Part shown: positions 1-64,000 of the stretch, piece by piece
How the letters are laid out: every line of letters begins with the position of its first letter
How positions within the stretch are numbered: position 1 is the first letter of the stretch
Virus record (IMG/VR): IMGVR_UViG_3300018422_000001
Coordinates: 1-64,000 of that record
Reading direction: 5' to 3' (one strand)
Source of the DNA: a virus
DNA length: 64,000 nucleotides
Notes under the pieces: generated by a model
The model's database searches: none
What the model saw: only the letters and a program-made list of their open reading frames with translations
What the model was told of the DNA's origin: nothing
Made by a program: the position numbers and the translations under genes

Positions 1-187
1 CGGCGCCCTCGAGCCCGGCGCCCTCGAGCCCGGCGCCCTCGAGCCCGGCGCCCTCGAGCCCGGCGCCCTCGAGCCCGGCGCCCTCGAGCCCGGCGCCCTC
101 GAGCCCGGCGCCCTCGAGCCCGGATCCCCGGCGCCCTCGAGCCCGGCGGTCGCGGCCCGGCGCCCTCGAGCCCGGCGCCCTCGAGCC
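1..187. repeat. 15-bp tandem repeat array, unit CGGCGCCCTCGAGCC
   Basis: 8 perfect head-to-tail copies at 1..120, more copies at 129..143, 158..172, 173..187. The window starts inside the array. Related degenerate GC-rich words continue to about 330. Confidence 0.95.
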
Positions 188-330
188 CGGCTGCCGCCCG
201 CGGCTCGCGCGACCCTGTCAGAGCCGCGCCCGAGCCTGCCCGCGCCGCTCGAGAGCCCGAGAGGCCGCCCGCGCCGGGCTACAGAGCCCGCGCCGCTCGA
301 GAGCCCCGCGGCCCTCGAGCCCGGCTCGTC

Positions 331-564
331 TCAGGCGGCTTTGAGCTTGCGGCCGACCGCGATAACCGTCTGCCGGCTGCCGAAGTTCAGCTCTGCGATA
401 AGCGACCGCGACCATTCGGTTTCCGCGATCGCGAGAAGCGTCTTTGCGAGCGTCACGATGGCGGCCTGACACACGGTCGACTCGGCGCCCTCGCCATCCT
501 CGTCGGCGGCGTTGATCTGAGATACGAGGTTCGTCGCGGTGGTCTTGAGCGTCGTCTTGTTCAC
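331..564 (-). CDS. small hypothetical protein (77 aa from GTG 564; ORF stays open to 591)
   Basis: ORF track 331..591. GTG at 564 lies 23 nt downstream of the Box B TAGTGT, identical spacing to gene 18032..18220. Confidence 0.5.
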   Translation of the reverse strand: MNKTTLKTTATNLVSQINAADEDGEGAESTVCQAAIVTLAKTLLAIAETEWSRSLIAELNFGSRQTVIAVGRKLKAA

Positions 565-580
565 ACCCTTATCGTGCGCT

Positions 581-597
581 ATCCGGGACACTAGCGC
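581..597 (-). promoter_or_regulatory. Box B motif copy 1 (GCGCTAGTGTCCCGGAT in gene orientation)
   Basis: ATCCGGGACACTAGCGC on + strand, identical at 18237..18253 and 18381..18397, one mismatch at 33824..33840. Always upstream of a minus-strand gene. Confidence 0.55.
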
Positions 598-644
598 AAG
601 GCTAGGCGCTCCCTATCGCACCGATTTTGGGGCTCGTGTAGGTA

Positions 645-683
645 TGAAATACCGCTTGCGTCTTTCAAGACCGGAGCTAGTCT
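645..683 (+). promoter_or_regulatory. Box A promoter/operator copy 1
   Basis: TGAAATACCGCTTGCGTCTTTCAAGACCGGAGCTAGTCT. TAGTCT ends 9 nt before ATG 693. Confidence 0.6.
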
Positions 684-692
684 CAAATACAG

Positions 693-1004
693 ATGGACAC
701 CAACGAGAAAACGCAGTCGTTCGAAGTCACGGTCGAAGCTTTCGTCGCCAAGCTCAATGCTCGCTCGGCAGAGCTTGCCGCGGCGGGCAAGAGCCCTCTT
801 TACAAGAGCTTCGGCTACACCATGGGACCTAAGCACGCGCGGATCTTCTCGATTTGCGGCAGCTCGCGATCCTCGCGGGCATTCTTCAGTCGTGACGGCT
901 TGATCCGACGCGCCGACAGCTGGAAAGCGGCGGGCCGTGTGCTCGGTTCGCACGACAGCGACGGTGCTTTTGCCTACGTTCTCGGCATCTATCTCAGCTA
1001 TTGA
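693..1004 (+). CDS. small early protein, unknown function (103 aa, MDTNEK...)
   Basis: ORF track. Start coupled to Box A copy 1. Stop abuts Box A copy 2. Confidence 0.6.
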   Translation: MDTNEKTQSFEVTVEAFVAKLNARSAELAAAGKSPLYKSFGYTMGPKHARIFSICGSSRSSRAFFSRDGLIRRADSWKAAGRVLGSHDSDGAFAYVLGIYLSY

Positions 1005-1043
1005 TGAAATAGTGCTAGCGCTTTTCAAAGACTCAGCTAGGTT
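1005..1043 (+). promoter_or_regulatory. Box A promoter/operator copy 2
   Basis: TGAAATAGTGCTAGCGCTTTTCAAAGACTCAGCTAGGTT. TAGGTT ends 6 nt before ATG 1050. Confidence 0.6.
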
Positions 1044-1049
1044 CAAGTC

Positions 1050-1829
1050 ATGGACAGCAAGGCAACACGGTCTCTCAACAAGCAATCGGTCGGCGTCGTC
1101 GCGGTGGCGATGTATGGCAAGCGTCGCGAGAAGTTTCTCGCGAGTGTCGCTGTGATCAACGAATCGCTCGCACAAGGCGCCTGGATCAAGCGCGGCTCGG
1201 CAAAAGCCGACGTTGGTTTCTATCAGGGCCTCGAGTCGAAACAGCGCAGAATGCAGCCCTTCCGGCTCGAGATGTGCGTGAATTACGGCCAAGCTTTCGC
1301 AGAAGAGCTGACTGATGAGATGTGCACGCAAACGGCGAATCCGCGCGTGTTGCGCGCCTGGGTTTCGCTCTGCAGCGAGGTTGCCGCCGCCCGTAAGCTT
1401 CTCGACGCGGCCCGCCCGCGACCGGTTGTGACGGCGATCGGGCTCTCGCCGAAAGTCACCAAGACGTTTCAAGAGTGCAATCTCGATCTCGACAGCACGA
1501 CGATCGCGCCTGCAGAAATCGAGCGCTGCGAGGTCCAGCGCCGACACTCGGTGACGGGCGAACCGTGTTTCACGGCGGCGGGCGTGCCTGAGATGGAGGT
1601 GTTTTACCGAGTCAAGTGGTCGACGGGAATCGCGTTGCACGTGAGCCGCTTCTCGTACAGCAACGGCTGCGAGGCGTGTGGCAAGTCGATTCCGAGCGGT
1701 CGATTCGTGCCGATCGAGGCCGACTGCCGCAAGCTTGGCAAGCGGATCGGGATGTGGGTCGGCTGCGATTGCGCGCGGAACATCTTTGGGATCAAGGACA
1801 TCGGGATCGGCCGAACCGAGGCGGTCTGA
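1050..1829 (+). CDS. early protein with C-terminal Cys-rich (Zn-ribbon-like) module (259 aa)
   Basis: ORF track. Leaderless-type start after Box A. C-terminal CEACGKSIPSGRFVPIEADCRKLGKRIGMWVGCDCARNIFG. Confidence 0.65.
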   Translation: MDSKATRSLNKQSVGVVAVAMYGKRREKFLASVAVINESLAQGAWIKRGSAKADVGFYQGLESKQRRMQPFRLEMCVNYGQAFAEELTDEMCTQTANPRVLRAWVSLCSEVAAARKLLDAARPRPVVTAIGLSPKVTKTFQECNLDLDSTTIAPAEIERCEVQRRHSVTGEPCFTAAGVPEMEVFYRVKWSTGIALHVSRFSYSNGCEACGKSIPSGRFVPIEADCRKLGKRIGMWVGCDCARNIFGIKDIGIGRTEAV

Positions 1830-1863
1830 AATCGACGCGAAGGGCCTCGACAACGGGGCCCGC

Positions 1864-2157
1864 ATGCGGGACACTAAGAGCATGGCCACGAAGACGAAGA
1901 AACTCAGGATCGTGCTCGCGAAACTCGTCGATGACGTCGAGGTGATCTCGGCCGGTGCTCGCGACCTCGGAGAGGCGCCGACTCTCGCGGCGATCAAGCG
2001 CGCGGTCGCGGTCGTCTGGAAGTTGAGCGGGACAGAGACCGACCTCGAGAAGGCGCGGAAGTTCGCGGCGATTGAGGGTTACACTGTGCTTGTCTACAAG
2101 ACGAGCGAGCGCAATCCGCTCGAGCGGGCCCGCGCGGAGATCTCGGCTGCCGGCTGA
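1864..2157 (+). CDS. small hypothetical protein (97 aa; alternative ATG 1882)
   Basis: In-frame part of ORF 1678..2157 downstream of the 1050..1829 stop. No own Box A, so probably co-transcribed. Confidence 0.45.
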   Translation: MRDTKSMATKTKKLRIVLAKLVDDVEVISAGARDLGEAPTLAAIKRAVAVVWKLSGTETDLEKARKFAAIEGYTVLVYKTSERNPLERARAEISAAG

Positions 2158-2181
2158 TTCTCGAGCGGCTGCCGCAAGTTA

Positions 2182-2220
2182 TGAAATACCGCTAGCGCTT
2201 TTCAAGGCCCGCGCTAGAGT
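2182..2220 (+). promoter_or_regulatory. Box A promoter/operator copy 3
   Basis: TGAAATACCGCTAGCGCTTTTCAAGGCCCGCGCTAGAGT. TAGAGT ends 6 nt before ATG 2227. Confidence 0.6.
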
Positions 2221-2226
2221 CTAGGT

Positions 2227-2388
2227 ATGAACACGATGACAAACCGAATCGCCAGCCGCTACGAGCAACTTCTTCGCGAGCTGCAGAGCGACATGTGCGA
2301 CCTCGTTGCGAGTGGCGACATGACCGACGTCGAGGCGAATGAGTGGGTCAACGCGGCGGCGGATCGGTGGGCAGCCGAACAAGGCTGA
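2227..2388 (+). CDS. small early protein (53 aa, MNTMTNRIASRYEQLL...), below ORF-track cutoff
   Basis: Hand translation: ATG 2227 to TGA 2386..2388 without stops. Bracketed by Box A copy 3 and hairpin 2403..2425. Confidence 0.55.
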   Translation: MNTMTNRIASRYEQLLRELQSDMCDLVASGDMTDVEANEWVNAAADRWAAEQG

Positions 2389-2402
2389 AAGGCCCGGAGC
2401 GC

Positions 2403-2425
2403 GCCGCTCGAGAATCTCGAGCGGC
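2403..2425 (+). terminator. GC-rich hairpin (10-bp stem GCCGCTCGAG / CTCGAGCGGC, loop AAT)
   Basis: Perfect inverted repeat read directly. No T-tract. The same hairpin recurs at 3635 and 3945. Confidence 0.5.
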
Positions 2426-2437
2426 TGCCGCAAGTTA

Positions 2438-2476
2438 TGAAATACCGCTAGCGCATTTCAAGAGCCGGGCTAGAGT
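2438..2476 (+). promoter_or_regulatory. Box A promoter/operator copy 4
   Basis: TGAAATACCGCTAGCGCATTTCAAGAGCCGGGCTAGAGT. TAGAGT ends 6 nt before ATG 2483. Confidence 0.6.
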
Positions 2477-2482
2477 CTACAC

Positions 2483-2641
2483 ATGGACGACGCACTCAAC
2501 ATCCTGAACCGATTCGAGACCGCCCGCGCGAAAGCCATGGACGCGGAAGCCCGTAACCTCTCGCAGGCAACCCAGCGCAAGCGCTGGCGTGAGTTTTTCG
2601 CGGCGGAAGACGCCCTCAAAGCTCGCGACGGCTGGCGTTGA
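2483..2641 (+). CDS. small early protein (52 aa, MDDALNILNRFETARAK...), below ORF-track cutoff
   Basis: Hand translation ATG 2483 to TGA 2639..2641. The stop overlaps the TGAAA of the next Box A. Confidence 0.55.
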   Translation: MDDALNILNRFETARAKAMDAEARNLSQATQRKRWREFFAAEDALKARDGWR

Positions 2642-2677
2642 AATACCGCTAGCGCTTTTCAATGCCGGAGCTAGGAT
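2639..2677 (+). promoter_or_regulatory. Box A promoter/operator copy 5
   Basis: TGAAATACCGCTAGCGCTTTTCAATGCCGGAGCTAGGAT. TAGGAT ends 6 nt before ATG 2684. Confidence 0.6.
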
Positions 2678-2683
2678 CAACAC

Positions 2684-2875
2684 ATGGACCGAACGCAGCG
2701 AGTGGCTTTGAGTAGCGAACTAAACCGCCTGAATCTCGAGAGGGCGGCTCTGAATCGGAAACGCGGCCCTCTCGGGCACGGCGTGATTTATCACGCGGAT
2801 CTCGCGGAGAAGCGGATCGCCTTGACAGCGCGGATCGAAGAGATCCGGGGCTTGTTGAGCGAGGGCAAGTCATGA
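2684..2875 (+). CDS. small early protein (63 aa, MDRTQRVA...)
   Basis: ORF track. Leaderless-type start after Box A. Confidence 0.6.
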   Translation: MDRTQRVALSSELNRLNLERAALNRKRGPLGHGVIYHADLAEKRIALTARIEEIRGLLSEGKS

Positions 2876-3069
2876 GCATCACGCGAGAGCAACTCGACTC
2901 GCACCAATGCGATCGCGCCCGATCGTGGTGGGAACACGACGCGCAAGGCATCCCGCTCTGTCGGGTGTGCGACAAATGCAGACAGAGCAAGCTGTCGCGC
3001 TACAGGCCCGAGATTCTGAGCGGCTACGATCAATCTGACGTCGACGAGCCGATCGATCCCGACGAGTGA
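2872..3069 (+). CDS. small Cys-rich protein (65 aa)
   Basis: ORF track. ATGA overlap with the previous gene. CDRARSWWEH...CRVCDKCRQSK pattern and acidic tail. Confidence 0.55.
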   Translation: MSITREQLDSHQCDRARSWWEHDAQGIPLCRVCDKCRQSKLSRYRPEILSGYDQSDVDEPIDPDE

Positions 3070-3268
3070 GACCGCCGCCCGCGGGGCAGCCCGAGAGCCC
3101 GAGAGGCCCGCGCCGGGGCCCGAGTCGCACGGCCGCCGATCTGCGCCGCTCGAGAGCCCGAGAGGCCCGATCCGGGGCAGCTCGAGACCGCCGATCGGCG
3201 CCGCTCGAGACCGCCGAATCGGCGCAGCCCCGAGATCGCTCGAGGCCCGCCGAACAATCGACCGGCGC
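3070..3268. repeat. GC-rich degenerate short-repeat spacer (CTCGAG-centred words)
   Basis: CGCCGCTCGAGAGCCCGAGAGGCCCG-type words repeated inside the spacer and also at 245..268. Several GCCGCTCGAGA(C/G)C units. Confidence 0.8.
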
Positions 3269-3271
3269 CGT

Positions 3272-3310
3272 TGAAATACCGCTAGCGCTTTTCAAGGCCG
3301 GAGCTAGAGT
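3272..3310 (+). promoter_or_regulatory. Box A promoter/operator copy 6
   Basis: TGAAATACCGCTAGCGCTTTTCAAGGCCGGAGCTAGAGT. 6 nt before ATG 3317. Confidence 0.6.
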
Positions 3311-3316
3311 GAAGAC

Positions 3317-3622
3317 ATGGACAACGCAGTCGCAAAAATCATCGTGTCTCAGCTCGGCAACCGCGGTTTGACGATGCTCGGCGCGAGCAACCTCGTCGCG
3401 GGCGAAAACAGCCTGACCTTCAAGATTGGCCGTAATGGCAAGTCGGTCTCGCACATCCGGATCACGCTGCAGCCGAGCGACACCTACACGGTCGAATCGC
3501 TCCGCGTGCGTAAGAGCGGCGGCGTGCCGGTGTGCAAGACGCTCGAGACCTGCGAAGACGTGCACGTCGAGAGCCTGCGACGCACCATCGAGGGCTTTAC
3601 CGCGATGTACATGAGCCTGTGA
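3317..3622 (+). CDS. small early protein (101 aa, MDNAVAKI...)
   Basis: ORF track. Leaderless-type start. Followed by hairpin 3635..3657. Confidence 0.6.
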   Translation: MDNAVAKIIVSQLGNRGLTMLGASNLVAGENSLTFKIGRNGKSVSHIRITLQPSDTYTVESLRVRKSGGVPVCKTLETCEDVHVESLRRTIEGFTAMYMSL

Positions 3623-3634
3623 GCCGCCGCCCGC

Positions 3635-3657
3635 GCCGCTCGAGAATCTCGAGCGGC
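3635..3657 (+). terminator. GC-rich hairpin GCCGCTCGAG-AAT-CTCGAGCGGC
   Basis: Identical to the hairpin at 2403..2425. Confidence 0.5.
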
Positions 3658-3669
3658 TGTGACGACTTG

Positions 3670-3708
3670 TGAAATACCGCTAGCGTCTTTCAAGGCGGGA
3701 GCTAGAGT
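3670..3708 (+). promoter_or_regulatory. Box A promoter/operator copy 7
   Basis: TGAAATACCGCTAGCGTCTTTCAAGGCGGGAGCTAGAGT. 6 nt before ATG 3715. Confidence 0.6.
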
Positions 3709-3714
3709 CTACAC

Positions 3715-3933
3715 ATGGACACGAAGCAAGCACTCACTCTGATTTATCGGCACACGCACAAGGACTACCGCGGCAAGCTCGCGGGCCGCAAGACGATCCT
3801 GATGGGTCGCCCGGGCGTCGGCACCTGCCTCGTGTTTCTCGAGGATTTGACGGCGGCGGAGATCGCCTCGCTGCTACCCGGGGCAGAGCGCCGAGAAGCC
3901 GAGCGGCTCGCGAAGAAGGCGCTCAAAGCTTGA
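3715..3933 (+). CDS. small early protein (72 aa, MDTKQALT...)
   Basis: ORF track. Leaderless-type start. Hairpin follows. Confidence 0.6.
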   Translation: MDTKQALTLIYRHTHKDYRGKLAGRKTILMGRPGVGTCLVFLEDLTAAEIASLLPGAERREAERLAKKALKA

Positions 3934-3944
3934 GCGAGGCCCGC

Positions 3945-3967
3945 GCCGCTCGAGATTCTCGAGCGGC
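3945..3967 (+). terminator. GC-rich hairpin GCCGCTCGAG-ATT-CTCGAGCGGC
   Basis: Perfect 10-bp stem read directly. Confidence 0.5.
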
Positions 3968-3979
3968 TGCCGCAAGTTA

Positions 3980-4018
3980 TGAAATACCGCTAGCGCTTTT
4001 CAAGACTGGAGCTAGATT
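3980..4018 (+). promoter_or_regulatory. Box A promoter/operator copy 8
   Basis: TGAAATACCGCTAGCGCTTTTCAAGACTGGAGCTAGATT. 6 nt before ATG 4025. Confidence 0.6.
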
Positions 4019-4024
4019 GAAGTT

Positions 4025-4243
4025 ATGGAAACGAATCGCAAGAACACGCCGACCTGGACCGTGACGGAAGCCGTAGTGAACGAGCGCGGGATGCTCGTGT
4101 GCACGACCCGCAGCCTGACCTTTCGCGCCGAAAACGCCCTCGAGGCCGACGGCATCATGGTCGGTTGGGCCCGCTTTATCGGCGCGACCGCCGTGTATGT
4201 GCGCAACCCCTGGATGCACAACGAGTACGCGACCGCGGTTTGA
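4025..4243 (+). CDS. small early protein (72 aa, METNRKNT...)
   Basis: ORF track. The first 4 codons are nearly identical at DNA level to gene 4368. Confidence 0.6.
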   Translation: METNRKNTPTWTVTEAVVNERGMLVCTTRSLTFRAENALEADGIMVGWARFIGATAVYVRNPWMHNEYATAV

Positions 4244-4322
4244 GACCGCCCGCCCGCGCCGGGGAACGACCGGCGCCCGGCGCCCGCCGACAGGGCCCGC
4301 GGGAACAATCGACCGGCGCCGT

Positions 4323-4361
4323 TGAAATACCGCTAGCGCTTTTCAAGGCCGGAGCTAGATT
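4323..4361 (+). promoter_or_regulatory. Box A promoter/operator copy 9
   Basis: TGAAATACCGCTAGCGCTTTTCAAGGCCGGAGCTAGATT. 6 nt before ATG 4368. Confidence 0.6.
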
Positions 4362-4367
4362 GAAGTT

Positions 4368-4670
4368 ATGGAAACGAACCGCAACGAGACGCAGACGCTC
4401 TTCGCCCTCATGACCGACCGCGACGAAGCTTGGCGCTGCAGCAAGTGCTCGGGCAAGGGTGTGATTGACGCCTACCACTGGAACAAGGACGGGCTCTGCT
4501 TCAAGTGCGAGGGCACCGGCGCCGCTCAGGATGCGCGCTCGCTCAAGACGGTCGAGCGGCTCGACGCGAAGATCGCCAAGCTCAGCGCCTCGATTCAGGC
4601 GCGCGCGCCGAAAGCCGAGGAACTGCCGGATCTCGCGGACATCGACCTCTCGGCTCTGATGAGCGGCTGA
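4368..4670 (+). CDS. small protein with two DnaJ-type CxxCxGxG zinc-finger motifs (100 aa)
   Basis: CSKCSGKG and CFKCEGTG motifs. Leaderless-type start after Box A. Confidence 0.65.
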   Translation: METNRNETQTLFALMTDRDEAWRCSKCSGKGVIDAYHWNKDGLCFKCEGTGAAQDARSLKTVERLDAKIAKLSASIQARAPKAEELPDLADIDLSALMSG

Positions 4671-4680
4671 AACCTACAGG

Positions 4681-4694
4681 GCCCCGATCGGGGC
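4681..4694 (+). terminator. short GC hairpin (palindrome GCCCCGATCGGGGC)
   Basis: Perfect 14-nt palindrome 11 nt after the stop of 4368..4670. Confidence 0.4.
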
Positions 4695-4730
4695 TCTCCG
4701 AGCCCGCGCCGAACAATCGACCGGCGCCGT

Positions 4731-4769
4731 TGAAATACCGCTAGCGCTTTTCAAGACTCGAGCTAGATT
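4731..4769 (+). promoter_or_regulatory. Box A promoter/operator copy 10
   Basis: TGAAATACCGCTAGCGCTTTTCAAGACTCGAGCTAGATT. 6 nt before GTG 4776. Confidence 0.6.
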
Positions 4770-4775
4770 CAAGAC

Positions 4776-4946
4776 GTGGACAGCAACAACCTGACGTTCT
4801 GGGGATACTCGAAGATCAACGGCCGCACTTTCGGCGCCTGGCTCCGCGCGGCGGGCCGCCATGATGGCAACGTAACCGCTGTAGGTTACATGGACTTGCA
4901 AGCGGCTTGGCGCCGGGGCGAAAAGCCCGCGGATCACACCTACTGA
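4776..4946 (+). CDS. small early protein (56 aa, VDSNNLTFWGYSKING...), below ORF-track cutoff
   Basis: Hand translation GTG 4776 to TGA 4944..4946. Followed by a terminator-like hairpin. Confidence 0.5.
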   Translation: MDSNNLTFWGYSKINGRTFGAWLRAAGRHDGNVTAVGYMDLQAAWRRGEKPADHTY

Positions 4947-4955
4947 AGACCTGCA

Positions 4956-4984
4956 GGGGCCGCCTAGAGCGGCCCTTGTTCGTT
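4956..4984 (+). terminator. rho-independent-like terminator (GGGCCGC-CTAGA-GCGGCCC then TTGTTCGTT)
   Basis: 7-bp GC stem, 5-nt loop, T-rich tail read directly. Confidence 0.6.
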
Positions 4985-5207
4985 CCCCGACCGAGAGGCG
5001 CCGCCGCCCGCGCGCGCCGCCTGCGACCGTCAGAGCCCCGCTCGAGACCGCTCGAGACCGCCGCTCGAGACCGCCGACCGCGCCTGCGACCGTCAGAGCC
5101 CCGCGCCGAGACCGCCTGCGACCGCCGCCCGCGCCGGGGCAAGCTCGAGACCGCCGACCGAGACCGCGACGGATCGGCGCTCGAGAATCTCGAGCGGCTG
5201 CCGCAAG
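4985..5207. repeat. GC-rich degenerate short-repeat spacer
   Basis: CGCCTGCGACCGTCAGAGCCCCGC occurs twice. CCGCTCGAGACCG units. Ends in hairpin CGCTCGAG-AAT-CTCGAGCG at 5178..5196. Confidence 0.8.
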
Positions 5208-5210
5208 TTA

Positions 5211-5249
5211 TGAAATACCGCTAGCGTCTTTCAACGCGCGAGCTAAGCT
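5211..5249 (+). promoter_or_regulatory. Box A promoter/operator copy 11
   Basis: TGAAATACCGCTAGCGTCTTTCAACGCGCGAGCTAAGCT. 6 nt before ATG 5256. Confidence 0.55.
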
Positions 5250-5255
5250 CTGGTT

Positions 5256-5432
5256 ATGACAACGACGAGCAACGCGAAGACCTGGATTGTGGCCGAGTAT
5301 CGCAGCGACGACTTTTACGGCCAGACCGAGAACCTCACCTTGCAGGCAGCACACGCGCTAGCCGAAAAGATTCGGGAGAGCGGGCACGAAGCCTCGGTGG
5401 TCGACAACCTCGCTGACCTCGAATCTTTCTGA
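5256..5432 (+). CDS. small early protein (58 aa, MTTTSNAKTWIVAEYRSDDFYGQ...), below ORF-track cutoff
   Basis: Hand translation ATG 5256 to TGA 5430..5432. Hairpin follows. Confidence 0.55.
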   Translation: MTTTSNAKTWIVAEYRSDDFYGQTENLTLQAAHALAEKIRESGHEASVVDNLADLESF

Positions 5433-5446
5433 GAAGAGCCCCGACC

Positions 5447-5471
5447 GGGCCCCGGGGAACAGCCGGGGCCC
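5447..5471 (+). terminator. GC hairpin GGGCCCCGG-GGAACAG-CCGGGGCCC
   Basis: Perfect 9-bp stem read directly, 15 nt after the stop codon. Confidence 0.5.
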
Positions 5472-5624
5472 GCGCCGCTCGAGACCGCCGCTCGAGACCG
5501 CCGAGACCGCCGCTCGAGACCGCCGCTCGAGACCGCCGACCCGCGCCGACCCGCGCCGACCGCGCCGACCGCGCCGACCGCGCCGACCGCGCCGACCCGC
5601 GACGACCCGCGCCGAGACCGCCGA
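5472..5624. repeat. two adjoining microsatellite-like arrays (13-bp CCGCTCGAGACCG x4; 9/10-bp CCGAC(C)CGCG x8)
   Basis: Read directly from 5472..5624. Confidence 0.9.
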
Positions 5625-5663
5625 CGAAATACCGCTAGCGTTTTTCAAGACTCGAGCTAGGAT
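5625..5663 (+). promoter_or_regulatory. Box A promoter/operator copy 12
   Basis: CGAAATACCGCTAGCGTTTTTCAAGACTCGAGCTAGGAT. 6 nt before ATG 5670. Confidence 0.6.
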
Positions 5664-5669
5664 CAAGAC

Positions 5670-6212
5670 ATGGACAGCAACGCAACCGAGATGTCGACCG
5701 AGACGAAGAAGATTCACCCTTTCGAGCGCAACGGGCTCGGGATCGCGCCTTTCAAATACGTCGGCTTTTATGTCTCGAAGTATCAGGCGATCCCGGGCGA
5801 CCCGAGTTGCCCGATTCAGGCGGGAAGCTCGTGCGACCATTGCGGAACCGCGATCATGAATGTTTGCCGGATCAAGTCGGCAGACGGTCGCGAATTCAAG
5901 GTCGGCAACGAATGCGTTGCCAAGGTCGGTCGCGAGTACGATCGCGCTCTCTTGACCGTCGTCGAGGCCGCCGCTCGCAAGAGGGCCCGAGTCGCCGCTA
6001 AGAGCCTCGCAGCGGCCCGCGCCGACGAGTTGGCGACCTTGCTCGCGACCGACTCGGTTCGGGCGACCCTGGCCCTGCAGCCGCACCCGCACCCCTACCG
6101 CGCCGGTCTTGGTGAGACCCTTCTCGACTCGCTCGAGTTTGCGGTCAAGCGTAGCGGCGCGGCGGGCAAGGCGCGCGCCCTCAAGACGATCAAGACGCTG
6201 ATCGGCGCGTGA
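5670..6212 (+). CDS. early protein with Cys-rich module (180 aa)
   Basis: ORF track. SSCDHCGTAIMNVCRIKSADGREFKVGNECVAKVG resembles the C-terminus of 1050..1829. Confidence 0.65.
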   Translation: MDSNATEMSTETKKIHPFERNGLGIAPFKYVGFYVSKYQAIPGDPSCPIQAGSSCDHCGTAIMNVCRIKSADGREFKVGNECVAKVGREYDRALLTVVEAAARKRARVAAKSLAAARADELATLLATDSVRATLALQPHPHPYRAGLGETLLDSLEFAVKRSGAAGKARALKTIKTLIGA

Positions 6213-6220
6213 GCGCACAC

Positions 6221-6240
6221 GGGCCCGCCAAGTCGGGCCC
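6221..6240 (+). terminator. GC hairpin GGGCCCG-CCAAGT-CGGGCCC
   Basis: 7-bp perfect stem 9 nt after the stop. Confidence 0.45.
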
Positions 6241-6271
6241 GCTCGGTGTTCCTACGCCGGATCGCGGTCGC

Positions 6272-6310
6272 TGAAATACAGCTGGCGCTTTTCAACCGCG
6301 CTGCTAGGCT
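6272..6310 (+). promoter_or_regulatory. Box A promoter/operator copy 13 (diverged)
   Basis: TGAAATACAGCTGGCGCTTTTCAACCGCGCTGCTAGGCT. 6 nt before ATG 6317. Confidence 0.5.
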
Positions 6311-6316
6311 CTGGAC

Positions 6317-6625
6317 ATGGACAGCGTGAGCAAGACGGGTCTCGCGAAAGCGCGCAAGGTGGCGAGAGCCGAGCGAGCGAACTACGAGGCGGCGAGATGG
6401 GCTGCTCTCGCAGCGGGCCGACAGGCGCGAGCCCGCAAGACCGGCAGAGCCCGCATGATCCGAGAAGACGCTCTTGATGCAGCGCTCGAGGCCCGGATCA
6501 CGATGAAACATTACGCGGCGGTGCTCGCTCGAATGCTCGCTCTCCCGGTCGAGCCTTTCGCGGGCCGGAACAGCCCCGCGGCGATCGCGCGGCTGCGAGC
6601 GAGCGGCCGACTCGATCCAGCGTGA
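6317..6625 (+). CDS. small early protein, Arg/Ala-rich (102 aa, MDSVSKTG...)
   Basis: ORF track. Leaderless-type start. Confidence 0.55.
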   Translation: MDSVSKTGLAKARKVARAERANYEAARWAALAAGRQARARKTGRARMIREDALDAALEARITMKHYAAVLARMLALPVEPFAGRNSPAAIARLRASGRLDPA

Positions 6626-6630
6626 TCCGC

Positions 6631-6658
6631 TTGACTGTACACGCATCCGGGGTACAAT
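6631..6658 (+). promoter_or_regulatory. canonical sigma-70-type promoter TTGACT-16 nt-TACAAT
   Basis: TTGACT 6631..6636, TACAAT 6653..6658. The predicted TSS near 6665/6666 coincides with an in-frame GTG 6666. Confidence 0.6.
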
Positions 6659-6953
6659 GAATGCTGTGACTCCGACCGAAGTAGTCGTCTCGAAAGAAGC
6701 GCAAAAGGATCTTCGAACGGTACCGAAGCAAGTGGCGCGAAAGTTCGAGCAGTGGCGTCTTGCGATTTTGGTCGATGGTCTCGAAGAGACGCGGAAGATC
6801 CCGGGGTACCACGATGAGCCGCTTGCGGGAGATCTCGCGGGAACACGCTCGGTCCGACTGAGCGGCGCCTATCGCGCTTACTACCGGATCGAGGACGGCG
6901 AGATTCGGCTTGTCAGAGTCACGGGCGTTGACAAACACCGGTATCGGAAGTGA
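6657..6953 (+). CDS. RelE/ParE-superfamily (HigB-like) toxin (start ATG 6657 or, more likely, GTG 6666)
   Basis: GYHDEPLAGDLAGTRSVRLSGAYRAYYRIEDGEIRLVRVTGVDKHRY matches the RelE/ParE C-terminal pattern. Toxin-first order with a downstream XRE HTH. Confidence 0.7.
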   Translation: MNAVTPTEVVVSKEAQKDLRTVPKQVARKFEQWRLAILVDGLEETRKIPGYHDEPLAGDLAGTRSVRLSGAYRAYYRIEDGEIRLVRVTGVDKHRYRK

Positions 6954-6960
6954 GGAACCC

Positions 6961-7407
6961 ATGACTGCGAAGAAGAAAGCAACGAAGGTCAGACCGGGCG
7001 ATCGCGAGGCTGGCGAGTTCATGGATGAACTTTTGGGAGGCCCGCTCACGTTCGGCGCAATGGTTCGCTCGACTCGGCTAACCGACAACTTCACTCTCGC
7101 AACATTCGCGAAGAAGCTCGGTGTGTCGCGACAGTTTGTGTGCGATGTCGAGCAGGGGCGTCGCAGCGTTTCGGCTGCTACCGCTGCAAAGTGGGCTTCG
7201 TTGCTCGGCTACTCAGAAGCCGTGTGGATCGGGCTCGCGTTGCAGGATGGCATTGACGCGTCTGGTCTCAAGTATCGAGTGCATGTGACACCTGGATTCG
7301 ACTTCAATCGCTCGACAGGGCGCGGCCCGAAGGGCTTGCGCAAGGCTCTCGAGATCATGAGAGCGTCGAAGCGAGGTCGACCGCGTCAGCTCGAGGCTAC
7401 GAAATGA
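6961..7407 (+). CDS. XRE-family HTH antitoxin (HigA-like)
   Basis: GAGGAA SD before ATG 6961. FTLATFAKKLGVSRQFVCDVEQGRRSVSAATAAKWASLLG is an XRE helix-turn-helix. Confidence 0.7.
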   Translation: MTAKKKATKVRPGDREAGEFMDELLGGPLTFGAMVRSTRLTDNFTLATFAKKLGVSRQFVCDVEQGRRSVSAATAAKWASLLGYSEAVWIGLALQDGIDASGLKYRVHVTPGFDFNRSTGRGPKGLRKALEIMRASKRGRPRQLEATK

Positions 7408-8444
7408 GCACGCCAGCGAACATGTTCGATGCTTCGAGGCTCAGTGCGAGTCGTGCCTTGCTGTTTTCCAAAGCATGGTTGAGCGATCCGATTCCGACGG
7501 CGACGAGGCTCGCGACCGAGATCTGCCGAATGTCGCGGATCTCTCTCGCGGATCCGAATGATCCCGAAACCAGTGCGGCCTATCACACGATCATGATGAA
7601 TACGCTCATCGTTGGTCGATGGGCTATGGCAGGGCTTCCGGTCGTGACGCTCGGACATCGCACGGCGGCGGCTTTGATGGCCACACGAATCAAGCCCGAC
7701 GATGCCGAGGAGTTCGTGCGAGCCCCGTGGCCCGCATTCGCGATCCGGTTGCCGGTGCCGATGCTCACGGTCGACGACGAGGGCGTGTTGCGAGATGCCA
7801 ACCTCGTGCTCGTGACGAGTATCCCTCGAGAGCAAGTCGGACCGAACGATGAGCTACAAGGCGGCGATCGATGGTGGTACAAGCTCGTAGCGGTCGATCA
7901 CGAGCCTCTGCCCGGGTCCGAGCGAATGCCGCCCGACATGATCGGGTTTCTCGGTGGCCTCAATCTGTGGGGCTTCAACACGCCGACTCGGTATCTCGCA
8001 ACGGCCGACTCGAGCGACGAAGAAGGTTGGACTCGGTGGGGCTTGCGCGAGACGATCTCGAGCGACCAACGCTCGGATCAGATGGCTCGCTCGCTGATCA
8101 TCGCGTGCTGTCTGTATCTCAGCGGCGATCCGCTCTCGAGGGCCGCTCGAGGCGAGGGCGAGAGCAAGGTCACGATCACGACTCGCTCTCGCTCGCAGCG
8201 CGACGGCGACGAGCTGCCCGGCTACACCGAGCACGAGATCCGATCGGCGATCACGATCAACCTGCATCATGCGATTCGCGACTACGTGCATCACGGCGGT
8301 GGAACACCTGCAGTGCAGACGCTCGTCGCGGGGCATTGGAAGCGACAGGCGTTCGGCACCGGCCGGACCGAGCGGCGGATCATCCACGTGCATCCCTACT
8401 GGCGCGGCCCGATCGACGCGCCGGTCTCGACTCGAATCAAGTGA
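7404..8444 (+). CDS. hypothetical protein, 346 aa, translationally coupled to the antitoxin
   Basis: ORF track. ATGA overlap with 6961..7407. No motif recognised. Confidence 0.6.
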   Translation: MSTPANMFDASRLSASRALLFSKAWLSDPIPTATRLATEICRMSRISLADPNDPETSAAYHTIMMNTLIVGRWAMAGLPVVTLGHRTAAALMATRIKPDDAEEFVRAPWPAFAIRLPVPMLTVDDEGVLRDANLVLVTSIPREQVGPNDELQGGDRWWYKLVAVDHEPLPGSERMPPDMIGFLGGLNLWGFNTPTRYLATADSSDEEGWTRWGLRETISSDQRSDQMARSLIIACCLYLSGDPLSRAARGEGESKVTITTRSRSQRDGDELPGYTEHEIRSAITINLHHAIRDYVHHGGGTPAVQTLVAGHWKRQAFGTGRTERRIIHVHPYWRGPIDAPVSTRIK

Positions 8445-8613
8445 CCAAGATCGGTGGCTCGACGCAACCTCGTGAGTAAGGTCTCGGACGATGTGGCGGC
8501 ATGGTACGCGGGGAGATCCCGCGGCGCCTCTGTCAGGTGGGTCATGAAACACCGTCGCATCGTTCTCGGCTGGCCAACGCAGGCGATCGACTTGCGGTGA
8601 ATCAGAGGGCCCC

Positions 8614-8633
8614 GTGTGGCCCCGGGATTACAC
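8614..8633. repeat. 18-bp palindrome family copy a (GTGTGGCCCCGGGATTACAC)
   Basis: Member of the TGTGGCCCCGGGGYYACA family, 6 copies in the window, intergenic. Confidence 0.8.
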
Positions 8634-8664
8634 GCTCGGTTACCCTCCCGAGAGAGGTGACACC

Positions 8665-9363
8665 ATGAGCAAGGATCTGCGGTCGGTCAACGAAGTGAAT
8701 GCCGTAGGCGATCGCGTGTTCGGCGATCCCGGTACGACTCAGCGTGAATGCGGAACGGTCGTCGAGGTCGACAAGACGACTCGACGATGCCGAGTGGAGT
8801 GGGATTCGGGGCTTACGACGTATGCGGAACACGACAGCCTCGAGCCAGAGGACCTCGGCAAGGTCGCTCGTCGGCCGCTCGTGCGAGCGGGCAACGTGCT
8901 CAAAGACAAGGCAGTCGAGAACGCCGGGCCGGTAGCGACACCGAGCGCGACGAAGCCGCGTGAGGTTCTAGGCGGCACGGTACAGGTCTCGGTCGGCGAG
9001 GTCCCGGCAGTCGGCGACGAGTCGGGTCTGCCGCCCGTGCAGCTCTCGAATAGGCGTGTCTCAGAGAGGCCGCGCAGCGAGGTCGAGGCCGATCAGCGCA
9101 ATCAGAATCTCGACGCGCGCGAGAAGCTCGAGGCCGACCCGCGCGATCGAGACGAGAACGACGAGACCGCGCCCGCGAAGGTCGAGACCGACGGCAACGT
9201 TCAGGCGCGCGAGACGCCCGACGGCGTGCAAGTGCGGAACACCCCGGAGGCGCAGCCGCTCGGGCACGTCTCGATCGAAAAAGACGACGAGAGTGACGAC
9301 GAAGACGACGACGAGAGCACAACCGTAGTCGACGCGTCCAAGAAGCACGCCTCGACCGAATAG
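8665..9363 (+). CDS. acidic hypothetical protein (232 aa)
   Basis: In-frame ATG 8665 with GAGAGG upstream. Asp/Glu-rich C-terminal half. Confidence 0.6.
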   Translation: MSKDLRSVNEVNAVGDRVFGDPGTTQRECGTVVEVDKTTRRCRVEWDSGLTTYAEHDSLEPEDLGKVARRPLVRAGNVLKDKAVENAGPVATPSATKPREVLGGTVQVSVGEVPAVGDESGLPPVQLSNRRVSERPRSEVEADQRNQNLDAREKLEADPRDRDENDETAPAKVETDGNVQARETPDGVQVRNTPEAQPLGHVSIEKDDESDDEDDDESTTVVDASKKHASTE

Positions 9364-9520
9364 GGTTGAGAGAGTTCGGCTCGTTGCCGGTAGAGTGGAC
9401 CGGCCAAACCACGAACGAGCCTATCCCACGATTCAACCCGGGCCGTGTGGCGAGACGAACAACATGGGTGACAGTCGGGAGAGACCGGCATTCAACTTGA
9501 ATGCAGCGTAGGAGCCTATC

Positions 9521-9823
9521 TTGCACGCTACTGGTCGTCACTGTCACATGAGCGAAGCCATGTCGAGCGACCAAGCAAGCAACGTCATCCGGGCTCTAGC
9601 AAGCGCGTGGTGCCTACTCATGGTGCTCGGCATACTCGCGGGCGTGCTGCGGCAGCTCGACGGCTCTGCGAGCCTCGAGCGGCGCTCTGCGGCCATGATC
9701 GAGCCCGAGCCAGAAGACCTGCGACGGGCTCGACGTCGGATCCGATCTCAAGCGGTGGTCAATGCTCGCCTCGCACCCGAACAAGGTGCGAGCGAGGTGA
9801 CTGCACATGAGGATCGACGCTGA
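9521..9823 (+). CDS. small membrane-associated hypothetical protein
   Basis: TTG 9521 six nt after GGAG. Hydrophobic stretch ALASAWCLLMVLGILAGVL. Confidence 0.45.
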   Translation: MHATGRHCHMSEAMSSDQASNVIRALASAWCLLMVLGILAGVLRQLDGSASLERRSAAMIEPEPEDLRRARRRIRSQAVVNARLAPEQGASEVTAHEDRR

Positions 9824-10442
9824 CCGGTTTCCGCTCGCTTGGCCCGCTGACTGGCCACGCACGACACGACGCGAAAACACCGCTCGCTACAGCCTTTCGT
9901 TCGATGCGAGTCGCGAGCGGTTAGTCCGACACTTGAAGATGCTCGGTGCGACCGAGTTCGTTCTCTCGACGAATGTTCCGCTCCGCAAGGACGGCTTTCC
10001 GAGAACGACGACCGAGCCGCACGATCCGGGCGTTGCTGTGTATTGGGTCGAGGCGTACTCGCAACCCGCGAACGGTAAACCTGCGACTCGAGCGTATCGA
10101 TCGAAGGTGATCGCCTGCGACCACTGGTCTCGAGTGCGTGACAACTTGCGTGCGTGCGGCATGGCGATCGAAGCGCTGCGAGCGCTGCAGCGCTCGGGCG
10201 CGACTCAGGTGATCGACCGCGTGTTCACGGGCTTCGCGGCGTTACCAGCGACCGCGAGTAAGAGCAGTTGGCGAACGGTGCTCGAGATCGGTCCAGAGAT
10301 CACGCGCATCTCTCCCGAGTTGCTGAAGGACGCCTACTTTACGGCGTCACTCGTAGCGCATCCGGATCGAGGCGGCAGCCACGACGATCAAGCACGCGTC
10401 AATCAAGCCTACGCAGATGCACGTCGAGAGCTTGGCCTATGA
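9807..10442 (+). CDS. J-domain (DnaJ-like HPD motif) protein
   Basis: C-terminal LLKDAYFTASLVAHPDRGGSHDDQARVNQAYADARREL. Confidence 0.7.
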   Translation: MRIDADRFPLAWPADWPRTTRRENTARYSLSFDASRERLVRHLKMLGATEFVLSTNVPLRKDGFPRTTTEPHDPGVAVYWVEAYSQPANGKPATRAYRSKVIACDHWSRVRDNLRACGMAIEALRALQRSGATQVIDRVFTGFAALPATASKSSWRTVLEIGPEITRISPELLKDAYFTASLVAHPDRGGSHDDQARVNQAYADARRELGL

Positions 10443-10897
10443 TCGAGCGCGGACAGATCTCGTGCGCGCGCTTGGGTTGCTTCAACGTGTTTGCGCCGGA
10501 CCGGTCGTCGCAACGCTACTGCTCGCGTCGCTGTCTGAATCGCAGACGCAACGCAGAGCCGCTCGACGAGCGCGCGTGCAAGACGTGCTCGCGACTGTTC
10601 CGCCCGCGGACGGTGCAAGGTCTCTACTGCAGCCCACGGTGTCAGGTCTCAGCGGCACAAAAAGCTTACGAGCGAAGGCGCCGGCTACCGCTACCCGAGA
10701 AGAGCGAGCCCGAGCGCACCGGTGTTCCCCGAACCGTTTCGCTCGATGCAGACGTGTTTGCAGAGCTGGAGTTCCAGGCCGAGCGATTGGATCGCTCGGT
10801 GTCTTGGATCGTCTCGCGTTGTTTAGACATCGCGATGCCGTCGATCTACGAGCTGCCCACGCTACCCCAACCCGAGATCTGGAGACGATCGCGATGA
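10439..10897 (+). CDS. Zn-finger plus ribbon-helix-helix (CopG-like) DNA-binding protein
   Basis: ATGA-coupled start 10439. Three CxxC-type pairs, then VSLDADVFAELEFQAERLDRSVSWIVSRCL. Confidence 0.55.
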   Translation: MIERGQISCARLGCFNVFAPDRSSQRYCSRRCLNRRRNAEPLDERACKTCSRLFRPRTVQGLYCSPRCQVSAAQKAYERRRRLPLPEKSEPERTGVPRTVSLDADVFAELEFQAERLDRSVSWIVSRCLDIAMPSIYELPTLPQPEIWRRSR

Positions 10898-11142
10898 GCC
10901 AGACGAATGTCGAATGTCACGAGTGCGGCGCACTCACGGATGTGCGGCACGCCGCGTGTTTGCCGGCAACAGCTCTCGCGGGTCGTCTATGCGATGAGTG
11001 CATGGAGCGAGTTTGTAAGGGTCTGGCGCGTCTTCGAGCCGATCACGAGCGGCTTCTCGTTGAAGGCGTGCATCCGGACATCGCATCGCGTCGTCTGTGC
11101 GTGTCAGTAGCCCGCGGAGAGTACGATGAACCGCACGAGTAA
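10894..11142 (+). CDS. small Cys-rich hypothetical protein (82 aa)
   Basis: ATGA-coupled start. CHECG...CDEC. Confidence 0.5.
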   Translation: MSQTNVECHECGALTDVRHAACLPATALAGRLCDECMERVCKGLARLRADHERLLVEGVHPDIASRRLCVSVARGEYDEPHE

Positions 11143-11371
11143 ACCCGCAGAGCCCGAAGAGATGAGCCCGTTTTGCTCGAGACTCGAATCGGCAGCCGTC
11201 AGGCTCGAAGGGCTCAGGTCACGATCGAGCCCGACGGTCGCCATGGACATCTTGCGTGAGATCGTCGCCATTCGCGAGGCTGCGACACGTCTCGAGGGAA
11301 CACCCTGTCACGCATGCTTCGCGCGCCCTTCAGACAAGTGCCGATGGTGCGCGGGCACGGGGGCTCTATGA
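11126..11371 (+). CDS. small hypothetical protein (81 aa)
   Basis: ORF track. C-terminal CHACFARPSDKCRWCAGTG. Confidence 0.5.
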   Translation: MNRTSKPAEPEEMSPFCSRLESAAVRLEGLRSRSSPTVAMDILREIVAIREAATRLEGTPCHACFARPSDKCRWCAGTGAL

Positions 11372-11604
11372 GTGCGATCGGTGGCCTCGGTGTCTTCGCG
11401 TTCTATCGCGGGCAGTTCGGTCTGCAGCACGGCACGCGTCGACCGATTCTCTTCACTGGCATCACGATCGGCTGGTTTGCGATCGGGCGCTTCAAGCTCG
11501 ACCGCGAGTGGCAGCCCGCGCCGCGACCCTCGTACGACTTCGGCGAGATGGAGATCGCAGACGAGCTTGATCGAGAGGCACTCGAGCGAGAGGGGCGGTC
11601 GTGA
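11368..11604 (+). CDS. small membrane protein (78 aa)
   Basis: ATGA-coupled start. Hydrophobic segments GGLGVFAFY and ILFTGITIGWFAI. Confidence 0.5.
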   Translation: MSAIGGLGVFAFYRGQFGLQHGTRRPILFTGITIGWFAIGRFKLDREWQPAPRPSYDFGEMEIADELDREALEREGRS

Positions 11605-11846
11605 TCGACGTCAAACTCAGCGACGAAGACATTGAACGGATCGCTCAACGCGTGACCGATCTGCTCGCTCGAAAGCTACTGGGAAGACTGGCGAAATTCG
11701 CAGGCGGGCTAGTCGCCAATGATGCAGAGGGCGCCCCTATCGGGGACACCTCCCGTGTTGCCAAAGTCGAGCGGCGTGCCAATGTCCAGCCGACCGCGCA
11801 GGATTTTGCTGACGTTGCGGCGCGGCGAGCAAGAAGAGGTTGTTGA
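11601..11846 (+). CDS. small hypothetical protein (81 aa)
   Basis: GTGA-coupled start. ORF track. Confidence 0.45.
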   Translation: MIDVKLSDEDIERIAQRVTDLLARKLLGRLAKFAGGLVANDAEGAPIGDTSRVAKVERRANVQPTAQDFADVAARRARRGC

Positions 11847-11848
11847 CG

Positions 11849-13162
11849 ATGCCACGAAAACAAACGGGTTCAGTCGAGAAAAGAGGCGGTCGGTTTCGCG
11901 CACGACTTGGCCGAGAAGTGCTCGGCACATTCGATACAGAAGACGAAGCGGATCGGAAGATCATCGCGGCGCAAGTGATGAACAAGGGCGTTACGCCCGA
12001 CATGTTTTGCATCAAGGGCGAGAAGTACATGAAGAACGAAGAGCTGCTCGCGCGTACGCGTCGAGGCAACTCGAAGATGTGGCAGAAGGAGGTCTCGCTT
12101 TGGGCTCGGCACATTCGCACGAGCAAGATTTATCGAATGAACGTGAAGAGCATTCAACGCGAGCACGTTCAAGATCTGCTCGAGAAGGTCGCGCAAACAC
12201 GCGCCGTGCGAATCGAGCCGAAGGTTGGTGGTGGATTCGATATCGTCGAAACGGATCGATTCTGCGGTGAGCGCACGATCAAACGTGTTCGCAGTCGTCT
12301 GTCGCACTTCTTCGATCGATGCCGTGGCTTGAAGAGCAACCCAGCGCTGCGTTGTCCGATTCCCAACACGACACAGATCAAGATTCGTCACGACTCGGAT
12401 CAGAAGCCTCACTTGCATGCAGACGAGGTCGTTCGTTTGTTCGATCTGCTCGAGATGACAGACGAGCATCGTGCTGTGTACGCGTTCGGGATTTACGCCG
12501 GGCTTCGTATCGACGAGATCGTTGGTCTGCGATGGGAGAACATTCTTCGGCTCGACAGCGACGATCCCGAGCTTGCGATCCAGTTCAGCTACGACGCGCC
12601 GACCAAAACGCAAAGCTCGCAGAGAGGAATCCCGATGCTGCCGCAGCTCGTGAAAGAGCTTCGGGCGTATCGTGCCTCGTTGCCCTCTACGCCGATCGCT
12701 GGCGTTGTGTTCCCTGGCAAGGATGGCTCGGTGAGGTCGATCGGTTACTCGGCTCGTTGGGCTGACAAGCGGTACAGGAACGAAAACGGAGAGTGGCGAG
12801 TGCGGGTCGGTTACCGAACGCTCGCTGGCATTCGCAAGCACATCTTGTTTCGGCATGTCCGGCATACGTGCGCGACTCATTTGCTCAAGGGCACATTCAC
12901 GCACGGGCACGAATGGCCGATCGAGAAAGTCTCGCAGTTGCTCGGGCACGAAGACGTGTCGACGACGATCGAACACTACGCCTCGAGAGAGGTCGACCGA
13001 CTGCACTCGGAGGTCGCGAAGGGCAAGCGCAAAGCCGAGCGAGAGCAGAGGCGCGTAGCCTCGGCTCGGTTGCTCGAGGATGGCTCAGACGAGCCCCGCA
13101 AGCCGAGGTCGATCTCTGGCAAGAAACCGGGCCGGAAAAACCCCACGAAAAACCCCAGGTGA
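11849..13162 (+). CDS. int: tyrosine recombinase / phage integrase
   Basis: GLRIDEIVGLRWENI, HVRHTCATHLLKG and LLGHEDVSTTIEHYA (R, HxxR and Y motifs). GAGG 9 nt before ATG 11849. Confidence 0.9.
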   Translation: MPRKQTGSVEKRGGRFRARLGREVLGTFDTEDEADRKIIAAQVMNKGVTPDMFCIKGEKYMKNEELLARTRRGNSKMWQKEVSLWARHIRTSKIYRMNVKSIQREHVQDLLEKVAQTRAVRIEPKVGGGFDIVETDRFCGERTIKRVRSRLSHFFDRCRGLKSNPALRCPIPNTTQIKIRHDSDQKPHLHADEVVRLFDLLEMTDEHRAVYAFGIYAGLRIDEIVGLRWENILRLDSDDPELAIQFSYDAPTKTQSSQRGIPMLPQLVKELRAYRASLPSTPIAGVVFPGKDGSVRSIGYSARWADKRYRNENGEWRVRVGYRTLAGIRKHILFRHVRHTCATHLLKGTFTHGHEWPIEKVSQLLGHEDVSTTIEHYASREVDRLHSEVAKGKRKAEREQRRVASARLLEDGSDEPRKPRSISGKKPGRKNPTKNPR

Positions 13163-13175
13163 TTTGACCATACGT

Positions 13176-13274
13176 CCCAAGTGTGCGAAAAGATGGGCCT
13201 GCGCCCATAGCTCAGCTGGATAGAGCGTCGGTCTTCGGAACCGACGGACCGCCGAATGATTTCGCACACTTGGG
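13176..13274. other. candidate attP-like structure: perfect 15-bp inverted repeat (13176..13190 / 13260..13274) bracketing a tRNA fragment
   Basis: CCCAAGTGTGCGAAA and TTTCGCACACTTGGG are exact reverse complements. Located 14 nt after the integrase stop. Confidence 0.6.
13201..13249 (+). pseudogene. tRNA-Arg-like 5' fragment (acceptor strand, D-arm, anticodon arm with UCG; no canonical T-arm)
   Basis: GCGCCCA TA GCTC AGCTGGATA GAGC G TCGGT CTTCGGA ACCGA folds as the 5' two-thirds of a tRNA. The downstream sequence lacks a 5-bp/7-nt T-arm. Confidence 0.6.
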
Positions 13275-13475
13275 TGTCACTTGTACCTAGGCGGGGTTTT
13301 TCAGGGCCCTACGAGCCTCTAGGCGCCCTCGAGAAGCTCGATGCAGAGCGACCTAGCAGCCCGGTCCAGAGCGGCCCGCTGGCGTGCCTGAGAGCCGCGC
13401 GATAGGCGCTGCGAGAGCGCTCTCGAGGGTGCGGCGGGCAGGGCTTCTCGAGAGGCTCAGGCCAATAGGTCTGGC

Positions 13476-14084
13476 ATGCGACATCGCGTCAGACGCTCGC
13501 CCGATCTCACCGAGCCGCTCGAGAAGCCCGCGGCGAAACCCAAGCGGGTCGACTACCGATCCGAGAGGCTTGCGCTTCAAGGCGCAAGGGCCCGCTGCGA
13601 GCATCGCGGCAACAAGGATTTTGCCGACTACGGGGCCCGCGGGATCCGAGTTGCTACGCAGTGGAGAGGCCGTTACGGTTTCGACGAGTTCATTGCTCAC
13701 ATCGGGCCGAAGCCGACGCCCCGACACACTCTCGACCGGATCGACAACGAGCGCGGATACGAGCCGGGGAACGTTCGTTGGGCATCGTGGATCGAGCAAG
13801 CCAACAACCGACGATCGTCGCGGCTCATTGCTTGGCGCGGCGAGACGCTCACGGCTGCGAATTGGGCGCGACGACTTGGCGTCCGCCGACAAGACGTCAG
13901 CAACCGAATGAATCGAGGATGGCCGCTCGAGTTGGTGCTCAACCCGAGCCCGACCCTGTCAGAGCAACTTCTCGTGGTGGCCGACTTCATCGGCAGCACG
14001 ATCGATCCGAGTGCGCCGAGTGATTGGAAGTTGCGACTCGTGCAAGCGTGCCTCATTGCAGCCGAGCAGTTGAGCGACACCTGA
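13476..14084 (+). CDS. HNH-type endonuclease-like DNA-binding protein
   Basis: HTLDRIDNERGYEPGNVRWASWIEQANNRR motif. Confidence 0.55.
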   Translation: MRHRVRRSPDLTEPLEKPAAKPKRVDYRSERLALQGARARCEHRGNKDFADYGARGIRVATQWRGRYGFDEFIAHIGPKPTPRHTLDRIDNERGYEPGNVRWASWIEQANNRRSSRLIAWRGETLTAANWARRLGVRRQDVSNRMNRGWPLELVLNPSPTLSEQLLVVADFIGSTIDPSAPSDWKLRLVQACLIAAEQLSDT

Positions 14085-14135
14085 TCCGAAGATTGGGCTT
14101 CTCCCGAGCCCGTCTCGAGGGCTACCGTCGGGCCC

Positions 14136-14396
14136 ATGGGCAGCCCTCGAAGAGACGACAGCATCGCGCCCGGATTCGGTGCGCGTGTTCGAGAAGCACG
14201 AGAGCGGCTATGGATGTCGCAAGCCGCTCTCGGTGAGGCGATCGGCGGCGACACGGCGACCATCTATCGGACCGAGGCTGGCGACAATCTGCCGCAGCTC
14301 GCAACGTTCGCAGCCATGTGCATCGCGCTCGACGTCACGTCTGACTTTCTGTTGTTCGGCGAGAGCGGTCGACCTCGAGTCATGGTGAAACGCTAG
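14136..14396 (+). CDS. XRE-family HTH regulator (Cro/CI-like)
   Basis: FGARVREARERLWMSQAALGEAIGGDTATIYRTEAG. Confidence 0.7.
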   Translation: MGSPRRDDSIAPGFGARVREARERLWMSQAALGEAIGGDTATIYRTEAGDNLPQLATFAAMCIALDVTSDFLLFGESGRPRVMVKR

Positions 14397-14397
14397 C

Positions 14398-14417
14398 GTG
14401 TGGCCCCGGGGCTACAC
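14398..14417. repeat. 18-bp palindrome family copy b (GTGTGGCCCCGGGGCTACAC)
   Basis: Lies between convergent genes 14136..14396 and 14422..14733. Confidence 0.8.
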
Positions 14418-14421
14418 GCGA

Positions 14422-14733
14422 TCAACCATTCGAATCGCGCTTCGTCCTCGGTCTGATCGGCGGGAACAACTCGGCTCGCTTTCGCTTGCATGGTTCGATC
14501 GGCGGGAACAACTCAGCTGCATTCGGTTCGTCGTGCACGGTCGGATTTTCGCTTGCAGCGCTCTTTGAGCCACCGAGCCTGAGATAGCGTTCGAGCTTGG
14601 TGCGGGTCCAGCGCATTTGCTTTCCGACGTAGATGGTGCCGCCTGTCTCGCGCATGATGCGTCTCGCTGTATTCAGCGAGACGCGTAGGATCGCAGCAAC
14701 GTCGGCTGGCGTAAGCAGTGGCTCGAGAGGCAT
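14422..14733 (-). CDS. excisionase-family / MerR-like HTH protein
   Basis: MPLEPLLTPADVAAILRVSLNTARRIMRETGGTIYVGKQMRWTRTKLERYL. The internal ATG 14733 was chosen because the upstream part of ORF 14422..15036 is Arg/Cys-rich. The tail has a duplicated AELFPPI(E/R)P. Confidence 0.6.
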   Translation of the reverse strand: MPLEPLLTPADVAAILRVSLNTARRIMRETGGTIYVGKQMRWTRTKLERYLRLGGSKSAASENPTVHDEPNAAELFPPIEPCKRKRAELFPPIRPRTKRDSNG

Positions 14734-15020
14734 GTCGATCGGCTCGATACCGCGAGAGCGCGCGCCCGCAAAATTCTCGACGACCGTGTCTCGACAGGCG
14801 GGCTCGAGACAACCTCGTTGGCAATGCCAACCGACGACAAGTGGAATGCGCCGTGCAAGCCGGATCAATGTTGGGTGTGTGCCGCATGCGGTCGACACGC
14901 GAAGCCCGGGGCGTCGCGCGCCAGCTTGGGCGACACCTCGTGCGTGATGCATGCAGTCTTGTGCTACGCGCAACGGAACGGCGAGACGTGGCGAGCAGTG
15001 CAACCCAACTAGGAGCCAGC

Positions 15021-15233
15021 ATGCCCGACGCAACACTGCTTTGCGAGCACCACTGGAGCCGACACAGGTACGAGCCCGAGCTTGAGCGAGAGATGCGCTA
15101 CTGCATGCGTTGCGGTCGATGCCAGCAACGAGAGGGCCACGGCTGCAACCGCTTTGCGAAGTGGCGCAACAACCGACTGCGCGCGGGCAGGCATATCAAG
15201 CTGTTCAGCTACGTCGTCGACGAAGCGGATTGA
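15021..15233 (+). CDS. small Cys/His-rich protein (70 aa)
   Basis: AGGAG 5 nt before ATG 15021. CEHHW...CMRCGRCQQREGHGC. Confidence 0.5.
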   Translation: MPDATLLCEHHWSRHRYEPELEREMRYCMRCGRCQQREGHGCNRFAKWRNNRLRAGRHIKLFSYVVDEAD

Positions 15234-15237
15234 TCCG

Positions 15238-15390
15238 TCATCGTACGTGCCGATTCGCATGAGCCAGCATCGCTTCCCAAGCGATCGGCTGCAGCTCGGG
15301 AACATGTGCGAGGCTCGCTCGAGTGCGTCTAGCTAGCTCGACGTCTGCGCGAAACCGGATCCGTTGGTCGAGCTTCGAGTCGTACGACAT
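15238..15390 (-). CDS. small RHH-like protein (50 aa), below ORF-track cutoff
   Basis: GAGGAA before ATG 15390. MSYDSKLDQRIRFRADVELARRTRASLA. Confidence 0.4.
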   Translation of the reverse strand: MSYDSKLDQRIRFRADVELARRTRASLAHVPELQPIAWEAMLAHANRHVR

Positions 15391-15443
15391 GCGAAAGAGT
15401 TCCTCGCTCGCTCGCGACTCGACCGGCGTTGCATCGAGGTCAC

Positions 15444-15761
15444 TCACGACGCGTCGGCTCGTTGCTCGAAGAGATTGCGCGCGATCACCTCGTCGTCGTC
15501 GGTAAGCGAAACGTACTCTTCGCCAAGCGCTCGCACGACGAAGAATGTTCCGACGAGCCCGGCTCGATTCGGCTGCAGCCCGATCAACCGACCCTCTTCG
15601 TTGCAGATCACGAAGAGCCAATGACGCGCGAGAACCGGAACATGCACTTGCTCGATGTAGCCGCCGACGATCCGCTGCATGTCTTTCAACTCGTTGTCGA
15701 TCTCGATCATCTCGCCGGGCTTGCCGGGCTCGTAGACGAGAATCCTGATCCGTTCGCTCAC
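15444..15761 (-). CDS. DUF3846-like protein
   Basis: ORF track. VYEPGKPGEMIEIDNELKDMQRIVGGYIE...ICNEEGRLIGLQPNR pattern, recalled from DUF3846 family members. Confidence 0.5.
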   Translation of the reverse strand: MSERIRILVYEPGKPGEMIEIDNELKDMQRIVGGYIEQVHVPVLARHWLFVICNEEGRLIGLQPNRAGLVGTFFVVRALGEEYVSLTDDDEVIARNLFEQRADAS

Positions 15762-16024
15762 TCGCTGGCCTCGTATGCGAACCGCGAGTCAACCCGAGAT
15801 GTGATGCCGAGGAATCGATCGCCAAGCTCTGCGGCCAATCCGAGTGCGCGCTCTCGACTGCAGAACTTCGACACGCAGAGCTGTTGATCTTCGTCGAGGT
15901 AATGCACGTCGTACGGTAGCGACTGCGTGAGTCGACGAAGCGAATTGAACGCGACGTTCCCCGCGTGTTTTCGCGCGGCGTCAGGATTGGTAAACTTGGG
16001 GGCCATCGGTCGCCAGTCCCGCAT
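15758..16024 (-). CDS. small hypothetical protein (alt start 16006)
   Basis: ORF track. GTGA overlap with the downstream gene. Confidence 0.45.
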   Translation of the reverse strand: MRDWRPMAPKFTNPDAARKHAGNVAFNSLRRLTQSLPYDVHYLDEDQQLCVSKFCSRERALGLAAELGDRFLGITSRVDSRFAYEASE

Positions 16025-16051
16025 ACGGGCCGTGTTGTCAAGAGTCGACCG

Positions 16052-16648
16052 ATGGTCGAGGATTCACCCTCGACCGAATCGAGTCAGCTAATGGGCGAGC
16101 AACACGAGCTGTTCCCTGGTCACGTGCAACCGCAGGCTCCAAGAGCCGAGCCCGCGCCAGCCGGGCCGCAGGTAGCGGTGCCCTCTCGCCCGCGCCTCTC
16201 GAGGGCTGCAGGGCCCGCGGTTGAGCCGCCTGAGAGCACGGAGCGGGTCTTCGACGTCGTAGCCGCAAGCGAGGGCCGTGGCCCGTGGTCGACACGCACG
16301 AGGGCCTCGACTGCGGCCTATCACGCGAAGGCGATCGCGGCCGAGCCCGCGCCGGTGTGCATGGTCTCGGTGCAGATCACTCGCGGCTCGCCCGAGCCAC
16401 TGCCCGAGCGGGTCGAGTCGCTGCAGGCCGCGCTTACGAAAGCCAAGCAAACGATCACCGAGCTACGCGCGCGCATCGTGCGCGCCGATACGGTGGCCGA
16501 AATGTGGCGGTCGGCATCGGATCCGGAAAATCTCGAGCGACGAAAATGCGGGCTCGCGATCCGTCGGATCCTGCAGGTCGACGGCGATGCGAGTCTCAAG
16601 ACGGCACTCGCAGAGCTGCAAGCTCTGATCGGAAAGGGTGAGCCATGA
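16052..16648 (+). CDS. hypothetical protein, Pro/Ala-rich N-terminus, coiled C-terminus
   Basis: In-frame ATG 16052 of ORF 15965..16648. Divergent from the minus-strand operon. Confidence 0.45.
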   Translation: MVEDSPSTESSQLMGEQHELFPGHVQPQAPRAEPAPAGPQVAVPSRPRLSRAAGPAVEPPESTERVFDVVAASEGRGPWSTRTRASTAAYHAKAIAAEPAPVCMVSVQITRGSPEPLPERVESLQAALTKAKQTITELRARIVRADTVAEMWRSASDPENLERRKCGLAIRRILQVDGDASLKTALAELQALIGKGEP

Positions 16649-16920
16649 CAGAGCCGACGACGACTGATTTTCGGCTGGCGAAACGCCGCGAAGCTCTCGA
16701 GGTGTTCCAAGCCGAGCCGCAGCGTGAGCTGACGTGCACGGAACTCGCGAAAGCGATCCGGTGCTCGAGGTCGATCGCAACCCAGACGTTGCGATCGCTC
16801 GAGACCGCTCTCACGATCACGAGCCGACTCGTCGTGAGCCCTCATCGCGGCGGGCTCGGCCGACGGCGGCGGTTCTACCGCCTGCATCGGCGAGTCGCGG
16901 CAGCCCCGCGACTCGCCTAG
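16645..16920 (+). CDS. winged-helix (MarR-like) DNA-binding protein
   Basis: ATGA-coupled. ELTCTELAKAIRCSRSIATQTLRSLE. Confidence 0.5.
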   Translation: MTEPTTTDFRLAKRREALEVFQAEPQRELTCTELAKAIRCSRSIATQTLRSLETALTITSRLVVSPHRGGLGRRRRFYRLHRRVAAAPRLA

Positions 16921-16923
16921 CTC

Positions 16924-17100
16924 TCAGGCAGGCGCGTTCCACTCTGCGAGGCAGAGCCGCTCGTTGCCGTAGGCTTTCATGGCTGCGAAGACGAGCCAAT
17001 CGCGCTCCGAGGTTAGATGGCCGGGCAGGCAATCGAGGCAATCGAGGCTCGGTTGCCGCATCGCGTGCAGGGTCCTGTCGAGTAGTTCTAAGAGAGACAT
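16924..17100 (-). CDS. small early protein (58 aa, MSLLELLDRTLHAMRQ...), below ORF-track cutoff
   Basis: Hand translation with no stops. GGAG 8 nt before ATG 17100. Downstream of the minus-strand Box A at 17141. Confidence 0.45.
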   Translation of the reverse strand: MSLLELLDRTLHAMRQPSLDCLDCLPGHLTSERDWLVFAAMKAYGNERLCLAEWNAPA

Positions 17101-17140
17101 TCGGTGTGCTCCGGGCCGGGGTTGCGTCTGGCCTCACTCA

Positions 17141-17179
17141 ACACTAGCTCCGGTCTTGAAAAGCGCTAGCGGTATTTCT
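17141..17179 (-). promoter_or_regulatory. Box A promoter/operator copy 14 (minus strand; only copy with a ~45-nt leader)
   Basis: Reverse complement AGAAATACCGCTAGCGCTTTTCAAGACCGGAGCTAGTGT. Confidence 0.55.
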
Positions 17180-17436
17180 CAGGCGCCCGCCGTCCACACG
17201 TGCACTCGCCAATCGTTGCCGTCGACGTCGGTACCCCAATACTCATGATGAGGGCGCTCGGCATCGTGCACGGCGACGTCACCTTCGCACTCGACGAAGA
17301 GAGCGGCGCATACAACGCTCGGATCGAGGCGGCCCGCCTGAGCCATGTCGACGGCATCGATCCAGACAGTCTGTCCGCGCGAGATCGATTCGTTGATTGA
17401 GTGGTCGATGAGCTGAGAGAGGTTATTCGTGGACAT
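17179..17436 (-). CDS. small early protein (85 aa)
   Basis: ORF track. GGAG before ATG 17436. Confidence 0.55.
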   Translation of the reverse strand: MSTNNLSQLIDHSINESISRGQTVWIDAVDMAQAGRLDPSVVCAALFVECEGDVAVHDAERPHHEYWGTDVDGNDWRVHVWTAGA

Positions 17437-17480
17437 GGTTTACTCCAATCGGTGAGGTCGGTTCGGTTGCCGGGATCTGG

Positions 17481-17717
17481 TTACGCCTGCTCGCGAGAGG
17501 CGAGCCATGCTCGACCGGTCTCGGTTGCGCGCGCGTGATTGGCGTTTCGAGTCGCGAAGCCGATGCTCACGAGGTGCTCGATCGCGTTCCACCATCGCGC
17601 GGCATCGGGGCCCGCCATGCGGTAGCCGCTCGGTGTCAGCGATCCGTCCGCTGTAGCCGCCTCGGTGAGCACGACGACGCGGTAGGCGGTCAACTTGATT
17701 GGTTTCTGCGATGCCAT
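17481..17717 (-). CDS. small early protein (78 aa)
   Basis: ORF track. ATG 17717 lies 6 nt after the TAGAGT of minus-strand Box A. Confidence 0.6.
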   Translation of the reverse strand: MASQKPIKLTAYRVVVLTEAATADGSLTPSGYRMAGPDAARWWNAIEHLVSIGFATRNANHARATETGRAWLASREQA

Positions 17718-17723
17718 GATTTG

Positions 17724-17762
17724 ACTCTAGCTCCGGTCTTGAAAAGCGCTAGTGGTATTTCA
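17724..17762 (-). promoter_or_regulatory. Box A promoter/operator copy 15 (minus strand)
   Basis: Reverse complement TGAAATACCACTAGCGCTTTTCAAGACCGGAGCTAGAGT. Confidence 0.6.
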
Positions 17763-17805
17763 CCGAGGCCGAGGGAATCGGATCCGGATCCGCGTGCTCA
17801 TGCCA

Positions 17806-17988
17806 TCAGACCTTGACCGTACACGCGACTGGATACTGCCCGGCAGTCTGCGACATCCAGCGACCCGCGCTGACTTCGTACACGTGCAACCCGCGAAGCA
17901 CGTAGGTGTGTGGCGGCTCGCCCGGGCCGACCGAGAACGTGTTGCGCACTTCCATCCACTGCCCGTTGACTCTGATTTGCTTGCTCAC
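17806..17988 (-). CDS. small early protein (60 aa from GTG 17988)
   Basis: GTG 7 nt after the TAGGCT of Box A copy 16. C-terminal part of ORF 17806..18222. Confidence 0.5.
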   Translation of the reverse strand: MSKQIRVNGQWMEVRNTFSVGPGEPPHTYVLRGLHVYEVSAGRWMSQTAGQYPVACTVKV

Positions 17989-17995
17989 AACAGAC

Positions 17996-18034
17996 AGCCT
18001 AGCTCGGTCGCTGAAAGATGCAAGCGGTATTTCA
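17996..18034 (-). promoter_or_regulatory. Box A promoter/operator copy 16 (minus strand, diverged)
   Basis: Reverse complement TGAAATACCGCTTGCATCTTTCAGCGACCGAGCTAGGCT. Confidence 0.5.
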
Positions 18035-18220
18035 ACCGCTCTTGAGTGTTGCCTTGTACACGGCGACAGTGACGTAGCCGTCACGGTGGCTCTTTGTGCG
18101 CACGACGCGAGAGCCGTCCGGCTGATAGGCCGTTTCAAAGCAAACTTTCGGCCCGGGCGCGCACACGATGCGCACTGCCGTCGACTTCGCTTCTGCCCAC
18201 TTGAGATCGATGTTCTCCAC
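18032..18220 (-). CDS. small early protein (62 aa)
   Basis: ORF track. GTG 18220 lies 23 nt downstream of the Box B TAGTGT. Confidence 0.55.
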   Translation of the reverse strand: MENIDLKWAEAKSTAVRIVCAPGPKVCFETAYQPDGSRVVRTKSHRDGYVTVAVYKATLKSG

Positions 18221-18236
18221 ACCTCAACCGTAGCTT

Positions 18237-18253
18237 ATCCGGGACACTAGCGC
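18237..18253 (-). promoter_or_regulatory. Box B motif copy 2
   Basis: ATCCGGGACACTAGCGC. Confidence 0.55.
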
Positions 18254-18289
18254 AAGAGGCTCGGCTCGAGAATCGACTGCGCGCCGGGC

Positions 18290-18337
18290 GCAGACGGCAG
18301 ACGGCAGACGGCAGACGGCAGACGGCAGACGGCAGAC
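18290..18337. repeat. 7-bp microsatellite (GCAGACG) x6.9
   Basis: Read directly. Lies between two Box B copies. Confidence 0.95.
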
Positions 18338-18380
18338 TGGATCGCGTATCCGCGGAAGACTAGATAAGCGCCGGGCCGGT

Positions 18381-18397
18381 ATCCGGGACACTAGCGC
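18381..18397 (-). promoter_or_regulatory. Box B motif copy 3
   Basis: ATCCGGGACACTAGCGC. Confidence 0.5.
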
Positions 18398-18425
18398 CGG
18401 TTTCCCTAGGCGCTGTCGCAAGTTA

Positions 18426-18464
18426 TGAAATACCGCAAGCGCTTTTCAGAGGCGGAGCTAGTCT
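18426..18464 (+). promoter_or_regulatory. Box A promoter/operator copy 17
   Basis: TGAAATACCGCAAGCGCTTTTCAGAGGCGGAGCTAGTCT. 7 nt before GTG 18472. Confidence 0.55.
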
Positions 18465-18471
18465 GTGGTTT

Positions 18472-19407
18472 GTGAGCACCACGATGAAAACGCTTCGGTT
18501 CGGGATTGAGATTGAAACGGTCGGCGCGTCGCGCCCGACGATCGCTGCGGCGATTGCCACGGTACTCGGCGGCAACTACAACGGCGGCGAGACGGCGACC
18601 GACTCGCTCGGTCGCACATGGAAGGTTGTGCCCGATGGCAGCCTCGCAGGCGGATACGACCGTAGCGGCGAGATTGTCTCGCCGATCCTCACCTACGCCG
18701 ACCTCGACACGCTGCAGGCGATTGTGCGTGCAGTGCGTGCGGCGGGCGCGCGGGTCGATAGCTCATGCGGCATTCACGTACACATCGACAGCTCGACGTT
18801 TACGGCAAAGAGCGTCGTCAACCTCGTCAAGACAGTGCACAAGCAAGAGCGCTTGATCGAGCACGCCTTGCGCATCGCGCCGAGTCGACTCGAGCGCTAC
18901 TGCCGCCCGATCGATGCCGATTTCATGGCTCGCCTCGAGTCGACCACGGTTCGCACGATGGCCGATGTGTCGAATGCTTGGTACGGCTACAGCAACTCTT
19001 CGCCGAACCGCTACGACAGCTCGCGTTACCATGGCCTCAACCTCAACTCTCACTTTTTTCGCGGAACCGTTGAGTTTCGCTACTTCTCGGGCTCGTTGCA
19101 TGCTGGCGAGGTCAAGGCGTATGTGCAGTTTGCGCTCGCACTCGCGGCCCGCTCGCTCACGATGAAGGCTGCTTCGAGCAAGCGCCGCGAATTCAACGTC
19201 GATACCGCGAAATACGACTTTCGCGTACTCATGATCAAGCTCGGCCTGATCGGCGACGAGTTCAAAACGTGCCGCCTCCATCTCTCGAAGCATCTCGAGG
19301 GTACGAGCGCGACGAAGCGAGCGGTCGTCGCGACGGCGGCGGTTGCCGCAACGGAGACCGCTGCAGCCGTCGAGACGGCCGACAACGGGGCAGCCGATGG
19401 CGAGTAA
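18472..19407 (+). CDS. amidoligase-family enzyme (Amidoligase_2 / glutamine-synthetase-like COOH-NH2 ligase)
   Basis: [28 protein letters not shown] and [11 protein letters not shown] motifs typical of the putative amidoligase family. Confidence 0.75.
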
Positions 19408-19897
19408 GCCCCGCGGCAAGCGGCCGACAGCGGCCCGCACAAGCGCTCGAGAGGCCCTCTACTTCGCATACGGCTCGAACCTGAGCCCGGCGCAGATGCA
19501 GGCGCGATGTCCAGGCGCCTTGATCGAGGCCCGCGCGACTCTCAGCGACTACGCGATCGCATTCGGCGGATTCAGTGCGAGATGGGGCGGCGGTGTCGCA
19601 AGTCTCGTACGAGTGCGAGGCGCCTGCACAGAGGGCCTGATCTACCGAATCGACAGAGACCTCATGAGTCGACTGGATCAGTACGAGGGTGTTCCCCGCG
19701 CATACGTGCGCATCGCGAAAGAGGTGCTTGACGAGCATGGACGGCGGCGTCGAGCGCAAGTGTATCTGCAGACGGACGCGTCGTTCGAATCCGAGAACCT
19801 GCCCTCTGCGAGGTACCTCGCTCAGATCCTCGCCGCCTACGATCGCCTGGGTTTCGACACCGATCCGCTACGTGCCGCAGTTGGAGGTTTTCAGTGA
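19397..19897 (+). CDS. gamma-glutamylcyclotransferase-like (AIG2/GGCT fold) protein 1
   Basis: [19 protein letters not shown] near the N-terminus, YEGVP motif. Start ATG 19397 overlaps the amidoligase end by 11 nt. Confidence 0.65.
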
Positions 19898-20259
19898 CCA
19901 TCGTGTTTGTGTACGGCTCATTACTTGCAGGGCAGGGCAACAACCGGTTGCTTCGTACGGCCCGATTCGTCGGGCCCGGGCGGACGGCACCCGAGTACAC
20001 GATGCTTTCGCTAGGCGGGTTTCCAGGCGTCGTGAGCGGCGGCAGTACCCCGATCGAGGGCGAGTGCTACGAGGTCGACGGCCCGACGCTCGAGGCACTA
20101 GACAGGCTCGAGGGGCACCCAAGCTTCTACCGTCGCACGGCGATTGTGCTAGAGGACAAGTTGTCGGTTGAATTCTACTTGCTCAATACCGAGCACGTGC
20201 GAGAGCTGCCGATCGTGGTTTCGGGATCCTGGTTGAAGTACCGGCAGGGGCAAAGATGA
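19894..20259 (+). CDS. gamma-glutamylcyclotransferase-like (AIG2/GGACT) protein 2
   Basis: [50 protein letters not shown]-coupled. Confidence 0.7.
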   Translation: MTIVFVYGSLLAGQGNNRLLRTARFVGPGRTAPEYTMLSLGGFPGVVSGGSTPIEGECYEVDGPTLEALDRLEGHPSFYRRTAIVLEDKLSVEFYLLNTEHVRELPIVVSGSWLKYRQGQR

Positions 20260-20501
20260 GAATCGAGATTCGAGATGGTCGCGTGTTGCAGGGGACGGCG
20301 TTGCAGATCGTAAAGGCGATGCAGGACCTCGCATTCGGCGTGCAAGATTTCACGGTCGCGCAATACGTCGCTTGGGTCGTCGACAACTCGCTACGCATCG
20401 AAGAGCTAGTGCTCGACGTCAAGGGCGAGACCGACGACGAGCTTGCGCAGTCGCTCGTTGCCGAGATGCTCGGCAAGAATCTCGCGCGAAAGCTCGACTG
20501 A
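20256..20501 (+). CDS. small hypothetical protein (81 aa)
   Basis: ORF track. ATGA-coupled to GGCT-2. Confidence 0.5.
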   Translation: MRIEIRDGRVLQGTALQIVKAMQDLAFGVQDFTVAQYVAWVVDNSLRIEELVLDVKGETDDELAQSLVAEMLGKNLARKLD

Positions 20502-20541
20502 GACATGGCAACGAAGCCCGCCTCGATCGAATACGGTTGGG

Positions 20542-21027
20542 GTGCGGCGGCGAAACACAGTCGATGATTTTTGGCGGAACGTCGATCGCTCAGGCGGGCC
20601 GGATGCTTGTTGGCCATGGAAGGGTGCGCCCGACTCCGATGGCTACGGGCGAATGATGGTCGATGGGAAGCAATACAAGGCGCATCGGTTCGCATACGGC
20701 GTGACAAATGGATTCGTGCCGCCGAGTGTTCTGATCCGTCACTCGTGCGACAACCCGCCGTGTTGCAACCCGGGTCACTTGTTGACAGGCTCGCCTGCAG
20801 ACAACATGCGAGATCGCGACGAGCGCGGACGGCATGTGTCTCGCCCCGGAGAGACTAACGGATCGTCCAAGTTGCTCGATGCGCAAGCCGCAGAAATACG
20901 CGCGCGGTTTTTGCGCGGCGAGTCGGCTGCCTCAATCGCGAGAGACTTCCCGCAAGTCACCTACTGTCAGACGAATCGAATCGCGCGCCGCTACAGCAGA
21001 ACGAAGGACAATCAGCGTGGCCAGTAA
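20542..21027 (+). CDS. HNH homing-type endonuclease
   Basis: FWRNVDRSGGPDACWPWKG...YGRMMVDGKQYKAHRFAY...IRHSCDNPPCCNPGHL. GTG 20542 chosen as the first start after the upstream stop. Confidence 0.7.
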   Translation: MRRRNTVDDFWRNVDRSGGPDACWPWKGAPDSDGYGRMMVDGKQYKAHRFAYGVTNGFVPPSVLIRHSCDNPPCCNPGHLLTGSPADNMRDRDERGRHVSRPGETNGSSKLLDAQAAEIRARFLRGESAASIARDFPQVTYCQTNRIARRYSRTKDNQRGQ

Positions 21028-21913
21028 ACAGTTTCGACCGATGCTTGCAGCAACTTTGGAGTCTGTGACTCAGCTGCGATTTCCAGTGCTCGCCTCGCCA
21101 AAACTGGACGGAATTCGTACCGTGATTCGCGACGGCAAGGCTCTGAGCCGGAGCCTCAAGCCGATCCCGAACGAAGCGGTCCGCAAGTTTCTCGAGGGCC
21201 GCCCGGAACTCGAGGGTCTCGACGGTGAGTTGATGGTGCATGGCGCAACGTTTCAAGCGACGACGAGTGCGTTTATGAGCCGCTCGGGCGCGTTGCCTGC
21301 AGGCTGGTATTTCGGCGTGTTCGATGCTCTGCCGATCGTCGAGCGTGAGCCGTACACGCAACGGTTGATCCGCGCGACCGCCGCCGTCGCGAAAGCCGGG
21401 CCTCACATCGTGCTTGTCGAGCAGACCGAGGTTTGCAGCGCGGATCAGCTCGACACCTACGAAGCGAAAGCGCTAGAGCTTGGCTTCGAGGGCGTCATGA
21501 TTCGTCGCGCTGCAGCCTTCTACAAGCACGGGCGCTCGACCGCGACCGACGGCGCCTTGCTCAAGCTCAAGCGCTTTGCCGACGGCGAAGCGACCGTGAT
21601 TGGCTTCGCGGAGCGCATGCACAACGGCAACATTGCGACGACGAGCGCGACCGGTCGCACGCAACGATCGTCTGCGAAAGCAGGCAAGTCGCAGACGGGC
21701 AGTCTCGGCGCGTTGCTCGTGCGTGAGTGCAAGACCGGGATCGAGTTTGAGGTCGGCACGGGTTTCACCGAGGCGCAGCGACAGACGTTCTGGCGTACGC
21801 AAGCCGAGTTGCTCGGTCGCACGATCAAGTACAAGCACTTCGTGATCGGCGCGATGGTCAAGCCGCGGTTCCCGACCTTCATCGGGTTTCGCGCCGCAGA
21901 GGACATGAGCTGA
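21017..21913 (+). CDS. ATP-dependent DNA ligase
   Basis: Nucleotidyl-transferase motif I SPKLDGIRTV. GFEGVMIRR and LLKLK motifs. Start GTG 21017 (or ATG 21041) overlaps the HNH end. Confidence 0.75.
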   Translation: MASKQFRPMLAATLESVTQLRFPVLASPKLDGIRTVIRDGKALSRSLKPIPNEAVRKFLEGRPELEGLDGELMVHGATFQATTSAFMSRSGALPAGWYFGVFDALPIVEREPYTQRLIRATAAVAKAGPHIVLVEQTEVCSADQLDTYEAKALELGFEGVMIRRAAAFYKHGRSTATDGALLKLKRFADGEATVIGFAERMHNGNIATTSATGRTQRSSAKAGKSQTGSLGALLVRECKTGIEFEVGTGFTEAQRQTFWRTQAELLGRTIKYKHFVIGAMVKPRFPTFIGFRAAEDMS

Positions 21914-22023
21914 GAGAGGGCCTCTCGAGCCCCGGCGCCGCCCGCGCCGCTCGAGGGTGCTACGTCGATGAGGTCGCTCGAGGCCCGCACCGCTCAGAGG
22001 CCCGAGAGCGCTCCGGGCTCGGT

Positions 22024-22063
22024 TGAAATACCGCTTGCGTGTTTCAAAGGCTCGCGCTAGAGT
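22024..22063 (+). promoter_or_regulatory. Box A promoter/operator copy 18 (40 nt)
   Basis: TGAAATACCGCTTGCGTGTTTCAAAGGCTCGCGCTAGAGT. 6 nt before GTG 22070. Confidence 0.55.
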
Positions 22064-22069
22064 CTTGGT

Positions 22070-22288
22070 GTGAGCAAGATCATTTTCATCCGGCACTCAT
22101 CAGGCGCAACGCATGCACTCGGCGGCAAGCGACTCGCGAAACTGCTCTCCGAGCTGAAAGCCGGGCGCGGGCAAGTCGAGATGTGCCGCTTGCAGGAAAA
22201 CGGGTACATGGAGACGATGTCGGGTCACTGCATCAGCGATTTGACGTACGAGCTTGCTCTGCGCCTCGCATCCGGCGCAGCCGAGTGA
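22070..22288 (+). CDS. small early protein (72 aa)
   Basis: ORF track. Leaderless-type GTG start. Confidence 0.55.
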   Translation: MSKIIFIRHSSGATHALGGKRLAKLLSELKAGRGQVEMCRLQENGYMETMSGHCISDLTYELALRLASGAAE

Positions 22289-22301
22289 TCCCGGGCGGTT
22301 G

Positions 22302-22340
22302 TGAAATACCGCTTGCGTGTTTCAAAGCGTGAGCTAGGCT
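22302..22340 (+). promoter_or_regulatory. Box A promoter/operator copy 19
   Basis: TGAAATACCGCTTGCGTGTTTCAAAGCGTGAGCTAGGCT. 6 nt before GTG 22347. Confidence 0.55.
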
Positions 22341-22346
22341 CAAGAC

Positions 22347-22442
22347 GTGGACATCAGAGAGCGCGGCACCGGTTGGATTCTTTCACTAGTCGACGTCGTT
22401 TTCGTCGCGATTTTTCGGGTGCCTCTGACCCGCCCGTTTTGA
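22347..22442 (+). CDS. possible 31-aa leaderless micro-ORF (VDIRERGTGWILSLVDVVFVAIFRVPLTRPF)
   Basis: Hand translation. Hydrophobic core. Very short, so uncertain. Confidence 0.3.
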   Translation: MDIRERGTGWILSLVDVVFVAIFRVPLTRPF

Positions 22443-22449
22443 GGCAAGC

Positions 22450-22725
22450 ATGACACCCATCGAGTTTTGGCCCATCGTGCGACGCAAGGGCCGCGCGGGA
22501 TACAGCGCTGCGCACTTCGCGGCGGTTAGCCCGCAAGCCGACAACCCTCTGCTCGTTGCCGAGCGACTCGCGGCCCGCGTGTCGGGCTCGAGTCGTGAGC
22601 GGAACTGGAGCGAGCTTTGCGAGTCTTGGGATTTTCTGATCGCGACGCTCGAGAGGCATTCGGCCGAGCCGCAGATCGCCAAGTTTCTCAAAGCGGCCGT
22701 GAAAGCGAAGAAGAGCGCGACCTGA
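22450..22725 (+). CDS. small hypothetical protein (91 aa)
   Basis: ORF track. Confidence 0.5.
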   Translation: MTPIEFWPIVRRKGRAGYSAAHFAAVSPQADNPLLVAERLAARVSGSSRERNWSELCESWDFLIATLERHSAEPQIAKFLKAAVKAKKSAT

Positions 22726-22758
22726 GCCGGGGGAAACCCGAGAGGTCCCGAGTGGTTA

Positions 22759-22797
22759 TGAAATACCGCTAGCGCTTTTCAAGGCTTGAGCTAGAGT
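22759..22797 (+). promoter_or_regulatory. Box A promoter/operator copy 20
   Basis: TGAAATACCGCTAGCGCTTTTCAAGGCTTGAGCTAGAGT. Confidence 0.55.
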
Positions 22798-22835
22798 CTT
22801 GTTGTGGGCACGAGAGCCCCGAGACGGAGTCGAAG

Positions 22836-23093
22836 ATGTCGGAACAGAGCAACTATTACGAGAACTACTGCCGCGGCGGTGCTTTTGCGCGTGAAGATGC
22901 CGACGAATGCGGTTGTCGCGGATCAGGTTGGTTTCTGTCGGAGGTCGACACATGGCACGAGTGCCCGGCGCACTACGTAGCCGGTCAACGTCATCCCGAA
23001 GATGGTGATGTCTTCGAGGGCCCGGCAGAAGCGGTCGCGCGGGTCGCGCCGGTTGCTGTCGCGGTGGTCGAAGACGACGACATCCAGTTTTGA
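22836..23093 (+). CDS. small Cys-rich protein (85 aa)
   Basis: GGAG 6 nt before ATG 22836. CRGGAFAREDADECGCRGSGWFLSEVDTWHECPAHY. Confidence 0.55.
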   Translation: MSEQSNYYENYCRGGAFAREDADECGCRGSGWFLSEVDTWHECPAHYVAGQRHPEDGDVFEGPAEAVARVAPVAVAVVEDDDIQF

Positions 23094-23154
23094 GATTTTG
23101 CCGACGGGCCGGGGGAACACCCCCGGCTCTCTGGCGAACACTCAGGATCAAGAG

Positions 23155-23499
23155 ATGCAAAAGAATCGCAGAGCTTTCTTCGTACGGTCGACGACTCGCA
23201 TCGATCGGCCCGAGCTGAGAGGCCCGACGTTCTACCCTGTCGTGCCTGGCACGCGTTGCCAGAACCTAGACCGCTTCTCGACCGCGAAGGCGGCTCGTGA
23301 GCGTATGGCGGCTCTGCTCGCAGGCATCGACGACTCGGCGGGCGAGTACATCTCGAGCGTCGACGCGTACTCGGTCGAGGTCAGAGTGTCTCTGAATGAG
23401 TACGGACGCGAAGTTGTGACCGAGATTGGTAGGCGGCATTACCTTTGCTCGATGCAGATCCGAGAACGAGCCGACAGCGCCGAGCACGTGACTGCCTGA
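23155..23499 (+). CDS. hypothetical protein (114 aa)
   Basis: In-frame ATG 23155 of ORF 23002..23499. Confidence 0.45.
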   Translation: MQKNRRAFFVRSTTRIDRPELRGPTFYPVVPGTRCQNLDRFSTAKAARERMAALLAGIDDSAGEYISSVDAYSVEVRVSLNEYGREVVTEIGRRHYLCSMQIRERADSAEHVTA

Positions 23500-23774
23500 G
23501 CACCGACACCTCGGCGCGAGTGATCAACCGTTCGATTTACCGCAAGCACTGGATCCGATGACGTCGGTAGGTGTCCCGTATGCGGTGTGCATGACGTCGA
23601 TCAACTAGCGCTCGGATCGTAATCGCGCTCCGATCGTTTGTTGGCTTGACCCTGCGAGTCGATCGTCGCTAGACCGCAGAGGCAGTCGCGCCGGTGTTAG
23701 CGTGATTACGGGTCGCGGGTCATGACTCGCGGTTGCAGCGAATACATCCGAGAGCAAACGGAGGCCGGTTGATC

Positions 23775-24749
23775 ATGGCGCGAGCAAAGCTGCCTACGGG
23801 CATGTTTGGTTCCGAGGCAGAGCTGTGCGAGTTGCTCACGAAAGTAGCCCGAGCTGCAGGGTTTCTCGTGCATGCCGAGGTCGGCGGTTGGGATCTGGTC
23901 ATCGTGTCGCGCGAGACCGGCTTGCAGTGCGGCGTGCAGGCCAAGCTGAGACCGAACGTCGATGTCTTGGCTCAGGCGTTCGGTACCGACTCGCACGAGC
24001 CCGGGCCCGCGGTGCACGCGGTGCTCGTACCGGTGCCCTCAAGAGCCTTTCTGCAGGTCGCAGCGCGGCTCGATGTGATGGTGATCCAGGGCGTGACGCT
24101 CGACCGCTTCGACTTGGCTAGCGCTGTCTCGAGGGCGCCTCGGTGGCAGCATAAGGCGCCGCTCTGGGTGCCCGACGTCGAGATCATCACGCCGGCAGGG
24201 GTAGCGAGCCCACGCAAGGTCACTGAGTGGAAGGTCAACGCGGTCAAGTTGTGCTTGCTGATCCGAGAGCGCGGATACGTGACGACCGCTGACATGCGGC
24301 GACTCGGGCAAAATCGATCGTGGTGGTTCATGCGATCCGCGCCGATCCTCGTGCGCTCGGAACACGAGTCGAGACAAGCTCGCTACGTCTTCGCAGATCC
24401 GTCGAGCCCGCTCGTGCCGGATCTTCGATGGCCCGAGATCGTGACGGCTCTGCAGATCGGTGAGCGCAACCTTCGCGACCGAGAGGCGCGCGAGCTGGAG
24501 ATCATCGAGTCGATCGCCGCTCACGCGTTGCCGCCGCAGTCGTCGATTCCCTCGCCTGTTTGTGTTCCGAGAGGTCGACCGCGAGTACGCACGAAGGCCG
24601 AGCAGAGTGTTCCCAGGCAGTCGATGCTGCCGCCTCCGATCGGCGGCGACTTCGAGCCCATCTCGGAACGGATCCTCAAGCCGCCTGCGAATGCTCGGCA
24701 TGCCCTTGCTTGTGTAGAGCCTCTCGCCAAGCGACGCGCCCGCGCCTGA
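23775..24749 (+). CDS. hypothetical protein with possible N-terminal PD-(D/E)xK nuclease-like motif
   Basis: GGAGG upstream of ATG 23775. SEAEL...GGWDLVIV...GVQAKL resembles an E...D...(E/Q)xK nuclease core. Confidence 0.4.
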   Translation: MARAKLPTGMFGSEAELCELLTKVARAAGFLVHAEVGGWDLVIVSRETGLQCGVQAKLRPNVDVLAQAFGTDSHEPGPAVHAVLVPVPSRAFLQVAARLDVMVIQGVTLDRFDLASAVSRAPRWQHKAPLWVPDVEIITPAGVASPRKVTEWKVNAVKLCLLIRERGYVTTADMRRLGQNRSWWFMRSAPILVRSEHESRQARYVFADPSSPLVPDLRWPEIVTALQIGERNLRDREARELEIIESIAAHALPPQSSIPSPVCVPRGRPRVRTKAEQSVPRQSMLPPPIGGDFEPISERILKPPANARHALACVEPLAKRRARA

Positions 24750-24835
24750 GATTTGCGCACGAGCATGTCTGCGTTGCGGCTCTGATCGGAATACCGTGCA
24801 GGGGACCCTCCTAGGTCTCTTCGGTGCGCGTGATC

Positions 24836-24866
24836 TGCGAGGCCCTTTTCAGACAAGGGCCTCGCA
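24836..24866 (+). terminator. 12-bp perfect-stem hairpin TGCGAGGCCCTT-TTCAGAC-AAGGGCCTCGCA
   Basis: Read directly. Lies between gene 23775..24749 and the likely XRE start at 24890. Confidence 0.55.
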
Positions 24867-24889
24867 GGTCGTTTCGATCGGGAGGTCGT

Positions 24890-25294
24890 GTGAAACGGGT
24901 CAACATCAACGATCGGCGTTGGGGGCGACTGCCTCGCTTCTGCAGCGGTCAGATCCTGCGAGACGCGCGCGAGAGTGCGTCGCTCACGTTACGAGTCGTG
25001 AGCGACGTCACGGGGATCGCGAGTTGCTCGATCAGCGACATGGAGCGCGGGATCGCAGCAACCCCGCTGCATCACGTGCACGTGCTCTGCGAAGCCCTGC
25101 AGCTCGACCGAGCGAAGCTCATCGAAGCCATTTTGCAAGACAAACTTCTCGAGGTCGGGTTGATCGGCTACGCGGTGTGTGTGGCCCCGGGGCCACACAG
25201 CCAAACCGCCGCAACCGAGCTACCCGAGGCCGCCGACCGGGCCGGCTCAACCGAGGCCGCTAGCGGCCCGCATACGGGCTCGAGGCGGGGTTAG
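24890..25294 (+). CDS. XRE-family HTH regulator (repressor-like)
   Basis: GQILRDARESASLTLRVVSDVTGIASCSISDMERG. GGAGG before GTG 24890. The ORF track start 24824 would include the hairpin. Confidence 0.65.
   Translation: MKRVNINDRRWGRLPRFCSGQILRDARESASLTLRVVSDVTGIASCSISDMERGIAATPLHHVHVLCEALQLDRAKLIEAILQDKLLEVGLIGYAVCVAPGPHSQTAATELPEAADRAGSTEAASGPHTGSRRG
25179..25198. repeat. 18-bp palindrome family copy c (GTGTGGCCCCGGGGCCACAC)
   Basis: Inside the 3' tail of the XRE ORF, between convergent genes. Confidence 0.8.
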
Positions 25295-25438
25295 TGCTAG
25301 GACGCCACGTCAAGCGAGCCACTGTCGCCAAATCGCCTCGCAGCGGGCTCGGTGAGCCGATGTGGGACAGCTTACTTTCTGAAGTCGCTCGACAGCGAGC
25401 CCTTCATGCGGGACACTAATGGTGTGACGAGACTACGC

Positions 25439-25930
25439 TCACCCTTGCGCAGCAGTCGCGGGCGCAGCCGCTTGAGCGGCTCGCAACCAGGCGACCGCAG
25501 CGGCACTCGGGCGCTTGCGTCGACGAGTGCTCTCGCAGACGGCGCACAAAGTCTGGCGACCGGTCTTGCGAACGTATGCCTCGCCACACTTGCGACAATC
25601 AGGCGTTGCGATCGTCCGAGAACCGAGCCACGTGACATCGCCTCCGCTGTTTTCGGCGATCTTACTCAGAGCCATGTTTTCGATCTGCCGCACTCGCTCG
25701 CGTGTGATCGACATGACACGGCCAATCTCTTCGAGCGTCATCCCAAATGGGTGCTCGCTCACGGCCTGTTGAGCGGCGGGGTGCATTTCCCATTCGAGAT
25801 CCGACCACGGATCAGGTATGTGCGCCGGGGCTCGACCACGTCTCGGCGCGGGTCTTTGGGGACAGACCTCGAGCACGGTTTGAGATGTCGCAGCGATTGG
25901 CGTTTTTCGAATGCGAATCTTGTACGGCAC
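25439..25930 (-). CDS. sigma-70 region-4-like HTH protein with C-terminal Zn ribbon
   Basis: HPFGMTLEEIGRVMSITRERVRQIENMALSKIAE (region 4.2-like), then CRKCGEAYVRKTGRQTLCAVC. No region 2 seen. Confidence 0.6.
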   Translation of the reverse strand: MPYKIRIRKTPIAATSQTVLEVCPQRPAPRRGRAPAHIPDPWSDLEWEMHPAAQQAVSEHPFGMTLEEIGRVMSITRERVRQIENMALSKIAENSGGDVTWLGSRTIATPDCRKCGEAYVRKTGRQTLCAVCESTRRRKRPSAAAVAWLRAAQAAAPATAAQG

Positions 25931-26052
25931 GCCAGAGTTTTAGTGGCTCTAGCAATGTGGGAGCTAGGCCCCTCTAGCTATTGCGTTGGCGATTTTAGTT
26001 GCACATAAACGAGACCCAAGAGGCCCGCATACCGGGCGCGAGACGAAAAACC

Positions 26053-26448
26053 ATGCGAAAAGTATTGTTGTTGTCGGCTATTCGGTTGGTACGTGGCGAT
26101 CAGGCTGCTCTCGACGAGATTCTGCGCGCCTTGCGCAAGACCTCGGGAAACATGCGGCAAGCCTGCGAGCAACTCGGGCTTGGCAAGTCGTCGATGTATC
26201 GACTCATCGACGAGCTTGGCGCGCGAGAAGCGGTCGACGCTCTGATCGAGTCGAAGGGCTACAAGGTCAAGGGTCGCGACAAGGATCGGGCGGTCGAGCC
26301 GGCTCGTCGTAAGCGGATCGAAGATGAAGTCGGGGCTGCAAGTCGACGCAAGCGCAAGGCTTCAGTGACGACTCTCAAGACGAAGCCCGAGCACGAGCCC
26401 GTAGCTGCACAAGGCCCGCGCGCTCGCGTCAAAAAGGCTTCTGCATGA
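26053..26448 (+). CDS. Fis/NtrC-type HTH DNA-binding protein with basic tail
   Basis: SGNMRQACEQLGLGKSSMYRLIDELG. Confidence 0.55.
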   Translation: MRKVLLLSAIRLVRGDQAALDEILRALRKTSGNMRQACEQLGLGKSSMYRLIDELGAREAVDALIESKGYKVKGRDKDRAVEPARRKRIEDEVGAASRRKRKASVTTLKTKPEHEPVAAQGPRARVKKASA

Positions 26449-26690
26449 GTGCGTCAGACAAGGCACGAACATTCGCGCTCAAGAGACGGACGTTTGTGCT
26501 GCAGTCAGAGCCGCAAGTCTCACCGAGTACGAAGTTGATCAGTAGCGTGACGGTGCTTTTGTTGGGAGCGCACGATCACATCAGCGTTTGGAACAGAGGC
26601 GTTCACTCGGGCGATCTCGTGATGGCAGATGGCGACGGCGCTCAATTCGCGACAGTGCTCGGGTTGACGGAAGTCGAGGCCGACGAATGA
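26445..26690 (+). CDS. small hypothetical protein (81 aa)
   Basis: ORF track. ATGA-coupled. Confidence 0.45.
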   Translation: MSASDKARTFALKRRTFVLQSEPQVSPSTKLISSVTVLLLGAHDHISVWNRGVHSGDLVMADGDGAQFATVLGLTEVEADE

Positions 26691-26911
26691 GTGCTCTCAC
26701 CCAATGCAACTTTTGCGATCTGCGCGACATTCGGCGTTGGGCCGAGAAGAAAGGGCAAGTCGTGCACCTCGTCGACAACAAGCCCGACGGCCCGGGTAAT
26801 GACGATGGTGTAACGGCGCTCGTGTGTCGGCCCGACGAAACGCCTACTCACGCTGATCACTTCGTCGCGTGGTTCATGGAGCTTCCAGACAAGTGCGCGT
26901 GCAACTCGTGA
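26687..26911 (+). CDS. small hypothetical protein (74 aa)
   Basis: ATGA-coupled internal start of ORF 26588..26911. Confidence 0.45.
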   Translation: MSALTQCNFCDLRDIRRWAEKKGQVVHLVDNKPDGPGNDDGVTALVCRPDETPTHADHFVAWFMELPDKCACNS

Positions 26912-26929
26912 CGTGATACGCCTTCGCGA

Positions 26930-27244
26930 GTGCTCTGCACTCGGTGCCACAAGCAAGCCGCTGTCGAGGGGACACGGCGCTGCGAGTCGTGCCGAACGTA
27001 CATGAACGAGCGGCAACGCGAGCAACGCATCCGACGCGAGCGCGAGTCTCGATGCCTCTGCGGGCGATCGTGCGGCGACTATCGGATACGGTGCGACGCA
27101 TGTCTCGACGAAGAGCAGAGCGCTCGCGACGAGCTGCAGGCCCGACGCGAGCGCGAGCACTCGTGCATCTTGTGCGGCAAGCGTAGCCCTGCAGCGGGCC
27201 TCAAGACGTGCCGAGCCTGCATCGACCGGCTACTACGGCGTTGA
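26930..27244 (+). CDS. multi-CxxC zinc-finger protein (104 aa)
   Basis: CTRCH, CESCR, CDAC, CILCG and CRAC pairs. Confidence 0.5.
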   Translation: MLCTRCHKQAAVEGTRRCESCRTYMNERQREQRIRRERESRCLCGRSCGDYRIRCDACLDEEQSARDELQARREREHSCILCGKRSPAAGLKTCRACIDRLLRR

Positions 27245-28444
27245 GACGGCTGCGGGCCGCACACGAGGTCGAGGGCCGCTCGTACGCTTCGCTTTGCCGC
27301 CCGTCAGACGCTCCCATCGCTCAACGATGACGTCGCAGTATTCGGGCGACAGCTCGATCGCGGTGCAGGAGCGTCCAAGCTGTTCCGCTGCGATGAGAGT
27401 CGAGCCCGAGCCTGCGAACGGATCGAAAACTGTTCCCTCGCTGAATCCCAAGCACCAAGCCATCAGAGCAACGGGCTTCTGCGTGGGGTGCTGCCGCTTC
27501 TCGGATTCACCCGCGCGAATCATGCCGTTCCAGAGCTGCCGATGAATGCGCGCGGGCCCGGGCCGATTCGACCACGCAAGCTCTGCATCTGCGAAGTTGT
27601 TTTTGATCTCGGTGTCGGCTCGCTTGTCCCAAATCAACCAGCCGCCCGCGGGCGGCAGCTGATCCGCGAAGTAGTTGCCGCCCCAAATCGTGACGACGTC
27701 ACCGAGCGCGATGAGCCAGCGAACCTCTGGCGTTTTGCCATCGCCCGCGATCGGCGTGTACTTGCCCTTCTTCGCTTTGTGCCATGGCCCGTCGATGCAA
27801 CCGACGACTCCCTTTTGCACGACAGAGATACCGTAGGGCGGATCGGCCAACACGGCGCCGAATCGATCGGGTTGCTTCACTGTCAGGGCGTCGGCGCAGA
27901 TCAGCCGATGCTTGCCGAGCGTCCAAATGTCACCGAGCTTGCTGACTGGCTTGCCCTTCGGCAGCTCGGGAACCTCGTCTTCGGTGATCTCGCTGCGACT
28001 GGCGCGATCGGCATCCGCGATCAGCTTCTCGACCTCGGCAGCCGACCAACCGGTGCCGGGTAGATCGTCCGTATGCTTCGACATCAGCGCCGCGAGTTCG
28101 GCATCGTTCCAGCCGCCCTTGATCACGAGCTGATTCGAGGTGACTAGGTACGCCTCGGCTTCGTGCTCGTTGCGGAAGTTCACGCCTCGCACGACGGGAA
28201 CACACCACGTGCCGTCGGCAGAGACCTCGATGCGATCGGGCGGCGCCTGCCCCGCGGCTTTCTTCGCAAGCAACTTCTCGAGGCGACCATGCCCCGCAAC
28301 GATGCGCTGCGTGCCTTCGTCGAAGCAGATCGGCTCGACGTAGCCGAACCGGTCGAGCGACTCACCGAGCCCGTCGAGGTCGTGCTCTTTCGGGTTGCCG
28401 GGCCATGTCGCCAGCTCTTCGAGGGGCACCCATTCGAGGCGCAT
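27233..28444 (-). CDS. ParB-like nuclease domain fused to N6-adenine/N4-cytosine DNA methyltransferase
   Basis: N-terminal IVAGHGRLEKL (ParB-N-like). LADPPYGISVV (motif IV) precedes FDPFAGSGSTLIAAEQLGR (motif I), the beta-class order. Start ATG 28444 (MRLEWVPLEEL). Confidence 0.8.
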   Translation of the reverse strand: MRLEWVPLEELATWPGNPKEHDLDGLGESLDRFGYVEPICFDEGTQRIVAGHGRLEKLLAKKAAGQAPPDRIEVSADGTWCVPVVRGVNFRNEHEAEAYLVTSNQLVIKGGWNDAELAALMSKHTDDLPGTGWSAAEVEKLIADADRASRSEITEDEVPELPKGKPVSKLGDIWTLGKHRLICADALTVKQPDRFGAVLADPPYGISVVQKGVVGCIDGPWHKAKKGKYTPIAGDGKTPEVRWLIALGDVVTIWGGNYFADQLPPAGGWLIWDKRADTEIKNNFADAELAWSNRPGPARIHRQLWNGMIRAGESEKRQHPTQKPVALMAWCLGFSEGTVFDPFAGSGSTLIAAEQLGRSCTAIELSPEYCDVIVERWERLTGGKAKRTSGPRPRVRPAAVSTP

Positions 28445-28450
28445 TTTGCT

Positions 28451-28470
28451 TTGTGGCCCCGGGGCCACAC
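28451..28470. repeat. 18-bp palindrome family copy d (TTGTGGCCCCGGGGCCACAC)
   Basis: 7 nt upstream of the methyltransferase start. Confidence 0.8.
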
Positions 28471-28488
28471 GGGTGTTCCGACGTTGAG

Positions 28489-28899
28489 TCAAAGGCCAAC
28501 AACCCTTCCGCTGTTCCAATCGGCATGAAAGCCGGGCGTGCAGCCGAGCCGGGGATCTTGCTCTGCCCAATCGCGCCCGAGTGTCCGATACATCACCGGG
28601 ATGTCGTGATCACACGCAAGGCCGACTGCGATGAGCATGCCGTCGCTGATGCCGAGGTCGGTGTAGACGATCACGGATTCAGCGAGTAGCAGCCACGCGC
28701 AATGCCCCGCGATGCCTTGCGCGCGATCGACGTCGCGCGTGTCGTCGAGGACTCTCGGATAGAGCAGATGGCCCAAGAATGGCGCCTCGCCTCGACGAAG
28801 CGAGTCGAGCATGCAGGCGTCTGCGTATTGGAGGTTGAGCTTGAGATCGCCTCTGAAGGGCGACTCGATGCAGACGGGCTTCGCGGTCGGTAGGATCAT
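28489..28899 (-). CDS. hypothetical protein, possibly nucleoside 2-deoxyribosyltransferase-like fold
   Basis: ORF track. VCIESPFRGD...GEAPFLGHLLYP...VIVYTDLGISDGM pattern. Weak recollection only. Confidence 0.3.
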   Translation of the reverse strand: MILPTAKPVCIESPFRGDLKLNLQYADACMLDSLRRGEAPFLGHLLYPRVLDDTRDVDRAQGIAGHCAWLLLAESVIVYTDLGISDGMLIAVGLACDHDIPVMYRTLGRDWAEQDPRLGCTPGFHADWNSGRVVGL

Positions 28900-28979
28900 T
28901 TCGATTGGCTCGGCTATCCGACGATCTGGTTGGTCTTGAGATACGCTGCGGGCAGTTACGAGAGCAAGTTGAGGGATCG

Positions 28980-29261
28980 ATGAGTCTGCACGTTCTACAA
29001 CTAGCAGTTCCCGCGAGTGGCGATACCGGTCCCGGCGCCGGGCGAGTCGTTCGTGATCTCAGCAACAAGACACTGCAGATCGTCGGCGGCGACGGATCGT
29101 GGGATGTTCAAATTTCGCTCAACGGGACCGACTACGCGACGGCGCTCAGTGGCGTAGACCCGGGCGAGGTCTATCTTCTCGAACACGCGTGCTCGCACGT
29201 TCGAATCAATGCTCTGGTCAACACGACCGCACCGGTCGTGTTGCTCGCAGGTCACCTCTAA
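28980..29261 (+). CDS. small hypothetical virion-module protein (93 aa)
   Basis: GAGGG before ATG 28980. Immediately upstream of the portal gene. Confidence 0.45.
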   Translation: MSLHVLQLAVPASGDTGPGAGRVVRDLSNKTLQIVGGDGSWDVQISLNGTDYATALSGVDPGEVYLLEHACSHVRINALVNTTAPVVLLAGHL

Positions 29262-29273
29262 AAGACTGGACCT

Positions 29274-31274
29274 ATGGCCCCTCGAGACGGCGAGATCAGC
29301 GCGGAGCAGCGCATCGAGAGTGTTGCCGGTACGCGCAACACGGTGGTCAAGGCGTACGAGATCGGGCGCGACTACGCCGGGCTCGAGAAGGCCGAGCAAC
29401 AGAGCGAGGCATCCGACGACACGATCATGAGCATCTCGACGGCGTTCGCTCGAGACCAGATCGAGCCGCCGTACAGCCCCGATCACCTCTGCAAGTTGTT
29501 CGAGCACTCGGCATCACTACGGCAGAACGTCGACGCGTACATGACGAACATCGACGGGTTTGGACACACGTTCGACCCGGTGATCCAACTCAAAGAAGCC
29601 GCGGGCCGCGACATGGTGCGCGACGCGATCTTCATCGAGCGATACGAGGCCGCGCACAACCCACCGGCTCGGAAACCGGGCGAGCCCGTGCAGCCGGCTC
29701 CGGAAGTACTGATGCCGACCGATGCCGACATCGAGGCTCGGATCGATCAACTGCGAGCACAGATGCGAATGGAGCGCGCGCGAGTCGAGAGCTTCTTCTC
29801 GTACTGCGTCGCAGAAGAGAGTTTCACGAGCCTCCGGCGCCGCACTCGCCAAGACATCGAGGTCACCGGGAACGGCTATTGGGAAGTGATCCGCAACGGC
29901 GTCGGCGAGATCTCGCAGTTCGTTTACATCCCGTCGCGGTCGATGCGCGTGACCTCGAAAAAGCCGCACTCGGTCGAGGTGCCGCAGCTCGTGCGATTCG
30001 GTTCGCTTGCTCATCGCAAAGAAACGTTTCGCCGCAAGTTTCGCCGCTACCTGCAGACGGGCGGTGATCATCCGATCTGGTTCAAAGAGTTCGGCGACCC
30101 TCAAATACTCAGCTCGAGGACGGGCAAGTCATACGACACGCTCGAGCTTCTGCAGGCTACAGAACACGGCGTCCCGGAAGCGACCGAGGTGTTCCACTTC
30201 AAGATTCACGCGCTCACGACGAGCGCATACGGCGTGCCGAGATGGATCGGGAACCTGCTCTCGGTGCTCGGCTCGCGAGCCGCCGAAGAAGTGAACCTCG
30301 CTTACTTCGACAACAAAGCGATCCCGCCGATGGCGATCCTCGTGAGCGGCGGGCGACTCGGCGAAGAGTCGGTCAAGCGCATCGAGGATTTCGTCGAGGT
30401 CCAGATCAAGGGCCGCAAAAACTTTCACAAGATCCTCGTGATCGAAGCGGAGACGACCGCGGGCGCGATCGGTCTCGGCAACGAGAACGCCGGGCACATG
30501 CGCGTCGAGATCAAGACGCTGACCGACGCGCAACTCAAGGACGGCCTGTTCCTCGCTTACGACAGCGCGAACATGGACAAGGTCGGTATGGGCTTCCGGC
30601 TGCCGCGGTTGCTGCGCGGCGACATTCGCGACTTCAATCGCGCGAGTGCCGAAGCCGCTCTCGACTTCGCTGAAAGCCAAGTGTTCGGGCCCGAGCGCAA
30701 CGACTTCGATTTCGCGATGAATCGCCACGTGCTCCCAGCGCTCGGGATCCACCACTGGCAATTCAAAAGCAACGGCCCGCGCCTCTCGGACTCGCAGAGT
30801 TGGGGCGACATGATCGTCAAGCTCACGGTCGCTGGCATCCTGACGCCAGAGGATGCGCGCGCGCTTACCGGGACGAAGGTTCTCTCGCAAGAGCTACCCC
30901 TCATCTCGGCCGACTGGATCCGTCAACCGTTGCCTCTGACGATCGCAGGTGTGCAGCTCGACACGTCGCTCGACAACAACATCCCGCTAGCCGCGGCAGA
31001 GGGCGCAGGCGGCGCTGGGTTGCCCGATACGACCACGGGACCGACGCCAGCACCGGGCCTCGTCTCGGCTGCCAAGGGGCGGTTGCTAGCGCGCGCCAAA
31101 GACCTGATCCGGTTGCGCGATGCGTTCCGCAAACAAGAGACCGCTCAGGCGGTGGCCACACACAAGAAGCTGCAGGCTGCGGCCGATGCTGAGACCGACG
31201 AAGACGAGATCGTCATACGCATGACGGCCGAAGAGCTGGCGACGAATTTCGGGATCACGCGCAAAGAGACATGA
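29274..31274 (+). CDS. portal protein
   Basis: 666 aa ORF directly upstream of and ATGA-coupled to a MuF-like gene. Size, position and acidic C-terminus are typical of portals. Confidence 0.75.
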   Translation: MAPRDGEISAEQRIESVAGTRNTVVKAYEIGRDYAGLEKAEQQSEASDDTIMSISTAFARDQIEPPYSPDHLCKLFEHSASLRQNVDAYMTNIDGFGHTFDPVIQLKEAAGRDMVRDAIFIERYEAAHNPPARKPGEPVQPAPEVLMPTDADIEARIDQLRAQMRMERARVESFFSYCVAEESFTSLRRRTRQDIEVTGNGYWEVIRNGVGEISQFVYIPSRSMRVTSKKPHSVEVPQLVRFGSLAHRKETFRRKFRRYLQTGGDHPIWFKEFGDPQILSSRTGKSYDTLELLQATEHGVPEATEVFHFKIHALTTSAYGVPRWIGNLLSVLGSRAAEEVNLAYFDNKAIPPMAILVSGGRLGEESVKRIEDFVEVQIKGRKNFHKILVIEAETTAGAIGLGNENAGHMRVEIKTLTDAQLKDGLFLAYDSANMDKVGMGFRLPRLLRGDIRDFNRASAEAALDFAESQVFGPERNDFDFAMNRHVLPALGIHHWQFKSNGPRLSDSQSWGDMIVKLTVAGILTPEDARALTGTKVLSQELPLISADWIRQPLPLTIAGVQLDTSLDNNIPLAAAEGAGGAGLPDTTTGPTPAPGLVSAAKGRLLARAKDLIRLRDAFRKQETAQAVATHKKLQAAADAETDEDEIVIRMTAEELATNFGITRKET

Positions 31275-33532
31275 ACATCTGGTCGCGCGGCGTGGCGGCA
31301 GCCGAGGATCTCGCGACCGAGCTGCTCGGCGTGAGCGTGCACAAGGCGGTCGACCCGCTCGACCCGGACGGCTTCGTCGTGATCGGCGATCGGGTCGCGG
31401 CTGCCCTACGCAAAGCGGTCCGGGGCGGGGAAGCCGACGTGGTTCGAGGCGCGCTCGATGCGCTCAACATCGATTGGAACAAGGCTTCTCCGAACGCTGT
31501 CGACAAGGCGATCGATGCCGCGAAAGCTTCGATCAAAGCGCACTACGAAAAGTTCGTGCTGCCGAAGGTCAACGACACGCTCGAGTTGCAGGGCCCGATC
31601 CTGATGAAGGGCGTCAAGAGGGCCGTGATCGCCCGCGAGAAGATCGAGATCGCCCCGATGCTCTCGCTGCGCGACGAGGGCGCCGAGACCGCGATCCGAC
31701 GGCAGCACGTCAACTTCATTCGTGACAGCGCGGGCAAGCGGCTCGAGAGGATGAGTGAAGAAGCCCGCGGCATCGTCGCTCGAGGCTTTTCGGAGGGCCT
31801 CGGTCGCAACGTCATCGGGCGAGACCTCAAAGACCATTTCACCGACCGCATCGTGCGGCCCGACTCGTATTGGAACGTCGTCGCGAGCGCATACATCGGC
31901 CGAGCGCGATCGACGTCGCAGGTCTACGCGTACGAGGATGCAGGGATCCAGACGTTCGAGGTCGTCGCGGTGCTCGACGAGGTGACGACCGATCAGTGCC
32001 GTTTCATGGACGGGCAGGTGTTCACGATCCGATCGGCTCGACAGATCCTCGATGTGGTCGAAGACATCGAGGATCCCGAGGACGTCGTGCTCGCGAATCC
32101 GTGGATCCGAAAGGGTCGCGATCCGTCGGGCGGTATGCGGCTCTTCGTGCCGACGAAGGGCGGGGGAACAGAAACGCTGGCGAAGATCGATCGCAGCGGT
32201 CTCGGCAAGCTCGACGACAAGGGCTCGTTCTCGGGCGGCAAGAGTGCTGCCGGTCTGAGCAAGCTCGGTGTCTCGATGCCGCCCTATCACGGGCTCTGCC
32301 GCACGACGATCGTTGCTGGCGCAGAGATGTCGGAAGAGAAGCCGGTGCGCGCGCCGAGAGCGAAGCCTGCGCCGAAGCCCGAGCCGAAGCCCGAGCCGAA
32401 GCCCGAGCCGAAACCAGAGACACCGTTCAGCCCGCTCGAGGTTGAACCGATCCCATCGTATCCGACTCAGCTGCGTCTACCGATGAGACTAACGCCGCCT
32501 GCGAAGCCGGTGATTGTTCCGCCTGTCGTCGCAGAACCGAAACCGAAAAAGCCTCGAGCGCCTCGCAAGAAGCCTGCAGCCGACGCGCCGGTTGCTGCGA
32601 AGCCGGCTCCGGTGACAGCGTTGCCTGCTGAGTCAGCTTGGATGCAGGAGCCGACACTCGATGTCGTGTTCGATGACGACGCGCCTGGCGGTGGTGTGAA
32701 CGGCGCGCGGCTACTCTCGGTGAGAGACGCAAAAGCAACCGGATATGCGCATGCTCTACAAGGTGTTTGGAAGCCGATATCGACAGAGAGCTATGGTCTG
32801 CGCACGGGCATTGAGGCGGGCTCGTACTATCAACGCGAAGCTGCAATGTTCGAGTTGGATTCACTTCTTGAAGGCAAGCCCGTTGTGCCGCCCACCATCG
32901 TGCGAGAGCACAAGGGCGAAAAGGGCAGCTTTCAACAGTTCGTCAGTAACGCTACGTCTACAGTAAAGATCCGCGCCTCTGAGCTGCAACAGGCGAGCGA
33001 GCGTCATCTTCAGACAGAGCCCTCGTTGCGGCGATTGTTTCTGCTCGACGTGATCGCAGCGAACGACGATCGACACGTTGGCAACACGCTCTGGACCGGG
33101 AGAGGCAACAACATGAAAGCGGTCGCAATCGACAACGGGCTGACGTTCCCAAAGAGGCCGTGTCGATTCCTCTTTGCCGTGCCGGATCCGAAGGTCGCAG
33201 ATGCGCTAATGAAGTTCGACGCGACGAGTCTCGAGCAACTCAAGTCATTGAAGCTCGAGGACGTCGCGGCGATTCTGCACAAGCAACCCGACATTTTGGA
33301 AGAGCAGATCGCGGCAACTCTCGGCCGGATCAAGTCACTGCAGAACGATCACGCTCAATTCGAAAAGTTTATCCCGAAACCGGGCACGTACGGGGCTAAC
33401 AGAGTCGACGAACGCCAAACCGAAATTCATCGCTGGCTCGGCAAGCATACGACCGAGCGAGTCATGGACGGTGAGATCACCGAAGACGAGAAGCTCGAGA
33501 TCTACAAGCTCGCGAAACGGGCGATCGACTAG
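31271..33532 (+). CDS. MuF/SPP1 gp7-like head morphogenesis protein fused to a PI3K/PI4K-like (HipA-related) kinase domain
   Basis: MuF motif AVLDEVTTDQCRFMDGQVF. (KPEP)n and Pro-rich linker. C-terminal LFLLDVIAANDDRHVGN...AVAIDNGLTFP (DRHxxN catalytic loop and IDxG). Confidence 0.7.
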   Translation: MNIWSRGVAAAEDLATELLGVSVHKAVDPLDPDGFVVIGDRVAAALRKAVRGGEADVVRGALDALNIDWNKASPNAVDKAIDAAKASIKAHYEKFVLPKVNDTLELQGPILMKGVKRAVIAREKIEIAPMLSLRDEGAETAIRRQHVNFIRDSAGKRLERMSEEARGIVARGFSEGLGRNVIGRDLKDHFTDRIVRPDSYWNVVASAYIGRARSTSQVYAYEDAGIQTFEVVAVLDEVTTDQCRFMDGQVFTIRSARQILDVVEDIEDPEDVVLANPWIRKGRDPSGGMRLFVPTKGGGTETLAKIDRSGLGKLDDKGSFSGGKSAAGLSKLGVSMPPYHGLCRTTIVAGAEMSEEKPVRAPRAKPAPKPEPKPEPKPEPKPETPFSPLEVEPIPSYPTQLRLPMRLTPPAKPVIVPPVVAEPKPKKPRAPRKKPAADAPVAAKPAPVTALPAESAWMQEPTLDVVFDDDAPGGGVNGARLLSVRDAKATGYAHALQGVWKPISTESYGLRTGIEAGSYYQREAAMFELDSLLEGKPVVPPTIVREHKGEKGSFQQFVSNATSTVKIRASELQQASERHLQTEPSLRRLFLLDVIAANDDRHVGNTLWTGRGNNMKAVAIDNGLTFPKRPCRFLFAVPDPKVADALMKFDATSLEQLKSLKLEDVAAILHKQPDILEEQIAATLGRIKSLQNDHAQFEKFIPKPGTYGANRVDERQTEIHRWLGKHTTERVMDGEITEDEKLEIYKLAKRAID

Positions 33533-33783
33533 TCTTCGACGGTCTCGATGCGAAAGAACGTCCCGATCAGCTTGTCGAGGGCGTCGTAATACTTCTGCCC
33601 GTCTGTCGGTTTGAAGACACCGGCGCTCGTTGCCATCGTGCCGAGCATGCCGCTAAACATCAGCGCTTGATCGGGCTCGAGGTACTCGATCACGACCTTG
33701 TCTGCATCCTTGTCGAGAGTGAATGTGCAGATCGTCACCTCATCTTCGAGGTCGTCTGGCGAAGCGGCAACTAGGCGTTTCAT
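33529..33783 (-). CDS. small acidic protein (84 aa), convergent with the MuF-kinase gene
   Basis: ORF track. Box B-like motif 41 nt upstream of its ATG. Confidence 0.55.
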   Translation of the reverse strand: MKRLVAASPDDLEDEVTICTFTLDKDADKVVIEYLEPDQALMFSGMLGTMATSAGVFKPTDGQKYYDALDKLIGTFFRIETVED

Positions 33784-33823
33784 GGGCAGGGCCTTTCACA
33801 GGTTCTCAGGACAAGTGTGCTGC

Positions 33824-33840
33824 ATCCGGGACACTAACGC
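33824..33840 (-). promoter_or_regulatory. Box B motif copy 4 (ATCCGGGACACTAACGC)
   Basis: One mismatch to the other copies. Confidence 0.5.
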
Positions 33841-33933
33841 AATGCGAATCTCGAGTGTACACGCTGCGCTAATGTAGGCGAGGACTGCGGCGAGAAATCG
33901 ACAGCGAGTGCACGAGCCCGGTAGGGCTTTCGT

Positions 33934-34233
33934 ATGCCCGGTGAACTGATCGAGTTGTTCGTCGACAAGTCGCTCGCTCGTCGAGTGCTGACGAAGGTCC
34001 AAGACGTGATCATGACCTCGTTCGTCGACGATCGCTCTCGCATCACTCGAGCCGAGACCGTTCGTCGATTCAAGATCGTCGAGACCCTGTTCCGCGAGTT
34101 GCGGGCAGAGGGTTGGCCGCATCAGCGCATCCTCGATGTGATGCCGGAAGCGTTGCGACACAAGCTCGACGGCACGCCTTGGGAGCCAGACTTCACTCGC
34201 AACGTCTGGCAACCGAGCGGCAATCGCGGGTGA
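33934..34233 (+). CDS. hypothetical protein (99 aa)
   Basis: ORF track. Confidence 0.5.
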   Translation: MPGELIELFVDKSLARRVLTKVQDVIMTSFVDDRSRITRAETVRRFKIVETLFRELRAEGWPHQRILDVMPEALRHKLDGTPWEPDFTRNVWQPSGNRG

Positions 34234-34304
34234 GCTAGACGCGTCACAAGTTGCGCCGGTCGCTCGAACGAGCATCTACTTGCCGGCTAAGGGAGCCCGA
34301 CAGA

Positions 34305-35066
34305 ATGCCGACCTTCGCAGAGCAGATCGCCGCTACGAATGCCAAACTCGACGCACTGATTGCCGGGCCGCCGCCGCCCGCGCCGCCCGCGCCCGAAGAG
34401 TTGAAACTCACCCCTGCAGAGGCACTCGCGACGATCACGGCAGAGTTGAGCAAGAGCGACACGACTCCAGATCGCGCGACCTACCTCAAGTCAGTGCTCG
34501 CGGAGATCGCGAAGTCTCATTGGGAAGCGACCTCGTTCATTCAGCTCAAAGTGTTGCACGATCCGCTGTTGCAGGTCGCGACGACGACGGTTACCCCGGT
34601 TGCGAATGCGAGCACGGGCCCGGCTGCAACCGGCTTCTCGAGCAACGAGCCGTTGACCGGTATGGCCAAGGCTCAAGAGATGCAGAAGCTGATCGTCGAC
34701 CGCGATGCGCTCAAAAAGGCGATCGCGAAGTCGCGGCTCACCGACAAGATGGCCGAGATCAAGACCGTCTTTCAGATCGCGGACACTGAGTTGGAGACCG
34801 AGTACGACCTGCGATGGAAGATCGGCGACATCGTCGACATGTTGCAGAAGGCGATCAAGCTCGAGCAGTTCGTCGGTGACCCGATGCTCGCGCCGGTCGC
34901 GGCGCCGTATGCGCCTCCGGGCACGACGCCCCCGACACCGACGAGTTTCACTGCAAACGACAAGTCGCCATGGCCCGCCGACATGGCGAAAGCCAAGTTC
35001 GACGACAAGGAAGGTCTCTTCAAGGCGGACCTTCCTTCGTGGGGTCGCGACGGCGAGAAAGCCTAG
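34305..35066 (+). CDS. hypothetical head-module protein (Pro-rich, coiled)
   Basis: GGGAG before ATG 34305. Lies between MuF and the protease. Confidence 0.5.
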   Translation: MPTFAEQIAATNAKLDALIAGPPPPAPPAPEELKLTPAEALATITAELSKSDTTPDRATYLKSVLAEIAKSHWEATSFIQLKVLHDPLLQVATTTVTPVANASTGPAATGFSSNEPLTGMAKAQEMQKLIVDRDALKKAIAKSRLTDKMAEIKTVFQIADTELETEYDLRWKIGDIVDMLQKAIKLEQFVGDPMLAPVAAPYAPPGTTPPTPTSFTANDKSPWPADMAKAKFDDKEGLFKADLPSWGRDGEKA

Positions 35067-35812
35067 TGCCAGAGGCAACGTTCAAGTCGGCGATCGCGGG
35101 TGCTCTCGCTCTGATTCCAGAGGGCCCCGATACGGTCGTAATCGACGGCGGCGACGAAGCCGGCGACGTCACGACGCTGATCGCGACGGCACAGCAGTCC
35201 GGCTCATCGTGGGTCGTCGAGATCCCGCAAGTGGGCTCGATGCTCGAGGCGCTGTCGAAGCAAGAGAACCTCTCGGTGTTCTACATCGAGGCGTTGCCGG
35301 GCAGTCTCTTCGTGACGTGTGAGCCGCTCGCGGCGGGCCGCAGTAGCGTGATCATGAGCAAGGGCGTGATCGGCTACACCGCGCCCGAGCCGCCGCCCGA
35401 GATCAAGCCGGGGCACGAGCCAACGCACAAGCGGATCACCAAGTTGCTCAAGACTGCAGAGGAACGCTACGTGCTCGGTGTCGTGCTTGTGCCCGAGCAC
35501 AAGGACTCGCAAGGCGACATCTACTCGCACGACGAAGTTCGCAACGCGGCACACGTGTACATGGAGAAGGCTCAGGCACTCGGCAAGCAACACGGCGAGA
35601 TCGTCACGGGTAAGCTCAAGATCCTCGAGAGCTACGTTGCACCGGTCGACTTCGTGCTCGAGGCAGAGACCATCACGAAGGGGACATGGATTCTCGGTAT
35701 CCGAGTGGTCGATGACGACCTCTGGACCGAGGTCAAAAAGGGGAGCTTCACTGGCTTCTCAATCGGCGGCGAGGCGTACCGCACACCCGAGACGCCCGCG
35801 GCGCGCGGGTAG
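35066..35812 (+). CDS. XkdF-type prohead serine protease-like protein
   Basis: ERYVLGVVLVPEHKDSQGDIYSHDEVRNAAHVYMEK ... GFSIGG. GTG 35066 overlaps the upstream TAG. Confidence 0.65.
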   Translation: MPEATFKSAIAGALALIPEGPDTVVIDGGDEAGDVTTLIATAQQSGSSWVVEIPQVGSMLEALSKQENLSVFYIEALPGSLFVTCEPLAAGRSSVIMSKGVIGYTAPEPPPEIKPGHEPTHKRITKLLKTAEERYVLGVVLVPEHKDSQGDIYSHDEVRNAAHVYMEKAQALGKQHGEIVTGKLKILESYVAPVDFVLEAETITKGTWILGIRVVDDDLWTEVKKGSFTGFSIGGEAYRTPETPAARG

Positions 35813-35871
35813 TTTCATTGCGGTGCGGATCCGCACTCAGTTACGTTGATCGACAAGAGGGCTGAAACCGT

Positions 35872-36720
35872 ATGACACACCGACAGCGAGTGCGGGTCCG
35901 CAAAGAAGAGCCGGCTGCAGGCGCGACAACTCGATTGACGGAGATCGTCGTCAACGAAGTCTCAATCGTCGATCGCGCTGCGAATCAGCGAAAGTTCCTC
36001 GTCGTCAAGGCGGATCCGCCCGCGCCGCCCGCGCCGCCCGCGCCGCCCGCGGCAACACCGCCTGCGGCTGCGATCCAGATGTCGCCAGAGTTCAAGGCGA
36101 CTGTGGCTCAGGTGCTCAAGAGTGCGAGCGAAAAGATCGCGCTCATCTCGAAGGCTCTCGAAGGCGCAGTCGAGACTCCCGGAGCGCCGCCGCCGCCCGA
36201 GCTAGTGCAGCAGATGGTCGCGATCGGCGGGCTCTTCGCAGCCAAGCCTGCGGCGCCCGCGGGCCCTCCGCCGCCCGCGCCAGCTGCCGCGCCGACCTTC
36301 AAAGCTGGTCGGAAGATCAGCGCGGCTCGTCTGGCGCAACTCAACGCCGCGAAGCAGGCGATCGACAGCGTGATCAACGACGCGGGCGCTGCAGCCGACG
36401 GCGACGAAGACGACGACACCGATGGCGACGAGCCTTCGAAGACCTCGAAGAGCGACGAAGCTGTTCCGTCCGTAGAGCCGAGCGCTGAGATCACTGCGAT
36501 CCAGGCGGCGATCGCATCACTCGCTGCGAGCATGGAGAAGATGACGCTCGTTTTCGACGGGCAGAATAGCCGCCTCGACTCGCTCGCGAAGTCGCGCGGC
36601 GAGAGCCGACAGGTCGACATCGACAAGGCCGGCATCACCAAGCCCCCCAAGCCCGTAGTGTGGGGCATGGACATGAACAAGCCGCTTCCGACCGACGCGC
36701 CGTCCGAGCGCAGCTTCTAA
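35872..36720 (+). CDS. putative head scaffolding protein
   Basis: Located between protease and capsid. EVSIVDRAANQRKFLVVK, PPAPPAPPAPPA linker, Ala/Glu-rich helical remainder. Confidence 0.55.
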   Translation: MTHRQRVRVRKEEPAAGATTRLTEIVVNEVSIVDRAANQRKFLVVKADPPAPPAPPAPPAATPPAAAIQMSPEFKATVAQVLKSASEKIALISKALEGAVETPGAPPPPELVQQMVAIGGLFAAKPAAPAGPPPPAPAAAPTFKAGRKISAARLAQLNAAKQAIDSVINDAGAAADGDEDDDTDGDEPSKTSKSDEAVPSVEPSAEITAIQAAIASLAASMEKMTLVFDGQNSRLDSLAKSRGESRQVDIDKAGITKPPKPVVWGMDMNKPLPTDAPSERSF

Positions 36721-36784
36721 AACCCCGAACCTGACCGATCACCGTTTGACGGGCGACCCGACCGGGCGCTCTTTGGAGATTTCC

Positions 36785-37720
36785 GTGCAAGCAAACAAGA
36801 CGATCCTCGAGAAGGCCGACATGGCTCTAGGTGACCTGACGGCCGGAGGGTTGCTCTTGCCGGCTCAGGCTCAGAAGTTCATTCGCATCCTCATCGACGA
36901 AGGCAAGCTGATGAAGCTTGCGACAGTCACGCCGATGAAGTCGCACACGCAGGAGATCAACAAGATCAAATTCGGCACGCGCGTGTTGCGCGCCGGGCAA
37001 GAGAACACGGCTCTGCTCGCTGCAGAGCGCGCGAAGCCGACGACGAGCAAGGTCTCGCTCGTCGCGAAGCTCTTCAAGGGGCAGGTCAATCTGACCTACG
37101 AAGTGCTCGAGGACTCGATCGAGCAAGAGACGCTCAAGACGACGATCATGCAGTTGATGGGCGAAGCCATCGCGCGTGACATCGACGAGATTCTCGTGCG
37201 CGGCGACACGACTCTGGTTGCCGATCCGTTCCTCGCGCAGTTCGACGGCGTGCTCAAGCAAGCCGTGAGCAACATCGTCGATGCGTCGCAGACGCCTCTC
37301 ACGAAGACGATTCTGCGCGACATGATCAAGGCGATGCCGAGCGCGTTCCTGCGCAATAAACAGGACCTGCGATTCCTGACGTCGGTCGATGCCGAGATCG
37401 ACTATCGCGACAGCATCTCGAACCGCATGACCGACAAGGGCGACAAGGCTCTCGACGGTGCGGCTCCGGTCGGCTACTCGGGCATCCCGGTGATCGACGT
37501 GCCGCTGTTCCCCGAGAACCTCGGCGTCGGCACCAACGAGACGGACATCTTGTTGCTCGATCCCAAGAACATCAACGTCGGCATCTGGCGCAACATCCAG
37601 ATCGAGACGGACAAGGACATCGAGGCCGGTCGCGTGATCATCGTCGTGACGATGCGCATGGACATGAAGTTCATCGAAGAGACCGCGGTCGTCAAAGCTG
37701 TCGGCGTGACTGTTTCCTGA
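36785..37720 (+). CDS. major capsid protein (HK97-fold family)
   Basis: GGAG before GTG 36785. About 310 aa. A classical terminator follows. Confidence 0.75.
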
Positions 37721-37754
37721 ATCTCGGGTAGCGCTCTCAGGCGCGCACCGAGAG

Positions 37755-37792
37755 GGGCCGCCGACCACACGGTTCGGCGGCTCTGTTATTTG
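37755..37792 (+). terminator. rho-independent terminator after the capsid gene
   Basis: GCCGCCGACC-ACAC-GGTTCGGCGGC stem followed by TCTGTTATTT. Confidence 0.7.
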
Positions 37793-37805
37793 AAAGGACC
37801 GAACG

Positions 37806-39074
37806 ATGGCGATGCTAGTCAGACTCAAGCCGATCAACGAGCGCAAGGGCTTCAATGTCCGGACCTACATGGTCGAGGGCGCTCGATTCTACGTCGATCG
37901 CGGTTGGTACGAGGTCGACGACTCGTTGGCCGAGCGACTCTCGACGTTGCATCAGAACTACGACGATCCCGACAGCCCGCCGCTCTTCGACGTGATGACG
38001 CGCGATGCGGCGGAGGCTCTCGAGCAGAGCGAGATCGATCGCGAAGCGAACGCCCGTGCGTCGGCAAGTCGACCGGCTACCGCGCAAGGCTCGCGACGTG
38101 TCTCTACGCCGGGCCGCGCACGATCGAACCGCGAAGGCGAGGGTGACTTGACCTCGGCCGACGTGACGGGTCGCAGGCAGCTTCTCGACCCGGATCCCGA
38201 CGGCGACGAGCTGATCAACGAGAACGACGAAGGCCGAGCGGAGCGCTACTACCACGGGCCTCGGAACAACCCGAGCCACAAGAACAAGCATCAGCACGAA
38301 GACGACGGCACCGAGAGCGCGCCGGACTACGACGGCACCGACTCGGGCGCTGACAGCGGGCCCGACAACACGCTTTCGAGCGGCAACTTTCTCTCGCGCG
38401 ACGAGCCGAAGAACGACGAAGAGCGGAACGGCCGTGAGCGAGTGACCGAGATCGCTCGCGTCAAAGCGGTAGCCGACAAGACCCGAGCGCTCGAGAAGAT
38501 TCATCGGCGCGACACGGCCGATGATCGCGAAGAGCACGATCGAGAGGTCGACAGCGAGCAGGCGAGCCGGCACGACAAGGATCCGGCCGAGATGTTTGCT
38601 CGCACCAAGACGCTCGAGGTCACTCAGTACGATGACGTCGAGAAGCCCGAGACTCATTTTCTTCGAGGTCGCGGCGAGCGGCACGAGGAACACAAAGAGC
38701 GCGCGCGGGCGCAGCAGTTGGCTCAGGACAAGACTCAGGTCGGGCGCAACAAGCCCGACGTCGAGCATCACACCGACGAGACCCGCGAAGTGCACGCGGC
38801 CCGCAAGCGAGTCGAGCACGACCGTACGAATCCCGATCGCACTCGTGTGTCGGCCCGACCCGAGGACCAGGAGATCGTCGAGAGTGCGAAGCGAGAGCAC
38901 GCGACCCGCAAGGGCGAGCATGCGACCCGAGTGAAGGCAGACCCGCAGCTCTCTGCCAAGGATGCTCCGCAGCACAGCGCGTCCGAGAAGACGAAGGTCG
39001 AGGTGTCCGAGCGCAGCCGCGCAGAGAACGCGGCTCGCACTGAGAGCGGGCGTTCGCAGAGGCGCAAGCACTAG
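37806..39074 (+). CDS. 422-aa protein: ~85-aa folded-looking N-domain plus long highly charged low-complexity tail
   Basis: AAGGA before ATG 37806. The tail is dominated by D, E, R, K and H. Confidence 0.6.
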   Translation: MAMLVRLKPINERKGFNVRTYMVEGARFYVDRGWYEVDDSLAERLSTLHQNYDDPDSPPLFDVMTRDAAEALEQSEIDREANARASASRPATAQGSRRVSTPGRARSNREGEGDLTSADVTGRRQLLDPDPDGDELINENDEGRAERYYHGPRNNPSHKNKHQHEDDGTESAPDYDGTDSGADSGPDNTLSSGNFLSRDEPKNDEERNGRERVTEIARVKAVADKTRALEKIHRRDTADDREEHDREVDSEQASRHDKDPAEMFARTKTLEVTQYDDVEKPETHFLRGRGERHEEHKERARAQQLAQDKTQVGRNKPDVEHHTDETREVHAARKRVEHDRTNPDRTRVSARPEDQEIVESAKREHATRKGEHATRVKADPQLSAKDAPQHSASEKTKVEVSERSRAENAARTESGRSQRRKH

Positions 39075-39078
39075 ACTG

Positions 39079-39100
39079 CACCCCGAGAGCGGGGTTGTTC
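39079..39100 (+). terminator. weak hairpin ACCCCG-AGAG-CGGGGT followed by TGTTCC
   Basis: Read directly. Confidence 0.35.
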
Positions 39101-39141
39101 CGAGCGGGCAAGCTTACTCGCTCGAGAGAGGGTGAATCGCA

Positions 39142-39807
39142 GTGCCGAGCCTCTACGCGACTGCCGATCAACTTCGCGGCGAGGGCGTTGCCGAAGAGAC
39201 GACTGATGCACGGCTGCTCGAGAAGATCGGCCGTGCATCGCGTCAGATCGACCGTTGGTGTGGATGGTGGTTCTGGCCGAAGCCGATGTCGATCGTGCTC
39301 GATGGCACGGGCGCTCACATCCTGCAGCTCGGCATTCCAATCTGCGATCTGACCGGCATGGTGATCGACGGCGAGGACACGCCTCTCACCGAGGTCCGCG
39401 TGTACAACCGACACCTCACTCAGGATCTGACCAATCCCGACGATCGGAACAACCCAAAGCTCGTTTGGGATGGTCGATTCCCGCGCGGCACGGTCAACAC
39501 GCGGCTTACCGGCTTCTTCGGCTACACCGATTTCAGCGAGAGCGATCCGCTTGGCGAGACGCCGGTTCTGATCACTCAGGCATGCGCGATGATGGTGATC
39601 GCGGATCTCGCAGCGCTCGGTGATTCAGACGCTCGAGACGAAGCGCGCAACCGCGGTCGAGTGACGGGGCTACGCACTCGCGATCAAGAGATCTCGTATG
39701 CCGCGCCGGCGCGTGACGCTCGAGGCGTCGGCGCGTGGACCGGCGACAGCGCGATCGACAGCATCATCGCTTCGTATCGCAGGCCGCCGACGCTCGGTGC
39801 CGTCTGA
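39142..39807 (+). CDS. head-tail connector (gp6-like) protein
   Basis: LYATADQLRGEGV...ARLLEKIGRASRQIDRWCG, an N-terminal pattern typical of gp6-like adaptors. Confidence 0.6.
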   Translation: MPSLYATADQLRGEGVAEETTDARLLEKIGRASRQIDRWCGWWFWPKPMSIVLDGTGAHILQLGIPICDLTGMVIDGEDTPLTEVRVYNRHLTQDLTNPDDRNNPKLVWDGRFPRGTVNTRLTGFFGYTDFSESDPLGETPVLITQACAMMVIADLAALGDSDARDEARNRGRVTGLRTRDQEISYAAPARDARGVGAWTGDSAIDSIIASYRRPPTLGAV

Positions 39808-40010
39808 TGAGTGAGCGCACTGTTTTCACGTGCGACCGATGCGGGCGCGAGACGACGCTCCCTGAGAAGCGCGGGCTAGGCGAGCAGTTTCGAGTTACGG
39901 TCATCGATTGCGGGCCTGTGATGCGCGGCATGGACAACAACGTGACCAAGATGCAGATTTGCGCGACGTGCACAGAGGCTCTTCGAACCTGGCTCCGCGG
40001 TGATGAATGA
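39807..40010 (+). CDS. small Zn-ribbon protein (67 aa)
   Basis: CDRCG...CATC. ATGA-coupled. Confidence 0.45.
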   Translation: MSERTVFTCDRCGRETTLPEKRGLGEQFRVTVIDCGPVMRGMDNNVTKMQICATCTEALRTWLRGDE

Positions 40011-40189
40011 GTCGGTCGCGGAACAGTCGGCGAGGTCGGAAGTGCAACCGGCCGATCAGCGGTCTCACGAAGCTCGACCGCGCGATCGAGCATGGTCGAC
40101 GGCGTGCGGCTCTCAAGCGAGAGGCGCCGGGCGACGAGACGAAGGTCGAGCGGCATCACGAGCGCTGGGATAAATGGAACTGGGATTGA
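40007..40189 (+). CDS. small basic protein (60 aa)
   Basis: ORF track. ATGA-coupled. Confidence 0.4.
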   Translation: MSRSRNSRRGRKCNRPISGLTKLDRAIEHGRRRAALKREAPGDETKVERHHERWDKWNWD

Positions 40190-40198
40190 GGTGCTGTC

Positions 40199-40732
40199 GT
40201 GCCGAGAGGTCGTCTGGTCTTCCCGTTCATCGTTGAGCTTGGCTTGCTCGACACCGCTGCGACTGCGGCGGATCCCGACGGCCCGGGCCCGCTCGCATCG
40301 GGCTACGATGACGAGTTCCGTGAGCCTGTGATGATCGCTCCGACGACAGGCAGTGCGCGCGGGCAGATCCGGCGAGTCGAGCGTGTCGAGCGATTCAAGG
40401 CGCAGGTCGAAGACGACACGGCCGATGCGTTGCAGATGGCCGCTGCAGGCAACAGCCCGACGAGTACGATGGGCCTCGTGTTCCACTTCGCGGATCTCGA
40501 GAAGTGCGGCGCCGTGCAGATGAGCACGGGCAAGCCGTCGATCAAGGCGCCGGGCGCGCGGCTGATCGCGATCTACAACCCTCGCAGCGGACAGCTGATC
40601 GAGAGGTTCGATGCCGAGCCCGGTCTCTATGCAACGCAGGCGAAGAGTCTCGGCTTTGGTCTCGGGCCCGATCGAAACCTTCTGCTCGTGATCTTCCAAG
40701 AGCGCTCGGTCAGCGCTCAAGCGACGAGCTGA
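40199..40732 (+). CDS. head-closure / neck protein (putative)
   Basis: Position between the connector and the tail-completion gene. GAGG before GTG 40199. Confidence 0.45.
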   Translation: MPRGRLVFPFIVELGLLDTAATAADPDGPGPLASGYDDEFREPVMIAPTTGSARGQIRRVERVERFKAQVEDDTADALQMAAAGNSPTSTMGLVFHFADLEKCGAVQMSTGKPSIKAPGARLIAIYNPRSGQLIERFDAEPGLYATQAKSLGFGLGPDRNLLLVIFQERSVSAQATS

Positions 40733-40733
40733 T

Positions 40734-41408
40734 GTGTTCAAGATCCAACTCACGGGCGACTGGTCGAAAGCGAAGGGGATCCTAGGCGACTCGACCAACC
40801 TCAAAGCCGCGATCAACTACGCCGTCCAACAAGAGGCGCAGCAAGTCAGGCGACAGATCGTCAAGGGCATCACGTCGCAGGCGCCGGGCGGCAAACAGTT
40901 CGCTCCGCTCGCGGCGACAACGCTCGCTCTGCGCAAAGCGAAAGGCTTCAAGGGCAGCAAGGCTCTGCTCATCTCGGGCGGCTTGCGTGGCTCGGTGGTC
41001 GCCAAGCCGATGAGCACGGGCAAAGCGTTCGTCGGCGTGCTGCGTAACGCGCGCGGCAAGGACGGCAAGGAACTCGTGAACATCGCTCAAGTGCACGAGT
41101 TCGGCGCGACGATCGTGATCCGAGTCACGCCTCGCATGCGTCGGTTTCTCATGGCGGGCCTATCGAAGAGCAAGCTTGGTAAGCCGAAAGAGAGCGGCGG
41201 GCGCGACAAGGGCGGTCGCTTCAAGAAGTGGAAGTTCAAAGCGAGCGGCGGCGGGCAGTTGAGCAAAGGGGTGATCGTGATCAAGGTTCCGGCGCGGCCC
41301 TTCATCGGGCCGGTGATCGATCAAGTGCTCGCGAATCCGAAAGCTCTGCGGCGCCGACTCGCGACACGAATCGCCAAGAAGCTCCGGCTCGCTCTCGGTT
41401 CGGCGTAG
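40734..41408 (+). CDS. virion morphogenesis / tail completion protein (HK97 gp10- or Mu gpG-like)
   Basis: QAPGGKQFAPLAATTLALRKAKGFKGSKALLISGGLRGS...IAQVHEFG. Confidence 0.55.
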   Translation: MFKIQLTGDWSKAKGILGDSTNLKAAINYAVQQEAQQVRRQIVKGITSQAPGGKQFAPLAATTLALRKAKGFKGSKALLISGGLRGSVVAKPMSTGKAFVGVLRNARGKDGKELVNIAQVHEFGATIVIRVTPRMRRFLMAGLSKSKLGKPKESGGRDKGGRFKKWKFKASGGGQLSKGVIVIKVPARPFIGPVIDQVLANPKALRRRLATRIAKKLRLALGSA

Positions 41409-41417
41409 GCTTGCGCC

Positions 41418-42392
41418 GTGAGCATCCCGACGATCACAAGCGTGAGCCCCGCACGAGGCCACACGGGCGGCCTCGGTCTCGTCGAGGTGTTGGGTACCGG
41501 CTTCAAGACGTGGGCCGTACCGGAGCCGACAGGGGGCCCGAGCGGGCCTGTCTGGCCGACGGTGCAAGTGCTCTTCGGCGGGCGACCCGGCATGCATGTC
41601 GCGGTGGTCTCGTCGACTCGGCTCTTTGTGCGCGCGCCTCCGACACCGCTTGCAGTCTCGGGCCCGGGCTACGGTGAGGGCTCGGTCGACGTGACGGTCC
41701 GGAACCTCACCGAGAGCGGAACAGTCGTGACTGCCGAGAGCGCGACGCTTGCCGGGGCGTACAGCTACGAGCGACCGCAACTCGGGCACATGACGGATCT
41801 AGGCCGCTTGGTGCGAGAGCTGATCCGCGCGCTCCGCTCGCAGACGCTCACCAACGTTTCGATCTCGACGCACACCGATTGGGATGGTGACGTCTCGGAT
41901 CTAGAAAACATCGTCGAAGTGGCTTCGTTGCCGGCGGTGGTGTTGTTCGGTCCGAGGCTGATCGAGAACAAGTTTTTCACTCAACACGGCATGTTGACGG
42001 CTGCCGCTCCGGGCGGCGGATTCGCGGTGAGGCCCGCGCCGCAGACCGACGATCTCGTGTTCATGCTGGTCGGCGTGAGCAATCAGAAGCTCGAGGCATT
42101 CGCTCTGCAGTCGACGGTCCGGCAGTTCTTCAAGAAGAACCCCTGGCTGTATCTCGAGCGCGATCCCGAGCAACCCGATCTCGGCTTCGTCAAATACGAC
42201 ATGGTCCTAGATCCCGCGGGCATCGGCTTCGATCCGGTCACGGACCAGAAGTCGAACCTCAGATCCTTTTCCGGTAGCTTCGTCGTGCGTGGCTTCGACC
42301 ACGAAGACCTCGCGAGCTTCCCAGGGGACGACCTAATCGGTCGAGGCGAGATCGTCACGTCACCGGAGATCATGACCGTCAAGAAGGGCTGA
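41418..42392 (+). CDS. structural protein with N-terminal IPT/TIG (Ig-like) domain
   Basis: PTITSVSPARGHTGGLGLVEVLGTGF...VLFGGRPGMHVAVVSSTRLFVRAPP. Confidence 0.55.
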   Translation: MSIPTITSVSPARGHTGGLGLVEVLGTGFKTWAVPEPTGGPSGPVWPTVQVLFGGRPGMHVAVVSSTRLFVRAPPTPLAVSGPGYGEGSVDVTVRNLTESGTVVTAESATLAGAYSYERPQLGHMTDLGRLVRELIRALRSQTLTNVSISTHTDWDGDVSDLENIVEVASLPAVVLFGPRLIENKFFTQHGMLTAAAPGGGFAVRPAPQTDDLVFMLVGVSNQKLEAFALQSTVRQFFKKNPWLYLERDPEQPDLGFVKYDMVLDPAGIGFDPVTDQKSNLRSFSGSFVVRGFDHEDLASFPGDDLIGRGEIVTSPEIMTVKKG

Positions 42393-42393
42393 A

Positions 42394-42684
42394 ATGGCAT
42401 CCACGCTCAAGAACGATTCACGACAAGCGGTGGTGCTGATCTTGGATCATCCCGCCTTTCACACGAAGGCCCATGGCTGGCGCCGCACGACCGAAAGCTT
42501 TGCGTCGCAGAACGCAAACGGCGTGCAGTCGATCGTGGAGAAGCGACGGTCCTACCCGGGCTCGCTCACGCTGCAGCCGGGCGAGAAGGTCGAGGGTCTC
42601 GACGACGCGATCGCCGAGTGCTCGCAGGTGCCCGGGTTGATCGCGACACGAGTTCTTTCGATTCGCACGGAGGCTAGCCGATGA
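42394..42684 (+). CDS. small hypothetical tail-module protein (96 aa)
   Basis: ORF track. ATGA-coupled to the sheath gene. Confidence 0.5.
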   Translation: MASTLKNDSRQAVVLILDHPAFHTKAHGWRRTTESFASQNANGVQSIVEKRRSYPGSLTLQPGEKVEGLDDAIAECSQVPGLIATRVLSIRTEASR

Positions 42685-44627
42685 GCGCGCAGTTACTCAG
42701 CTCGAAGATCGTGATCCAAGAAGAGCCGCCCTCGCTTCGCACGATCCAGAACGTTGCGAGCGGTGTGCTCGCGATGCCCGGGATCTCTGCAAAGGGCCCG
42801 GTCGGCGTCTCGACGCTCGTGACGTCGTTCGAAGAATTCGTCCGCATCTTCGGCGGCGACATCCCGAACGGCATCGCGGCAAGCGCGGCTCGAGGCTACT
42901 TCTCGGGCGGCGGGCGGCGAATGTACTTCACTCGCGTCGTGCACTATGACGACATCACGATCCCGACCTCGCAGACGAGCCTCCGGGGAACACTCGAGCT
43001 GTCGACTGCAGCGGCGGCGCCCTCGAGTGGCCGACTCGTAGGAACAGTCGTCGGGCCGTATGCGCTCGAGGATGGCGCGACTCTGATCATCGCGGTCGAT
43101 GGCGCGCCGGGCGTATCGGTGGCCATCGAAGCGGCAGACGTCGACGACATCGAGGCAGTGACGGGAGCCGAGATCAAAACGATCGTCGAAGCCGCGGTCG
43201 ACGGCGTGCTCGTGACGGTGGTCGGCGGCGCGTTGCAGATCGCGTCGACGACGACGGGCGCCTCGAGCAGTGTTCAGGTGACTGCGCTCTCGACGGCAGA
43301 TGACGAGTTGGGCCTCGACAACCTCGTGCACTCGGGCAGCTCGGGCGCCGCAGTGCCGACGCTGACGATCGATGCGAAGTACGACGGCACCTACTCGAAC
43401 GATCTGACGGTGCTGATCACGGCAGCGACTTCGGGCGACCCGAGCGAGTTCAATCTTCGTGTGCTCGATGGCGGCTACGTCGTCGCGACCTACCCGAATC
43501 TCACGATGGTCGATTGGGCACCTCGCTACGTCGCGACGGTGATCAACGCGACAGATGGTTCGGGATCGGAACACATTCAAGTCGAGGTGATCGGCGCCTC
43601 GGCTGATGCGCTAGCCGAGCGGCCGAGCAACAGCCCCGGCAGCCCGCCTGTCGCATTCGGGCCGCTCGTCGGCGGGGACGATGGGCTCGTTGGGCTGACC
43701 GATGTCGACTTCGCAGGCGACTCGTCGAGTCACCTCGGATTCTTCGCGTTCAATCTCAATGCCGACGTCGACTTGCTCATCTGCCCGGACCGAGCCACGC
43801 CTGCGGTTCACAACGCGGGGCTCTCGTACGTGTCTGTGACACGTAAGCAAGAGGTCTTCTTCATTGCAGACCCGCCCGCGGGCCTGAGCCCTGAAGGGAT
43901 CAACATCTACGTCGACAGCACGGCGTCGCTTCGAGAGCTGACCGAATCCGGTGCAATCTACTGGCCTCGAGTGAAAGTGCTCAACCCGAACAAGTCGGTA
44001 TTCGGATCGAGCGATACGATCATCGTGCCGCCGTCGGGGCACGTCGCAGGCATGTTTGCTCGCACGGACAGCAATCGTGTCGGCGGCATCTACGATCCCC
44101 CGGGCGGTGTCGAGCGCGGCACGTTGCCGGGCGTGCTCGGATTCGAAAACGATCAGGTGATGGACGAAGACGTTCGCGATCTGATCGTGCCGATGCGCAT
44201 CAACCCGATCACCAAGCTCCGCGGGCAGCCGATCGCGGTCGACGACGTGCTCACGCTCAAGGGCAGTGGCTCGTTCCCGACCATCGGAGAGCGACGCGGT
44301 GTCAGCTACATCGAGCGCTCGATCAAAGATGGGATTCAGTTTGCGCGACTGCGCAACAACGACGAATCCCTGCGAGACGAGTTGGATCGCACGATCGAAG
44401 CGTTCTTGCTCGTGCAGACGAAGCTCGGCGCGTTCCGCAGTAAAGACCCTGCAAAGGCATTCTTCGTCGACGTCGGCGATGGGCTCAACCCGCCGTCCGA
44501 GCAGTTTGCGGGCAAGGTGAATGCTCGTATCGGTCTCGCAACGCAGAAGCCCGCTCGGTTTCTGATCCTCTCGTTCGCACAAGACACGCGCGCCATCGAC
44601 GAAGAGATTGCTGCCGCTGCCGGCTGA
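42681..44627 (+). CDS. contractile tail sheath protein
   Basis: 648 aa immediately upstream of a gp19-type tube gene. GVSYIERSIKDG and LSFAQD-type C-terminal pattern. Confidence 0.85.
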   Translation: MSAQLLSSKIVIQEEPPSLRTIQNVASGVLAMPGISAKGPVGVSTLVTSFEEFVRIFGGDIPNGIAASAARGYFSGGGRRMYFTRVVHYDDITIPTSQTSLRGTLELSTAAAAPSSGRLVGTVVGPYALEDGATLIIAVDGAPGVSVAIEAADVDDIEAVTGAEIKTIVEAAVDGVLVTVVGGALQIASTTTGASSSVQVTALSTADDELGLDNLVHSGSSGAAVPTLTIDAKYDGTYSNDLTVLITAATSGDPSEFNLRVLDGGYVVATYPNLTMVDWAPRYVATVINATDGSGSEHIQVEVIGASADALAERPSNSPGSPPVAFGPLVGGDDGLVGLTDVDFAGDSSSHLGFFAFNLNADVDLLICPDRATPAVHNAGLSYVSVTRKQEVFFIADPPAGLSPEGINIYVDSTASLRELTESGAIYWPRVKVLNPNKSVFGSSDTIIVPPSGHVAGMFARTDSNRVGGIYDPPGGVERGTLPGVLGFENDQVMDEDVRDLIVPMRINPITKLRGQPIAVDDVLTLKGSGSFPTIGERRGVSYIERSIKDGIQFARLRNNDESLRDELDRTIEAFLLVQTKLGAFRSKDPAKAFFVDVGDGLNPPSEQFAGKVNARIGLATQKPARFLILSFAQDTRAIDEEIAAAAG

Positions 44628-44641
44628 TAGGAAGACAGCGC

Positions 44642-45112
44642 ATGAGCATCATCGGACAACCACGTCACTTTCATACGAAGTTCAAATTCCGAGTCGAGAT
44701 CGATGGCCTGGGCAGTGCTGCGTTTCAGAGCTGCAGCGAGCTGAAAGCCGAGATTGCGAAGATCGAATACTTCGAGGGCGGCGCGATCACGCCTGACAAG
44801 CAACCCGGGCGCATGACGGTGAGTGACATCACTCTCGAGCGAGCCGTGACGAAGGATGTCGATCTGTACACGTGGTTCCAGATCACGGCCAACGCGGTCG
44901 CGAATGGCGGCTTGCGCAGCCCCTTCTTCAAGCGCAACGGATCGATCGTGCAGTACGACCGGGACAATGCGGTGATGCGTCGGTGGCAGCTCGCTGGGCT
45001 CTGGCCGGTCTCGTATGTCGGCGGCGCGTGGGACAACAACAGCGACGAGTTTGCGATGGAGCAGATCGTGCTGTCGCTCGACTGGTTCCTGCTCAAGAAG
45101 AACGCTCTCTAG
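44642..45112 (+). CDS. tail tube protein (T4 gp19 / eCIS tube family)
   Basis: FKFRVEIDGLGSAAFQSCSELKAEIAKIEYFEGG...GRMTVSDITLERAV. Confidence 0.85.
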   Translation: MSIIGQPRHFHTKFKFRVEIDGLGSAAFQSCSELKAEIAKIEYFEGGAITPDKQPGRMTVSDITLERAVTKDVDLYTWFQITANAVANGGLRSPFFKRNGSIVQYDRDNAVMRRWQLAGLWPVSYVGGAWDNNSDEFAMEQIVLSLDWFLLKKNAL

Positions 45113-45120
45113 TGACCTCG

Positions 45121-45237
45121 ATGCAACCGCTAGTGGTCGGGGTACGGTTGAGCTGGCTCGCTTTCTTCGCTCAACTGTTCCTCGGCTTTCTGGCGGGCAT
45201 CGCGGGCGGCGCTCTGTATGCGTGGCTCACGTCGTGA
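45121..45237 (+). CDS. possible 38-aa hydrophobic micro-protein
   Basis: MQPLVVGVRLSWLAFFAQLFLGFLAGIAGGALYAWLTS. Very short. Confidence 0.3.
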   Translation: MQPLVVGVRLSWLAFFAQLFLGFLAGIAGGALYAWLTS

Positions 45238-45320
45238 GCAAGCCTGGCAAAGACAATTGGTGAGCCTCGAGAGAATCAACCTGGTTGAGGCCCGCACCGG
45301 GCCCGACAAGGACGATTCGA

Positions 45321-46091
45321 ATGAGCAAAGAGATCGAGCTGGACTGCCCCTCTGGGCTTCGCGTACGGCTTCGCGGGATCAAGGGCAAGGACCTAGACGG
45401 GTTGCGCGACAAGCGCCGTGTGCAGACCGGAGAGGGCTTCAGTCGGCTTCTCGACGAGTGCACGCTCGAGGTGCTCGACCACGGGCCCTACAAGGCCGGT
45501 GGCTGGCGCTGGGCCGATGCTCTGGTCGGCGACCGAGTGCGCGCTATGATCGGGGTACGCGTGGCGACGTCGGGCGCCCTTTACGCGTTTCGAGCGCGAT
45601 GCTCGAACGAGGATTGTAAAAAGTGGATCGATTGGGAGGTCGACATGCTCGACTTGCCAATGAAGAAGCTGCCTGCCGAGTCACGCGCGACGTTTCTCGC
45701 GGGCAACCGCTTCGAGACGATTGCGGGTGAGAAACTCGTGACGTTTCGTCTGACGACGGGCGAGGATCAGGTCCGAGCATTTCGGAAGCGTGAGCAAGTC
45801 GCCGCCTCGCAGAAGAGACAGCAACGAGAGGGCGGTGCCGCCGCTCAGGTCCCGCAAGTGATGCTCGGGCTTGCGATGCGGATCGTCGAGGTCGAGGGCG
45901 AGCCCGATGTGATGTCGTTTCTCGGCGAGCTAGATCTCGGCGAGGTGCATCGGCTCAGTCGCGCGATGGACGCGGTCGACTGCGGCATCGAGACGACGAT
46001 CGACATCGTCTGCCAAGAGTGCTCGGAGGTCACTGCCACGGAACTCCCTTTGGACGCGACGTTCTTTCGACCGATGACGACAACGGCCTAG
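45321..46091 (+). CDS. tail assembly chaperone (G-like, short form)
   Basis: Position between tube and tape measure. AAGGA before ATG 45321. Overlapped by a -1 frame ORF. Confidence 0.6.
   Translation: MSKEIELDCPSGLRVRLRGIKGKDLDGLRDKRRVQTGEGFSRLLDECTLEVLDHGPYKAGGWRWADALVGDRVRAMIGVRVATSGALYAFRARCSNEDCKKWIDWEVDMLDLPMKKLPAESRATFLAGNRFETIAGEKLVTFRLTTGEDQVRAFRKREQVAASQKRQQREGGAAAQVPQVMLGLAMRIVEVEGEPDVMSFLGELDLGEVHRLSRAMDAVDCGIETTIDIVCQECSEVTATELPLDATFFRPMTTTA
46046..46052 (+). other. candidate -1 programmed frameshift slippery heptamer C CCT TTG
   Basis: X XXY YYZ pattern in the 0 frame of 45321..46091. The -1 frame continues open to 46333. Confidence 0.5.
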
Positions 46092-46333
46092 AGATCCTCG
46101 CCGCTGTCTTGCCGCCGTTCGAGAAGCCAGAAGGCGAGTCGGGCGAGAACGTGCTGACGTGGCAAGAGATCCGGTTTGAGCTGATGTGGATTCAGCACGG
46201 CGGATCCGGGCTCGCGATGTCATTCGCGGAGGTCAACGACCTCGACATCGACGAGATCGTCTGGTTGCTCGAGGCGCAGCACGAACGGCGTAAGACAGAG
46301 TCAGAGGCGATCAAGCGAGCCGGTCGCAGGTGA
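46052..46333 (+). CDS. -1 frame extension of the tail assembly chaperone (GT-like long form 45321..46052 + 46052..46333)
   Basis: ORF 46019..46333 overlaps the chaperone 3' end in the -1 frame and ends 41 nt before the tape measure start. Confidence 0.5.
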   Translation, partial: GRDVLSTDDDNGLEILAAVLPPFEKPEGESGENVLTWQEIRFELMWIQHGGSGLAMSFAEVNDLDIDEIVWLLEAQHERRKTESEAIKRAGRR

Positions 46334-46334
46334 G

Positions 46335-46366
46335 ATGTGGCCCCGGGGTTACAACCCCGGGTAGCC
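46335..46366. repeat. 18-bp palindrome family copy e (ATGTGGCCCCGGGGTTACAA plus second arm CCCCGGGTAGCC)
   Basis: Between the chaperone and tape measure genes. Confidence 0.8.
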
Positions 46367-46373
46367 TCATCCT

Positions 46374-48677
46374 GTGGCGCTCAACAATCTCGGGCTCGGC
46401 TTTCTTTTCAACGCGCAGGACATGGCGTCCGGCACGATGAAGAAGCTCGGGGCCAACCTCAAGGGGCTCGAGGAACAGTCCGGGCACTCGATCGGCAACA
46501 TCGATCAGATGGTGTCCAAGCTGAGCGGCGGTCTCGCCGCTATGGCGATCGGCGCCGGTGGTCTCGCAGCGGCGTTCTCGCTGGCCGGCGCGTCGGCGAA
46601 GTTCGAGATGGCCACGGCTCAGGTCGGCGCCGTGGCCAATGCGACTACGGAAGAACTAGTAGCACTCGAAGACGCGGCGATCAGCTTGAGCAAGTCGCGC
46701 GGCTTCAAGCCCACGGAAGCGATGCTCGGTCTCAACGAGTTGGCGCAAGCCGGCTTCGATGCGAAGACGTCGATCGAGTTGCTCGATCCCGTGCTGCTAC
46801 TCGCGGCGGGCTCGCTCGGAGATCTCAACCCGCAGGAAGCAGCGGGTGTGATCTCGCAAACGATGAAGGCGTTCGCGATCGAGACCAAAGACGCCGGCAT
46901 CATGGTCGATCAGATGCTCGGTGCAGGCATGGACTTCGCGACGGGGGCGAAGGATCTGCCGATCGCTCTCGGTCGCATCGCGAGCGGCTCGATCGCGATG
47001 AATCAGAACATGACTGAGTCGATGATCGCGTTCGGCATGGTCAAGAACGTGATCGGTGGTGCCGAGGTCTCTGCTACCGCCCTCAACTCTGCGATGTTGC
47101 GTCTCGCCGATCCAGAAGTCTCGAAGATGATGAAGGGGCAGGGCGTCGCTGTAGCCGATTCAAACGGCAAGTTTCGCGATTTCCTCGACGTCGTAGCCGA
47201 CCTACAGCCCGCGCTCGGGAAGATGACAGAGCAAGGCAAAGCAGGGTTTCTCAAGAAGGCTTTCGGTGAGGATGCGTTGAAGGCCGTGATGGCCATCAGT
47301 AGTCAGATGGAGTCTGGCGTCGTGGGAGTCGATGGCCTGTTGCGCAAGGGCGGAGAGGTCGCGGACTACTATCGCAACCGCATGATCAACGCGGGCGGCG
47401 TCGGTACGATTTTCGCTGACAAGATGCTTGCGACGTTCGAAGGCGTGCAGAAGCAACTCGCGGGCTCGATGGAGACTTTCGCGATCAAGCTCGGTGACCC
47501 GTTTAGAGAAATCTTCAAGCCTGTAATGGTGGCCGTTACCATGGGGCTCGACTGGATGACAGAGGTGCTCAAAGGCATGAGCCCCGAAGTGAAGAAGTGG
47601 GGTGCATTGCTGCTCGTAGGCGGCTCCGCGTTGCTACTTTTAGCCGGCGCCATGTCGGTCGGTTTCGCGATCGCGCCGCTCTTCGCAGGCGGTCTCACGG
47701 CGTTGTCGATCGGCTTCACTCAGTTCTCGTTGGCACTCGGCTCGACGTTGCTCGCGGCGTGGCCCTTCGTGCTCGCAGGCATTGCGATCGCGGCGATCGT
47801 CTACGCGATCAAAGAGAACATAGGCGGGATGGGTGACGTCTGGGATCGAGTGGTCGGCATGTTCGCAGGCGGCGGCGACACGCTGAAAAACATCTTCGGC
47901 AAGGTGCTCGCGTTCGTTACGCCTCTTTGGGATGCGCTCAAAGAGGGCTTTGGGGTGATGTGGGAACGGATGCAGCCGATCTTCGGCATGCTCGCAACGT
48001 CGTTCGACGTCTTGCTCGATGCGTTCTCACGACTCGGCGCGCTCTTCGATTCGACTGCGAGCGGGCCCGGTTCGTTCCTGATGAATGTGTTCCGCGGCAT
48101 CGGCAAGGTGATCGGATGGGTGCTCGGCGTCGTGATCCAGCTGATCACCTACTTCGTCTTCTTCGCGAGCATTGTCGCGCATGTCTTTACCGGACTCGTC
48201 GGCGTGGTGATGACGATCTTCACCGCGCTCTACGATGGGATAGCGTGGTTCGTCGACGCGTTCACGAGCTGGATGAAGGTGCTCGGCAAGGGCATCGACG
48301 TCGTCAAGGGTTGGCTTGGCATCGAGGTCACTGCAGGTCCGGTCGAGGACAAAGAAGCGCAGCCCGACGCTTACGGCTCGGTCAAGTATCGCGGCATGAC
48401 GGATCCGACAGCGCCGACAGCTCCGACAGATCCCACGAAGCCGAACGACGAGATCACGGCCGCTGCAGAGATGGCGGCTCTCAAAGCGCCTGCAGCAAGC
48501 CCTTTTGAGACGGGCGAGAAGAATGCAGATCAGATCGGCGCTGCAGTGGCCAAGGCAATGCAGAAGATGCCGCTCACGGTGAACATGGATGGGCAGAAGG
48601 TCGGTGCTCTCATCGCGGCTGCAGGGCGAGCCGATATGGCCCGCTCGAGTTCGAGCAACGTCGGGAGCGAGCGGTGA
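46374..48677 (+). CDS. tail tape measure protein
   Basis: 767 aa. Ala/Gly/Leu-rich with hydrophobic central segments. Canonical position. Confidence 0.85.
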   Translation: MALNNLGLGFLFNAQDMASGTMKKLGANLKGLEEQSGHSIGNIDQMVSKLSGGLAAMAIGAGGLAAAFSLAGASAKFEMATAQVGAVANATTEELVALEDAAISLSKSRGFKPTEAMLGLNELAQAGFDAKTSIELLDPVLLLAAGSLGDLNPQEAAGVISQTMKAFAIETKDAGIMVDQMLGAGMDFATGAKDLPIALGRIASGSIAMNQNMTESMIAFGMVKNVIGGAEVSATALNSAMLRLADPEVSKMMKGQGVAVADSNGKFRDFLDVVADLQPALGKMTEQGKAGFLKKAFGEDALKAVMAISSQMESGVVGVDGLLRKGGEVADYYRNRMINAGGVGTIFADKMLATFEGVQKQLAGSMETFAIKLGDPFREIFKPVMVAVTMGLDWMTEVLKGMSPEVKKWGALLLVGGSALLLLAGAMSVGFAIAPLFAGGLTALSIGFTQFSLALGSTLLAAWPFVLAGIAIAAIVYAIKENIGGMGDVWDRVVGMFAGGGDTLKNIFGKVLAFVTPLWDALKEGFGVMWERMQPIFGMLATSFDVLLDAFSRLGALFDSTASGPGSFLMNVFRGIGKVIGWVLGVVIQLITYFVFFASIVAHVFTGLVGVVMTIFTALYDGIAWFVDAFTSWMKVLGKGIDVVKGWLGIEVTAGPVEDKEAQPDAYGSVKYRGMTDPTAPTAPTDPTKPNDEITAAAEMAALKAPAASPFETGEKNADQIGAAVAKAMQKMPLTVNMDGQKVGALIAAAGRADMARSSSSNVGSER

Positions 48678-49501
48678 GCCTTCGAGAGGACAACCGCACG
48701 TTCGCACGCACGACTTACGCGGCGAGTCTGGTTACCACTCCGCAGCGCTTCTCGGTTTGGAACGCAAGTGCGAACCAAGAGGTCGTTGCGCAGATGAATC
48801 CGACGACGTTCGACGAGAGCATCGGCGCCGAGTACGAGAAGCTGTCGACGCAAGGCCAGTCGCATCAGCGCCAGCACTATCGGAACACCTCGAACTACGT
48901 CGTGTCGATGGAACTTCGCTGGCGAGCGTTCTCTGAAGACGAGTACGCAGAGATGATCGTCGCGCGGCATCAGCTCTTGAGTTGGTGCTATCCATGGCGC
49001 ACGGCGGGGCAACGCCAGATCGGGCCGCCCCGGTTGATCGCGACATGGCCGAGTGTCTTCTCGATGAGTTGCTACCTGATGAGCTGCAAGATCAAGCACG
49101 AGCGTTTCGGGCTCGACGGCGGCTCGCTCGCCTTCACTGCATCGGTCGTGTTCGAAGAAGCTCGCGATCGGTTTCTGTCGAGTAGCCAAGTCGCAGACGT
49201 GATCGTTGTGCGCGGGCTCGAAGCGAATGACGAGGTCGAGCCGGTTGCGAATCCAAAGCCGGCGAGCGCTCCCAAGCCGCAAGGCAACCCCAAACAAGAC
49301 GCGTACATTTACAACAAGTGGTTTTCAGCTGCCGCGCTTAGCGGGCTCTCGCCTGAGATGCAGCAGGTTGCTGCGCCCTACGTTGAGGCCGCAGGCAAAT
49401 ACATGCAGCAGCCCGCTAGCAAGAGCCGGACGGCAAACCTAGCGAACACAGCGGCTATGCTAGACGCCGCGCTAATCCACAATAGCGCGTACCAGGGTTG
49501 A
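48674..49501 (+). CDS. tail/baseplate protein (tube-initiator-like position)
   Basis: GTGA-coupled to the tape measure gene. Precedes the LysM protein. Confidence 0.5.
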   Translation: MSLREDNRTFARTTYAASLVTTPQRFSVWNASANQEVVAQMNPTTFDESIGAEYEKLSTQGQSHQRQHYRNTSNYVVSMELRWRAFSEDEYAEMIVARHQLLSWCYPWRTAGQRQIGPPRLIATWPSVFSMSCYLMSCKIKHERFGLDGGSLAFTASVVFEEARDRFLSSSQVADVIVVRGLEANDEVEPVANPKPASAPKPQGNPKQDAYIYNKWFSAAALSGLSPEMQQVAAPYVEAAGKYMQQPASKSRTANLANTAAMLDAALIHNSAYQG

Positions 49502-49504
49502 GCA

Positions 49505-49849
49505 ATGGCCGTCTACGAGCACAGTCGACACACGTTCTGCCACGGCTTCACGGATGCCGATGGCTGCGCGTTTCTCGACGACCGCTCACCGTTCCGCTAT
49601 CGCGACCTGCCCGACAACGCGACGCACATCGTCAAGCAAGGCGAAACCATCTGGTCGATCGCGGGGCAGCACTTCTCGCCGCACGAGCGCGCGGCGGGCC
49701 TGTGGTGGGCGATCGCAGACTTTCAGCCCAATCCGATTCACGACCCGACGATCGCGCTCGTTGCAGGCTCGGTGCTGATCTTGCCGAGCTTGCGGACTGT
49801 GTTGCACGACGCTCTCGGTGAGCAGAGGCGGCGCGAAAGCCGCCTATGA
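49505..49849 (+). CDS. LysM-domain tail protein (P2 gpX-like)
   Basis: HIVKQGETIWSIAGQHF...WWAIADFQPNPIHDP...GSVLILPS. Confidence 0.7.
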   Translation: MAVYEHSRHTFCHGFTDADGCAFLDDRSPFRYRDLPDNATHIVKQGETIWSIAGQHFSPHERAAGLWWAIADFQPNPIHDPTIALVAGSVLILPSLRTVLHDALGEQRRRESRL

Positions 49850-51261
49850 GAAACGCTCCGCAGATCGAAGTATCGGTCGAGCCAGAGGGATCGCCGAAGG
49901 TACGAGTCGACATGAGCGACTCGATCATTTCGCTGTCGTACGAGGACTGCGAGAACAAGGCCGACAAGCTCTCGCTCGTCGTCGATAACCACGATCTCTC
50001 GCACTTCGACGATCCGATCTGGCGCCATGGCAACAAGCTGCACGTGAGCTGGGGCTATGCCGAGTCGATGTCGATCACGCGCATCTGCCAGATCCGAAAA
50101 ATCTCGGGCTTCAAAGAGTTGACGATCGAAGCGCTCGGGCGCGAGGTCGAGGTAAACGTCGAGACGAAGGTCCGAGCGTTCGAGGGCGCGAGTCGAAGTG
50201 ACGTCGTGCGGCAGATTGCGGCCGAGTGGGGATTCAAAGACGCAACGCAGCTCCACATTCAAGACACGAAGCGCTCTCGCGCTCACATTACGCAAGCGCG
50301 ACAGACAGATGCTCAACTCTTGCGGCGACTCGCGAGCAAAGAGGGCTTCGAGTGGTACATCGATCACGATGGCTTCCACTTTCACGAGCGGAACTTCATG
50401 CAGCGCTCGATTCGCACGTTTTCGTGGGTCGACGATCCGGACAACTCTGAGATCCAATCGATCATGGTCGAGAGCGATGTCACCAAGCGCGCGGGCTCGG
50501 TCGCGGTCAAGAGTCACAGCCCGGTCGCGCGAAACTCGATCCTGACTCTCGCAACGCAGGCGAGCCAGAAGGATCGCGCGGTGCTCGCATCGGTGGTCGA
50601 GGCGCCGGGCCTCACCGAGAAGGGCGTCCCTGGCTACAAGTCGGTCGCGCATCACGAGATCATCACGAGCACGGATGACGACGAAGAAGGCGCGGCCCGC
50701 ACGGGCGCGGCTGCGTTTCGAAACGCTCAACACCGAGCAGTCAAGCTCACGATGGAGTGCGAGGGCGATCCGAACGTGTACGCGAAATCGATCATCGCGC
50801 TGACAGGCGTCGGTAAGCGGCTCTCGCAGAAGTACTACGTGCGAACGGTGACGCACGTGATTCGAGGCGGCTACACGATGACGCTCGAGTGCGTGTCGGA
50901 CGGCTCGGGCGGGCACACGACGAAGAGCAAGCACGCGACCCATGCGAGCGCTGTGCAGGTCGGGCCTGCGATCGTCGGCAAGAAGGGCCCGAGCACACCG
51001 AGCGTCCGAAACTCGATCCTGACGCTGGCCAACTCGAAGAATCCGAAGGCCCTCGAGCCCGTCACCAATCCCGACGGCAGCAAGCAATTCGTGCCGCCGA
51101 ATTCCAGCGCTCTCACGCCCCCTGCAGTGCCCGGGCCCGCAGCTGCCCCTGTAGCGTCGATCGACCCGGCTGCGGCCCGCAGAGCGGCGGCAGAGGGCCT
51201 GGTGTCAGTAGATCCTCTGATGTCAGTCGATCCGCTGATGTCTGAAAGCGACGAACCGTGA
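49846..51261 (+). CDS. baseplate hub / late control gene D-like protein
   Basis: ISLSYEDCENKADKLSLVVDNHD...GNKLHVSWGY...VVRQIAAEWGF pattern of gpD/gp27-like hubs. Confidence 0.75.
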   Translation: MRNAPQIEVSVEPEGSPKVRVDMSDSIISLSYEDCENKADKLSLVVDNHDLSHFDDPIWRHGNKLHVSWGYAESMSITRICQIRKISGFKELTIEALGREVEVNVETKVRAFEGASRSDVVRQIAAEWGFKDATQLHIQDTKRSRAHITQARQTDAQLLRRLASKEGFEWYIDHDGFHFHERNFMQRSIRTFSWVDDPDNSEIQSIMVESDVTKRAGSVAVKSHSPVARNSILTLATQASQKDRAVLASVVEAPGLTEKGVPGYKSVAHHEIITSTDDDEEGAARTGAAAFRNAQHRAVKLTMECEGDPNVYAKSIIALTGVGKRLSQKYYVRTVTHVIRGGYTMTLECVSDGSGGHTTKSKHATHASAVQVGPAIVGKKGPSTPSVRNSILTLANSKNPKALEPVTNPDGSKQFVPPNSSALTPPAVPGPAAAPVASIDPAAARRAAAEGLVSVDPLMSVDPLMSESDEP

Positions 51262-51830
51262 ACGACAACGAGAATGCACACGTCTCGCTGTATGAGGGGA
51301 CCGTTTACGACAACCGCGACCCTCTGCGCCTCGGGCGGATCAAGGCCAATGTTCCGGGCGTACTCGAGCCCTACAGCGGTTGGGCTCTGCCGATCGGGGG
51401 CACGGGCGGCGGCGCAGAAGATTCGGGTTGGTGGCAGGTGCCGGCGATCGGGGCCAACGTCGCGATCATGTTCCGCGAGGGCGACCCGGACCATCCTCGC
51501 TACTTCGTCGGCGGTTGGGGTGCGCCGGGCGGCGTGCCGCAGAGCCCGAGCTTCGCGAGCGAGCTGCCGGCGGGCGAGGCGGTGCAAGTGGCCGGGCTCG
51601 AGACCAAGCGGTGGAACATCGTCGTCGACGATCGGCCCGGGCACGAGAGCGTGCGGATCGTCGATCGAAAGTTTTCGGGCAACTCGATCGAGATCGACGG
51701 CGTGCTGCAGGGCGTGACCATCAGCGGCACCGTCGGAGTTCAGATCAAGAGCACGGGCGTCGTGAACATTCAGGCGATGCAGGTGATCATCAACGGGCGC
51801 GTGGTGCTGCCGACGGGGAAGCCGATATGA
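51258..51830 (+). CDS. baseplate spike (gpV / gp5 OB-fold) protein
   Basis: YEGTVYDNRDPLRLGRIKANVPGV...GWWQVPAIGANVAIMFREGDPDHPRYFVGGW. Confidence 0.8.
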   Translation: MNDNENAHVSLYEGTVYDNRDPLRLGRIKANVPGVLEPYSGWALPIGGTGGGAEDSGWWQVPAIGANVAIMFREGDPDHPRYFVGGWGAPGGVPQSPSFASELPAGEAVQVAGLETKRWNIVVDDRPGHESVRIVDRKFSGNSIEIDGVLQGVTISGTVGVQIKSTGVVNIQAMQVIINGRVVLPTGKPI

Positions 51831-52540
51831 GTCTCGATCTCAGCTCGCTGGCATGCGTCCCGATCGGCGAGATGCCGAAGCCGCTTTGCGTGACGTTGCC
51901 GGGCGGGCTCGAGGTCTGCGCGATGCCGGGCGATCTGCCGCCGTCGCTCTTCTCGTACGCACGCACGGCACTCGGTGCTGCAAATAGCGCGATGGCTCCG
52001 CTCGGGCCGATCTTCACGATCATCGAAGTCGTGACGAGTGTGCATGCCTGCCTCAAATCGATCGTCGACTGCCTCGGACCGCCGCCGAATCCCGCGAAGC
52101 TGATCAAGGCTCTGGTCGATCTCGCGAAAAAGATGGAGGCACTGCTCAAGCTGATTCCGCAGCTGAGTGTCCCGCTCATGATCGTGCAGCTCATCGACGT
52201 GCTCATCGCAGCGCTCGACGGCGCCGCATCCGAGCTAGCTGCGTTGGCCCGGTACGCGTTGCAGATCCAGCAAGCCGAGCTTGCCGCGCAGTCAGCGCCG
52301 GCTCTGCTCGACATGATCGCTTGCTCGAGAGGCTCGCTCGAGATGCAGATGAGCAACATCGAATCGGCGTTCGCTTCGATCAACCCGATCATCGAGCTGA
52401 TCAACACTCTCGGCGGGCTCGCGGGTCTGCCGCCGATCGCGGCGTTCTCTGGCCTCGATCCCGACCCGACCGTGGCGACAGAGGCGCTCCGAGCGGCGGC
52501 CGACGCGCTACGAGTGGTCCGATACGCGATCCCGGTCTAG
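51827..52540 (+). CDS. hypothetical baseplate-module protein (237 aa)
   Basis: ATGA-coupled start 51827 within ORF 51380..52540. Confidence 0.5.
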   Translation: MSLDLSSLACVPIGEMPKPLCVTLPGGLEVCAMPGDLPPSLFSYARTALGAANSAMAPLGPIFTIIEVVTSVHACLKSIVDCLGPPPNPAKLIKALVDLAKKMEALLKLIPQLSVPLMIVQLIDVLIAALDGAASELAALARYALQIQQAELAAQSAPALLDMIACSRGSLEMQMSNIESAFASINPIIELINTLGGLAGLPPIAAFSGLDPDPTVATEALRAAADALRVVRYAIPV

Positions 52541-52562
52541 TGCTTGTCGTACCCTCGCCAGC

Positions 52563-53525
52563 ATGGCTCTCATGCGCATCGATCAGGCGTCCGAGGCGGG
52601 CTTCGAAGGCTCACCGGGCGTCGCTCGCAATTGGGGTATGGCCGACTCGACTGTCTATCTGGTCGACCTCACGCCGGGCGGCGAGACGCTCTTTGAGATC
52701 CTGTGGGCCGATGACGATCAGAGCCTAGCGACATTGCACGCCAGTGACGGCGACGGGCATACGTGGGAGTTCATCCCAGGCGCCGGGCCGAACGGCGGCG
52801 GCAACGCGATCCGGATTCGTCTGACGCACACGGCGCCGGGGCAGGTCGTGACAACGCAGATCCGGATCTTCGGGATCCCGGATGCCAACGGAGTTGTTCC
52901 GCCCGCGCCGGGCGAGCTGGCTGATCCGAACGCCTCGCTACTCAACGCGACCGACCCGGCTGTGATCGATCGGTGCGAGCGGAACTGGCCGACGACTCGG
53001 TTTCCAGCAGGTCAGCCGTTCGGCTGGAGCGATGCGATCCCGCGCACCCCTGTCGCGGCGGGCGGCGGTCTGCCGCCGACCTACTTCAAAGCATACGCAT
53101 CGTCACACTACTCGATGGGCAACGACGCAATCCCATGGGAAGGGCTTATGGGAAAGCTCACCATTCTTGAGGGCGAAGAGTCGGAAGGCATTGTGCGCGA
53201 CGGTTCGTCTTTCAGTGTGCCGGCGACAGGTCTGTACGTGCTTGATCTGATGGTGACGTACTACGTGAGTCAGCCAACTCCCGCATTGTTCGGGTTACGC
53301 GCGAGACGAGGCTCTGAGACCTTAGCTCAACAAGTCTCAAGCCAGACGGGTTTCGCCGACGATGGCGCCGCCATGCTTCATGCTGTGATGATGCTCGACG
53401 CGGACGACACCATCACGCTCGAATATTCTCAGGCGACTGGCGGCAACGTGAGCGGCGGAGCGTGGCCAAGCTTTGGCGGGGAGGCGGCTCGGCATTCAAA
53501 CATCGCGATGTATCGGATCGCCTAG
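52563..53525 (+). CDS. fibre-like protein with C1q/TNF-like C-terminal jelly-roll (putative receptor binding)
   Basis: FSVPATGLYVLDLMVTYYV...HAVMMLDADDTITLEY resembles the C1q head-domain pattern. Confidence 0.4.
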   Translation: MALMRIDQASEAGFEGSPGVARNWGMADSTVYLVDLTPGGETLFEILWADDDQSLATLHASDGDGHTWEFIPGAGPNGGGNAIRIRLTHTAPGQVVTTQIRIFGIPDANGVVPPAPGELADPNASLLNATDPAVIDRCERNWPTTRFPAGQPFGWSDAIPRTPVAAGGGLPPTYFKAYASSHYSMGNDAIPWEGLMGKLTILEGEESEGIVRDGSSFSVPATGLYVLDLMVTYYVSQPTPALFGLRARRGSETLAQQVSSQTGFADDGAAMLHAVMMLDADDTITLEYSQATGGNVSGGAWPSFGGEAARHSNIAMYRIA

Positions 53526-53798
53526 ATGGGATGCGAACGGCTATCGGTCGAGCTTGAGCAAGTCGCGCTCTCGATCGACATCGCGCAAGTGGCTCTCTCG
53601 ACCGACATCGGGCAAATCGCGCTCTCGATCGACATCGCGCAAGCGGCTCTCTCAATCGACATCGAGCAAGTCACGATCGATGTCGAGTGGTGCTCGGAGA
53701 AGGGTTGGTACGTACGAGTCGAGAACATCACGTATCTCGGAGAAGTCGTGACGTACTTGGGCGAGCCGATCACGCACCGAGTGATCTACGAGGAATAG
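53526..53798 (+). CDS. small protein with 4.5 tandem 9-residue repeats (xQ[VIA]ALS[IT]DI)
   Basis: 27-bp DNA repeats at 53566..53694. ORF track. Confidence 0.5.
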   Translation: MGCERLSVELEQVALSIDIAQVALSTDIGQIALSIDIAQAALSIDIEQVTIDVEWCSEKGWYVRVENITYLGEVVTYLGEPITHRVIYEE

Positions 53799-53803
53799 CC
53801 CGG

Positions 53804-54187
53804 ATGGACATCACTGAGCTAGGCGCTGTTCTCGAGTTGGTCTCGCGGCCTCACCGAGATACCTCCGAGCAGAGCCGTGCGAACAAGCGAATGCCAGCCT
53901 TGACGACACTCGCAGACGGCGACCTCGCATGTGCAATCGCGGTGACCCGTAATCCAGCGACGGGCGCGTACGTCGGCGTGATGGTGAACGGGATTGTCGT
54001 GACGGAGCTTGGCGACGGCACCCGAATCGGCGCAGCCTGTTACTACAGCGGCGATCTAGGCACGACTGCCCGAGCTTGGGGTACCGTGGTTGTTGGCGAT
54101 ACGTGCCATTGGAACGGTTCCGTCGCTGGCTATGAGCTGGCGCCGACAGATGTGATCGATTTCATTTACGAGGAAGGACCGCCCTAA
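53804..54187 (+). CDS. fibre-module protein sharing a C-terminal domain with 54187..55020
   Basis: CYYSGDLGTTARAWGTVVVGDTCHWNGSVAGYELAPTDVIDFIYEE versus CYFSADSGTTAKTIANIAAGDTLYWVGTVALYQLAATDVIDFDYVV. Confidence 0.5.
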   Translation: MDITELGAVLELVSRPHRDTSEQSRANKRMPALTTLADGDLACAIAVTRNPATGAYVGVMVNGIVVTELGDGTRIGAACYYSGDLGTTARAWGTVVVGDTCHWNGSVAGYELAPTDVIDFIYEEGPP

Positions 54188-55020
54188 TGCTCGACGGCAA
54201 ACAAATCCGAGACGCGACCATCACTGCAGCGAAGCTCGCATCGAGCATCCTATCCGGGCTCTTGAGGGCCGACGGGACGGTGCTCTGGACTGCGAACCAG
54301 GACGCTAACGGCAATCGATTGGTCGGGCTCGCGCAGCCTGTCAATGCGAACGACGCCGCGAGGTTGACCGACATCCACAACATCCCGTGGAAGCAATCGG
54401 TCCGAGCAGCGACGACAGGCAACATCACATTGTCTGGCGCGCAGACCATCGACGGCGTCTCGCTGATCGCTGGCGATCGCTGCCTCGTACGAGCACAGAC
54501 GCTTGGCCAAGATAACGGCATCTATGTCGTGACGGCTGGCGCGTGGACACGCGCGGCGGACAGCGACAGCGCGGCCGAGTTGCGTGGTGCTCTCGTCTCT
54601 GTCGAGGCGGGCACGGTGTCTGCGGACAAGCGCTACGCGATGACTACCGACACGGTTACGCTCGGCACCACGCCTCTCGTTTGGGTCGACATCGGCAGCG
54701 GTCCGACAGCGGCATATCCGACCACGTCTAACAAGGGGATGACCGCGAGCGTCACGAGCGCTGACTTCCAGGTCGCGTGTGCGACCACTGTTGCCACGAC
54801 ACCTGCGCAGGACAGCCACTGCAGCGTGCTCGTCAACGGTGTCTCAGTGCAGGTCGGCAACGGCGTGAAGACCAAGGACTGCTACTTCAGTGCAGACAGC
54901 GGGACCACGGCCAAGACGATCGCGAACATTGCTGCAGGCGACACGCTCTACTGGGTTGGTACCGTCGCGCTGTATCAGCTCGCGGCGACCGATGTAATCG
55001 ACTTCGACTACGTGGTGTAG
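54187..55020 (+). CDS. tail fibre-like protein
   Basis: N-terminal LDGKQIRDATITAAKLA as in fibre proteins. ATG overlaps the upstream TAA. Confidence 0.6.
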   Translation: MLDGKQIRDATITAAKLASSILSGLLRADGTVLWTANQDANGNRLVGLAQPVNANDAARLTDIHNIPWKQSVRAATTGNITLSGAQTIDGVSLIAGDRCLVRAQTLGQDNGIYVVTAGAWTRAADSDSAAELRGALVSVEAGTVSADKRYAMTTDTVTLGTTPLVWVDIGSGPTAAYPTTSNKGMTASVTSADFQVACATTVATTPAQDSHCSVLVNGVSVQVGNGVKTKDCYFSADSGTTAKTIANIAAGDTLYWVGTVALYQLAATDVIDFDYVV

Positions 55021-55023
55021 CTT

Positions 55024-57333
55024 ATGGGCATCTCTGGGAAGCAGATCCTCGACTACACGATCGGGGAAGCAAAGCTCGCGTTGGGTCTGTTGAACGCGGT
55101 GGCGAGCACGCGGCAAGCGTGCCGCGTCACAACGGCATTGCCCATGCGATGGTGGTGGGGCGTCGCGTCATCAGCAGACGGGTCGAGGCTTGTCGCTTGC
55201 GATGGCTGGGACGGTTATGTCTACACCAGTCCCGATAGCGGAGCCACTTGGATTCAACGGCCCGCGGCGGGGCGAGCGTTTGAATGGTATGCGGTAGCCT
55301 CATCGTCCGACGGTATGAAGCTTGTAGCGATCGCGCTCAATGGCTACGTCTGTACCAGTGACGACGGCGGAGCTACTTGGACTGAGCGCACGGCTCTAGG
55401 CGTTGGTGTTTGGAACTCTGTAGCGTCATCCGCCGACGGTACGAAACTCGTCGTGACAGACAACTCGCCTGGCTATCTGTACACGAGTGCAGATAGCGGC
55501 GCGACATGGACGCAGAGGACCGCGTTCGGGATGCGCAATTGGCACGGTGTCGCCTCATCCGATGATGGCTCTAAGCTCGTCGCTGTCGTTTACGAGGGCT
55601 ACATCTATACGAGCACCGATAGCGGTGCGACGTGGACTGAGCGTGTGTCATCTGGCTCTCGTCTCTGGGCAGGTGTTGCGTCATCGTCAGATGGTACGAA
55701 GCTCGTCGCGTGTGAAGAGAATGGCTATGTCTATACCAGCACCGATAGCGGTGCTACTTGGACCGAGCGCACATCGGCGTATTCTGATGCGTGGCTAACC
55801 GTTGTGTCATCGTCAGATGGTGAGAAGCTCGTCGCTGCTTCCCGCAACGGCTACATCTATACGAGCACCGATAGCGGTGCGACGTGGACTGAGCGTGTGT
55901 CCGCGAGTGCTCGAGCATGGCGCGGAATCGCTATGTCTTCGGATGGCACGAAGCTCGTTGCGTGCGTCGAGGAAGGCTACATTTACACCAGCACCGATAG
56001 CGGGGCGAGTTGGGAGCGACGCCCAAATTTCAAGATCACGCTAGCGGGCAGCGCGCCCGATAAGCTCGACGAGGTATGGCTCGAAGTCGGCGATCGAATC
56101 CTGGTCAAAGATCAGTTCAGTGCTCACCAGAACGGCATTTACACGGTTGTGGATGTCGGCGATGGCGCGAGTGGCACATGGACACGCGCCGACGATGCAT
56201 CGACGTCCGAGCAACTCGTAGCCGGGCAACAAGTCTCTGTGACAGAGGGAGCTGTTCACGCCGGCACGCGGTGGATGCTCACAGCAAGCGAACCGATAAC
56301 AATCGACACAACCCCGCTCGGATACGTCACAGAGCCACACGGCAACCATGCGGGCGGCGAGCTGCACGCTGTCGCAACAGTCGAGGCAAACGGATTTTTG
56401 AGCGCGGCAGACAAGGCCAAGCTCGACGAGATCACGCTTGCTGGACTTGCTGGAGCAGGTCTTACGACGATCGGCACGTCGCTCAACCTTGTTGCCTCGG
56501 ACCCATCAATCATCGTAGGCACCGACACCTTGAGAGTTGGCGTGCTTCAGAATGACACGCAGCACGGAGCACGTGGCGGCAGCTCGCAGCACGCGGCTGC
56601 GACGACGTCGGTTGCCGGCTTTCTCAGCGCCGCAGATAAAACGAAGCTCGACGCGATCGAGGCGGGCGCACAAGTCACGAGTGCGGCACGCGTGCTGACA
56701 GCGCTTGCAGGCGCGGCGGGCGACGTCGCTGTCAACTCGCGCAAGATCACCGGCCTCGGTACGCCAACCGCGAGCACGGATGCGGCGACGAAGGCGTATG
56801 CGGACACGGCTGCGAGCACAGCTGTGTCGACTCACGCGGCTCTCGGCACCGGGCATCCCGTCGCGACAGGCAGTGTGAACGGCATGATGAGTGCCGCCGA
56901 CAAGACGGCGCACGACGCGAACGTCACCAAGCTCGCGACGCTCGCAGCGGGGCAGGCGGCGACTCTCGGCCGCCTGACCGTCGACTCGATCCTCGAGACG
57001 CCTCTCGCGGTCGCCTATGCAGCTGCCATCGCGCTCGACATCGGCGCCAAGAACGACCACGCCATCGGGCTTCTGACTGGTCCCGTTACCTTCACGTTCC
57101 TCAATGCAGCTCCCGGTCGTCAGGGCCTCATCATCGTTCGGCAAGACGAGGTCGGGGCCCGCGCCGTCACATTCACGGCGCCGGCAGGATACGTGCTCAT
57201 GCGTGATTCGGACGCCGCAGATCTCGCCGCCGCACCGGAGGTCGGACGCGTCACCATGTGGGCGTACGCGTGCTTTTCTGTCGGCGGGATTCTCGTGTTT
57301 CACGTCGCACGAACGATCATGGTGGAAGCCTGA
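55024..57333 (+). CDS. tail fibre with seven-bladed Asp-box (BNR) beta-propeller and GxxSAADKxKLD repeats
   Basis: Seven ~42-aa repeats W.GVASS.DG.KLVA....GY.YTS.DSGATWTER. Three GFLSAADK(A/T)KLD-type motifs. Confidence 0.8.
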   Translation: MGISGKQILDYTIGEAKLALGLLNAVASTRQACRVTTALPMRWWWGVASSADGSRLVACDGWDGYVYTSPDSGATWIQRPAAGRAFEWYAVASSSDGMKLVAIALNGYVCTSDDGGATWTERTALGVGVWNSVASSADGTKLVVTDNSPGYLYTSADSGATWTQRTAFGMRNWHGVASSDDGSKLVAVVYEGYIYTSTDSGATWTERVSSGSRLWAGVASSSDGTKLVACEENGYVYTSTDSGATWTERTSAYSDAWLTVVSSSDGEKLVAASRNGYIYTSTDSGATWTERVSASARAWRGIAMSSDGTKLVACVEEGYIYTSTDSGASWERRPNFKITLAGSAPDKLDEVWLEVGDRILVKDQFSAHQNGIYTVVDVGDGASGTWTRADDASTSEQLVAGQQVSVTEGAVHAGTRWMLTASEPITIDTTPLGYVTEPHGNHAGGELHAVATVEANGFLSAADKAKLDEITLAGLAGAGLTTIGTSLNLVASDPSIIVGTDTLRVGVLQNDTQHGARGGSSQHAAATTSVAGFLSAADKTKLDAIEAGAQVTSAARVLTALAGAAGDVAVNSRKITGLGTPTASTDAATKAYADTAASTAVSTHAALGTGHPVATGSVNGMMSAADKTAHDANVTKLATLAAGQAATLGRLTVDSILETPLAVAYAAAIALDIGAKNDHAIGLLTGPVTFTFLNAAPGRQGLIIVRQDEVGARAVTFTAPAGYVLMRDSDAADLAAAPEVGRVTMWAYACFSVGGILVFHVARTIMVEA

Positions 57334-58160
57334 TGCTTCCGGGTAGACCGGCGTTCGTCGCGCGTGCACGCGGTTCGGCACTCGCCTTGCCAGCGCGGCC
57401 GATCGATATCGTCGGATCGAAGCTGCTACTCGATCTCGATAGCCGTTATGTCTCGCTGAGCGTCGGAACCAAGATCGCGCAGTGGCGTGACCAGAGTTCG
57501 TACGGGCATCACGTCCTACAGGGCACATCACTCAACCAACCGACTCACCAGGTGCCGCTTGCGGGGCTCACGTTCGACGGCAAACCGGCGGTTCGGTTTA
57601 CCAACATCACCAACACGACCTATCTCGACGGTGCGATTGCGCCCGGGCTGTTGACTATCGGCGACACACCGTACCTCTACGTCGTCACTCGAGCATGGCA
57701 GACGGGCGGATATGTGCATCCTGCATTCGGGCTGATCGCGATCAGTGAAGACGGGACACCTGCTACAGAGATCCGCTTGGGCAAAACGACCGGCTTCTCG
57801 ATGTCGATGAAGGGCACGGACTACGTAGCCAACATCAGCACCAATAACGCGTTGTACTACGCGTGGCCCATGGAAATGATGGGCAAGTTCATTGGGGCTA
57901 CGATGCATCTCAATATCAGCTGGTTTCAGCTGCCGTCGACGCATCATGCGAATCCGTGGGCCAATAGCGTCAGCACTCCGCCTGGACTGGTGAACGCGCT
58001 CACGCAGCTCTCAATCGGGCGCAGCTTCGCGGGGATCGGCGGACGCATGGATGTCTTTCGCATCCTGGTTGTCAATCCCGCGCCTAGTCCGGAGGAGCAC
58101 GTCGCGATCCGAAACTGTCTGCGCCGCGAATATCCGTCCTTCATTGCAACCGCCTCTTGA
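57333..58160 (+). CDS. hypothetical fibre-associated protein (275 aa)
   Basis: ATG 57333 overlaps the fibre TGA. Confidence 0.5.
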   Translation: MLPGRPAFVARARGSALALPARPIDIVGSKLLLDLDSRYVSLSVGTKIAQWRDQSSYGHHVLQGTSLNQPTHQVPLAGLTFDGKPAVRFTNITNTTYLDGAIAPGLLTIGDTPYLYVVTRAWQTGGYVHPAFGLIAISEDGTPATEIRLGKTTGFSMSMKGTDYVANISTNNALYYAWPMEMMGKFIGATMHLNISWFQLPSTHHANPWANSVSTPPGLVNALTQLSIGRSFAGIGGRMDVFRILVVNPAPSPEEHVAIRNCLRREYPSFIATAS

Positions 58161-58178
58161 AGAAAGCAGGGTCTGAAC

Positions 58179-58538
58179 ATGGCTCGAGAGTATCTAGTTG
58201 TGCCAGCGAGTGAAGGGCAAGACGCGCGCGAAGCGCTCGGGCGTCTCTACGCCGAATCACTGGGTCTACCCTGGCCGATCCGAGCGCAGAATGCGGAGCC
58301 AGATGATCACTCTGGCGACACGCTCTATTACATCAACCCTGCAGCAAGCGTCGATGAAACGGAGGCTGCGTTCGGCCCGCGCGATGAGGTGCTCGACTAT
58401 TGCCTCGGCAAGATGATCTCGCTGACATCGGGCAGCTACACGTTGCCGTCGACGTTTACAACGTTGCCCGATAACTGGTTTCTCGATCCGCCCGCGCCCG
58501 AAGAGGAGGAATACCCGTCTGCGCCGCCCGAAGGCTGA
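58179..58538 (+). CDS. hypothetical protein (119 aa)
   Basis: ORF track. Confidence 0.5.
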   Translation: MAREYLVVPASEGQDAREALGRLYAESLGLPWPIRAQNAEPDDHSGDTLYYINPAASVDETEAAFGPRDEVLDYCLGKMISLTSGSYTLPSTFTTLPDNWFLDPPAPEEEEYPSAPPEG

Positions 58539-58541
58539 TCC

Positions 58542-58877
58542 ATGACTACTAACCAGCTGCTTACCTATCGCGCGATCGTAACCGACTCTAACCTCGAGCC
58601 GATCACGCTCGACGTTCGCAGAGGCGGCGCTCCCGTCGATCTGACGATCTTCACAGGAACGATCACGATTCGCGACGAACGATCGGCTGCACTGATTGCG
58701 GAGAACTTGCCTGTGGCGCTCAACGCGAATGGCCGAGCTGAGTATTATTTCACCGCAGAGCAGGTTGCGCTGATCACGAAAGATAGCGTGTGGCTTGTCG
58801 AATGGAAGATCGTCGCGCCCGATGGCAAAGCTCACAGGTTGTACAAGGCGCGGCTGCCGGTGCGCGTGAAACTGTGA
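58542..58877 (+). CDS. hypothetical protein (111 aa)
   Basis: ORF track. Confidence 0.5.
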   Translation: MTTNQLLTYRAIVTDSNLEPITLDVRRGGAPVDLTIFTGTITIRDERSAALIAENLPVALNANGRAEYYFTAEQVALITKDSVWLVEWKIVAPDGKAHRLYKARLPVRVKL

Positions 58878-59353
58878 ACGTAGGTAGGAAGGTCATCGCT
58901 GTTATGGCTCTCGCCTCACTCGCAGGGTGCGCGACAGCGGGACAGACACGGCTGTCGCGAGCACAGAACGCAAGCGACTCGATGCGCGAAATGCTCGTGC
59001 TCGTCGACGAAGAAGCCGCGAAGATCTTCTCGATCGCTGCAGCGAAAGCAGACCGCGAGCATCCCGACGACGATGCTGCATACGATCGCGTGATGGAGAG
59101 CTTCGAGAACGTCAACCGCGTGATCGAAGCAGCGCGGCTCGAGCACGCATTGTTGAGCGTCGCGGTCGGGCAATGGGAACAGGATCCGAGTGGTCGAGAG
59201 CGTTGGTACGACGTGTTGCCGTGCGCGTTGGTGACAGTCGAGACGCTTGCGGCCGTGCTCACGGAACCACTTCGCGGCGCGGCGTTGGCCGTTGCTCGGC
59301 AACTCAGAGCGTTGCGGCCAGCGCATTGGCAAGAGTGCCGGAGGCAGCCATGA
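58874..59353 (+). CDS. predicted lipoprotein (159 aa)
   Basis: GTGA-coupled start. Signal peptide with lipobox VIAVMALASLAGCAT. Confidence 0.6.
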   Translation: MNVGRKVIAVMALASLAGCATAGQTRLSRAQNASDSMREMLVLVDEEAAKIFSIAAAKADREHPDDDAAYDRVMESFENVNRVIEAARLEHALLSVAVGQWEQDPSGRERWYDVLPCALVTVETLAAVLTEPLRGAALAVARQLRALRPAHWQECRRQP

Positions 59354-59553
59354 AAGAGATCGTGAGCGAGATTCTGTTTTCGCGCGTGCCTAGGATGCTC
59401 AAGATCCTTTTCACAGGCCAAGACATCGAAGCCGAGCCGAAGGAACAGCGACGCGTGCAGGGCCCGTTGCCGCCGTCGAAGGCCGAGCAAATCTTGCTCG
59501 ATGCAAGGCGCGATCGCGCCGCTCGACAAGCTGCGAAGAAGAGCGAGCCATGA
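59350..59553 (+). CDS. small hypothetical protein (67 aa)
   Basis: ATGA-coupled. Confidence 0.45.
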   Translation: MKEIVSEILFSRVPRMLKILFTGQDIEAEPKEQRRVQGPLPPSKAEQILLDARRDRAARQAAKKSEP

Positions 59554-59936
59554 GTTTCGGGATCGCGAGCTATGGGGCCGATTCTTACGGGCTCGGTGCG
59601 AACGTCGGATCGGCGCCGTTGATCTATGCTTGGGTGCCGAGTGTCGGACTGCAGATCGCGCGACTGGACTGGATCGGCTTCACCGTCGCCTCGAGCAGAC
59701 CTCTCGCATCGGTGATCGTGCGTGTGATCTACCAGTCTGGGATCACGGAGCCCGTCTACGCAGAGGGTGCCTTCTCGGGCCTCTACTGGCGCGGCAGTGC
59801 TGCGATCGAGATCGGCGCCGGGCTACGGTTCGTCTGCCGGCGCGCGGGCGGCTGGCCGGCTGCGAGGTTCCGCTTGCATGTGCGGGCCGAAGACGATCTC
59901 GGGCGAGTCTCGATCGGGCGAGGGGACTACACATGA
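59550..59936 (+). CDS. hypothetical baseplate-module protein (128 aa)
   Basis: ORF track. ATGA-coupled. Confidence 0.5.
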   Translation: MSFGIASYGADSYGLGANVGSAPLIYAWVPSVGLQIARLDWIGFTVASSRPLASVIVRVIYQSGITEPVYAEGAFSGLYWRGSAAIEIGAGLRFVCRRAGGWPAARFRLHVRAEDDLGRVSIGRGDYT

Positions 59937-60427
59937 GCGCGCCTGCTTGGCAGATCCTTCCGGATCCCATCACACCCGACCTCGAGAGCGCGGCGATCAC
60001 GCACGCCGACACAGGCCGATCGCTCTCGATCGGCTTCTCGGGCCGCGGCTTGCTCGTGCCGTTTCAGCGCGACGGCAAGTCGGATTTTCGATCGGGCGTC
60101 TCGGCGGAGCTGACACAGTCTGCGGTCTCGCTCGTGCTCGGTACGATCTGCGGCTCGGCTACAACGCAGGGCGAATTGCCGTGGCGTACAGAATTTGGCT
60201 CGCTCATCCACCTCTTGAGGATGCGCTCGAATAGCCCGGCGCTGGCCGAGCTGTCGCGCAGCGTGATCGAGCAAGCGCTCGCTCAGTGGGTCCCATGGGT
60301 GCAGCTTCGTCGGATCGAGGTGAGCGCGCGCGCGGACCGACAGACGGTGCTGATCGCCTACGATTCGGTCGATCCATCGGGCCGTGTGTTGGTGCCCGGA
60401 CTAGAGACGCGAGTCGCGCTCGGTTAG
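59933..60427 (+). CDS. baseplate wedge protein gpW / gp25-like
   Basis: SAVSLVLGTICGSATTQGELPWRTEFGSLIHLLRMRSN matches the GPW/gp25 core pattern. Confidence 0.7.
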   Translation: MSAPAWQILPDPITPDLESAAITHADTGRSLSIGFSGRGLLVPFQRDGKSDFRSGVSAELTQSAVSLVLGTICGSATTQGELPWRTEFGSLIHLLRMRSNSPALAELSRSVIEQALAQWVPWVQLRRIEVSARADRQTVLIAYDSVDPSGRVLVPGLETRVALG

Positions 60428-60456
60428 CCTCTGGGTTTGTAACCCCGGGGCCACAT
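60426..60456. repeat. 18-bp palindrome family copy f (inverted orientation relative to copy e)
   Basis: Reverse complement begins ATGTGGCCCCGGGGTTACAA, identical over 20 nt to copy e. Confidence 0.8.
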
Positions 60457-60457
60457 C

Positions 60458-61951
60458 TTGAGTCTGATCCGACCATCGCTCGACTACACCTCGAAGGACT
60501 TCGACGCTCTGCGCGCGAGGCTCTTCAATCTGGTCGACTCAGCCTTTCCTGAGTGGACCGACAAGCAAGTAGCCAGTTTCGGCAACGTGCTGATCGAGAT
60601 GTTCGCTTTCACGGGCGATGTGCTCGGCTTTTACCAAGACTCGCAGGCCAAAGAGAGCCGATGGTCAACGGCGCAGCTCCGGCGCTCGATGCTCGGTCTG
60701 GTCAAGCTCATCGGATACGCCGCTCGAGGAACTAGCGCGGCAACGGCCGACATCACGCTGCAGCTTGCGGCACCTCCGGTCGGCGCGGTGACGATCGAGA
60801 TCGGCGACACCTTTCGCACGCTCGAGGCCGCCGACGCGATCGTGTTCCAGGCGATCACCGGAGCCGTGATTGCTGCCGGCGCGGATCCGCCTGTCGCGAC
60901 GCTCACGGTCGAGCACAGTGCGCCAAGCAACGAGGTCCTGCAGTCGACCGAGTTGGCCGATCAAGAGTACATGCTCAACGACTCGCCATTTCTAGACGGC
61001 TCGCTTGCGATTCTGGCGAGCGACGGGCCCTACACGCTCGTCGAGGATCTGCTTAGTTCGGTCGCGACCGACAAGCATGCGACGGTGACGGTCGACGAAA
61101 ACGATCGGGCTCACGTGCGATTCGGAGATGGTTCGCTCGGGTCGATCCCGACCGGCGCGATCACCTTCGTCTACAAGACGGGCGGCGGCTCGCGGGGCAA
61201 CGTCGAGCAAAACTCGATTCGGCGGCCTGGAAAAGCCTACGTCGACACGTTTGGCAACCCGGTCAATGTGACGGTTACCAACTCGCAGAAGGCGTCGGGC
61301 GGTCTCGAGCGGCAGACGGTCGAGGGTATCCGGGGAAGCGCGCCTAGAAGCTTGAGGGCGCCTACGCGGACCGTGTGCCGAGAGGACTACGAGATCAACG
61401 CGCTACGTGTCTCGGGCGTGGCTCGCGCTCTGATGGTGACGAACGACGAGAAGCCGAGCGTGCTCGAGAATCAGGGCGAGCTGTACATCGTGCCATCGGG
61501 CGGCGGCGCGCCTTCGTCGACGATGATCGCGGCGGTGATGCACATGTGCACGGTGACCTATCCGAACGGGATCACCTTCCGCTTGCACGTGTACGGGGCT
61601 GAGTATCTACCGATCCACGTGAGCGCTCGAGTGCATCTCGCTCGAGGCGCAACCCCGGGGGCCGTCGGCCCGGCATGCCGGGCCGCACTCGCGAAATTCT
61701 TTTCGACACTCGCGCCCGACGGTTCCGAAAACGAGTCGATCAACTTCGGATTCTACCTCGATGGCGCGCTCGCATGGAGCGACATCTTCAACGCGGTTCG
61801 AGACACGCCGGGCATCCGGAAGGTCGACGACGGTTACAGTGCTTTCACGCTCAACGGGCAACATGACGATGTCGACGTGCTGCCGCAACAGTTCCCGATC
61901 CTCGGCACAGTTACACTCGTCGATGCCAAGACCGGGATCCCGTTGCCGTGA
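60458..61951 (+). CDS. baseplate J-like protein
   Basis: RPSLDYTSKDFDALRARLFNLVDSAFPEWTD...NVLIEMFAFTGDVLGFYQD. TTG start per ORF track. Confidence 0.8.
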   Translation: MSLIRPSLDYTSKDFDALRARLFNLVDSAFPEWTDKQVASFGNVLIEMFAFTGDVLGFYQDSQAKESRWSTAQLRRSMLGLVKLIGYAARGTSAATADITLQLAAPPVGAVTIEIGDTFRTLEAADAIVFQAITGAVIAAGADPPVATLTVEHSAPSNEVLQSTELADQEYMLNDSPFLDGSLAILASDGPYTLVEDLLSSVATDKHATVTVDENDRAHVRFGDGSLGSIPTGAITFVYKTGGGSRGNVEQNSIRRPGKAYVDTFGNPVNVTVTNSQKASGGLERQTVEGIRGSAPRSLRAPTRTVCREDYEINALRVSGVARALMVTNDEKPSVLENQGELYIVPSGGGAPSSTMIAAVMHMCTVTYPNGITFRLHVYGAEYLPIHVSARVHLARGATPGAVGPACRAALAKFFSTLAPDGSENESINFGFYLDGALAWSDIFNAVRDTPGIRKVDDGYSAFTLNGQHDDVDVLPQQFPILGTVTLVDAKTGIPLP

Positions 61952-62760
61952 TCGACAATCCATCGTTCGAAACGATGCTCGACGGCGGGCACCCGGGTCG
62001 CGCTGAAAGCTGGACCGCGGCGACGATCGGCGCGCTCGAGGTCACGGCCGAGTTCACAGGCGATCTCGGTCTCGCATTCTCGGGACACGAGTCGTTCGAG
62101 CACGGCTGGAGCGCGCTCAACCCGCAAACCTTGCTCACGGGCGACGACGCGTTCGATATCGGCTCGCGTCTTGGCGACTCATTCGAAACGCGGTGGTCTC
62201 CGCTCAACGATCAACAGACGACGATCCTCACGGCTCTGTCGGCAGCTGTCTTCGCGACACCGGTGCAAACCGTCGAGACCTTCGAGGATGGTTGGAAGGT
62301 CTTCGACGCGACTCTGCTCTTCGCACTCGGTCCGACCGCAGCATTGGCCGTCGAGAGCTTCAGCGATTGGGCCCCCGGTGCGAGCGTGCTAGGCGCGACG
62401 GCGGCGGCATCGTTTGGCGCTGCAGGACTCGGCACGAGCCCGGCTTCGCCCTCTGCAGTGGAACAGTTCGAGTTGCGCGTGAGGCAGCTCGTGACGATCG
62501 ATGCGGACGACGACAGCGTGCGGTCGCTCGTGCCGTTTCAGCTCGTGACGGGCGATGCCGTGAGTTTCGCGGTCGAGCGAGGCGAGCTGCCCTCGCCGAT
62601 CTCGGCGACCGAGACTTATCTCGTCGATCTCGGCGGGCATCTCAACAAGCTCACGATCCGAACGACCGCAGATGCGTCCGAGGTCGAGATCACGGACTAC
62701 GGGTCCGGAGTGCACTACGTGATCGCGGATCCTGGTAGGTTCTGGATCGATGCGTTGTAA
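61948..62760 (+). CDS. hypothetical baseplate/tail protein (270 aa)
   Basis: GTGA-coupled to the gpJ-like gene. Confidence 0.5.
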   Translation: MIDNPSFETMLDGGHPGRAESWTAATIGALEVTAEFTGDLGLAFSGHESFEHGWSALNPQTLLTGDDAFDIGSRLGDSFETRWSPLNDQQTTILTALSAAVFATPVQTVETFEDGWKVFDATLLFALGPTAALAVESFSDWAPGASVLGATAAASFGAAGLGTSPASPSAVEQFELRVRQLVTIDADDDSVRSLVPFQLVTGDAVSFAVERGELPSPISATETYLVDLGGHLNKLTIRTTADASEVEITDYGSGVHYVIADPGRFWIDAL

Positions 62761-62784
62761 ACCCTCTGCGCGGATGGAACACAC

Positions 62785-63516
62785 ATGGCCTCACTCGATT
62801 GGTCGCCTCTCAGCGGAGGACTGACAGACAGCAACGTCAAGCGAGGCGCGACGGCGGGCGCGACTGCACCGAACGGCGGCGGCTCGTACGTGTTCGGCAT
62901 GCACTCGATCGCGAACGTCGCAGGCGCGGTCGGAATGCACTGCGTTCTGACTGACTTCAATCCGACCGCGAAAGGCGGTCGGATCACCGGCGCGATCCGC
63001 CGCGGTGTCGTCGGCGGCGCGAGTGGCTTCGCGCCGTTCCTGTTCATGATGGCGGCTGGCGACAACGTCTCGGATGCCGCATACATCCTCGGCTTGTCCG
63101 ATGAAGCGGCGTCACACGTCGAGTTGCGAAAGGGCGCGATCTCACAAGGGCTGCCGGATGCAGCTGTTGATCCGGATGCAGTGCCAAACATCCTGATGCG
63201 CTCGACCGATACATGGCAGCAAGACGTGTGGCAACACCTGCGCCTCGATGTCATCGCGCAAGGCAACGGCGACGTCGTGCTGCAGGTCTATCGCTCGGAC
63301 CTTCTGACGCGACCAGTGCACTCGCCGATCTGGTCGCTTGTGCCGGGCATGGAAGGTCCGTTTCACCCATCGGTGATCGGCTTCGTCGACGACGCACTCG
63401 GGATCAACACGGGCTCGGCTCCGCTCACAGGTGGGCGAGTCGGATTCGGCGCGCGATTCGAGACAGCGAATCGCGCTTGCTTCGTCGATCACGTGAGCAT
63501 CGAACGCCAACTCTGA
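62785..63516 (+). CDS. hypothetical protein, possibly lectin/LamG-like jelly-roll
   Basis: ORF track. C-terminal GRVGFGARFETANRACFVDHVSIE pattern. Weak. Confidence 0.4.
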   Translation: MASLDWSPLSGGLTDSNVKRGATAGATAPNGGGSYVFGMHSIANVAGAVGMHCVLTDFNPTAKGGRITGAIRRGVVGGASGFAPFLFMMAAGDNVSDAAYILGLSDEAASHVELRKGAISQGLPDAAVDPDAVPNILMRSTDTWQQDVWQHLRLDVIAQGNGDVVLQVYRSDLLTRPVHSPIWSLVPGMEGPFHPSVIGFVDDALGINTGSAPLTGGRVGFGARFETANRACFVDHVSIERQL

Positions 63517-63526
63517 TCGAGGTGAC

Positions 63527-63913
63527 TTGAACGTCTTCGACAAGGATCTCGGTGTCCATCAGGGTCGCATACCTGCGGCAACGGGCGGCTTCGTCTACGA
63601 GTTGGGGCACGCTCTCTTAGCCGACGTCAACGTTGCCCCCGGCGACATGCACGAGGTCTCGCAGACATTCGTGATGCAAGCGGGCATGCGAGTGTTGAGC
63701 GCTCATGTGCGAATCGTCACGCCACAAGAGTTGCCGGTCGGTCTCGTGTGGTCGTTCACGATCTGGCTCAACGATTGGTGTGTGGTCTCGCGCCTGCTCT
63801 ATCCAGCGAAGCGAGTGATCGTGCTCGACGACATGCGCGTGAGCTTGAGGCCAGCGTTCGCAGCACCGGCGCCGAACACGATCCGGTTTTGTTTGGAGCT
63901 TGAGACCACGTGA
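63527..63913 (+). CDS. hypothetical protein (128 aa)
   Basis: ORF track. GAGGT before TTG 63527. Confidence 0.45.
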   Translation: MNVFDKDLGVHQGRIPAATGGFVYELGHALLADVNVAPGDMHEVSQTFVMQAGMRVLSAHVRIVTPQELPVGLVWSFTIWLNDWCVVSRLLYPAKRVIVLDDMRVSLRPAFAAPAPNTIRFCLELETT

Positions 63914-64000
63914 AGCTCCCATCGATACAGATCGACGCGATCGCAGAATCGACGTCGGATGGCGTTGATCGGCTGATCGCGAATCGCAATCCGCAGCCCG
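63910..64000 (+). CDS. 5' end of a further coupled ORF (truncated by the window)
   Basis: GTGA overlap at 63910. Open to the window end. Confidence 0.3.
   Translation, partial: MKLPSIQIDAIAESTSDGVDRLIANRNPQP

Follow-up and report, generated by a model that had tools for sequence, protein, structure and literature searches.

A free-standing phage protein with a sigma region 4.2-type helix-turn-helix and a zinc ribbon, and its candidate targets at -35-type promoter hexamers

What can a phage do with the part of a sigma factor that reads the -35 element when the rest of the sigma factor is missing? This question is raised by a small gene in a stretch of 64,000 nucleotides (positions 1 to 64,000 of the IMG/VR record IMGVR_UViG_3300018422_000001, hereafter the window), whose product carries a helix-turn-helix (HTH) resembling sigma region 4.2. 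The original prediction, made from the window alone, proposed that this protein docks on host RNA polymerase and reads GCTAGC, which was thought to replace the -35 hexamer in a repeated early promoter termed Box A. Here we describe the domain make-up, family conservation and synteny of the protein and compare the promoters of the phages that carry it, and from these we infer a DNA target, a sign of regulation and a relation to RNA polymerase.

Coding frame and domain make-up

The gene and the parts of its product are as follows.

25439..25930, minus strand: sigma-region-4/zinc-ribbon ORF, 163 aa, GTG start at 25930, stop within the coordinates
25904..25927, minus strand: Arg-rich N-terminal motif P-Y-K-I-R-I-R-K, aa 2-9
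25826..25846, minus strand: PRRGRAP, an AT-hook-like basic motif, aa 29-35
25781..25813, minus strand: DPWSDLEWEMH, a family signature before the HTH, aa 40-50
25646..25744, minus strand: HTH equivalent to sigma region 4.2, aa 63-95, recognition helix T76-E84
25526..25603, minus strand: C4 zinc ribbon, aa 110-135, with C112, C115, C129 and C132 (CxxC-13-CxxC)
25508..25525, minus strand: basic tail RRRKRP, aa 136-141, (R/K)RRKRP in the close subfamily

The codon-position GC of the ORF is flat (0.64/0.59/0.63), and the neighbouring genes differ in this respect. The ORF is taken as coding despite the flat GC because its product has 28 homologues at E ≤ 1e-3, 27 of which lie at E ≤ 3e-5. In diverged orthologues the GTG is followed by in-frame conservation of (R/P)-Y-(R/K)-I-R. 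Upstream of the GTG a stop codon lies four codons away, and the related locus L081 has an indel just 5' of the GTG, which argues that coding begins at 25930.

The product contains HPFGMTLEEIGRVMSITRERVRQIENMALSKIAE, and its likeness to region 4.2 is borne out by profile comparisons. Pfam Sigma70_r4 (PF04545) matches at E 3.5e-9 (36.5 bits, cut-off 24.1), aligning aa 63-91 with model positions 20-48 of 50, and the NCBIfam matches all fall at the region 4.2 end of the RpoD, SigA, RpoS and RpoH models. Among PDB chains, a profile of the family finds SigA/RpoD region 4 at E ~1e-11, including 1KU7, the Thermus SigA region 4 on -35 DNA, whose recognition helix is identical to that of the phage protein; primary sigma factors in the PDB alignments carry TRERIRQIE at this helix, and cellular sigma 4.2 segments from many phyla are identical to the HTH at 20-22 of 33 residues. 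Within TRERVRQIE, T76, R77, R79 and Q82 are invariant among 55 family representatives, and conservation reaches at least 90% at E78, V80, R81, I83 and E84. In E. coli sigma-70, R584, E585, R588 and Q589 have roles in the -35 contact. The recognition-helix residues that set -35 reading in sigma-A are all retained, across phages of very different hosts.

The rest of a sigma factor is missing, as the original prediction held for region 2: no Sigma70_r2, Sigma70_r3 or Sigma70_r1_2 match appears at E ≤ 1 in Pfam, NCBIfam or PHROGs. The approximately 60 residues N-terminal to the HTH hold the Arg-rich and DPW motifs, the sigma 4.1 portion has no detectable conservation (the Pfam alignment begins only at model position 20), and the zinc ribbon follows 4.2. 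In the AF2 model (mean pLDDT 75), a single helix (aa 51-59) precedes the HTH helices (66-73 and 77-93), after which come beta hairpins and a well-predicted ribbon. Foldseek against the PDB ranks sigma-A domain 4 best, with weak E-values that reflect the small size of the domain. Foldseek against BFVD gives no significant match. Nor is a region-2-like partner gene found by Pfam among most of the proteins encoded in 1-29 kb and ten downstream of the portal, a scan that highly diverged partners such as gp55 would evade.

The accessory modules are all of nucleic-acid-binding type, namely Arg-rich repeats or a CCHC knuckle, the zinc ribbon and the basic tail. The N-termini of relatives contain one to four RxRx(R/K) copies, for example PRLRVRQ or GRIRTR, and in L171, L082, L167 and L163 the motif is in frame with conservative R/K and I/V changes; its nucleic-acid-binding role is putative. 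KRRGRAP is kept in the close subfamily only, and 17 of the 55 representatives have CxxC..H....C, a CCHC zinc knuckle, in its place. As RRGRAP has an Ala inserted in the AT-hook core R-G-R-P and is not a strict RGRP AT-hook, its AT-hook-like character is something we infer. The W and D of the DPW motif (pLDDT ~70) are invariant among 25 aligned segments, and the motif is dissimilar to sigma region 4.1. The predicted C-terminal ribbon and basic tail hold up well: C112, C115 and C129 are invariant in the 55 representatives, C132, R121 and G124 are at least 90% conserved, and the ribbon has a pLDDT of 85-91. No specific Pfam zinc-finger family matches it, and DksA/TraR, WhiB-like and lambda-Q-type zinc proteins are found neither in Pfam or NCBIfam at E ≤ 1 nor among the 50 listed Foldseek PDB matches of 530. 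Assignments as a small terminase or as a DksA/TraR-like, WhiB-like or anti-sigma (ZAS) protein were rejected: none has a profile match, and the Cys pattern or the gene context does not fit.

RNA or single-stranded DNA is classically bound by Arg-rich repeats and by CCHC knuckles of retroviral type. Given that both occur in the family, and that many hairpins without T tracts lie between the early genes, the protein could act as an RNA or single-strand binder, for example an antiterminator like lambda N or Q, with the Arg-rich/CCHC N-terminus and the ribbon on RNA or single strand and the HTH as an anchor at promoters. This is highly improbable, since the best-conserved part is an HTH that reads double-stranded DNA and no N or Q family match appears in Pfam, PHROGs or the 50 listed Foldseek PDB matches of 530.

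Family and gene neighbourhood

The protein belongs to an uncharacterised phage family of phage and metagenome proteins, which form approximately 55 clusters at 50% identity. Apart from the recognition helix, the 55 representatives are only 28-68% identical, and the GC content of the loci that carry them ranges from 38% to 71%. No description of a phage protein joining sigma-4 to a zinc ribbon was found in the literature, and a search of 50,697 phage records (megablast with 12 kb, tblastn with the protein) recovered only the 4.2 segment of Vibrio phage sigma factors. In a scan of genome contigs, the matches L001-L080 are cellular sigma factors; four that had appeared as 'Thermoguttaceae' or 'zinc-ribbon-covering' matches (L001, L007, L010 and L017) are really full-length RpoD-type sigmas or unrelated proteins. 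The pattern DPWxDLEW recovers only five IMG/VR and eight JGI loci, too few for co-variation statistics.

The immediate surroundings of the gene contain three further features.

24824..25294, plus strand: XRE-type HTH gene (HTH_31), tail-to-tail neighbour, 25.7 bits against a Pfam cut-off of 27
25931..26052: divergent control region between the ORF and the Fis-type HTH gene, with TAAAAC 6 nt 5' of the GTG and, close to where the Fis-HTH gene starts, a CCCGCATACCGGG palindrome
26053..26448, plus strand: Fis-type HTH gene (HTH_8), head-to-head partner, Pfam E 4.3e-4, below cut-off

The head-to-head arrangement with the Fis-HTH gene is found in six lineages (the window, L081, L082, L083, L165 and L171), and the gene would form the conserved half of a divergent regulatory pair. 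The arrangement TAAAAC-N6/7-GTG is common to the window, L081 and L082. Two sets of repeats were considered and set aside: the CTAG-rich repeats in 25931-26052, which resembled operators, have no conserved counterpart in L081, and other lineages do not repeat the three TTGACG copies that lie upstream of the gene in L171. PHROGs was uninformative for ten neighbouring proteins. Between lineages the sigma-4 protein is 62-71% identical, compared with 27-37% for the XRE gene, and it is the best-conserved regulator in its module. The phage is temperate, and the window encodes an integrase as well as three XRE-type candidates for a classical repressor.

The ORF is a lone antisense gene amid co-directional lytic genes. 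In the window, L163 and L167 it has the regulatory block on one side and the portal-capsid-tail block on the other, and in the window the morphogenetic operon starts approximately 3 kb away, at 28905. Such a position would suit a late-gene activator of the LtrA, RinA or ArpU kind, acting on this operon, and LtrA-family proteins are indeed small Sigma70_r4-like activators of late operons in phages of Gram-positive bacteria (Quiles-Puchalt et al. 2013, PMC3753634). This role is nevertheless quite unlikely for the protein studied here, as the gene is antisense to the late operon, no TTG-type motif was identified upstream of 28905, and no terminase gene adjoins it (none was identified among the scanned window proteins, and likewise in L163 and L167). 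Membership of the LtrA family was also rejected by direct comparison: BLASTP against phage 37 LtrA (YP_240149) returns no alignment, and hhalign gives a probability of 0.6% with E 0.09.

Box A promoters and the candidate target

Box A is present in 20 rather than 13 copies, in three groups.

645..6330, plus strand: early-promoter cluster of 13 Box A copies, candidate target
17130..18470: four more copies, on the minus strand at 17179, 17762 and 18034 and on the plus strand at 18426
22024..22810, plus strand: the three copies nearest the gene, at 22024, 22302 and 22759, with GCTTGC replacing GCTAGC in two

The consensus of the 645..6330 cluster is (T/A/G)TGAAATACC-GCTAGC-GCTTTTCAAG-N4-GAGC-TAGNNT-N6-ATG. 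The claim of an invariant GCTAGC in Box A holds only in part: at the -35 position, 16 bp from the -10, 14 of the 20 copies have TAGCGC or TAGCGT (TAGCGY), four have TTGCGT or TTGCAT (TTGCRT), and one copy each has TGGCGC and AAGCGC. Outside the window, the exact pattern occurs only in a 94% relative of 73.5 kb, IMGVR_UViG_3300018432_000014. Three other phages whose protein has the identical helix use different promoters. L082 has TTGCAC within TTGAAATCGTGTTGCACGAAATCAA and a 16-bp spacer; in L171 another palindrome comes after GCTTGC(G/T/A)T, in promoters of the form GCTTGCNT-17-TACTGT, with one CTAGCT copy; and L167 has TTGAAT or TTGACA-17-GACAGT. A search up to 10 kb from the gene found no GCTAGC box in any of L083, L084, L085, L163 and L165. 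A -35-type hexamer is the sole promoter element common to all phages that carry the protein.

These comparisons speak against a region-4 mimic that reads GCTAGC. The helix is the same as that of primary sigma factors, so the expected target is a TTGACA-type hexamer, and the phages of orthologues with an identical helix lack GCTAGC early promoters. Judged from sequence, GCTAGC as such is not a likely target. The TTG hexamers of the orthologous phages and the TTGCRT copies in the window make GCTAGC look like a local T-to-A -35 box, that is, it may be the T-to-A form of a -35 box TTGCGY in approximately 20 leaderless early promoters. On this reading Box A is a leaderless promoter of the ordinary sigma-A type whose -35 box carries a T-to-A change; it is set inside a palindromic operator and has no exotic -35 element. 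An 'ordinary HTH regulator', the option that the original prediction had also allowed, is more economical than a GCTAGC-reading specificity factor.

On the best explanation the protein would be a small DNA-binding transcription regulator; it is not a sigma factor. We tentatively favour, as the leading candidate, a stand-alone regulator derived from sigma 4.2 that would bind -35-type hexamers. Its core would be the three-helix domain, with an HTH that is a near copy of primary-sigma region 4.2, helped by the flanking N-terminal MPYKIRIRK...RRGRAP and by the C4 zinc ribbon followed by RRRKRP. Since all -35-reading residues are kept across hosts, the protein most likely binds TTGACA, TTGCNN or TTGAAA, and conservation of the helix over loci of 38-71% GC argues for a universal target. 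Seated on the -35 region, it would modulate initiation by the host sigma-A holoenzyme. We lean towards competition with sigma region 4, which would mean shut-off or repression of early promoters; the antisense, repressor-like position of the gene is suggestive only.

Several points weigh against such a regulator. A sigma-4 domain on its own is a weak binder of -35 DNA, and both specificity and affinity would therefore have to derive from modules whose functions are only guessed. Because the host sigma shares the recognition helix, a competitor without extra determinants would not tell phage promoters from host promoters, and the TAG variant at -35 would be a poor site for the phage protein too. 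In principle, the helix might also be conserved because it imitates sigma-4 as seen by a protein partner and not as seen by DNA.

The palindrome of Box A suggests another mode of repression. It is 25 bp long, centred at approximately -34, and has -35-like inverted arms, TTGAAAT/ATTTCAA. The window and L082 share the arms and the 25-bp length but differ in the centre; the pattern TTGA-N17-TCAA is found 5 and 8 times in these two loci, where 0.3 and 0.1 occurrences are expected. A CI-like prophage repressor, which as a dimer on the arms would silence the approximately 20 early promoters in the lysogen, is consistent with the likeness of the arms to a sigma-4.2 target, with a lone antisense gene placed divergently from a small HTH gene in the manner of cI and cro, and with the integrase of the phage. 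We regard this role as improbable. Immunity repressors normally co-vary with their operators, and here operators differ by lineage (the Box A arms, GTCCCGCATCCGGGAC, TGTAACCTCGAGGTTACA) under an unchanged HTH: the L171 and L167 orthologues, 71-74% identical and with the same HTH, occur with the palindromes GTCCCGCATCCGGGAC and TGTAACCTCGAGGTTACA and without the arms. It is the XRE neighbour that evolves fast as a regulator, and no dimerisation domain is evident in the protein. In addition, a scan for TTGA-N(3-25)-TCAA over all family loci finds enrichment only in the window and L082, so the arms fail as an explanation for the whole family, and L083, L084, L163 and L165 showed no TTGA-N17-TCAA palindrome up to 10 kb from the gene.

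Box A also bears on a surrogate or appropriator of sigma-4, close to the original prediction, which would dock on RNA polymerase and replace sigma-A region 4 at these promoters, perhaps holding the beta-flap or a dock near the RNA exit through its zinc ribbon. A region-4-like domain without region 2 fits this role, TAG in place of TTG at -35 in 14 of the 20 promoters implies that help might be needed, and in the window as in L082 a distance of 27-28 bp separates the TTGAAA arms from the -10 downstream of them, which puts the arms one helical turn past the normal position. Strong conservation across hosts suits a conserved host partner. Moreover, Pfam finds no phage RNA polymerase or second sigma-like protein in the approximately 43% of the window's predicted protein residues that were scanned, which cover the bulk of 1-29 kb and ten further proteins downstream. 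Such a surrogate is unlikely, however. Sigma 4.1 and the C-terminal helix after 4.2 are the parts that grip the flap tip, and in the phage protein the former is not detectably conserved and the latter is replaced by the ribbon. Furthermore, a recognition helix equal to the host's brings no new specificity such as GCTAGC, and orthologues are found in phages with canonical TTGACA-17-GACNNT early promoters, for which a surrogate is unnecessary.

It is doubtful, too, that the protein acts as a mimic at the promoter level, with the free-standing -35-reading module of sigma serving as a -35 decoy or as a mini-TFIIB-like bridge. As a decoy, it would occupy -35 boxes and switch off -35-dependent transcription of the host and of early phage genes, an outcome like that of AsiA, reached by DNA mimicry of sigma instead of sigma binding. 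As a bridge, its ribbon would sit on RNA polymerase near the RNA exit and its HTH on a -35-like box one helical turn away, for example the TTGAAA arm 27-28 bp from the -10.

Comparison with known systems

The closest structural relative is SigA 4.2 (1KU7), to which the 31-residue HTH is near-identical (TLEEIGavMGITRERVRQIEnsALaKLrens in the family) with a matching fold. In contrast to a primary sigma, the phage protein is free-standing, with 163 aa, and lacks regions 1.2-3, and with them core binding through region 2 and recognition of the -10; a C4 ribbon takes the place of the post-4.2 helix. For a split sigma of the SigO-RsoA, T4 gp55/gp33 or SPO1 gp33/34 type, no region-2-like partner was found in the Pfam-scanned set. 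The predicted target is universal, of TTGACA type, which makes binding assays and in vitro transcription feasible with E. coli or Thermus components.

Among small regulators, LtrA resembles the phage protein in being essentially a sigma-region-4-like HTH and offers a precedent for 'region-4-only' proteins at promoters. The differences are that phage 37 LtrA has a single Cys and no zinc ribbon, and that LtrA genes lie directly upstream of terS and co-oriented with it, whereas the gene described here is antisense with no terminase adjoining. GerE/LuxR-type regulators share the HTH superfamily, are small, bind promoters and can repress or activate; the phage protein differs from them in lacking a Pfam GerE match, in its sigma 4.2-type sequence and in its extra zinc and Arg-rich modules. 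The promoters controlled by Mor and C of phage Mu pair a good -10 with a poor -35, and an imperfect dyad covers the -35 region. They resemble Box A in this, its link to the phage protein being a candidate one, but Mor and C are dimers of another family with a site centred near -43.5, compared with approximately -34 for the Box A palindrome. No similarity to these Mu activators (bioRxiv 10.1101/2025.05.02.651988) was detected.

T4 AsiA/MotA and P23-45 gp39 exert the same kind of control over -35-dependent promoters as is proposed here. The non-homologous phage binders AsiA, gp39, gp67 and p7 all hit the step at which sigma-4, the flap and the -35 element meet. No similarity to AsiA, MotA or gp39 is found in Pfam, NCBIfam, PHROGs or the 50 listed Foldseek PDB matches of 530. 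The strategy of acting against the sigma-4/beta-flap/-35 step is documented for gp39 of Thermus phage P23-45 (PMC3950348). AsiA, MotA and gp39 bind sigma region 4 or the flap, whereas the phage protein is itself a sigma-4.2 homologue with its DNA-reading residues intact. If the proposal is true, a conserved family that joins a 4.2 helix of primary-sigma grade, kept at every residue, to zinc and Arg-rich modules would solve this problem in another way.

The sigma-4 gene and its protein family

The ORF at 25439..25930 (minus strand) starts with GTG, has its stop within these coordinates and, as originally predicted, encodes 163 aa, MPYKIRIRKTPIAATSQTVLEVCPQRPAPRRGRAPAHIPDPWSDLEWEMHPAAQQAVSEHPFGMTLEEIGRVMSITRERVRQIENMALSKIAENSGGDVTWLGSRTIATPDCRKCGEAYVRKTGRQTLCAVCESTRRRKRPSAAAVAWLRAAQAAAPATAAQG. 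Its codon-position GC is flat (0.64/0.59/0.63; GC3 is near 0.75 in neighbouring genes), so a crude gene caller skipped it, and its homologues establish it as coding. In this product, hereafter the sigma-4 protein, Pfam places Sigma70_r4 at aa 63-91 (E 3.5e-9, 36.5 bits, cut-off 24.1), with the alignment limited to model positions 20-48 of 50. Every NCBIfam match falls in the 4.2 segment at the very C-terminus of RpoD, SigA, RpoS and RpoH models, PHROGs labels the same segment 'RNA polymerase sigma factor', and sigma region 2 or region 3 found no match in these three collections. A PDB sequence-profile search, clearer than Foldseek, aligned the family segment TLEEIGavMGITRERVRQIEnsALaKLrens with region 4 of SigA and RpoD (E 4e-11 to 2e-8). 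Thus, the predicted region 4.2-like HTH and the absence of region 2 both hold.

An AF2 model built on the family alignment has helices at 51-59, 66-73 and 77-93, followed by two beta hairpins and a confident ribbon (pLDDT 85-91); its overall scores (mean pLDDT 75, pTM 0.40) indicate that the domains are probably flexibly linked. The top Foldseek PDB matches are sigma-A domain 4 (5TW1, 4G8X, 3N97, 1KU7), with target-normalised TM-scores of 0.45-0.58 for isolated sigma-4 chains and E-values (0.4-1) that are weak because the domain is small.

A word-indexed search returned 28 homologues, all metagenomic and with PF04545 as sole domain, which align over the core KRRGRAPxxIPDPWxDLEWExHxxAxxxVxxHPxGMTLEEIGxxMxITRERVRQIExxALxKLxxNxGxDxxWxGxxTxxxPDCxRCGExFVRxTGRQxxCxxCExTRRRKRP. 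Exhaustive HMMER searching gave 211 representatives at E<=1e-10, about 55 of which cover the DPW motif, HTH and ribbon. Among these 55, which are 28-68% identical to the window protein, T76, R77, R79, Q82, A87, C112, C115 and C129 are invariant, and G63, M64, T65, L66, G70, E78, V80, R81, I83, E84, K90, R121, G124 and C132 are at least 90% conserved. The C-terminal CxxC...CxxC ribbon, also predicted, is confirmed in 53/55, and an N-terminal CCHC zinc knuckle (CxxCGxxGHDRRxC) occurs in 17/55; the window's subfamily has RxRx(R/K) repeats and RRGRAP in its place. These Arg-rich repeats are taken as translated, since they stay in frame with conservative R/K and I/V changes despite DNA divergence, and the GTG start immediately precedes (R/P)-Y-(R/K)-I-R in the window and in L081, L082, L167 and L171, relative loci carrying orthologues. 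A 94%-identical copy of the protein lies on IMGVR_UViG_3300018432_000014 (73.5 kb).

Within the 33-residue HTH, 20-22 residues are identical to cellular sigma 4.2 segments of many phyla, a comparison giving no clear host signal. Sigma-70 residues T583-R584-E585-R586-I587-R588-Q589 are reported to make up the recognition helix for TTGACA (Campbell et al. 2002; PDB 1KU7), and in alternative sigmas such residues co-change with promoter specificity. The phage family of the sigma-4 protein keeps them constant across hosts of 38-71% GC, which argues for a universal target, with the -35 box as the obvious candidate.

Repeated candidate promoter boxes in the window phage

Pfam annotation and portal tblastn show what is, by gene content, a temperate myovirus-like phage. 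No RNA polymerase or region-2-like protein was found among the scanned proteins, a set taking in the majority of those predicted in 1-29 kb and ten further downstream (~43% of the window's predicted protein residues).

Genes of the window (Pfam; portal also by tblastn)
6910-7407, 14136-14396, 24824-25294: XRE-type HTH genes
11840-13162: integrase
in window: ParE/HTH pair
18472-20259: amidoligase_2, then GGACT (gamma-glutamyl cyclotransferase-like) gene
20834-21913: DNA ligase
26053-26448: Fis-type HTH
27233-28444, minus: ParB-N/N6_N4 methylase
28489-28899, minus: DUF7768
29274-31274: portal
34970-35812: protease
36746-37720: capsid
42681-44627: sheath
46374-48677: tape measure
59501-61951: baseplate proteins

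The amidoligase_2 and GGACT gene order is kept in L165 (2878-4723). The 753-aa protein after the portal (31271-33532) is homologous to the portal-following gene of L163, which has a faint Pfam Phage_Mu_F match; its own weak C-terminal PI3_PI4_kinase match (E 4e-5, below cut-off) would, if real, be unusual for a head protein. Seven tandem repeats of 126-129 nt each (55213-56031), inside the ORF of a 769-aa tail-region protein (55024-57333), encode an Asp-box/BNR-like Y-x-S-x-D-x-G-x-T-W motif, 27-nt repeats occupy 53541-53675, and at 1-200 the 15-nt unit CGGCGCCCTCGAGCC is repeated ~12 times in tandem, which may be low-complexity coding sequence or a genome-end repeat.

Box A, the palindromic early-promoter element, is present in 20 copies rather than the 13 first counted, with the consensus (T/A/G)TGAAATACC-GCTAGC-GCTTTTCAAG-N4-GAGC-TAGNNT-N6-ATG(GAC).

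Box A copies and the hexamer 16 bp 5' of the -10
645, 1005, 2182, 2438, 2639, 3272, 3670, 3980, 4323, 4731, 5211, 5625, 6272, plus: region 645-6330
17179, 17762, 18034, minus, and 18426, plus: region 17130-18470
22024, 22302, 22759, plus: region 22024-22810
TAGCGC: 11 copies
TAGCGT: 3 copies
TTGCGT: 2 copies, and 1 at a 17-bp spacer
TTGCAT, TGGCGC, AAGCGC: 1 copy each

GCTAGC, originally held to be invariant, is by these hexamers only the majority form. The core, 25 bp long, forms an imperfect palindrome whose outer arms, TTGAAA and TTTCAA, are both -35-like. Every copy lies directly 5' of a small ORF, and because the start codon follows the -10 (TAGNNT) by 6 nt in 14/20 copies, the early genes look leaderless in most cases, perhaps in all; many of the ORFs begin with ATGGAC (Met-Asp), as in L082 and L167. 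Just 5' of several copies (2126-2180, 2382-2437, 3614-3668, 3924-3978, 5155-5210) lies a GC-rich hairpin without a T tract, GCCGCTCGAGAATCTCGAGCGGC, which looks like a terminator insulating each early gene in gene-by-gene promoter/terminator cassettes.

Two further types occur. Box B, a second palindrome family (GTGTGGCCCCGGGGCCACA, with GTAACC/GGTTAC variants), has 6 sites against 0.38 expected and an equivalent, TTGTAACCTCGAGGTTACAA, in L082, L167 and L171; its role may be that of an operator, of a late promoter element or of an RNA hairpin. Box C combines TCGACA or TTGACA-17-GAC..T-6-ATG with the spacer palindrome CCCG(C/T)AT(G/A)CGGG, and the main early promoters in L171 and L167 belong to this type too.

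Box B and Box C sites
8616, 14400, 25181, 28453, 46337, 60439: Box B; among them are sites 5-20 nt 5' of ParB-methylase start 28444 (minus), tape-measure start 46374 and baseplate-J start 60458
~1859 (~1830-1890), plus: Box C, TCGACA-17-GACACT-6-ATG
~16029 (~15990-16050), minus: Box C, TTGACA-17-GACTGG-6-ATG
25267-25278: Box C, between the XRE and sigma-4 genes
26024-26052, plus: degenerate Box C before the Fis-type HTH gene

Early promoters beside the orthologues

The L082 orthologue (66% identical, HTH ...GITRERVRQIE...) accompanies at least 8 copies of TTGAAATCGTG-TTGCAC-G(A/G)(A/T)(A/T)TCAAG-N5-GC-TA(C/G)(A/G)(G/A)T-N6-ATGGAC, which shares arms, 25-bp length, -10 and leaderless ATGGAC with the window box; its centre is GTGTTGCAC, which puts TTGCAC at a 16-bp spacing from the -10. 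L171, whose close orthologue (identity 74% across the N-terminal core segment) has the same recognition helix, carries at least 7 copies of GCTTGC(G/T/A)T-ATCTGTCCCGCATCCGG-TACTGT-N6/7-ATG (one variant, CCTAGCTT), lacking TTGAAA arms and holding another palindrome in the spacer. In L167 (71% identical, same recognition helix), the promoters are TTGAAT, TTGCTA, TTGATT or TTGACA-17-GACAGT-7-ATGGAC, and their spacer contains GTCCCGTATGCGGGAC. Neither the GCTAGC box nor the TTGA-N17-TCAA palindrome occurs within 10 kb of the gene in L083, L084, L163 or L165; L083 and L084 have other -10-centred motifs and L163 has repeated hairpins, ~8 copies of CAGCTCGGGG-aa-CCCGAGAC in a 600-bp non-coding stretch (13300-14230), an array that is iteron-like.

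From the promoters compared, it follows that GCTAGC is probably an ordinary TTGCGY -35 hexamer with a local T-to-A change, and that palindromic operators vary by lineage while the sigma-4 protein does not vary with them. The predicted region-4 mimic reading GCTAGC is thus contradicted by same-helix orthologues beside different -35 hexamers and operators in L082, L171 and L167. A CI-like repressor acting on the TTGAAAT/ATTTCAA arms of Box A agrees with the window and L082 but not with L171 or L167, and we regard it as unlikely. That the protein stands in for sigma-A region 4 on host RNA polymerase, as a surrogate or appropriator, is similarly improbable, because it has no recognisable 4.1 segment or C-terminal flap-binding part and its orthologues live in phages with canonical promoters.

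Gene neighbourhood, proposed role and known systems

In tblastn across loci, identity is 62-71% for the sigma-4 protein, 35-56% for the Fis-type HTH protein and only 27-37% for the XRE neighbour, which shows the sigma-4 protein to be, in sequence, the best-conserved regulator of its module and points to the least conserved XRE gene as the preferable candidate for operator-specific immunity. The sigma-4 gene forms a head-to-head pair with the Fis-type HTH gene, 40-150 bp apart, in the window, L081, L082, L083, L165 and L171; in L163, L165, L167 and the P0017 contig it lies alone on the strand opposite long co-directional gene runs, between the regulatory/replication block and the portal block. 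Such a divergent pair and lone opposite-strand gene form a genetic-switch layout, which is no proof of mechanism and suggests expression independent of the lytic operons. An LtrA-like late activator has published precedent (PMC3753634), but homology to LtrA fails and the gene position does not fit, leaving this reading very doubtful. TAAAAC lies 6-7 nt 5' of the GTG start in the window, L081 and L082, so the sigma-4 mRNA may be leaderless too. In the L171 control region between the two genes, three direct CGTCAA repeats (TTGACG on the other strand) fall within 45 bp (9630-9668); being -35-like, they could be candidate sites for the sigma-4 protein, but other lineages lack them.

We favour, as a putative role, a regulator that would bind -35-type hexamers, with the N-terminus (Arg-rich, AT-hook-like or CCHC) and the basic-tailed ribbon possibly adding affinity or a second contact; in the window phage, the AT-rich TTGAAAT/ATTTCAA arms flanking the -35 hexamer are plausible sites. 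Because the protein brings no new specificity and its gene position is repressor-like, we lean, with low confidence, to a negative role in which it would block access of sigma-A region 4 to the -35 region. A sigma-4 decoy or mini-TFIIB-like bridge is a long shot that would, if true, be considerably more interesting. No characterised protein of this architecture was found in Pfam, NCBIfam, PHROGs, PDB, BFVD or a literature search. Phage attack on the sigma-4/-35 step is already a known theme, and region-4-only phage regulators, a kind that the sigma-4 protein shares, are already known from LtrA.

What the first reader, a model, noticed from the sequence alone, without database searches (positions are those of the whole stretch)
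31271..33532. MuF head-morphogenesis protein fused through a (KPEP)n/Pro-rich linker to a PI3K/PI4K-like kinase domain
- The N-terminal ~350 aa carry the MuF/SPP1 gp7 signature (LDEVTTDQCRFMDGQVF).
- After a low-complexity linker (APKPEPKPEPKPEPKPE and a Pro-rich stretch, about nt 32350..32620), the C-terminal ~300 aa contain DVIAANDDRHVGN and AVAIDNGLTFP.
- These are a DRHxxN catalytic loop and an IDxG metal-binding motif, characteristic of the PI3/PI4-kinase and HipA-related fold.
- By established knowledge, MuF proteins are packaged in the capsid and ejected with the DNA, and MuF-toxin fusions are known as a polymorphic-toxin family in temperate phages.

A kinase cargo would be delivered into the cell at the moment of infection. 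It could phosphorylate a host target as part of takeover or counter-defence, or act HipA-like on translation.
Basis: partly seen in the sequence, partly recalled or inferred. Interest (0 to 1): 0.75.

Follow-up and report, generated by a model that had tools for sequence, protein, structure and literature searches.

The report
Phage head protein carrying swappable kinase
A phage head protein of the kind thought to be packed in the capsid and released with the DNA carries an intact-looking kinase domain most like type II PI 4-kinases, and this domain is exchanged between related phages as a cassette together with a small, unannotated partner gene that looks like its immunity or inhibitor protein.

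Summary
ORF 31271-33532 (+, 753 aa) follows the portal gene directly. It consists of a MuF/SPP1-gp7-type minor head domain (aa 1-365), a (KPEP)n/Pro-rich linker (aa 366-~470) and a C-terminal kinase domain (aa ~470-753).

The kinase call rests on four independent results:
- Pfam PI3_PI4_kinase, E 9e-6.
- A family profile against PDB sequences: PI4K type II alpha/beta, E 2e-13.
- An AlphaFold model (pLDDT 91) whose best Foldseek hit is PI4KIIalpha (E 9e-9).
- Invariance of the full catalytic set (K501, E523, D600-R601-H602, N605, D621) across 72 diverse homologues.

- A ~90% DNA-identical relative carries an unrelated C-terminal domain. The swapped cassette (window 32392-33871) starts in the KPEP repeat and includes an 84-aa gene (33529-33783, minus strand).
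- Homologues of this small gene sit immediately downstream of the kinase in 22 of 29 related viral loci. They were found in none of 74 MuF loci lacking the kinase.
- The small protein has no Pfam or PHROG family and no structural neighbour in the PDB.

Best reading: a MuF polymorphic effector with a new cargo class (PI4K-II-like kinase) and a new cognate immunity-like partner. Packaging, delivery, substrate and inhibition are inferred, not shown.

The parts
29274..31274 (+). Portal protein gene (666 aa). Its stop overlaps the start of the MuF-kinase gene by 4 nt. This is the intein-less allele.
   Evidence: Pfam Phage_portal E 5e-15; phrog_12 E 8e-33. The relatives L001 and L002 carry a ~340-aa LAGLIDADG intein-like insertion at window position 30643/30645.
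31271..33532 (+). MuF-linker-kinase fusion gene, 753 aa, one ORF.
   Evidence: independent 753-aa gene call.
31271..32365 (+). MuF / SPP1 gp7-type minor head domain (aa 1-365). It includes LDEVTTDQCRFMDGQVF (31973-32023) and PPYHGLCR (32279-32302).
   Evidence: TIGR01641 E 2.5e-9 (37.5 bits against a cut-off of 39.65). Pfam Phage_Mu_F E 0.012. phrog_13868 E 1e-56; phrog_115 and others annotated 'minor head protein'. 80 viral loci share this domain, and most are stand-alone MuF proteins of about 350 aa.
32361..32419 (+). (KPEP)n tandem repeat, 12-nt unit x 4.3. It is the left breakpoint of the exchangeable cassette.
   Evidence: TRF. Homology to L001 ends at window 32391.
32366..32680 (+). Pro/Ala/Lys-rich low-complexity linker (aa 366-~470, 29% Pro).
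   Evidence: The first block of 10 residues of the AF2 model (aa 444-453) has mean pLDDT 66.
32600..33532 (+). PI3/PI4-kinase-superfamily domain (aa 444-753), closest to type II PI4K. Motif positions:
- G-loop GGGVNGA, 32687-32707
- K501, 32771
- R522/E523, 32834-32839
- D593, 33047
- D600-R601-H602, 33068-33076
- N605, 33083
- IDNG with D621, 33128-33139
33529..33783 (-). 84-aa partner gene, the candidate immunity/inhibitor protein of the kinase. It is convergent with the kinase gene and overlaps its stop by 4 nt.
   Evidence: - 36% identical (E 2e-16) to the 82-aa ORF after the L002 kinase.
- Homologues lie directly downstream of the kinase in 22 of 29 viral loci and in 3 independent contigs.
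- No homologue was found in the 74 MuF loci without the kinase.
- No Pfam or PHROG family.
- AF2 pLDDT 79 with no PDB neighbour.
32392..33871 (.). Exchangeable cassette (linker + kinase domain + partner gene). In the ~90%-identical phage L001 it is replaced by an unrelated 1036-bp cassette.
   Evidence: blastn collinearity breaks. GC 57.7% against 62.4 +/- 1.7% for the window, which puts it in the lowest 1% of same-size windows.
33934..34233 (+). Backbone 99-aa ORF, conserved in kinase and non-kinase relatives alike. It is not part of the cassette.
34970..35812 (+). XkdF-type (S78) prohead protease; head-module context.
   Evidence: Pfam Peptidase_S78_2 E 1e-29.
11840..13162 (+). Tyrosine integrase; context that suggests a temperate lifestyle.
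   Evidence: phrog_1 integrase E 3e-39.

Best explanation
The gene encodes a MuF/gp7-type minor head protein. Proteins of this type are portal-associated, are packaged inside the capsid in a few copies and, by established knowledge, leave with the DNA. Its C-terminus is tethered by a ~100-aa proline-rich linker to a catalytically competent atypical kinase of the PI3/PI4-kinase superfamily, in a prokaryotic/phage clade nearest to type II PI4K and the SCO1664 family.

The linker, the kinase and the adjacent 84-aa gene form a mobile cassette. It is exchanged by recombination at the repeat-containing linker, as in MuF polymorphic toxins.

Most likely mechanism:
1. During late gene expression the small protein binds and silences the kinase in the producer cell, and possibly in lysogens, where its own orientation in this phage would allow separate expression.
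2. The MuF-kinase is incorporated into proheads through the MuF-portal interaction.
3. On infection it enters the new cell with the DNA, free of inhibitor.
4. It then phosphorylates a host target. I judge a protein more likely than a lipid or small molecule. The effect would be to blunt host defence or reprogramme the cell, or to intoxicate cells that lack the partner.

Shown here: the architecture, the fold, the conserved active site, cassette exchange and the strict kinase-partner linkage. Inferred: packaging, ejection, enzymatic activity, the substrate and inhibition by the partner.
For: Architecture and position.

Kinase fold:
- Pfam E 9e-6.
- Close homologues P0001 and P0002 pass the Pfam gathering score.
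- PDB profile hit to PI4K2A/2B at E 2e-13, aligned through the G-loop, Lys, Glu, catalytic loop and IDNGL.
- AF2 pLDDT 90.9. Foldseek finds PI4KIIalpha at E 8.8e-9 and only kinases below it.

Active site: K, E, D-R-H, N and D are invariant in 72 homologues and in the 22- and 24-sequence domain alignments, apart from H and N in two SCO1664 outgroup sequences.

Family size and carriers:
- 1030 cluster representatives at E<=1e-3.
- 33 of 72 long members carry Pfam Phage_Mu_F.
- Others are fused to portal proteins.
- So the domain is recurrently attached to capsid-internal carriers.

Polymorphism:
- Window and L001 are ~90% identical in DNA, except that cassette 32392-33871 replaces 9122-10157.
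- There are at least 17 unrelated C-terminal extension clusters on this MuF scaffold, and about 50 of the 80 loci have no extension.
- The cassette is a GC outlier.

Partner gene:
- Homologous in L002.
- Present in 22 of 29 kinase loci, at -3 to +40 nt downstream.
- 6 of 6 kinase loci against 0 of 74 others in the MuF-anchored set, Fisher p 3e-9. The loci are not all independent.
- Same arrangement in three contigs reached through the partner itself.

Precedent:
- MuF-Apk2 is followed by IapK, an active-site-occluding immunity protein (PMC12226406).
- An integrase lies in the window.
Against: - No experimental evidence for packaging, ejection, kinase activity or toxicity exists for this family.
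- The window protein itself falls just below the curated cut-offs: PF00454 at 26.2 against 27.1 bits, TIGR01641 at 37.5 against 39.65, PF04233 at 16.8 against 29.6.
- The partner has no recognisable fold or family. Its role as an inhibitor is purely contextual, and it could instead be a chaperone, activator or substrate.
- In this window the partner is inverted relative to all 22 relatives. No sigma-70-like promoter was found for it.
- No close relatives were found as prophages in 185,579 representative genomes. The search patterns were narrow, but this weakens the 'temperate-phage polymorphic toxin' ecology.
- A toxin delivered into the cell the phage needs is paradoxical unless the effect is takeover or counter-defence.
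- The co-divergence test of kinase against partner was uninformative.
Confidence: 0.57

Rival explanations
1. It is a true lipid kinase, or another non-protein kinase. The delivered domain would phosphorylate phosphatidylinositol or another membrane lipid or sugar of the host envelope, as its nearest structural relatives do (type II PI4K; Fam20B xylosylkinase). It would thereby remodel the membrane at the entry site.
For: The top sequence and structure neighbours are PI4KIIalpha/beta. Similarity extends past IDNGL into the 'GLxFP' segment. The second tier includes the Fam20B sugar kinase. The related SCO1664 family is, from my own knowledge, actinobacterial, and actinobacteria do make PI.
Against: - TM-score is only 0.47, and the domain is shorter than the ~340-residue PI4KII catalytic-domain chains it matches.
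- The catalytic loop is DRHxGN, not the type II DRGNDN.
- There is no Cys-rich palmitoylation motif. The only Cys in the domain is in RPCRF (sequence).
- Most bacteria lack PI (my own knowledge), and the host here is unknown.
- Other members of the fold, such as HipA, CtkA and Fam20C, are protein kinases.
Confidence: 0.2
2. The kinase acts in the producer cell or inside the prohead, not in the next host. Examples would be phosphorylating phage or host proteins late in infection, or regulating assembly or DNA packaging. The small protein would be a regulator or substrate, and the MuF fusion would simply localise the enzyme to the portal vertex.
For: The partner is usually translationally coupled in the late head operon. 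The kinase is fused to MuF or to portal proteins, that is, at the packaging vertex.
Against: An assembly function should be conserved. Instead the cassette is dispensable and is replaced by unrelated domains in a ~90%-identical phage, and about 50 of 80 relatives have no C-terminal domain at all. That pattern is typical of accessory conflict effectors.
Confidence: 0.12
3. It is a HipA-like toxin-antitoxin or abortive-infection module embedded in a prophage. The kinase would arrest growth by phosphorylating a translation factor and the small protein would be its antitoxin, serving prophage maintenance or superinfection exclusion rather than virion delivery.
For: The fold superfamily is shared with HipA. 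A sister MuF cargo cluster (L094) does hit HipA_C at 31.3 bits, above its cut-off of 30.5. There is a small adjacent partner gene. The partner is independently oriented in this phage. An integrase is present.
Against: - The window protein has no HipA_C or HipA_N hit at E<=1.
- The partner has no family or fold assignment and lies downstream or convergent, unlike the upstream HipB (my own knowledge of hipBA).
- Covalent fusion to a capsid-internal protein, across dozens of lineages, is hard to explain without a virion role.
Confidence: 0.08
4. It is a pseudokinase or purely structural extension with no catalysis.
For: None specific. The window protein scores just below the Pfam gathering score.
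Against: The whole catalytic constellation is invariant across 72 divergent homologues at about 9% mean column identity. The model is confident and kinase-like.
Confidence: 0.03

Closest known systems
MuF polymorphic toxins of temperate phages (Jamet et al. 2017, PMC5576092; Apk2/IapK/Aph1, PMC12226406)
   Same: - An N-terminal MuF domain next to the portal gene.
- Highly variable C-terminal domains on a conserved scaffold.
- A small cognate ORF adjacent to the toxin domain.
- Cassette exchange between close relatives.
- An integrase in the phage.
   Different: - The cargo is a PI3/PI4-kinase-superfamily domain. 'Kinase' does not occur in the main text or the held supplements of the 2017 survey.
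- The partner family is unannotated.
- The partner is inverted in this phage.
- Close relatives come from metagenomic viral contigs of ~45-110 kb, not from prophages in sequenced genomes.
- This MuF clade is divergent and sub-threshold for PF04233.
Type II phosphatidylinositol 4-kinases (PI4K2A/2B; PDB 4hnd, 4wtv)
   Same: They are the best sequence-profile and structural match. The shared elements are the G-loop, the catalytic Lys in xWKP/xFKP, the alphaC Glu, the D-R-x-x-x-N loop and the IDNGLxFP Mg-binding segment.
   Different: - 22% identity, TM 0.47.
- DRHxGN instead of DRGNDN.
- Lacks the large insertions seen as long gaps in the profile alignment, and has no Cys-rich motif.
- A distinct helical C-terminal region.
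- Prokaryotic virus context; substrate unknown.
SCO1664 family (TIGR03843), small actinobacterial PI3/4K-like proteins of unknown function
   Same: The same kinase clade. E 8e-11 over profile positions 31-235 of 253. P0003 and P0004 align throughout.
   Different: It is far below the equivalog cut-off (41.8 against 172.4 bits). SCO1664 proteins are stand-alone and have DRKGGH in place of DRHxGN. They have no MuF domain, and I did not examine whether they have a partner gene.
HipA/HipB kinase toxin-antitoxin
   Same: The same broad fold superfamily; a kinase paired with a small partner; a toxin-like logic.
   Different: No HipA_N or HipA_C profile hit. The partner has no family assignment and does not lie upstream. 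The kinase is fused to a virion protein.
Effector domains on virion or 'polyvalent' proteins (Iyer et al. 2017, PMC5512222): MuF-zeta-toxin-like kinase fusions, a truncated Ser/Thr/Tyr-type kinase clade, T4 Alt, the T7 kinase
   Same: The concept of enzymes delivered or expressed at the onset of infection to modify host targets. MuF is used as the carrier, and kinases occur among the effectors.
   Different: The zeta-type kinase has an unrelated P-loop fold (my own knowledge). The polyvalent-protein kinase clade is described as closer to protein kinases and as having lost the C-terminal subdomain, and is found mainly in Verrucomicrobia, Chlamydia and Bacteroidetes elements. I could not check whether it overlaps this family, because its alignment file is not in the held library. 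My distant genome hits did include Chlamydiae MAGs.

Membership tests
MuF / SPP1 gp7 minor head protein (PF04233, TIGR01641) | Profile match at the curated threshold | tested here: inconclusive
   - PF04233: 16.8 bits against 29.6 (E 0.012).
- TIGR01641: 37.5 against 39.65 (E 2.5e-9).
- PHROG minor head protein families at E 7e-9 to 3e-7.
- Relatives with the kinase domain reach PF04233 at E 3e-19 (33 of 72).
MuF / SPP1 gp7 minor head protein (PF04233, TIGR01641) | Gene immediately downstream of the portal gene, in the head module | tested here: met
   4-nt overlap with the portal stop, then scaffold-like ORF, XkdF protease and capsid. The order is the same in relatives.
MuF / SPP1 gp7 minor head protein (PF04233, TIGR01641) | Present in the capsid, bound to the portal | not testable with these tools
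   Needs virion proteomics or cryo-EM.
MuF polymorphic toxin system | Conserved N-terminal MuF domain with unrelated, exchangeable C-terminal domains | tested here: met
   Cassette replacement between ~90%-identical phages. At least 17 unrelated extension clusters on this scaffold.
MuF polymorphic toxin system | Small cognate (immunity) ORF linked to the toxin domain | tested here: met
   The linkage is shown: 22 of 29 loci, then 6 of 6 against 0 of 74, plus contexts reached through the partner itself. The immunity function itself was not tested.
MuF polymorphic toxin system | Encoded by temperate phages or prophages | tested here: inconclusive
   There is an integrase in the window, but no close prophage copies in representative genomes.
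MuF polymorphic toxin system | Toxicity of the C-terminal domain, neutralised by the partner | not testable with these tools
   Needs expression assays.
PI3_PI4_kinase superfamily (PF00454) | Profile match at the gathering score | tested here: inconclusive
   The window scores 24.0 and 26.2 bits against 27.1. Homologues P0001 (35.3) and P0002 (41.7) pass, and 53 of 72 match at E<1e-3.
PI3_PI4_kinase superfamily (PF00454) | Catalytic residues: ATP-binding Lys, alphaC Glu, DRHxxN loop, Mg-binding Asp (IDNG) | tested here: met
   K501, E523, D600-R601-H602, N605 and D621 are present and invariant in homologues.
PI3_PI4_kinase superfamily (PF00454) | Bilobal kinase fold | tested here: met
   AF2 pLDDT 90.9. 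Foldseek top hits are PI4KII, PI4KIIIbeta, mTOR and ATR at prob 1.0.
Type II PI 4-kinase | Closest relative by sequence and structure | tested here: met
   E 2e-13 by profile and E 8.8e-9 by Foldseek.
Type II PI 4-kinase | Type II hallmarks: DRGNDN loop, Cys-rich palmitoylation insert, full-size C-lobe | tested here: not met
   DRHVGN loop. A single Cys in the domain. TM only 0.47, and long target-side insertions in the profile alignment.
Type II PI 4-kinase | Phosphorylates phosphatidylinositol | not testable with these tools
   Needs a biochemical assay.
HipA kinase toxin | HipA_N/HipA_C domains and a HipB-type antitoxin | tested here: not met
   No HipA hit for the window protein at E<=1. 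The partner has no Pfam family.
SCO1664 family (TIGR03843) | Equivalog cut-off of 172.4 bits | tested here: not met
   41.8 bits. It is related but not a member.

The most novel reading that the evidence does not exclude
A widespread class of virion-delivered kinases that is undescribed in the literature I could search. Phages would load a PI4K-II-like kinase onto the portal-associated MuF protein and keep it silent with a dedicated ~82-aa inhibitor of a new fold. They would then inject it with the genome, so that host targets are phosphorylated before any phage gene is expressed. The kinase/inhibitor pair would be a new toxin-immunity family, and the phage clade would be the closest prokaryotic relative of eukaryotic type II PI 4-kinases.
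Probability: 0.35. Interest if true: 0.8.

Novelty: new variant of a known kind. Interest (0 to 1): 0.62.

Why it matters
MuF fusions are the main candidate route by which tailed phages deliver enzymes into a cell together with their DNA, yet only a few cargos have been studied (ADP-ribosyltransferases, (p)ppApp synthetases, nucleases).

An intact PI3/4K-type kinase cargo would add protein or lipid phosphorylation at the instant of infection to that repertoire. Here it comes with hundreds of sequence clusters, recurrent fusion to MuF and portal proteins, and a strictly linked partner of unknown fold.

It also gives a directly testable toxin/immunity or effector/inhibitor pair:
- the catalytic residues to mutate are K501, D600 and D621;
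- the 84-aa partner can be co-expressed.

The partner family could be a new small kinase inhibitor. The clade may also bear on the origin of type II PI 4-kinases.

Tried and rejected
1. megablast and tblastn of the region and protein against 50,697 GenBank phage records: no match. Sheath and portal give only matches at or below 33% identity to Bacillus, Rhizobium and Streptomyces phages, so the host could not be inferred.
2. The single-sequence phmmer search against PDB found nothing useful. Only the family profile worked.
3. The word-indexed protein search found only 4 relatives. The exhaustive HMMER scan was needed.
4. From motifs read by eye I suspected that L001's alternative cargo is an ADP-ribosyltransferase. 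This was not confirmed: Pfam DRAT E 0.14, no PHROG hit, no PDB hit. I report it as unassigned.
5. The genome-contig scan returned only six distant MAG hits (Parachlamydiales, Chlamydiae, CPR, Izemoplasmatales, Chloroflexota, Bacteriovoracia). No close prophage was found, and the search patterns were narrow.
6. Co-divergence of kinase and partner (Spearman 0.60) is no stronger than that of kinase and MuF (0.77), so it is uninformative.
7. Foldseek of the partner model against the PDB: best E 0.44.
8. The 72-aa ORF after the stand-alone kinase P0001 (L118) is not detectably homologous to the partner.
9. No sigma-70-like promoter was found for the inverted partner gene, and no convincing inverted repeats flank it.
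10. The exact-sequence look-up of the 753-aa protein failed. The partner look-up succeeded.
11. Literature searches for a PI3/4K-type kinase on MuF or virion proteins found nothing relevant.

Full report
OBSERVATION. The window contains one uninterrupted ORF at 31271..33532 on the plus strand (753 aa). Its ATG overlaps the stop codon of the upstream 666-aa gene by 4 nt. The upstream gene is a portal (Pfam Phage_portal E 5e-15; phrog_12 E 8e-33). Downstream lie a scaffold-like ORF, an XkdF-type S78 protease (E 1e-29) and a major-capsid-type protein. An independent assembly of the same phage has the same 753-aa gene call. The KPEP tract is a real 12-nt tandem repeat (4.3 copies, 32361-32412), and aa 366-470 are 29% proline.

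WHAT THE TWO DOMAINS ARE.
- N-terminal domain. Its 365 aa match NCBIfam TIGR01641 (SPP1 gp7 minor capsid domain) at E 2.5e-9, just under the curated cut-off. They match several PHROG 'minor head protein' families, and phrog_13868 end to end (E 1e-56). Pfam Phage_Mu_F is only weak, E 0.012.
- C-terminal domain, sequence evidence. It matches Pfam PI3_PI4_kinase at E 9e-6 (26.2 bits against a gathering score of 27.1) and the SCO1664 family TIGR03843 at E 8e-11.
- Family size. An exhaustive HMMER scan of 1.84 billion cluster representatives found 1030 relatives at E<=1e-3 and 20 at E<=1e-30. Most are 600-900 aa with the domain at the C-terminus.
- Conservation. In an alignment of 72 long homologues with about 9% mean column identity, the only invariant columns are P600 and D653 (P0005 numbering) plus the kinase catalytic set: the Lys of VWKP, the Glu of REAA, D-R-H and N of the catalytic loop, and the Asp of IDNG. 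In the window protein these are K501, E523, D600-R601-H602, N605 and D621.
- Comparison with solved structures. A profile of the domain hits PI4K type II alpha/beta in PDB sequences at E 2e-13, aligned from the G-loop to IDNGLxFP, with Fam20 kinases next.
- Structure. An AlphaFold2 model from a 22-sequence alignment is confident (pLDDT 90.9, pTM 0.91). Foldseek against the PDB returns PI4KIIalpha (E 8.8e-9, prob 1.0, TM 0.47) and PI4KIIbeta, then PI4KIIIbeta, CtkA, DAPK, mTOR and ATR. All are kinases.

HOW COMMON THE ARCHITECTURE IS.
- Of the 72 long homologues, 53 hit PI3_PI4_kinase and 33 hit Phage_Mu_F at E<1e-3.
- Others carry the same kinase behind portal domains: P0089 Portal_Mu, P0118 Phage_portal_3, and P0096 with a large N-terminal region plus MuF.
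- A few are combined with ADP-ribosyltransferase or PT-HINT domains.
- In the viral structure library the nearest models are tailed-virus proteins auto-annotated 'PI3K/PI4K catalytic domain-containing', and giant actinophage proteins annotated ADP-ribosyltransferase.

The domain is therefore recurrently attached to capsid-internal carriers. Some database entries already carry an automatic kinase label.

A viral contig (L001) is collinear with the window at ~82-91% DNA identity (about 90% around this gene), apart from two indels. One is a ~1-kb insertion in its portal gene. The other is a replacement: window 32392-33871 (1480 bp) against L001 9122-10157 (1036 bp).

The left breakpoint lies in the KPEP repeat. 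The L001 protein is 96% identical through the MuF domain and then continues into an unrelated 230-aa domain that I could not assign.

The window cassette contains the linker, the kinase domain and an 84-aa ORF on the minus strand (33529-33783). Its GC content is 57.7% against 62.4 +/- 1.7% for the window, the lowest 1% of same-size windows.

A more distant relative (L002, 58% identical in MuF) has a homologous kinase domain. Overlapping that gene's stop is an 82-aa ORF that is 36% identical to the window's 84-aa ORF (E 2e-16). L001 instead has an unrelated 95-aa ORF at that position.

THE LINKAGE IS GENERAL.
- Among 29 viral loci retrieved with the kinase alignment, 22 have a homologue of the small protein on the same strand, at -3 to +40 nt from the kinase stop. 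One further locus ends too early to tell.
- Among 80 loci retrieved with the MuF domain alone, about 50 encode MuF with no extension. The rest carry extensions that fall into at least 17 unrelated clusters, including a DRAT-like ART and a HipA_C-like kinase.
- In that set all 6 loci of the kinase cluster have the small gene, and none of the other 74 does. Fisher p is 3e-9, but several loci are near-duplicates, so this overstates independence.
- Starting from the partner instead, three independent contigs show terminase, portal, a 664-891-aa MuF-kinase-sized gene, the partner, then protease and capsid genes.

The partner has 13 clusters in a 5.8-billion-protein database, all unnamed or 'hypothetical'. 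It has no Pfam or PHROG family. Its fairly confident alpha/beta model (pLDDT 79) has no PDB neighbour, best E 0.44.

CONTEXT. The window is part of a contractile-tailed phage with sheath, tape measure and baseplate genes. It has a tyrosine integrase (11840-13162), a ParB-methyltransferase fusion, a DNA ligase and an amidoligase. The look-up of P0164 lists a longest contig of ~110 kb. There are no close cultured relatives, and no close prophage copies in 185,579 representative genomes. The host is unknown.

MECHANISM. The pattern is a conserved virion-anchoring N-domain, a repeat-rich linker that serves as the recombination joint, unrelated C-terminal domains in close relatives, and a small cognate gene that travels with the C-domain. 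This is the defining pattern of polymorphic toxins. For MuF specifically it matches published data:
- The studied MuF toxin Apk2 is neutralised by IapK, which occludes its active site (PMC12226406).

I therefore propose that the kinase is packaged via MuF and released into the next cell with the DNA. There it would phosphorylate a host target. The 84-aa protein would keep it inactive in the producer, and perhaps in the lysogen.

Shown: the architecture, the fold, active-site conservation, cassette exchange and the partner linkage. Inferred from established knowledge of MuF/gp7 proteins and polymorphic toxins: packaging, ejection and inhibition. Unknown: the substrate. I lean towards a protein substrate, because most bacteria lack phosphatidylinositol and because several members of the fold (HipA, CtkA, Fam20C) are protein kinases. 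A lipid or sugar substrate remains a serious rival, because PI4KII and Fam20B are the nearest relatives.

UNEXPLAINED. In this phage alone the partner gene is inverted. It is convergent with the kinase gene and overlaps its stop. This orientation is reproduced in two independent assemblies. Neither a consensus promoter nor flanking inverted repeats were found. It might allow expression of the partner independently of the late operon, for example in a lysogen. That is speculation.

COMPARISON AND NOVELTY. It works like a MuF polymorphic toxin or effector. It meets the testable membership features: variable C-domain, linked small ORF and position next to the portal. Toxicity and immunity are untested.

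It belongs to the PI3/PI4-kinase superfamily and is nearest to type II PI4K, but it fails type II hallmarks: a DRHxGN loop, no Cys-rich insert, and TM 0.47. It is not a HipA family member and not an SCO1664 equivalog.

The MuF toxin survey does not mention any kinase in its text or held supplements. Zhang 2012 has no mention of PI3, HipA or 'protein kinase'. Iyer 2017 mentions only a zeta-toxin-like kinase on MuF and a different, truncated protein-kinase clade in polyvalent proteins. I could not exclude that the latter overlaps this family.

I rate the finding a new variant of a known kind: a new cargo class and a new partner family within the MuF effector paradigm. Interest is moderate to high. 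The concept is established, but the kinase/partner pair is widespread, uncharacterised and immediately testable.

Noticed in passing
window 30643/30645 (portal gene, about aa 457); L001 6359-7375; L002 about 6353-7369: The portal genes of the close relatives L001 (1012 aa) and L002 (982 aa) carry an in-frame insertion of about 340 aa (CYSGDTETL...IQGN|SAEAALDF) with a LAGLIDADG_3 hit (E 1e-5). This looks like an intein with a homing endonuclease. The window carries the empty, intein-less allele.
   Followed up: partly
L094 3853-7503, and also L096, L098, L100, L110: The same MuF scaffold carries an extension of about 860-900 aa whose core hits HipA_C (31.3 bits, above the cut-off of 30.5) and weakly hits PI3_PI4_kinase. 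This is a second, different kinase-type cargo. No homologue of the small partner gene was detected in these loci.
   Followed up: partly
P0034 (3184 aa) and P0071 (2892 aa), from the exhaustive protein search: These are giant proteins with four tandem copies of this kinase domain. P0034 scores 183.8 bits on PI3_PI4_kinase over 4 stretches and also has DUF4347. Their context is unknown.
   Followed up: partly
window 33529-33783 (minus strand): The partner gene is inverted relative to all 22 homologous loci, and it overlaps the kinase stop codon. The orientation is reproduced in the ENA ERZ27251540 and Logan SRR7976076 assemblies. No promoter consensus or flanking inverted repeats were found.
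   Followed up: partly
window 27233-28570 (minus strand): A 445-aa fusion of a ParB-like nuclease domain and a DNA methyltransferase (phrog_498 E 2e-71; ParB-like phrogs E 7e-23). It is transcribed opposite to the head genes, shortly upstream of the portal.
   Followed up: no
window 11840-13162, 18472-19407, 20834-21913: A tyrosine integrase (phrog_1 E 3e-39), an amidoligase (phrog_2443 E 2e-77) and an ATP-dependent DNA ligase (phrog_114 E 3e-63) in the non-structural region of this phage. The longest contig carrying the partner protein is ~110 kb.
   Followed up: no
L001 9150-9842 and 9847-10134: The alternative cassette in the ~90%-identical phage encodes a 230-aa C-terminal domain and a 95-aa downstream ORF. 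Neither has any Pfam, PHROG or PDB-sequence match, so this may be another unknown effector/partner pair.
   Followed up: partly
L029 2976-5060 and 5374-6588; L030 4801-6753 and 7004-8887: Two viral contigs each encode two kinase-domain proteins in tandem. In L030 a partner homologue (6750-7001) lies between the two.
   Followed up: no
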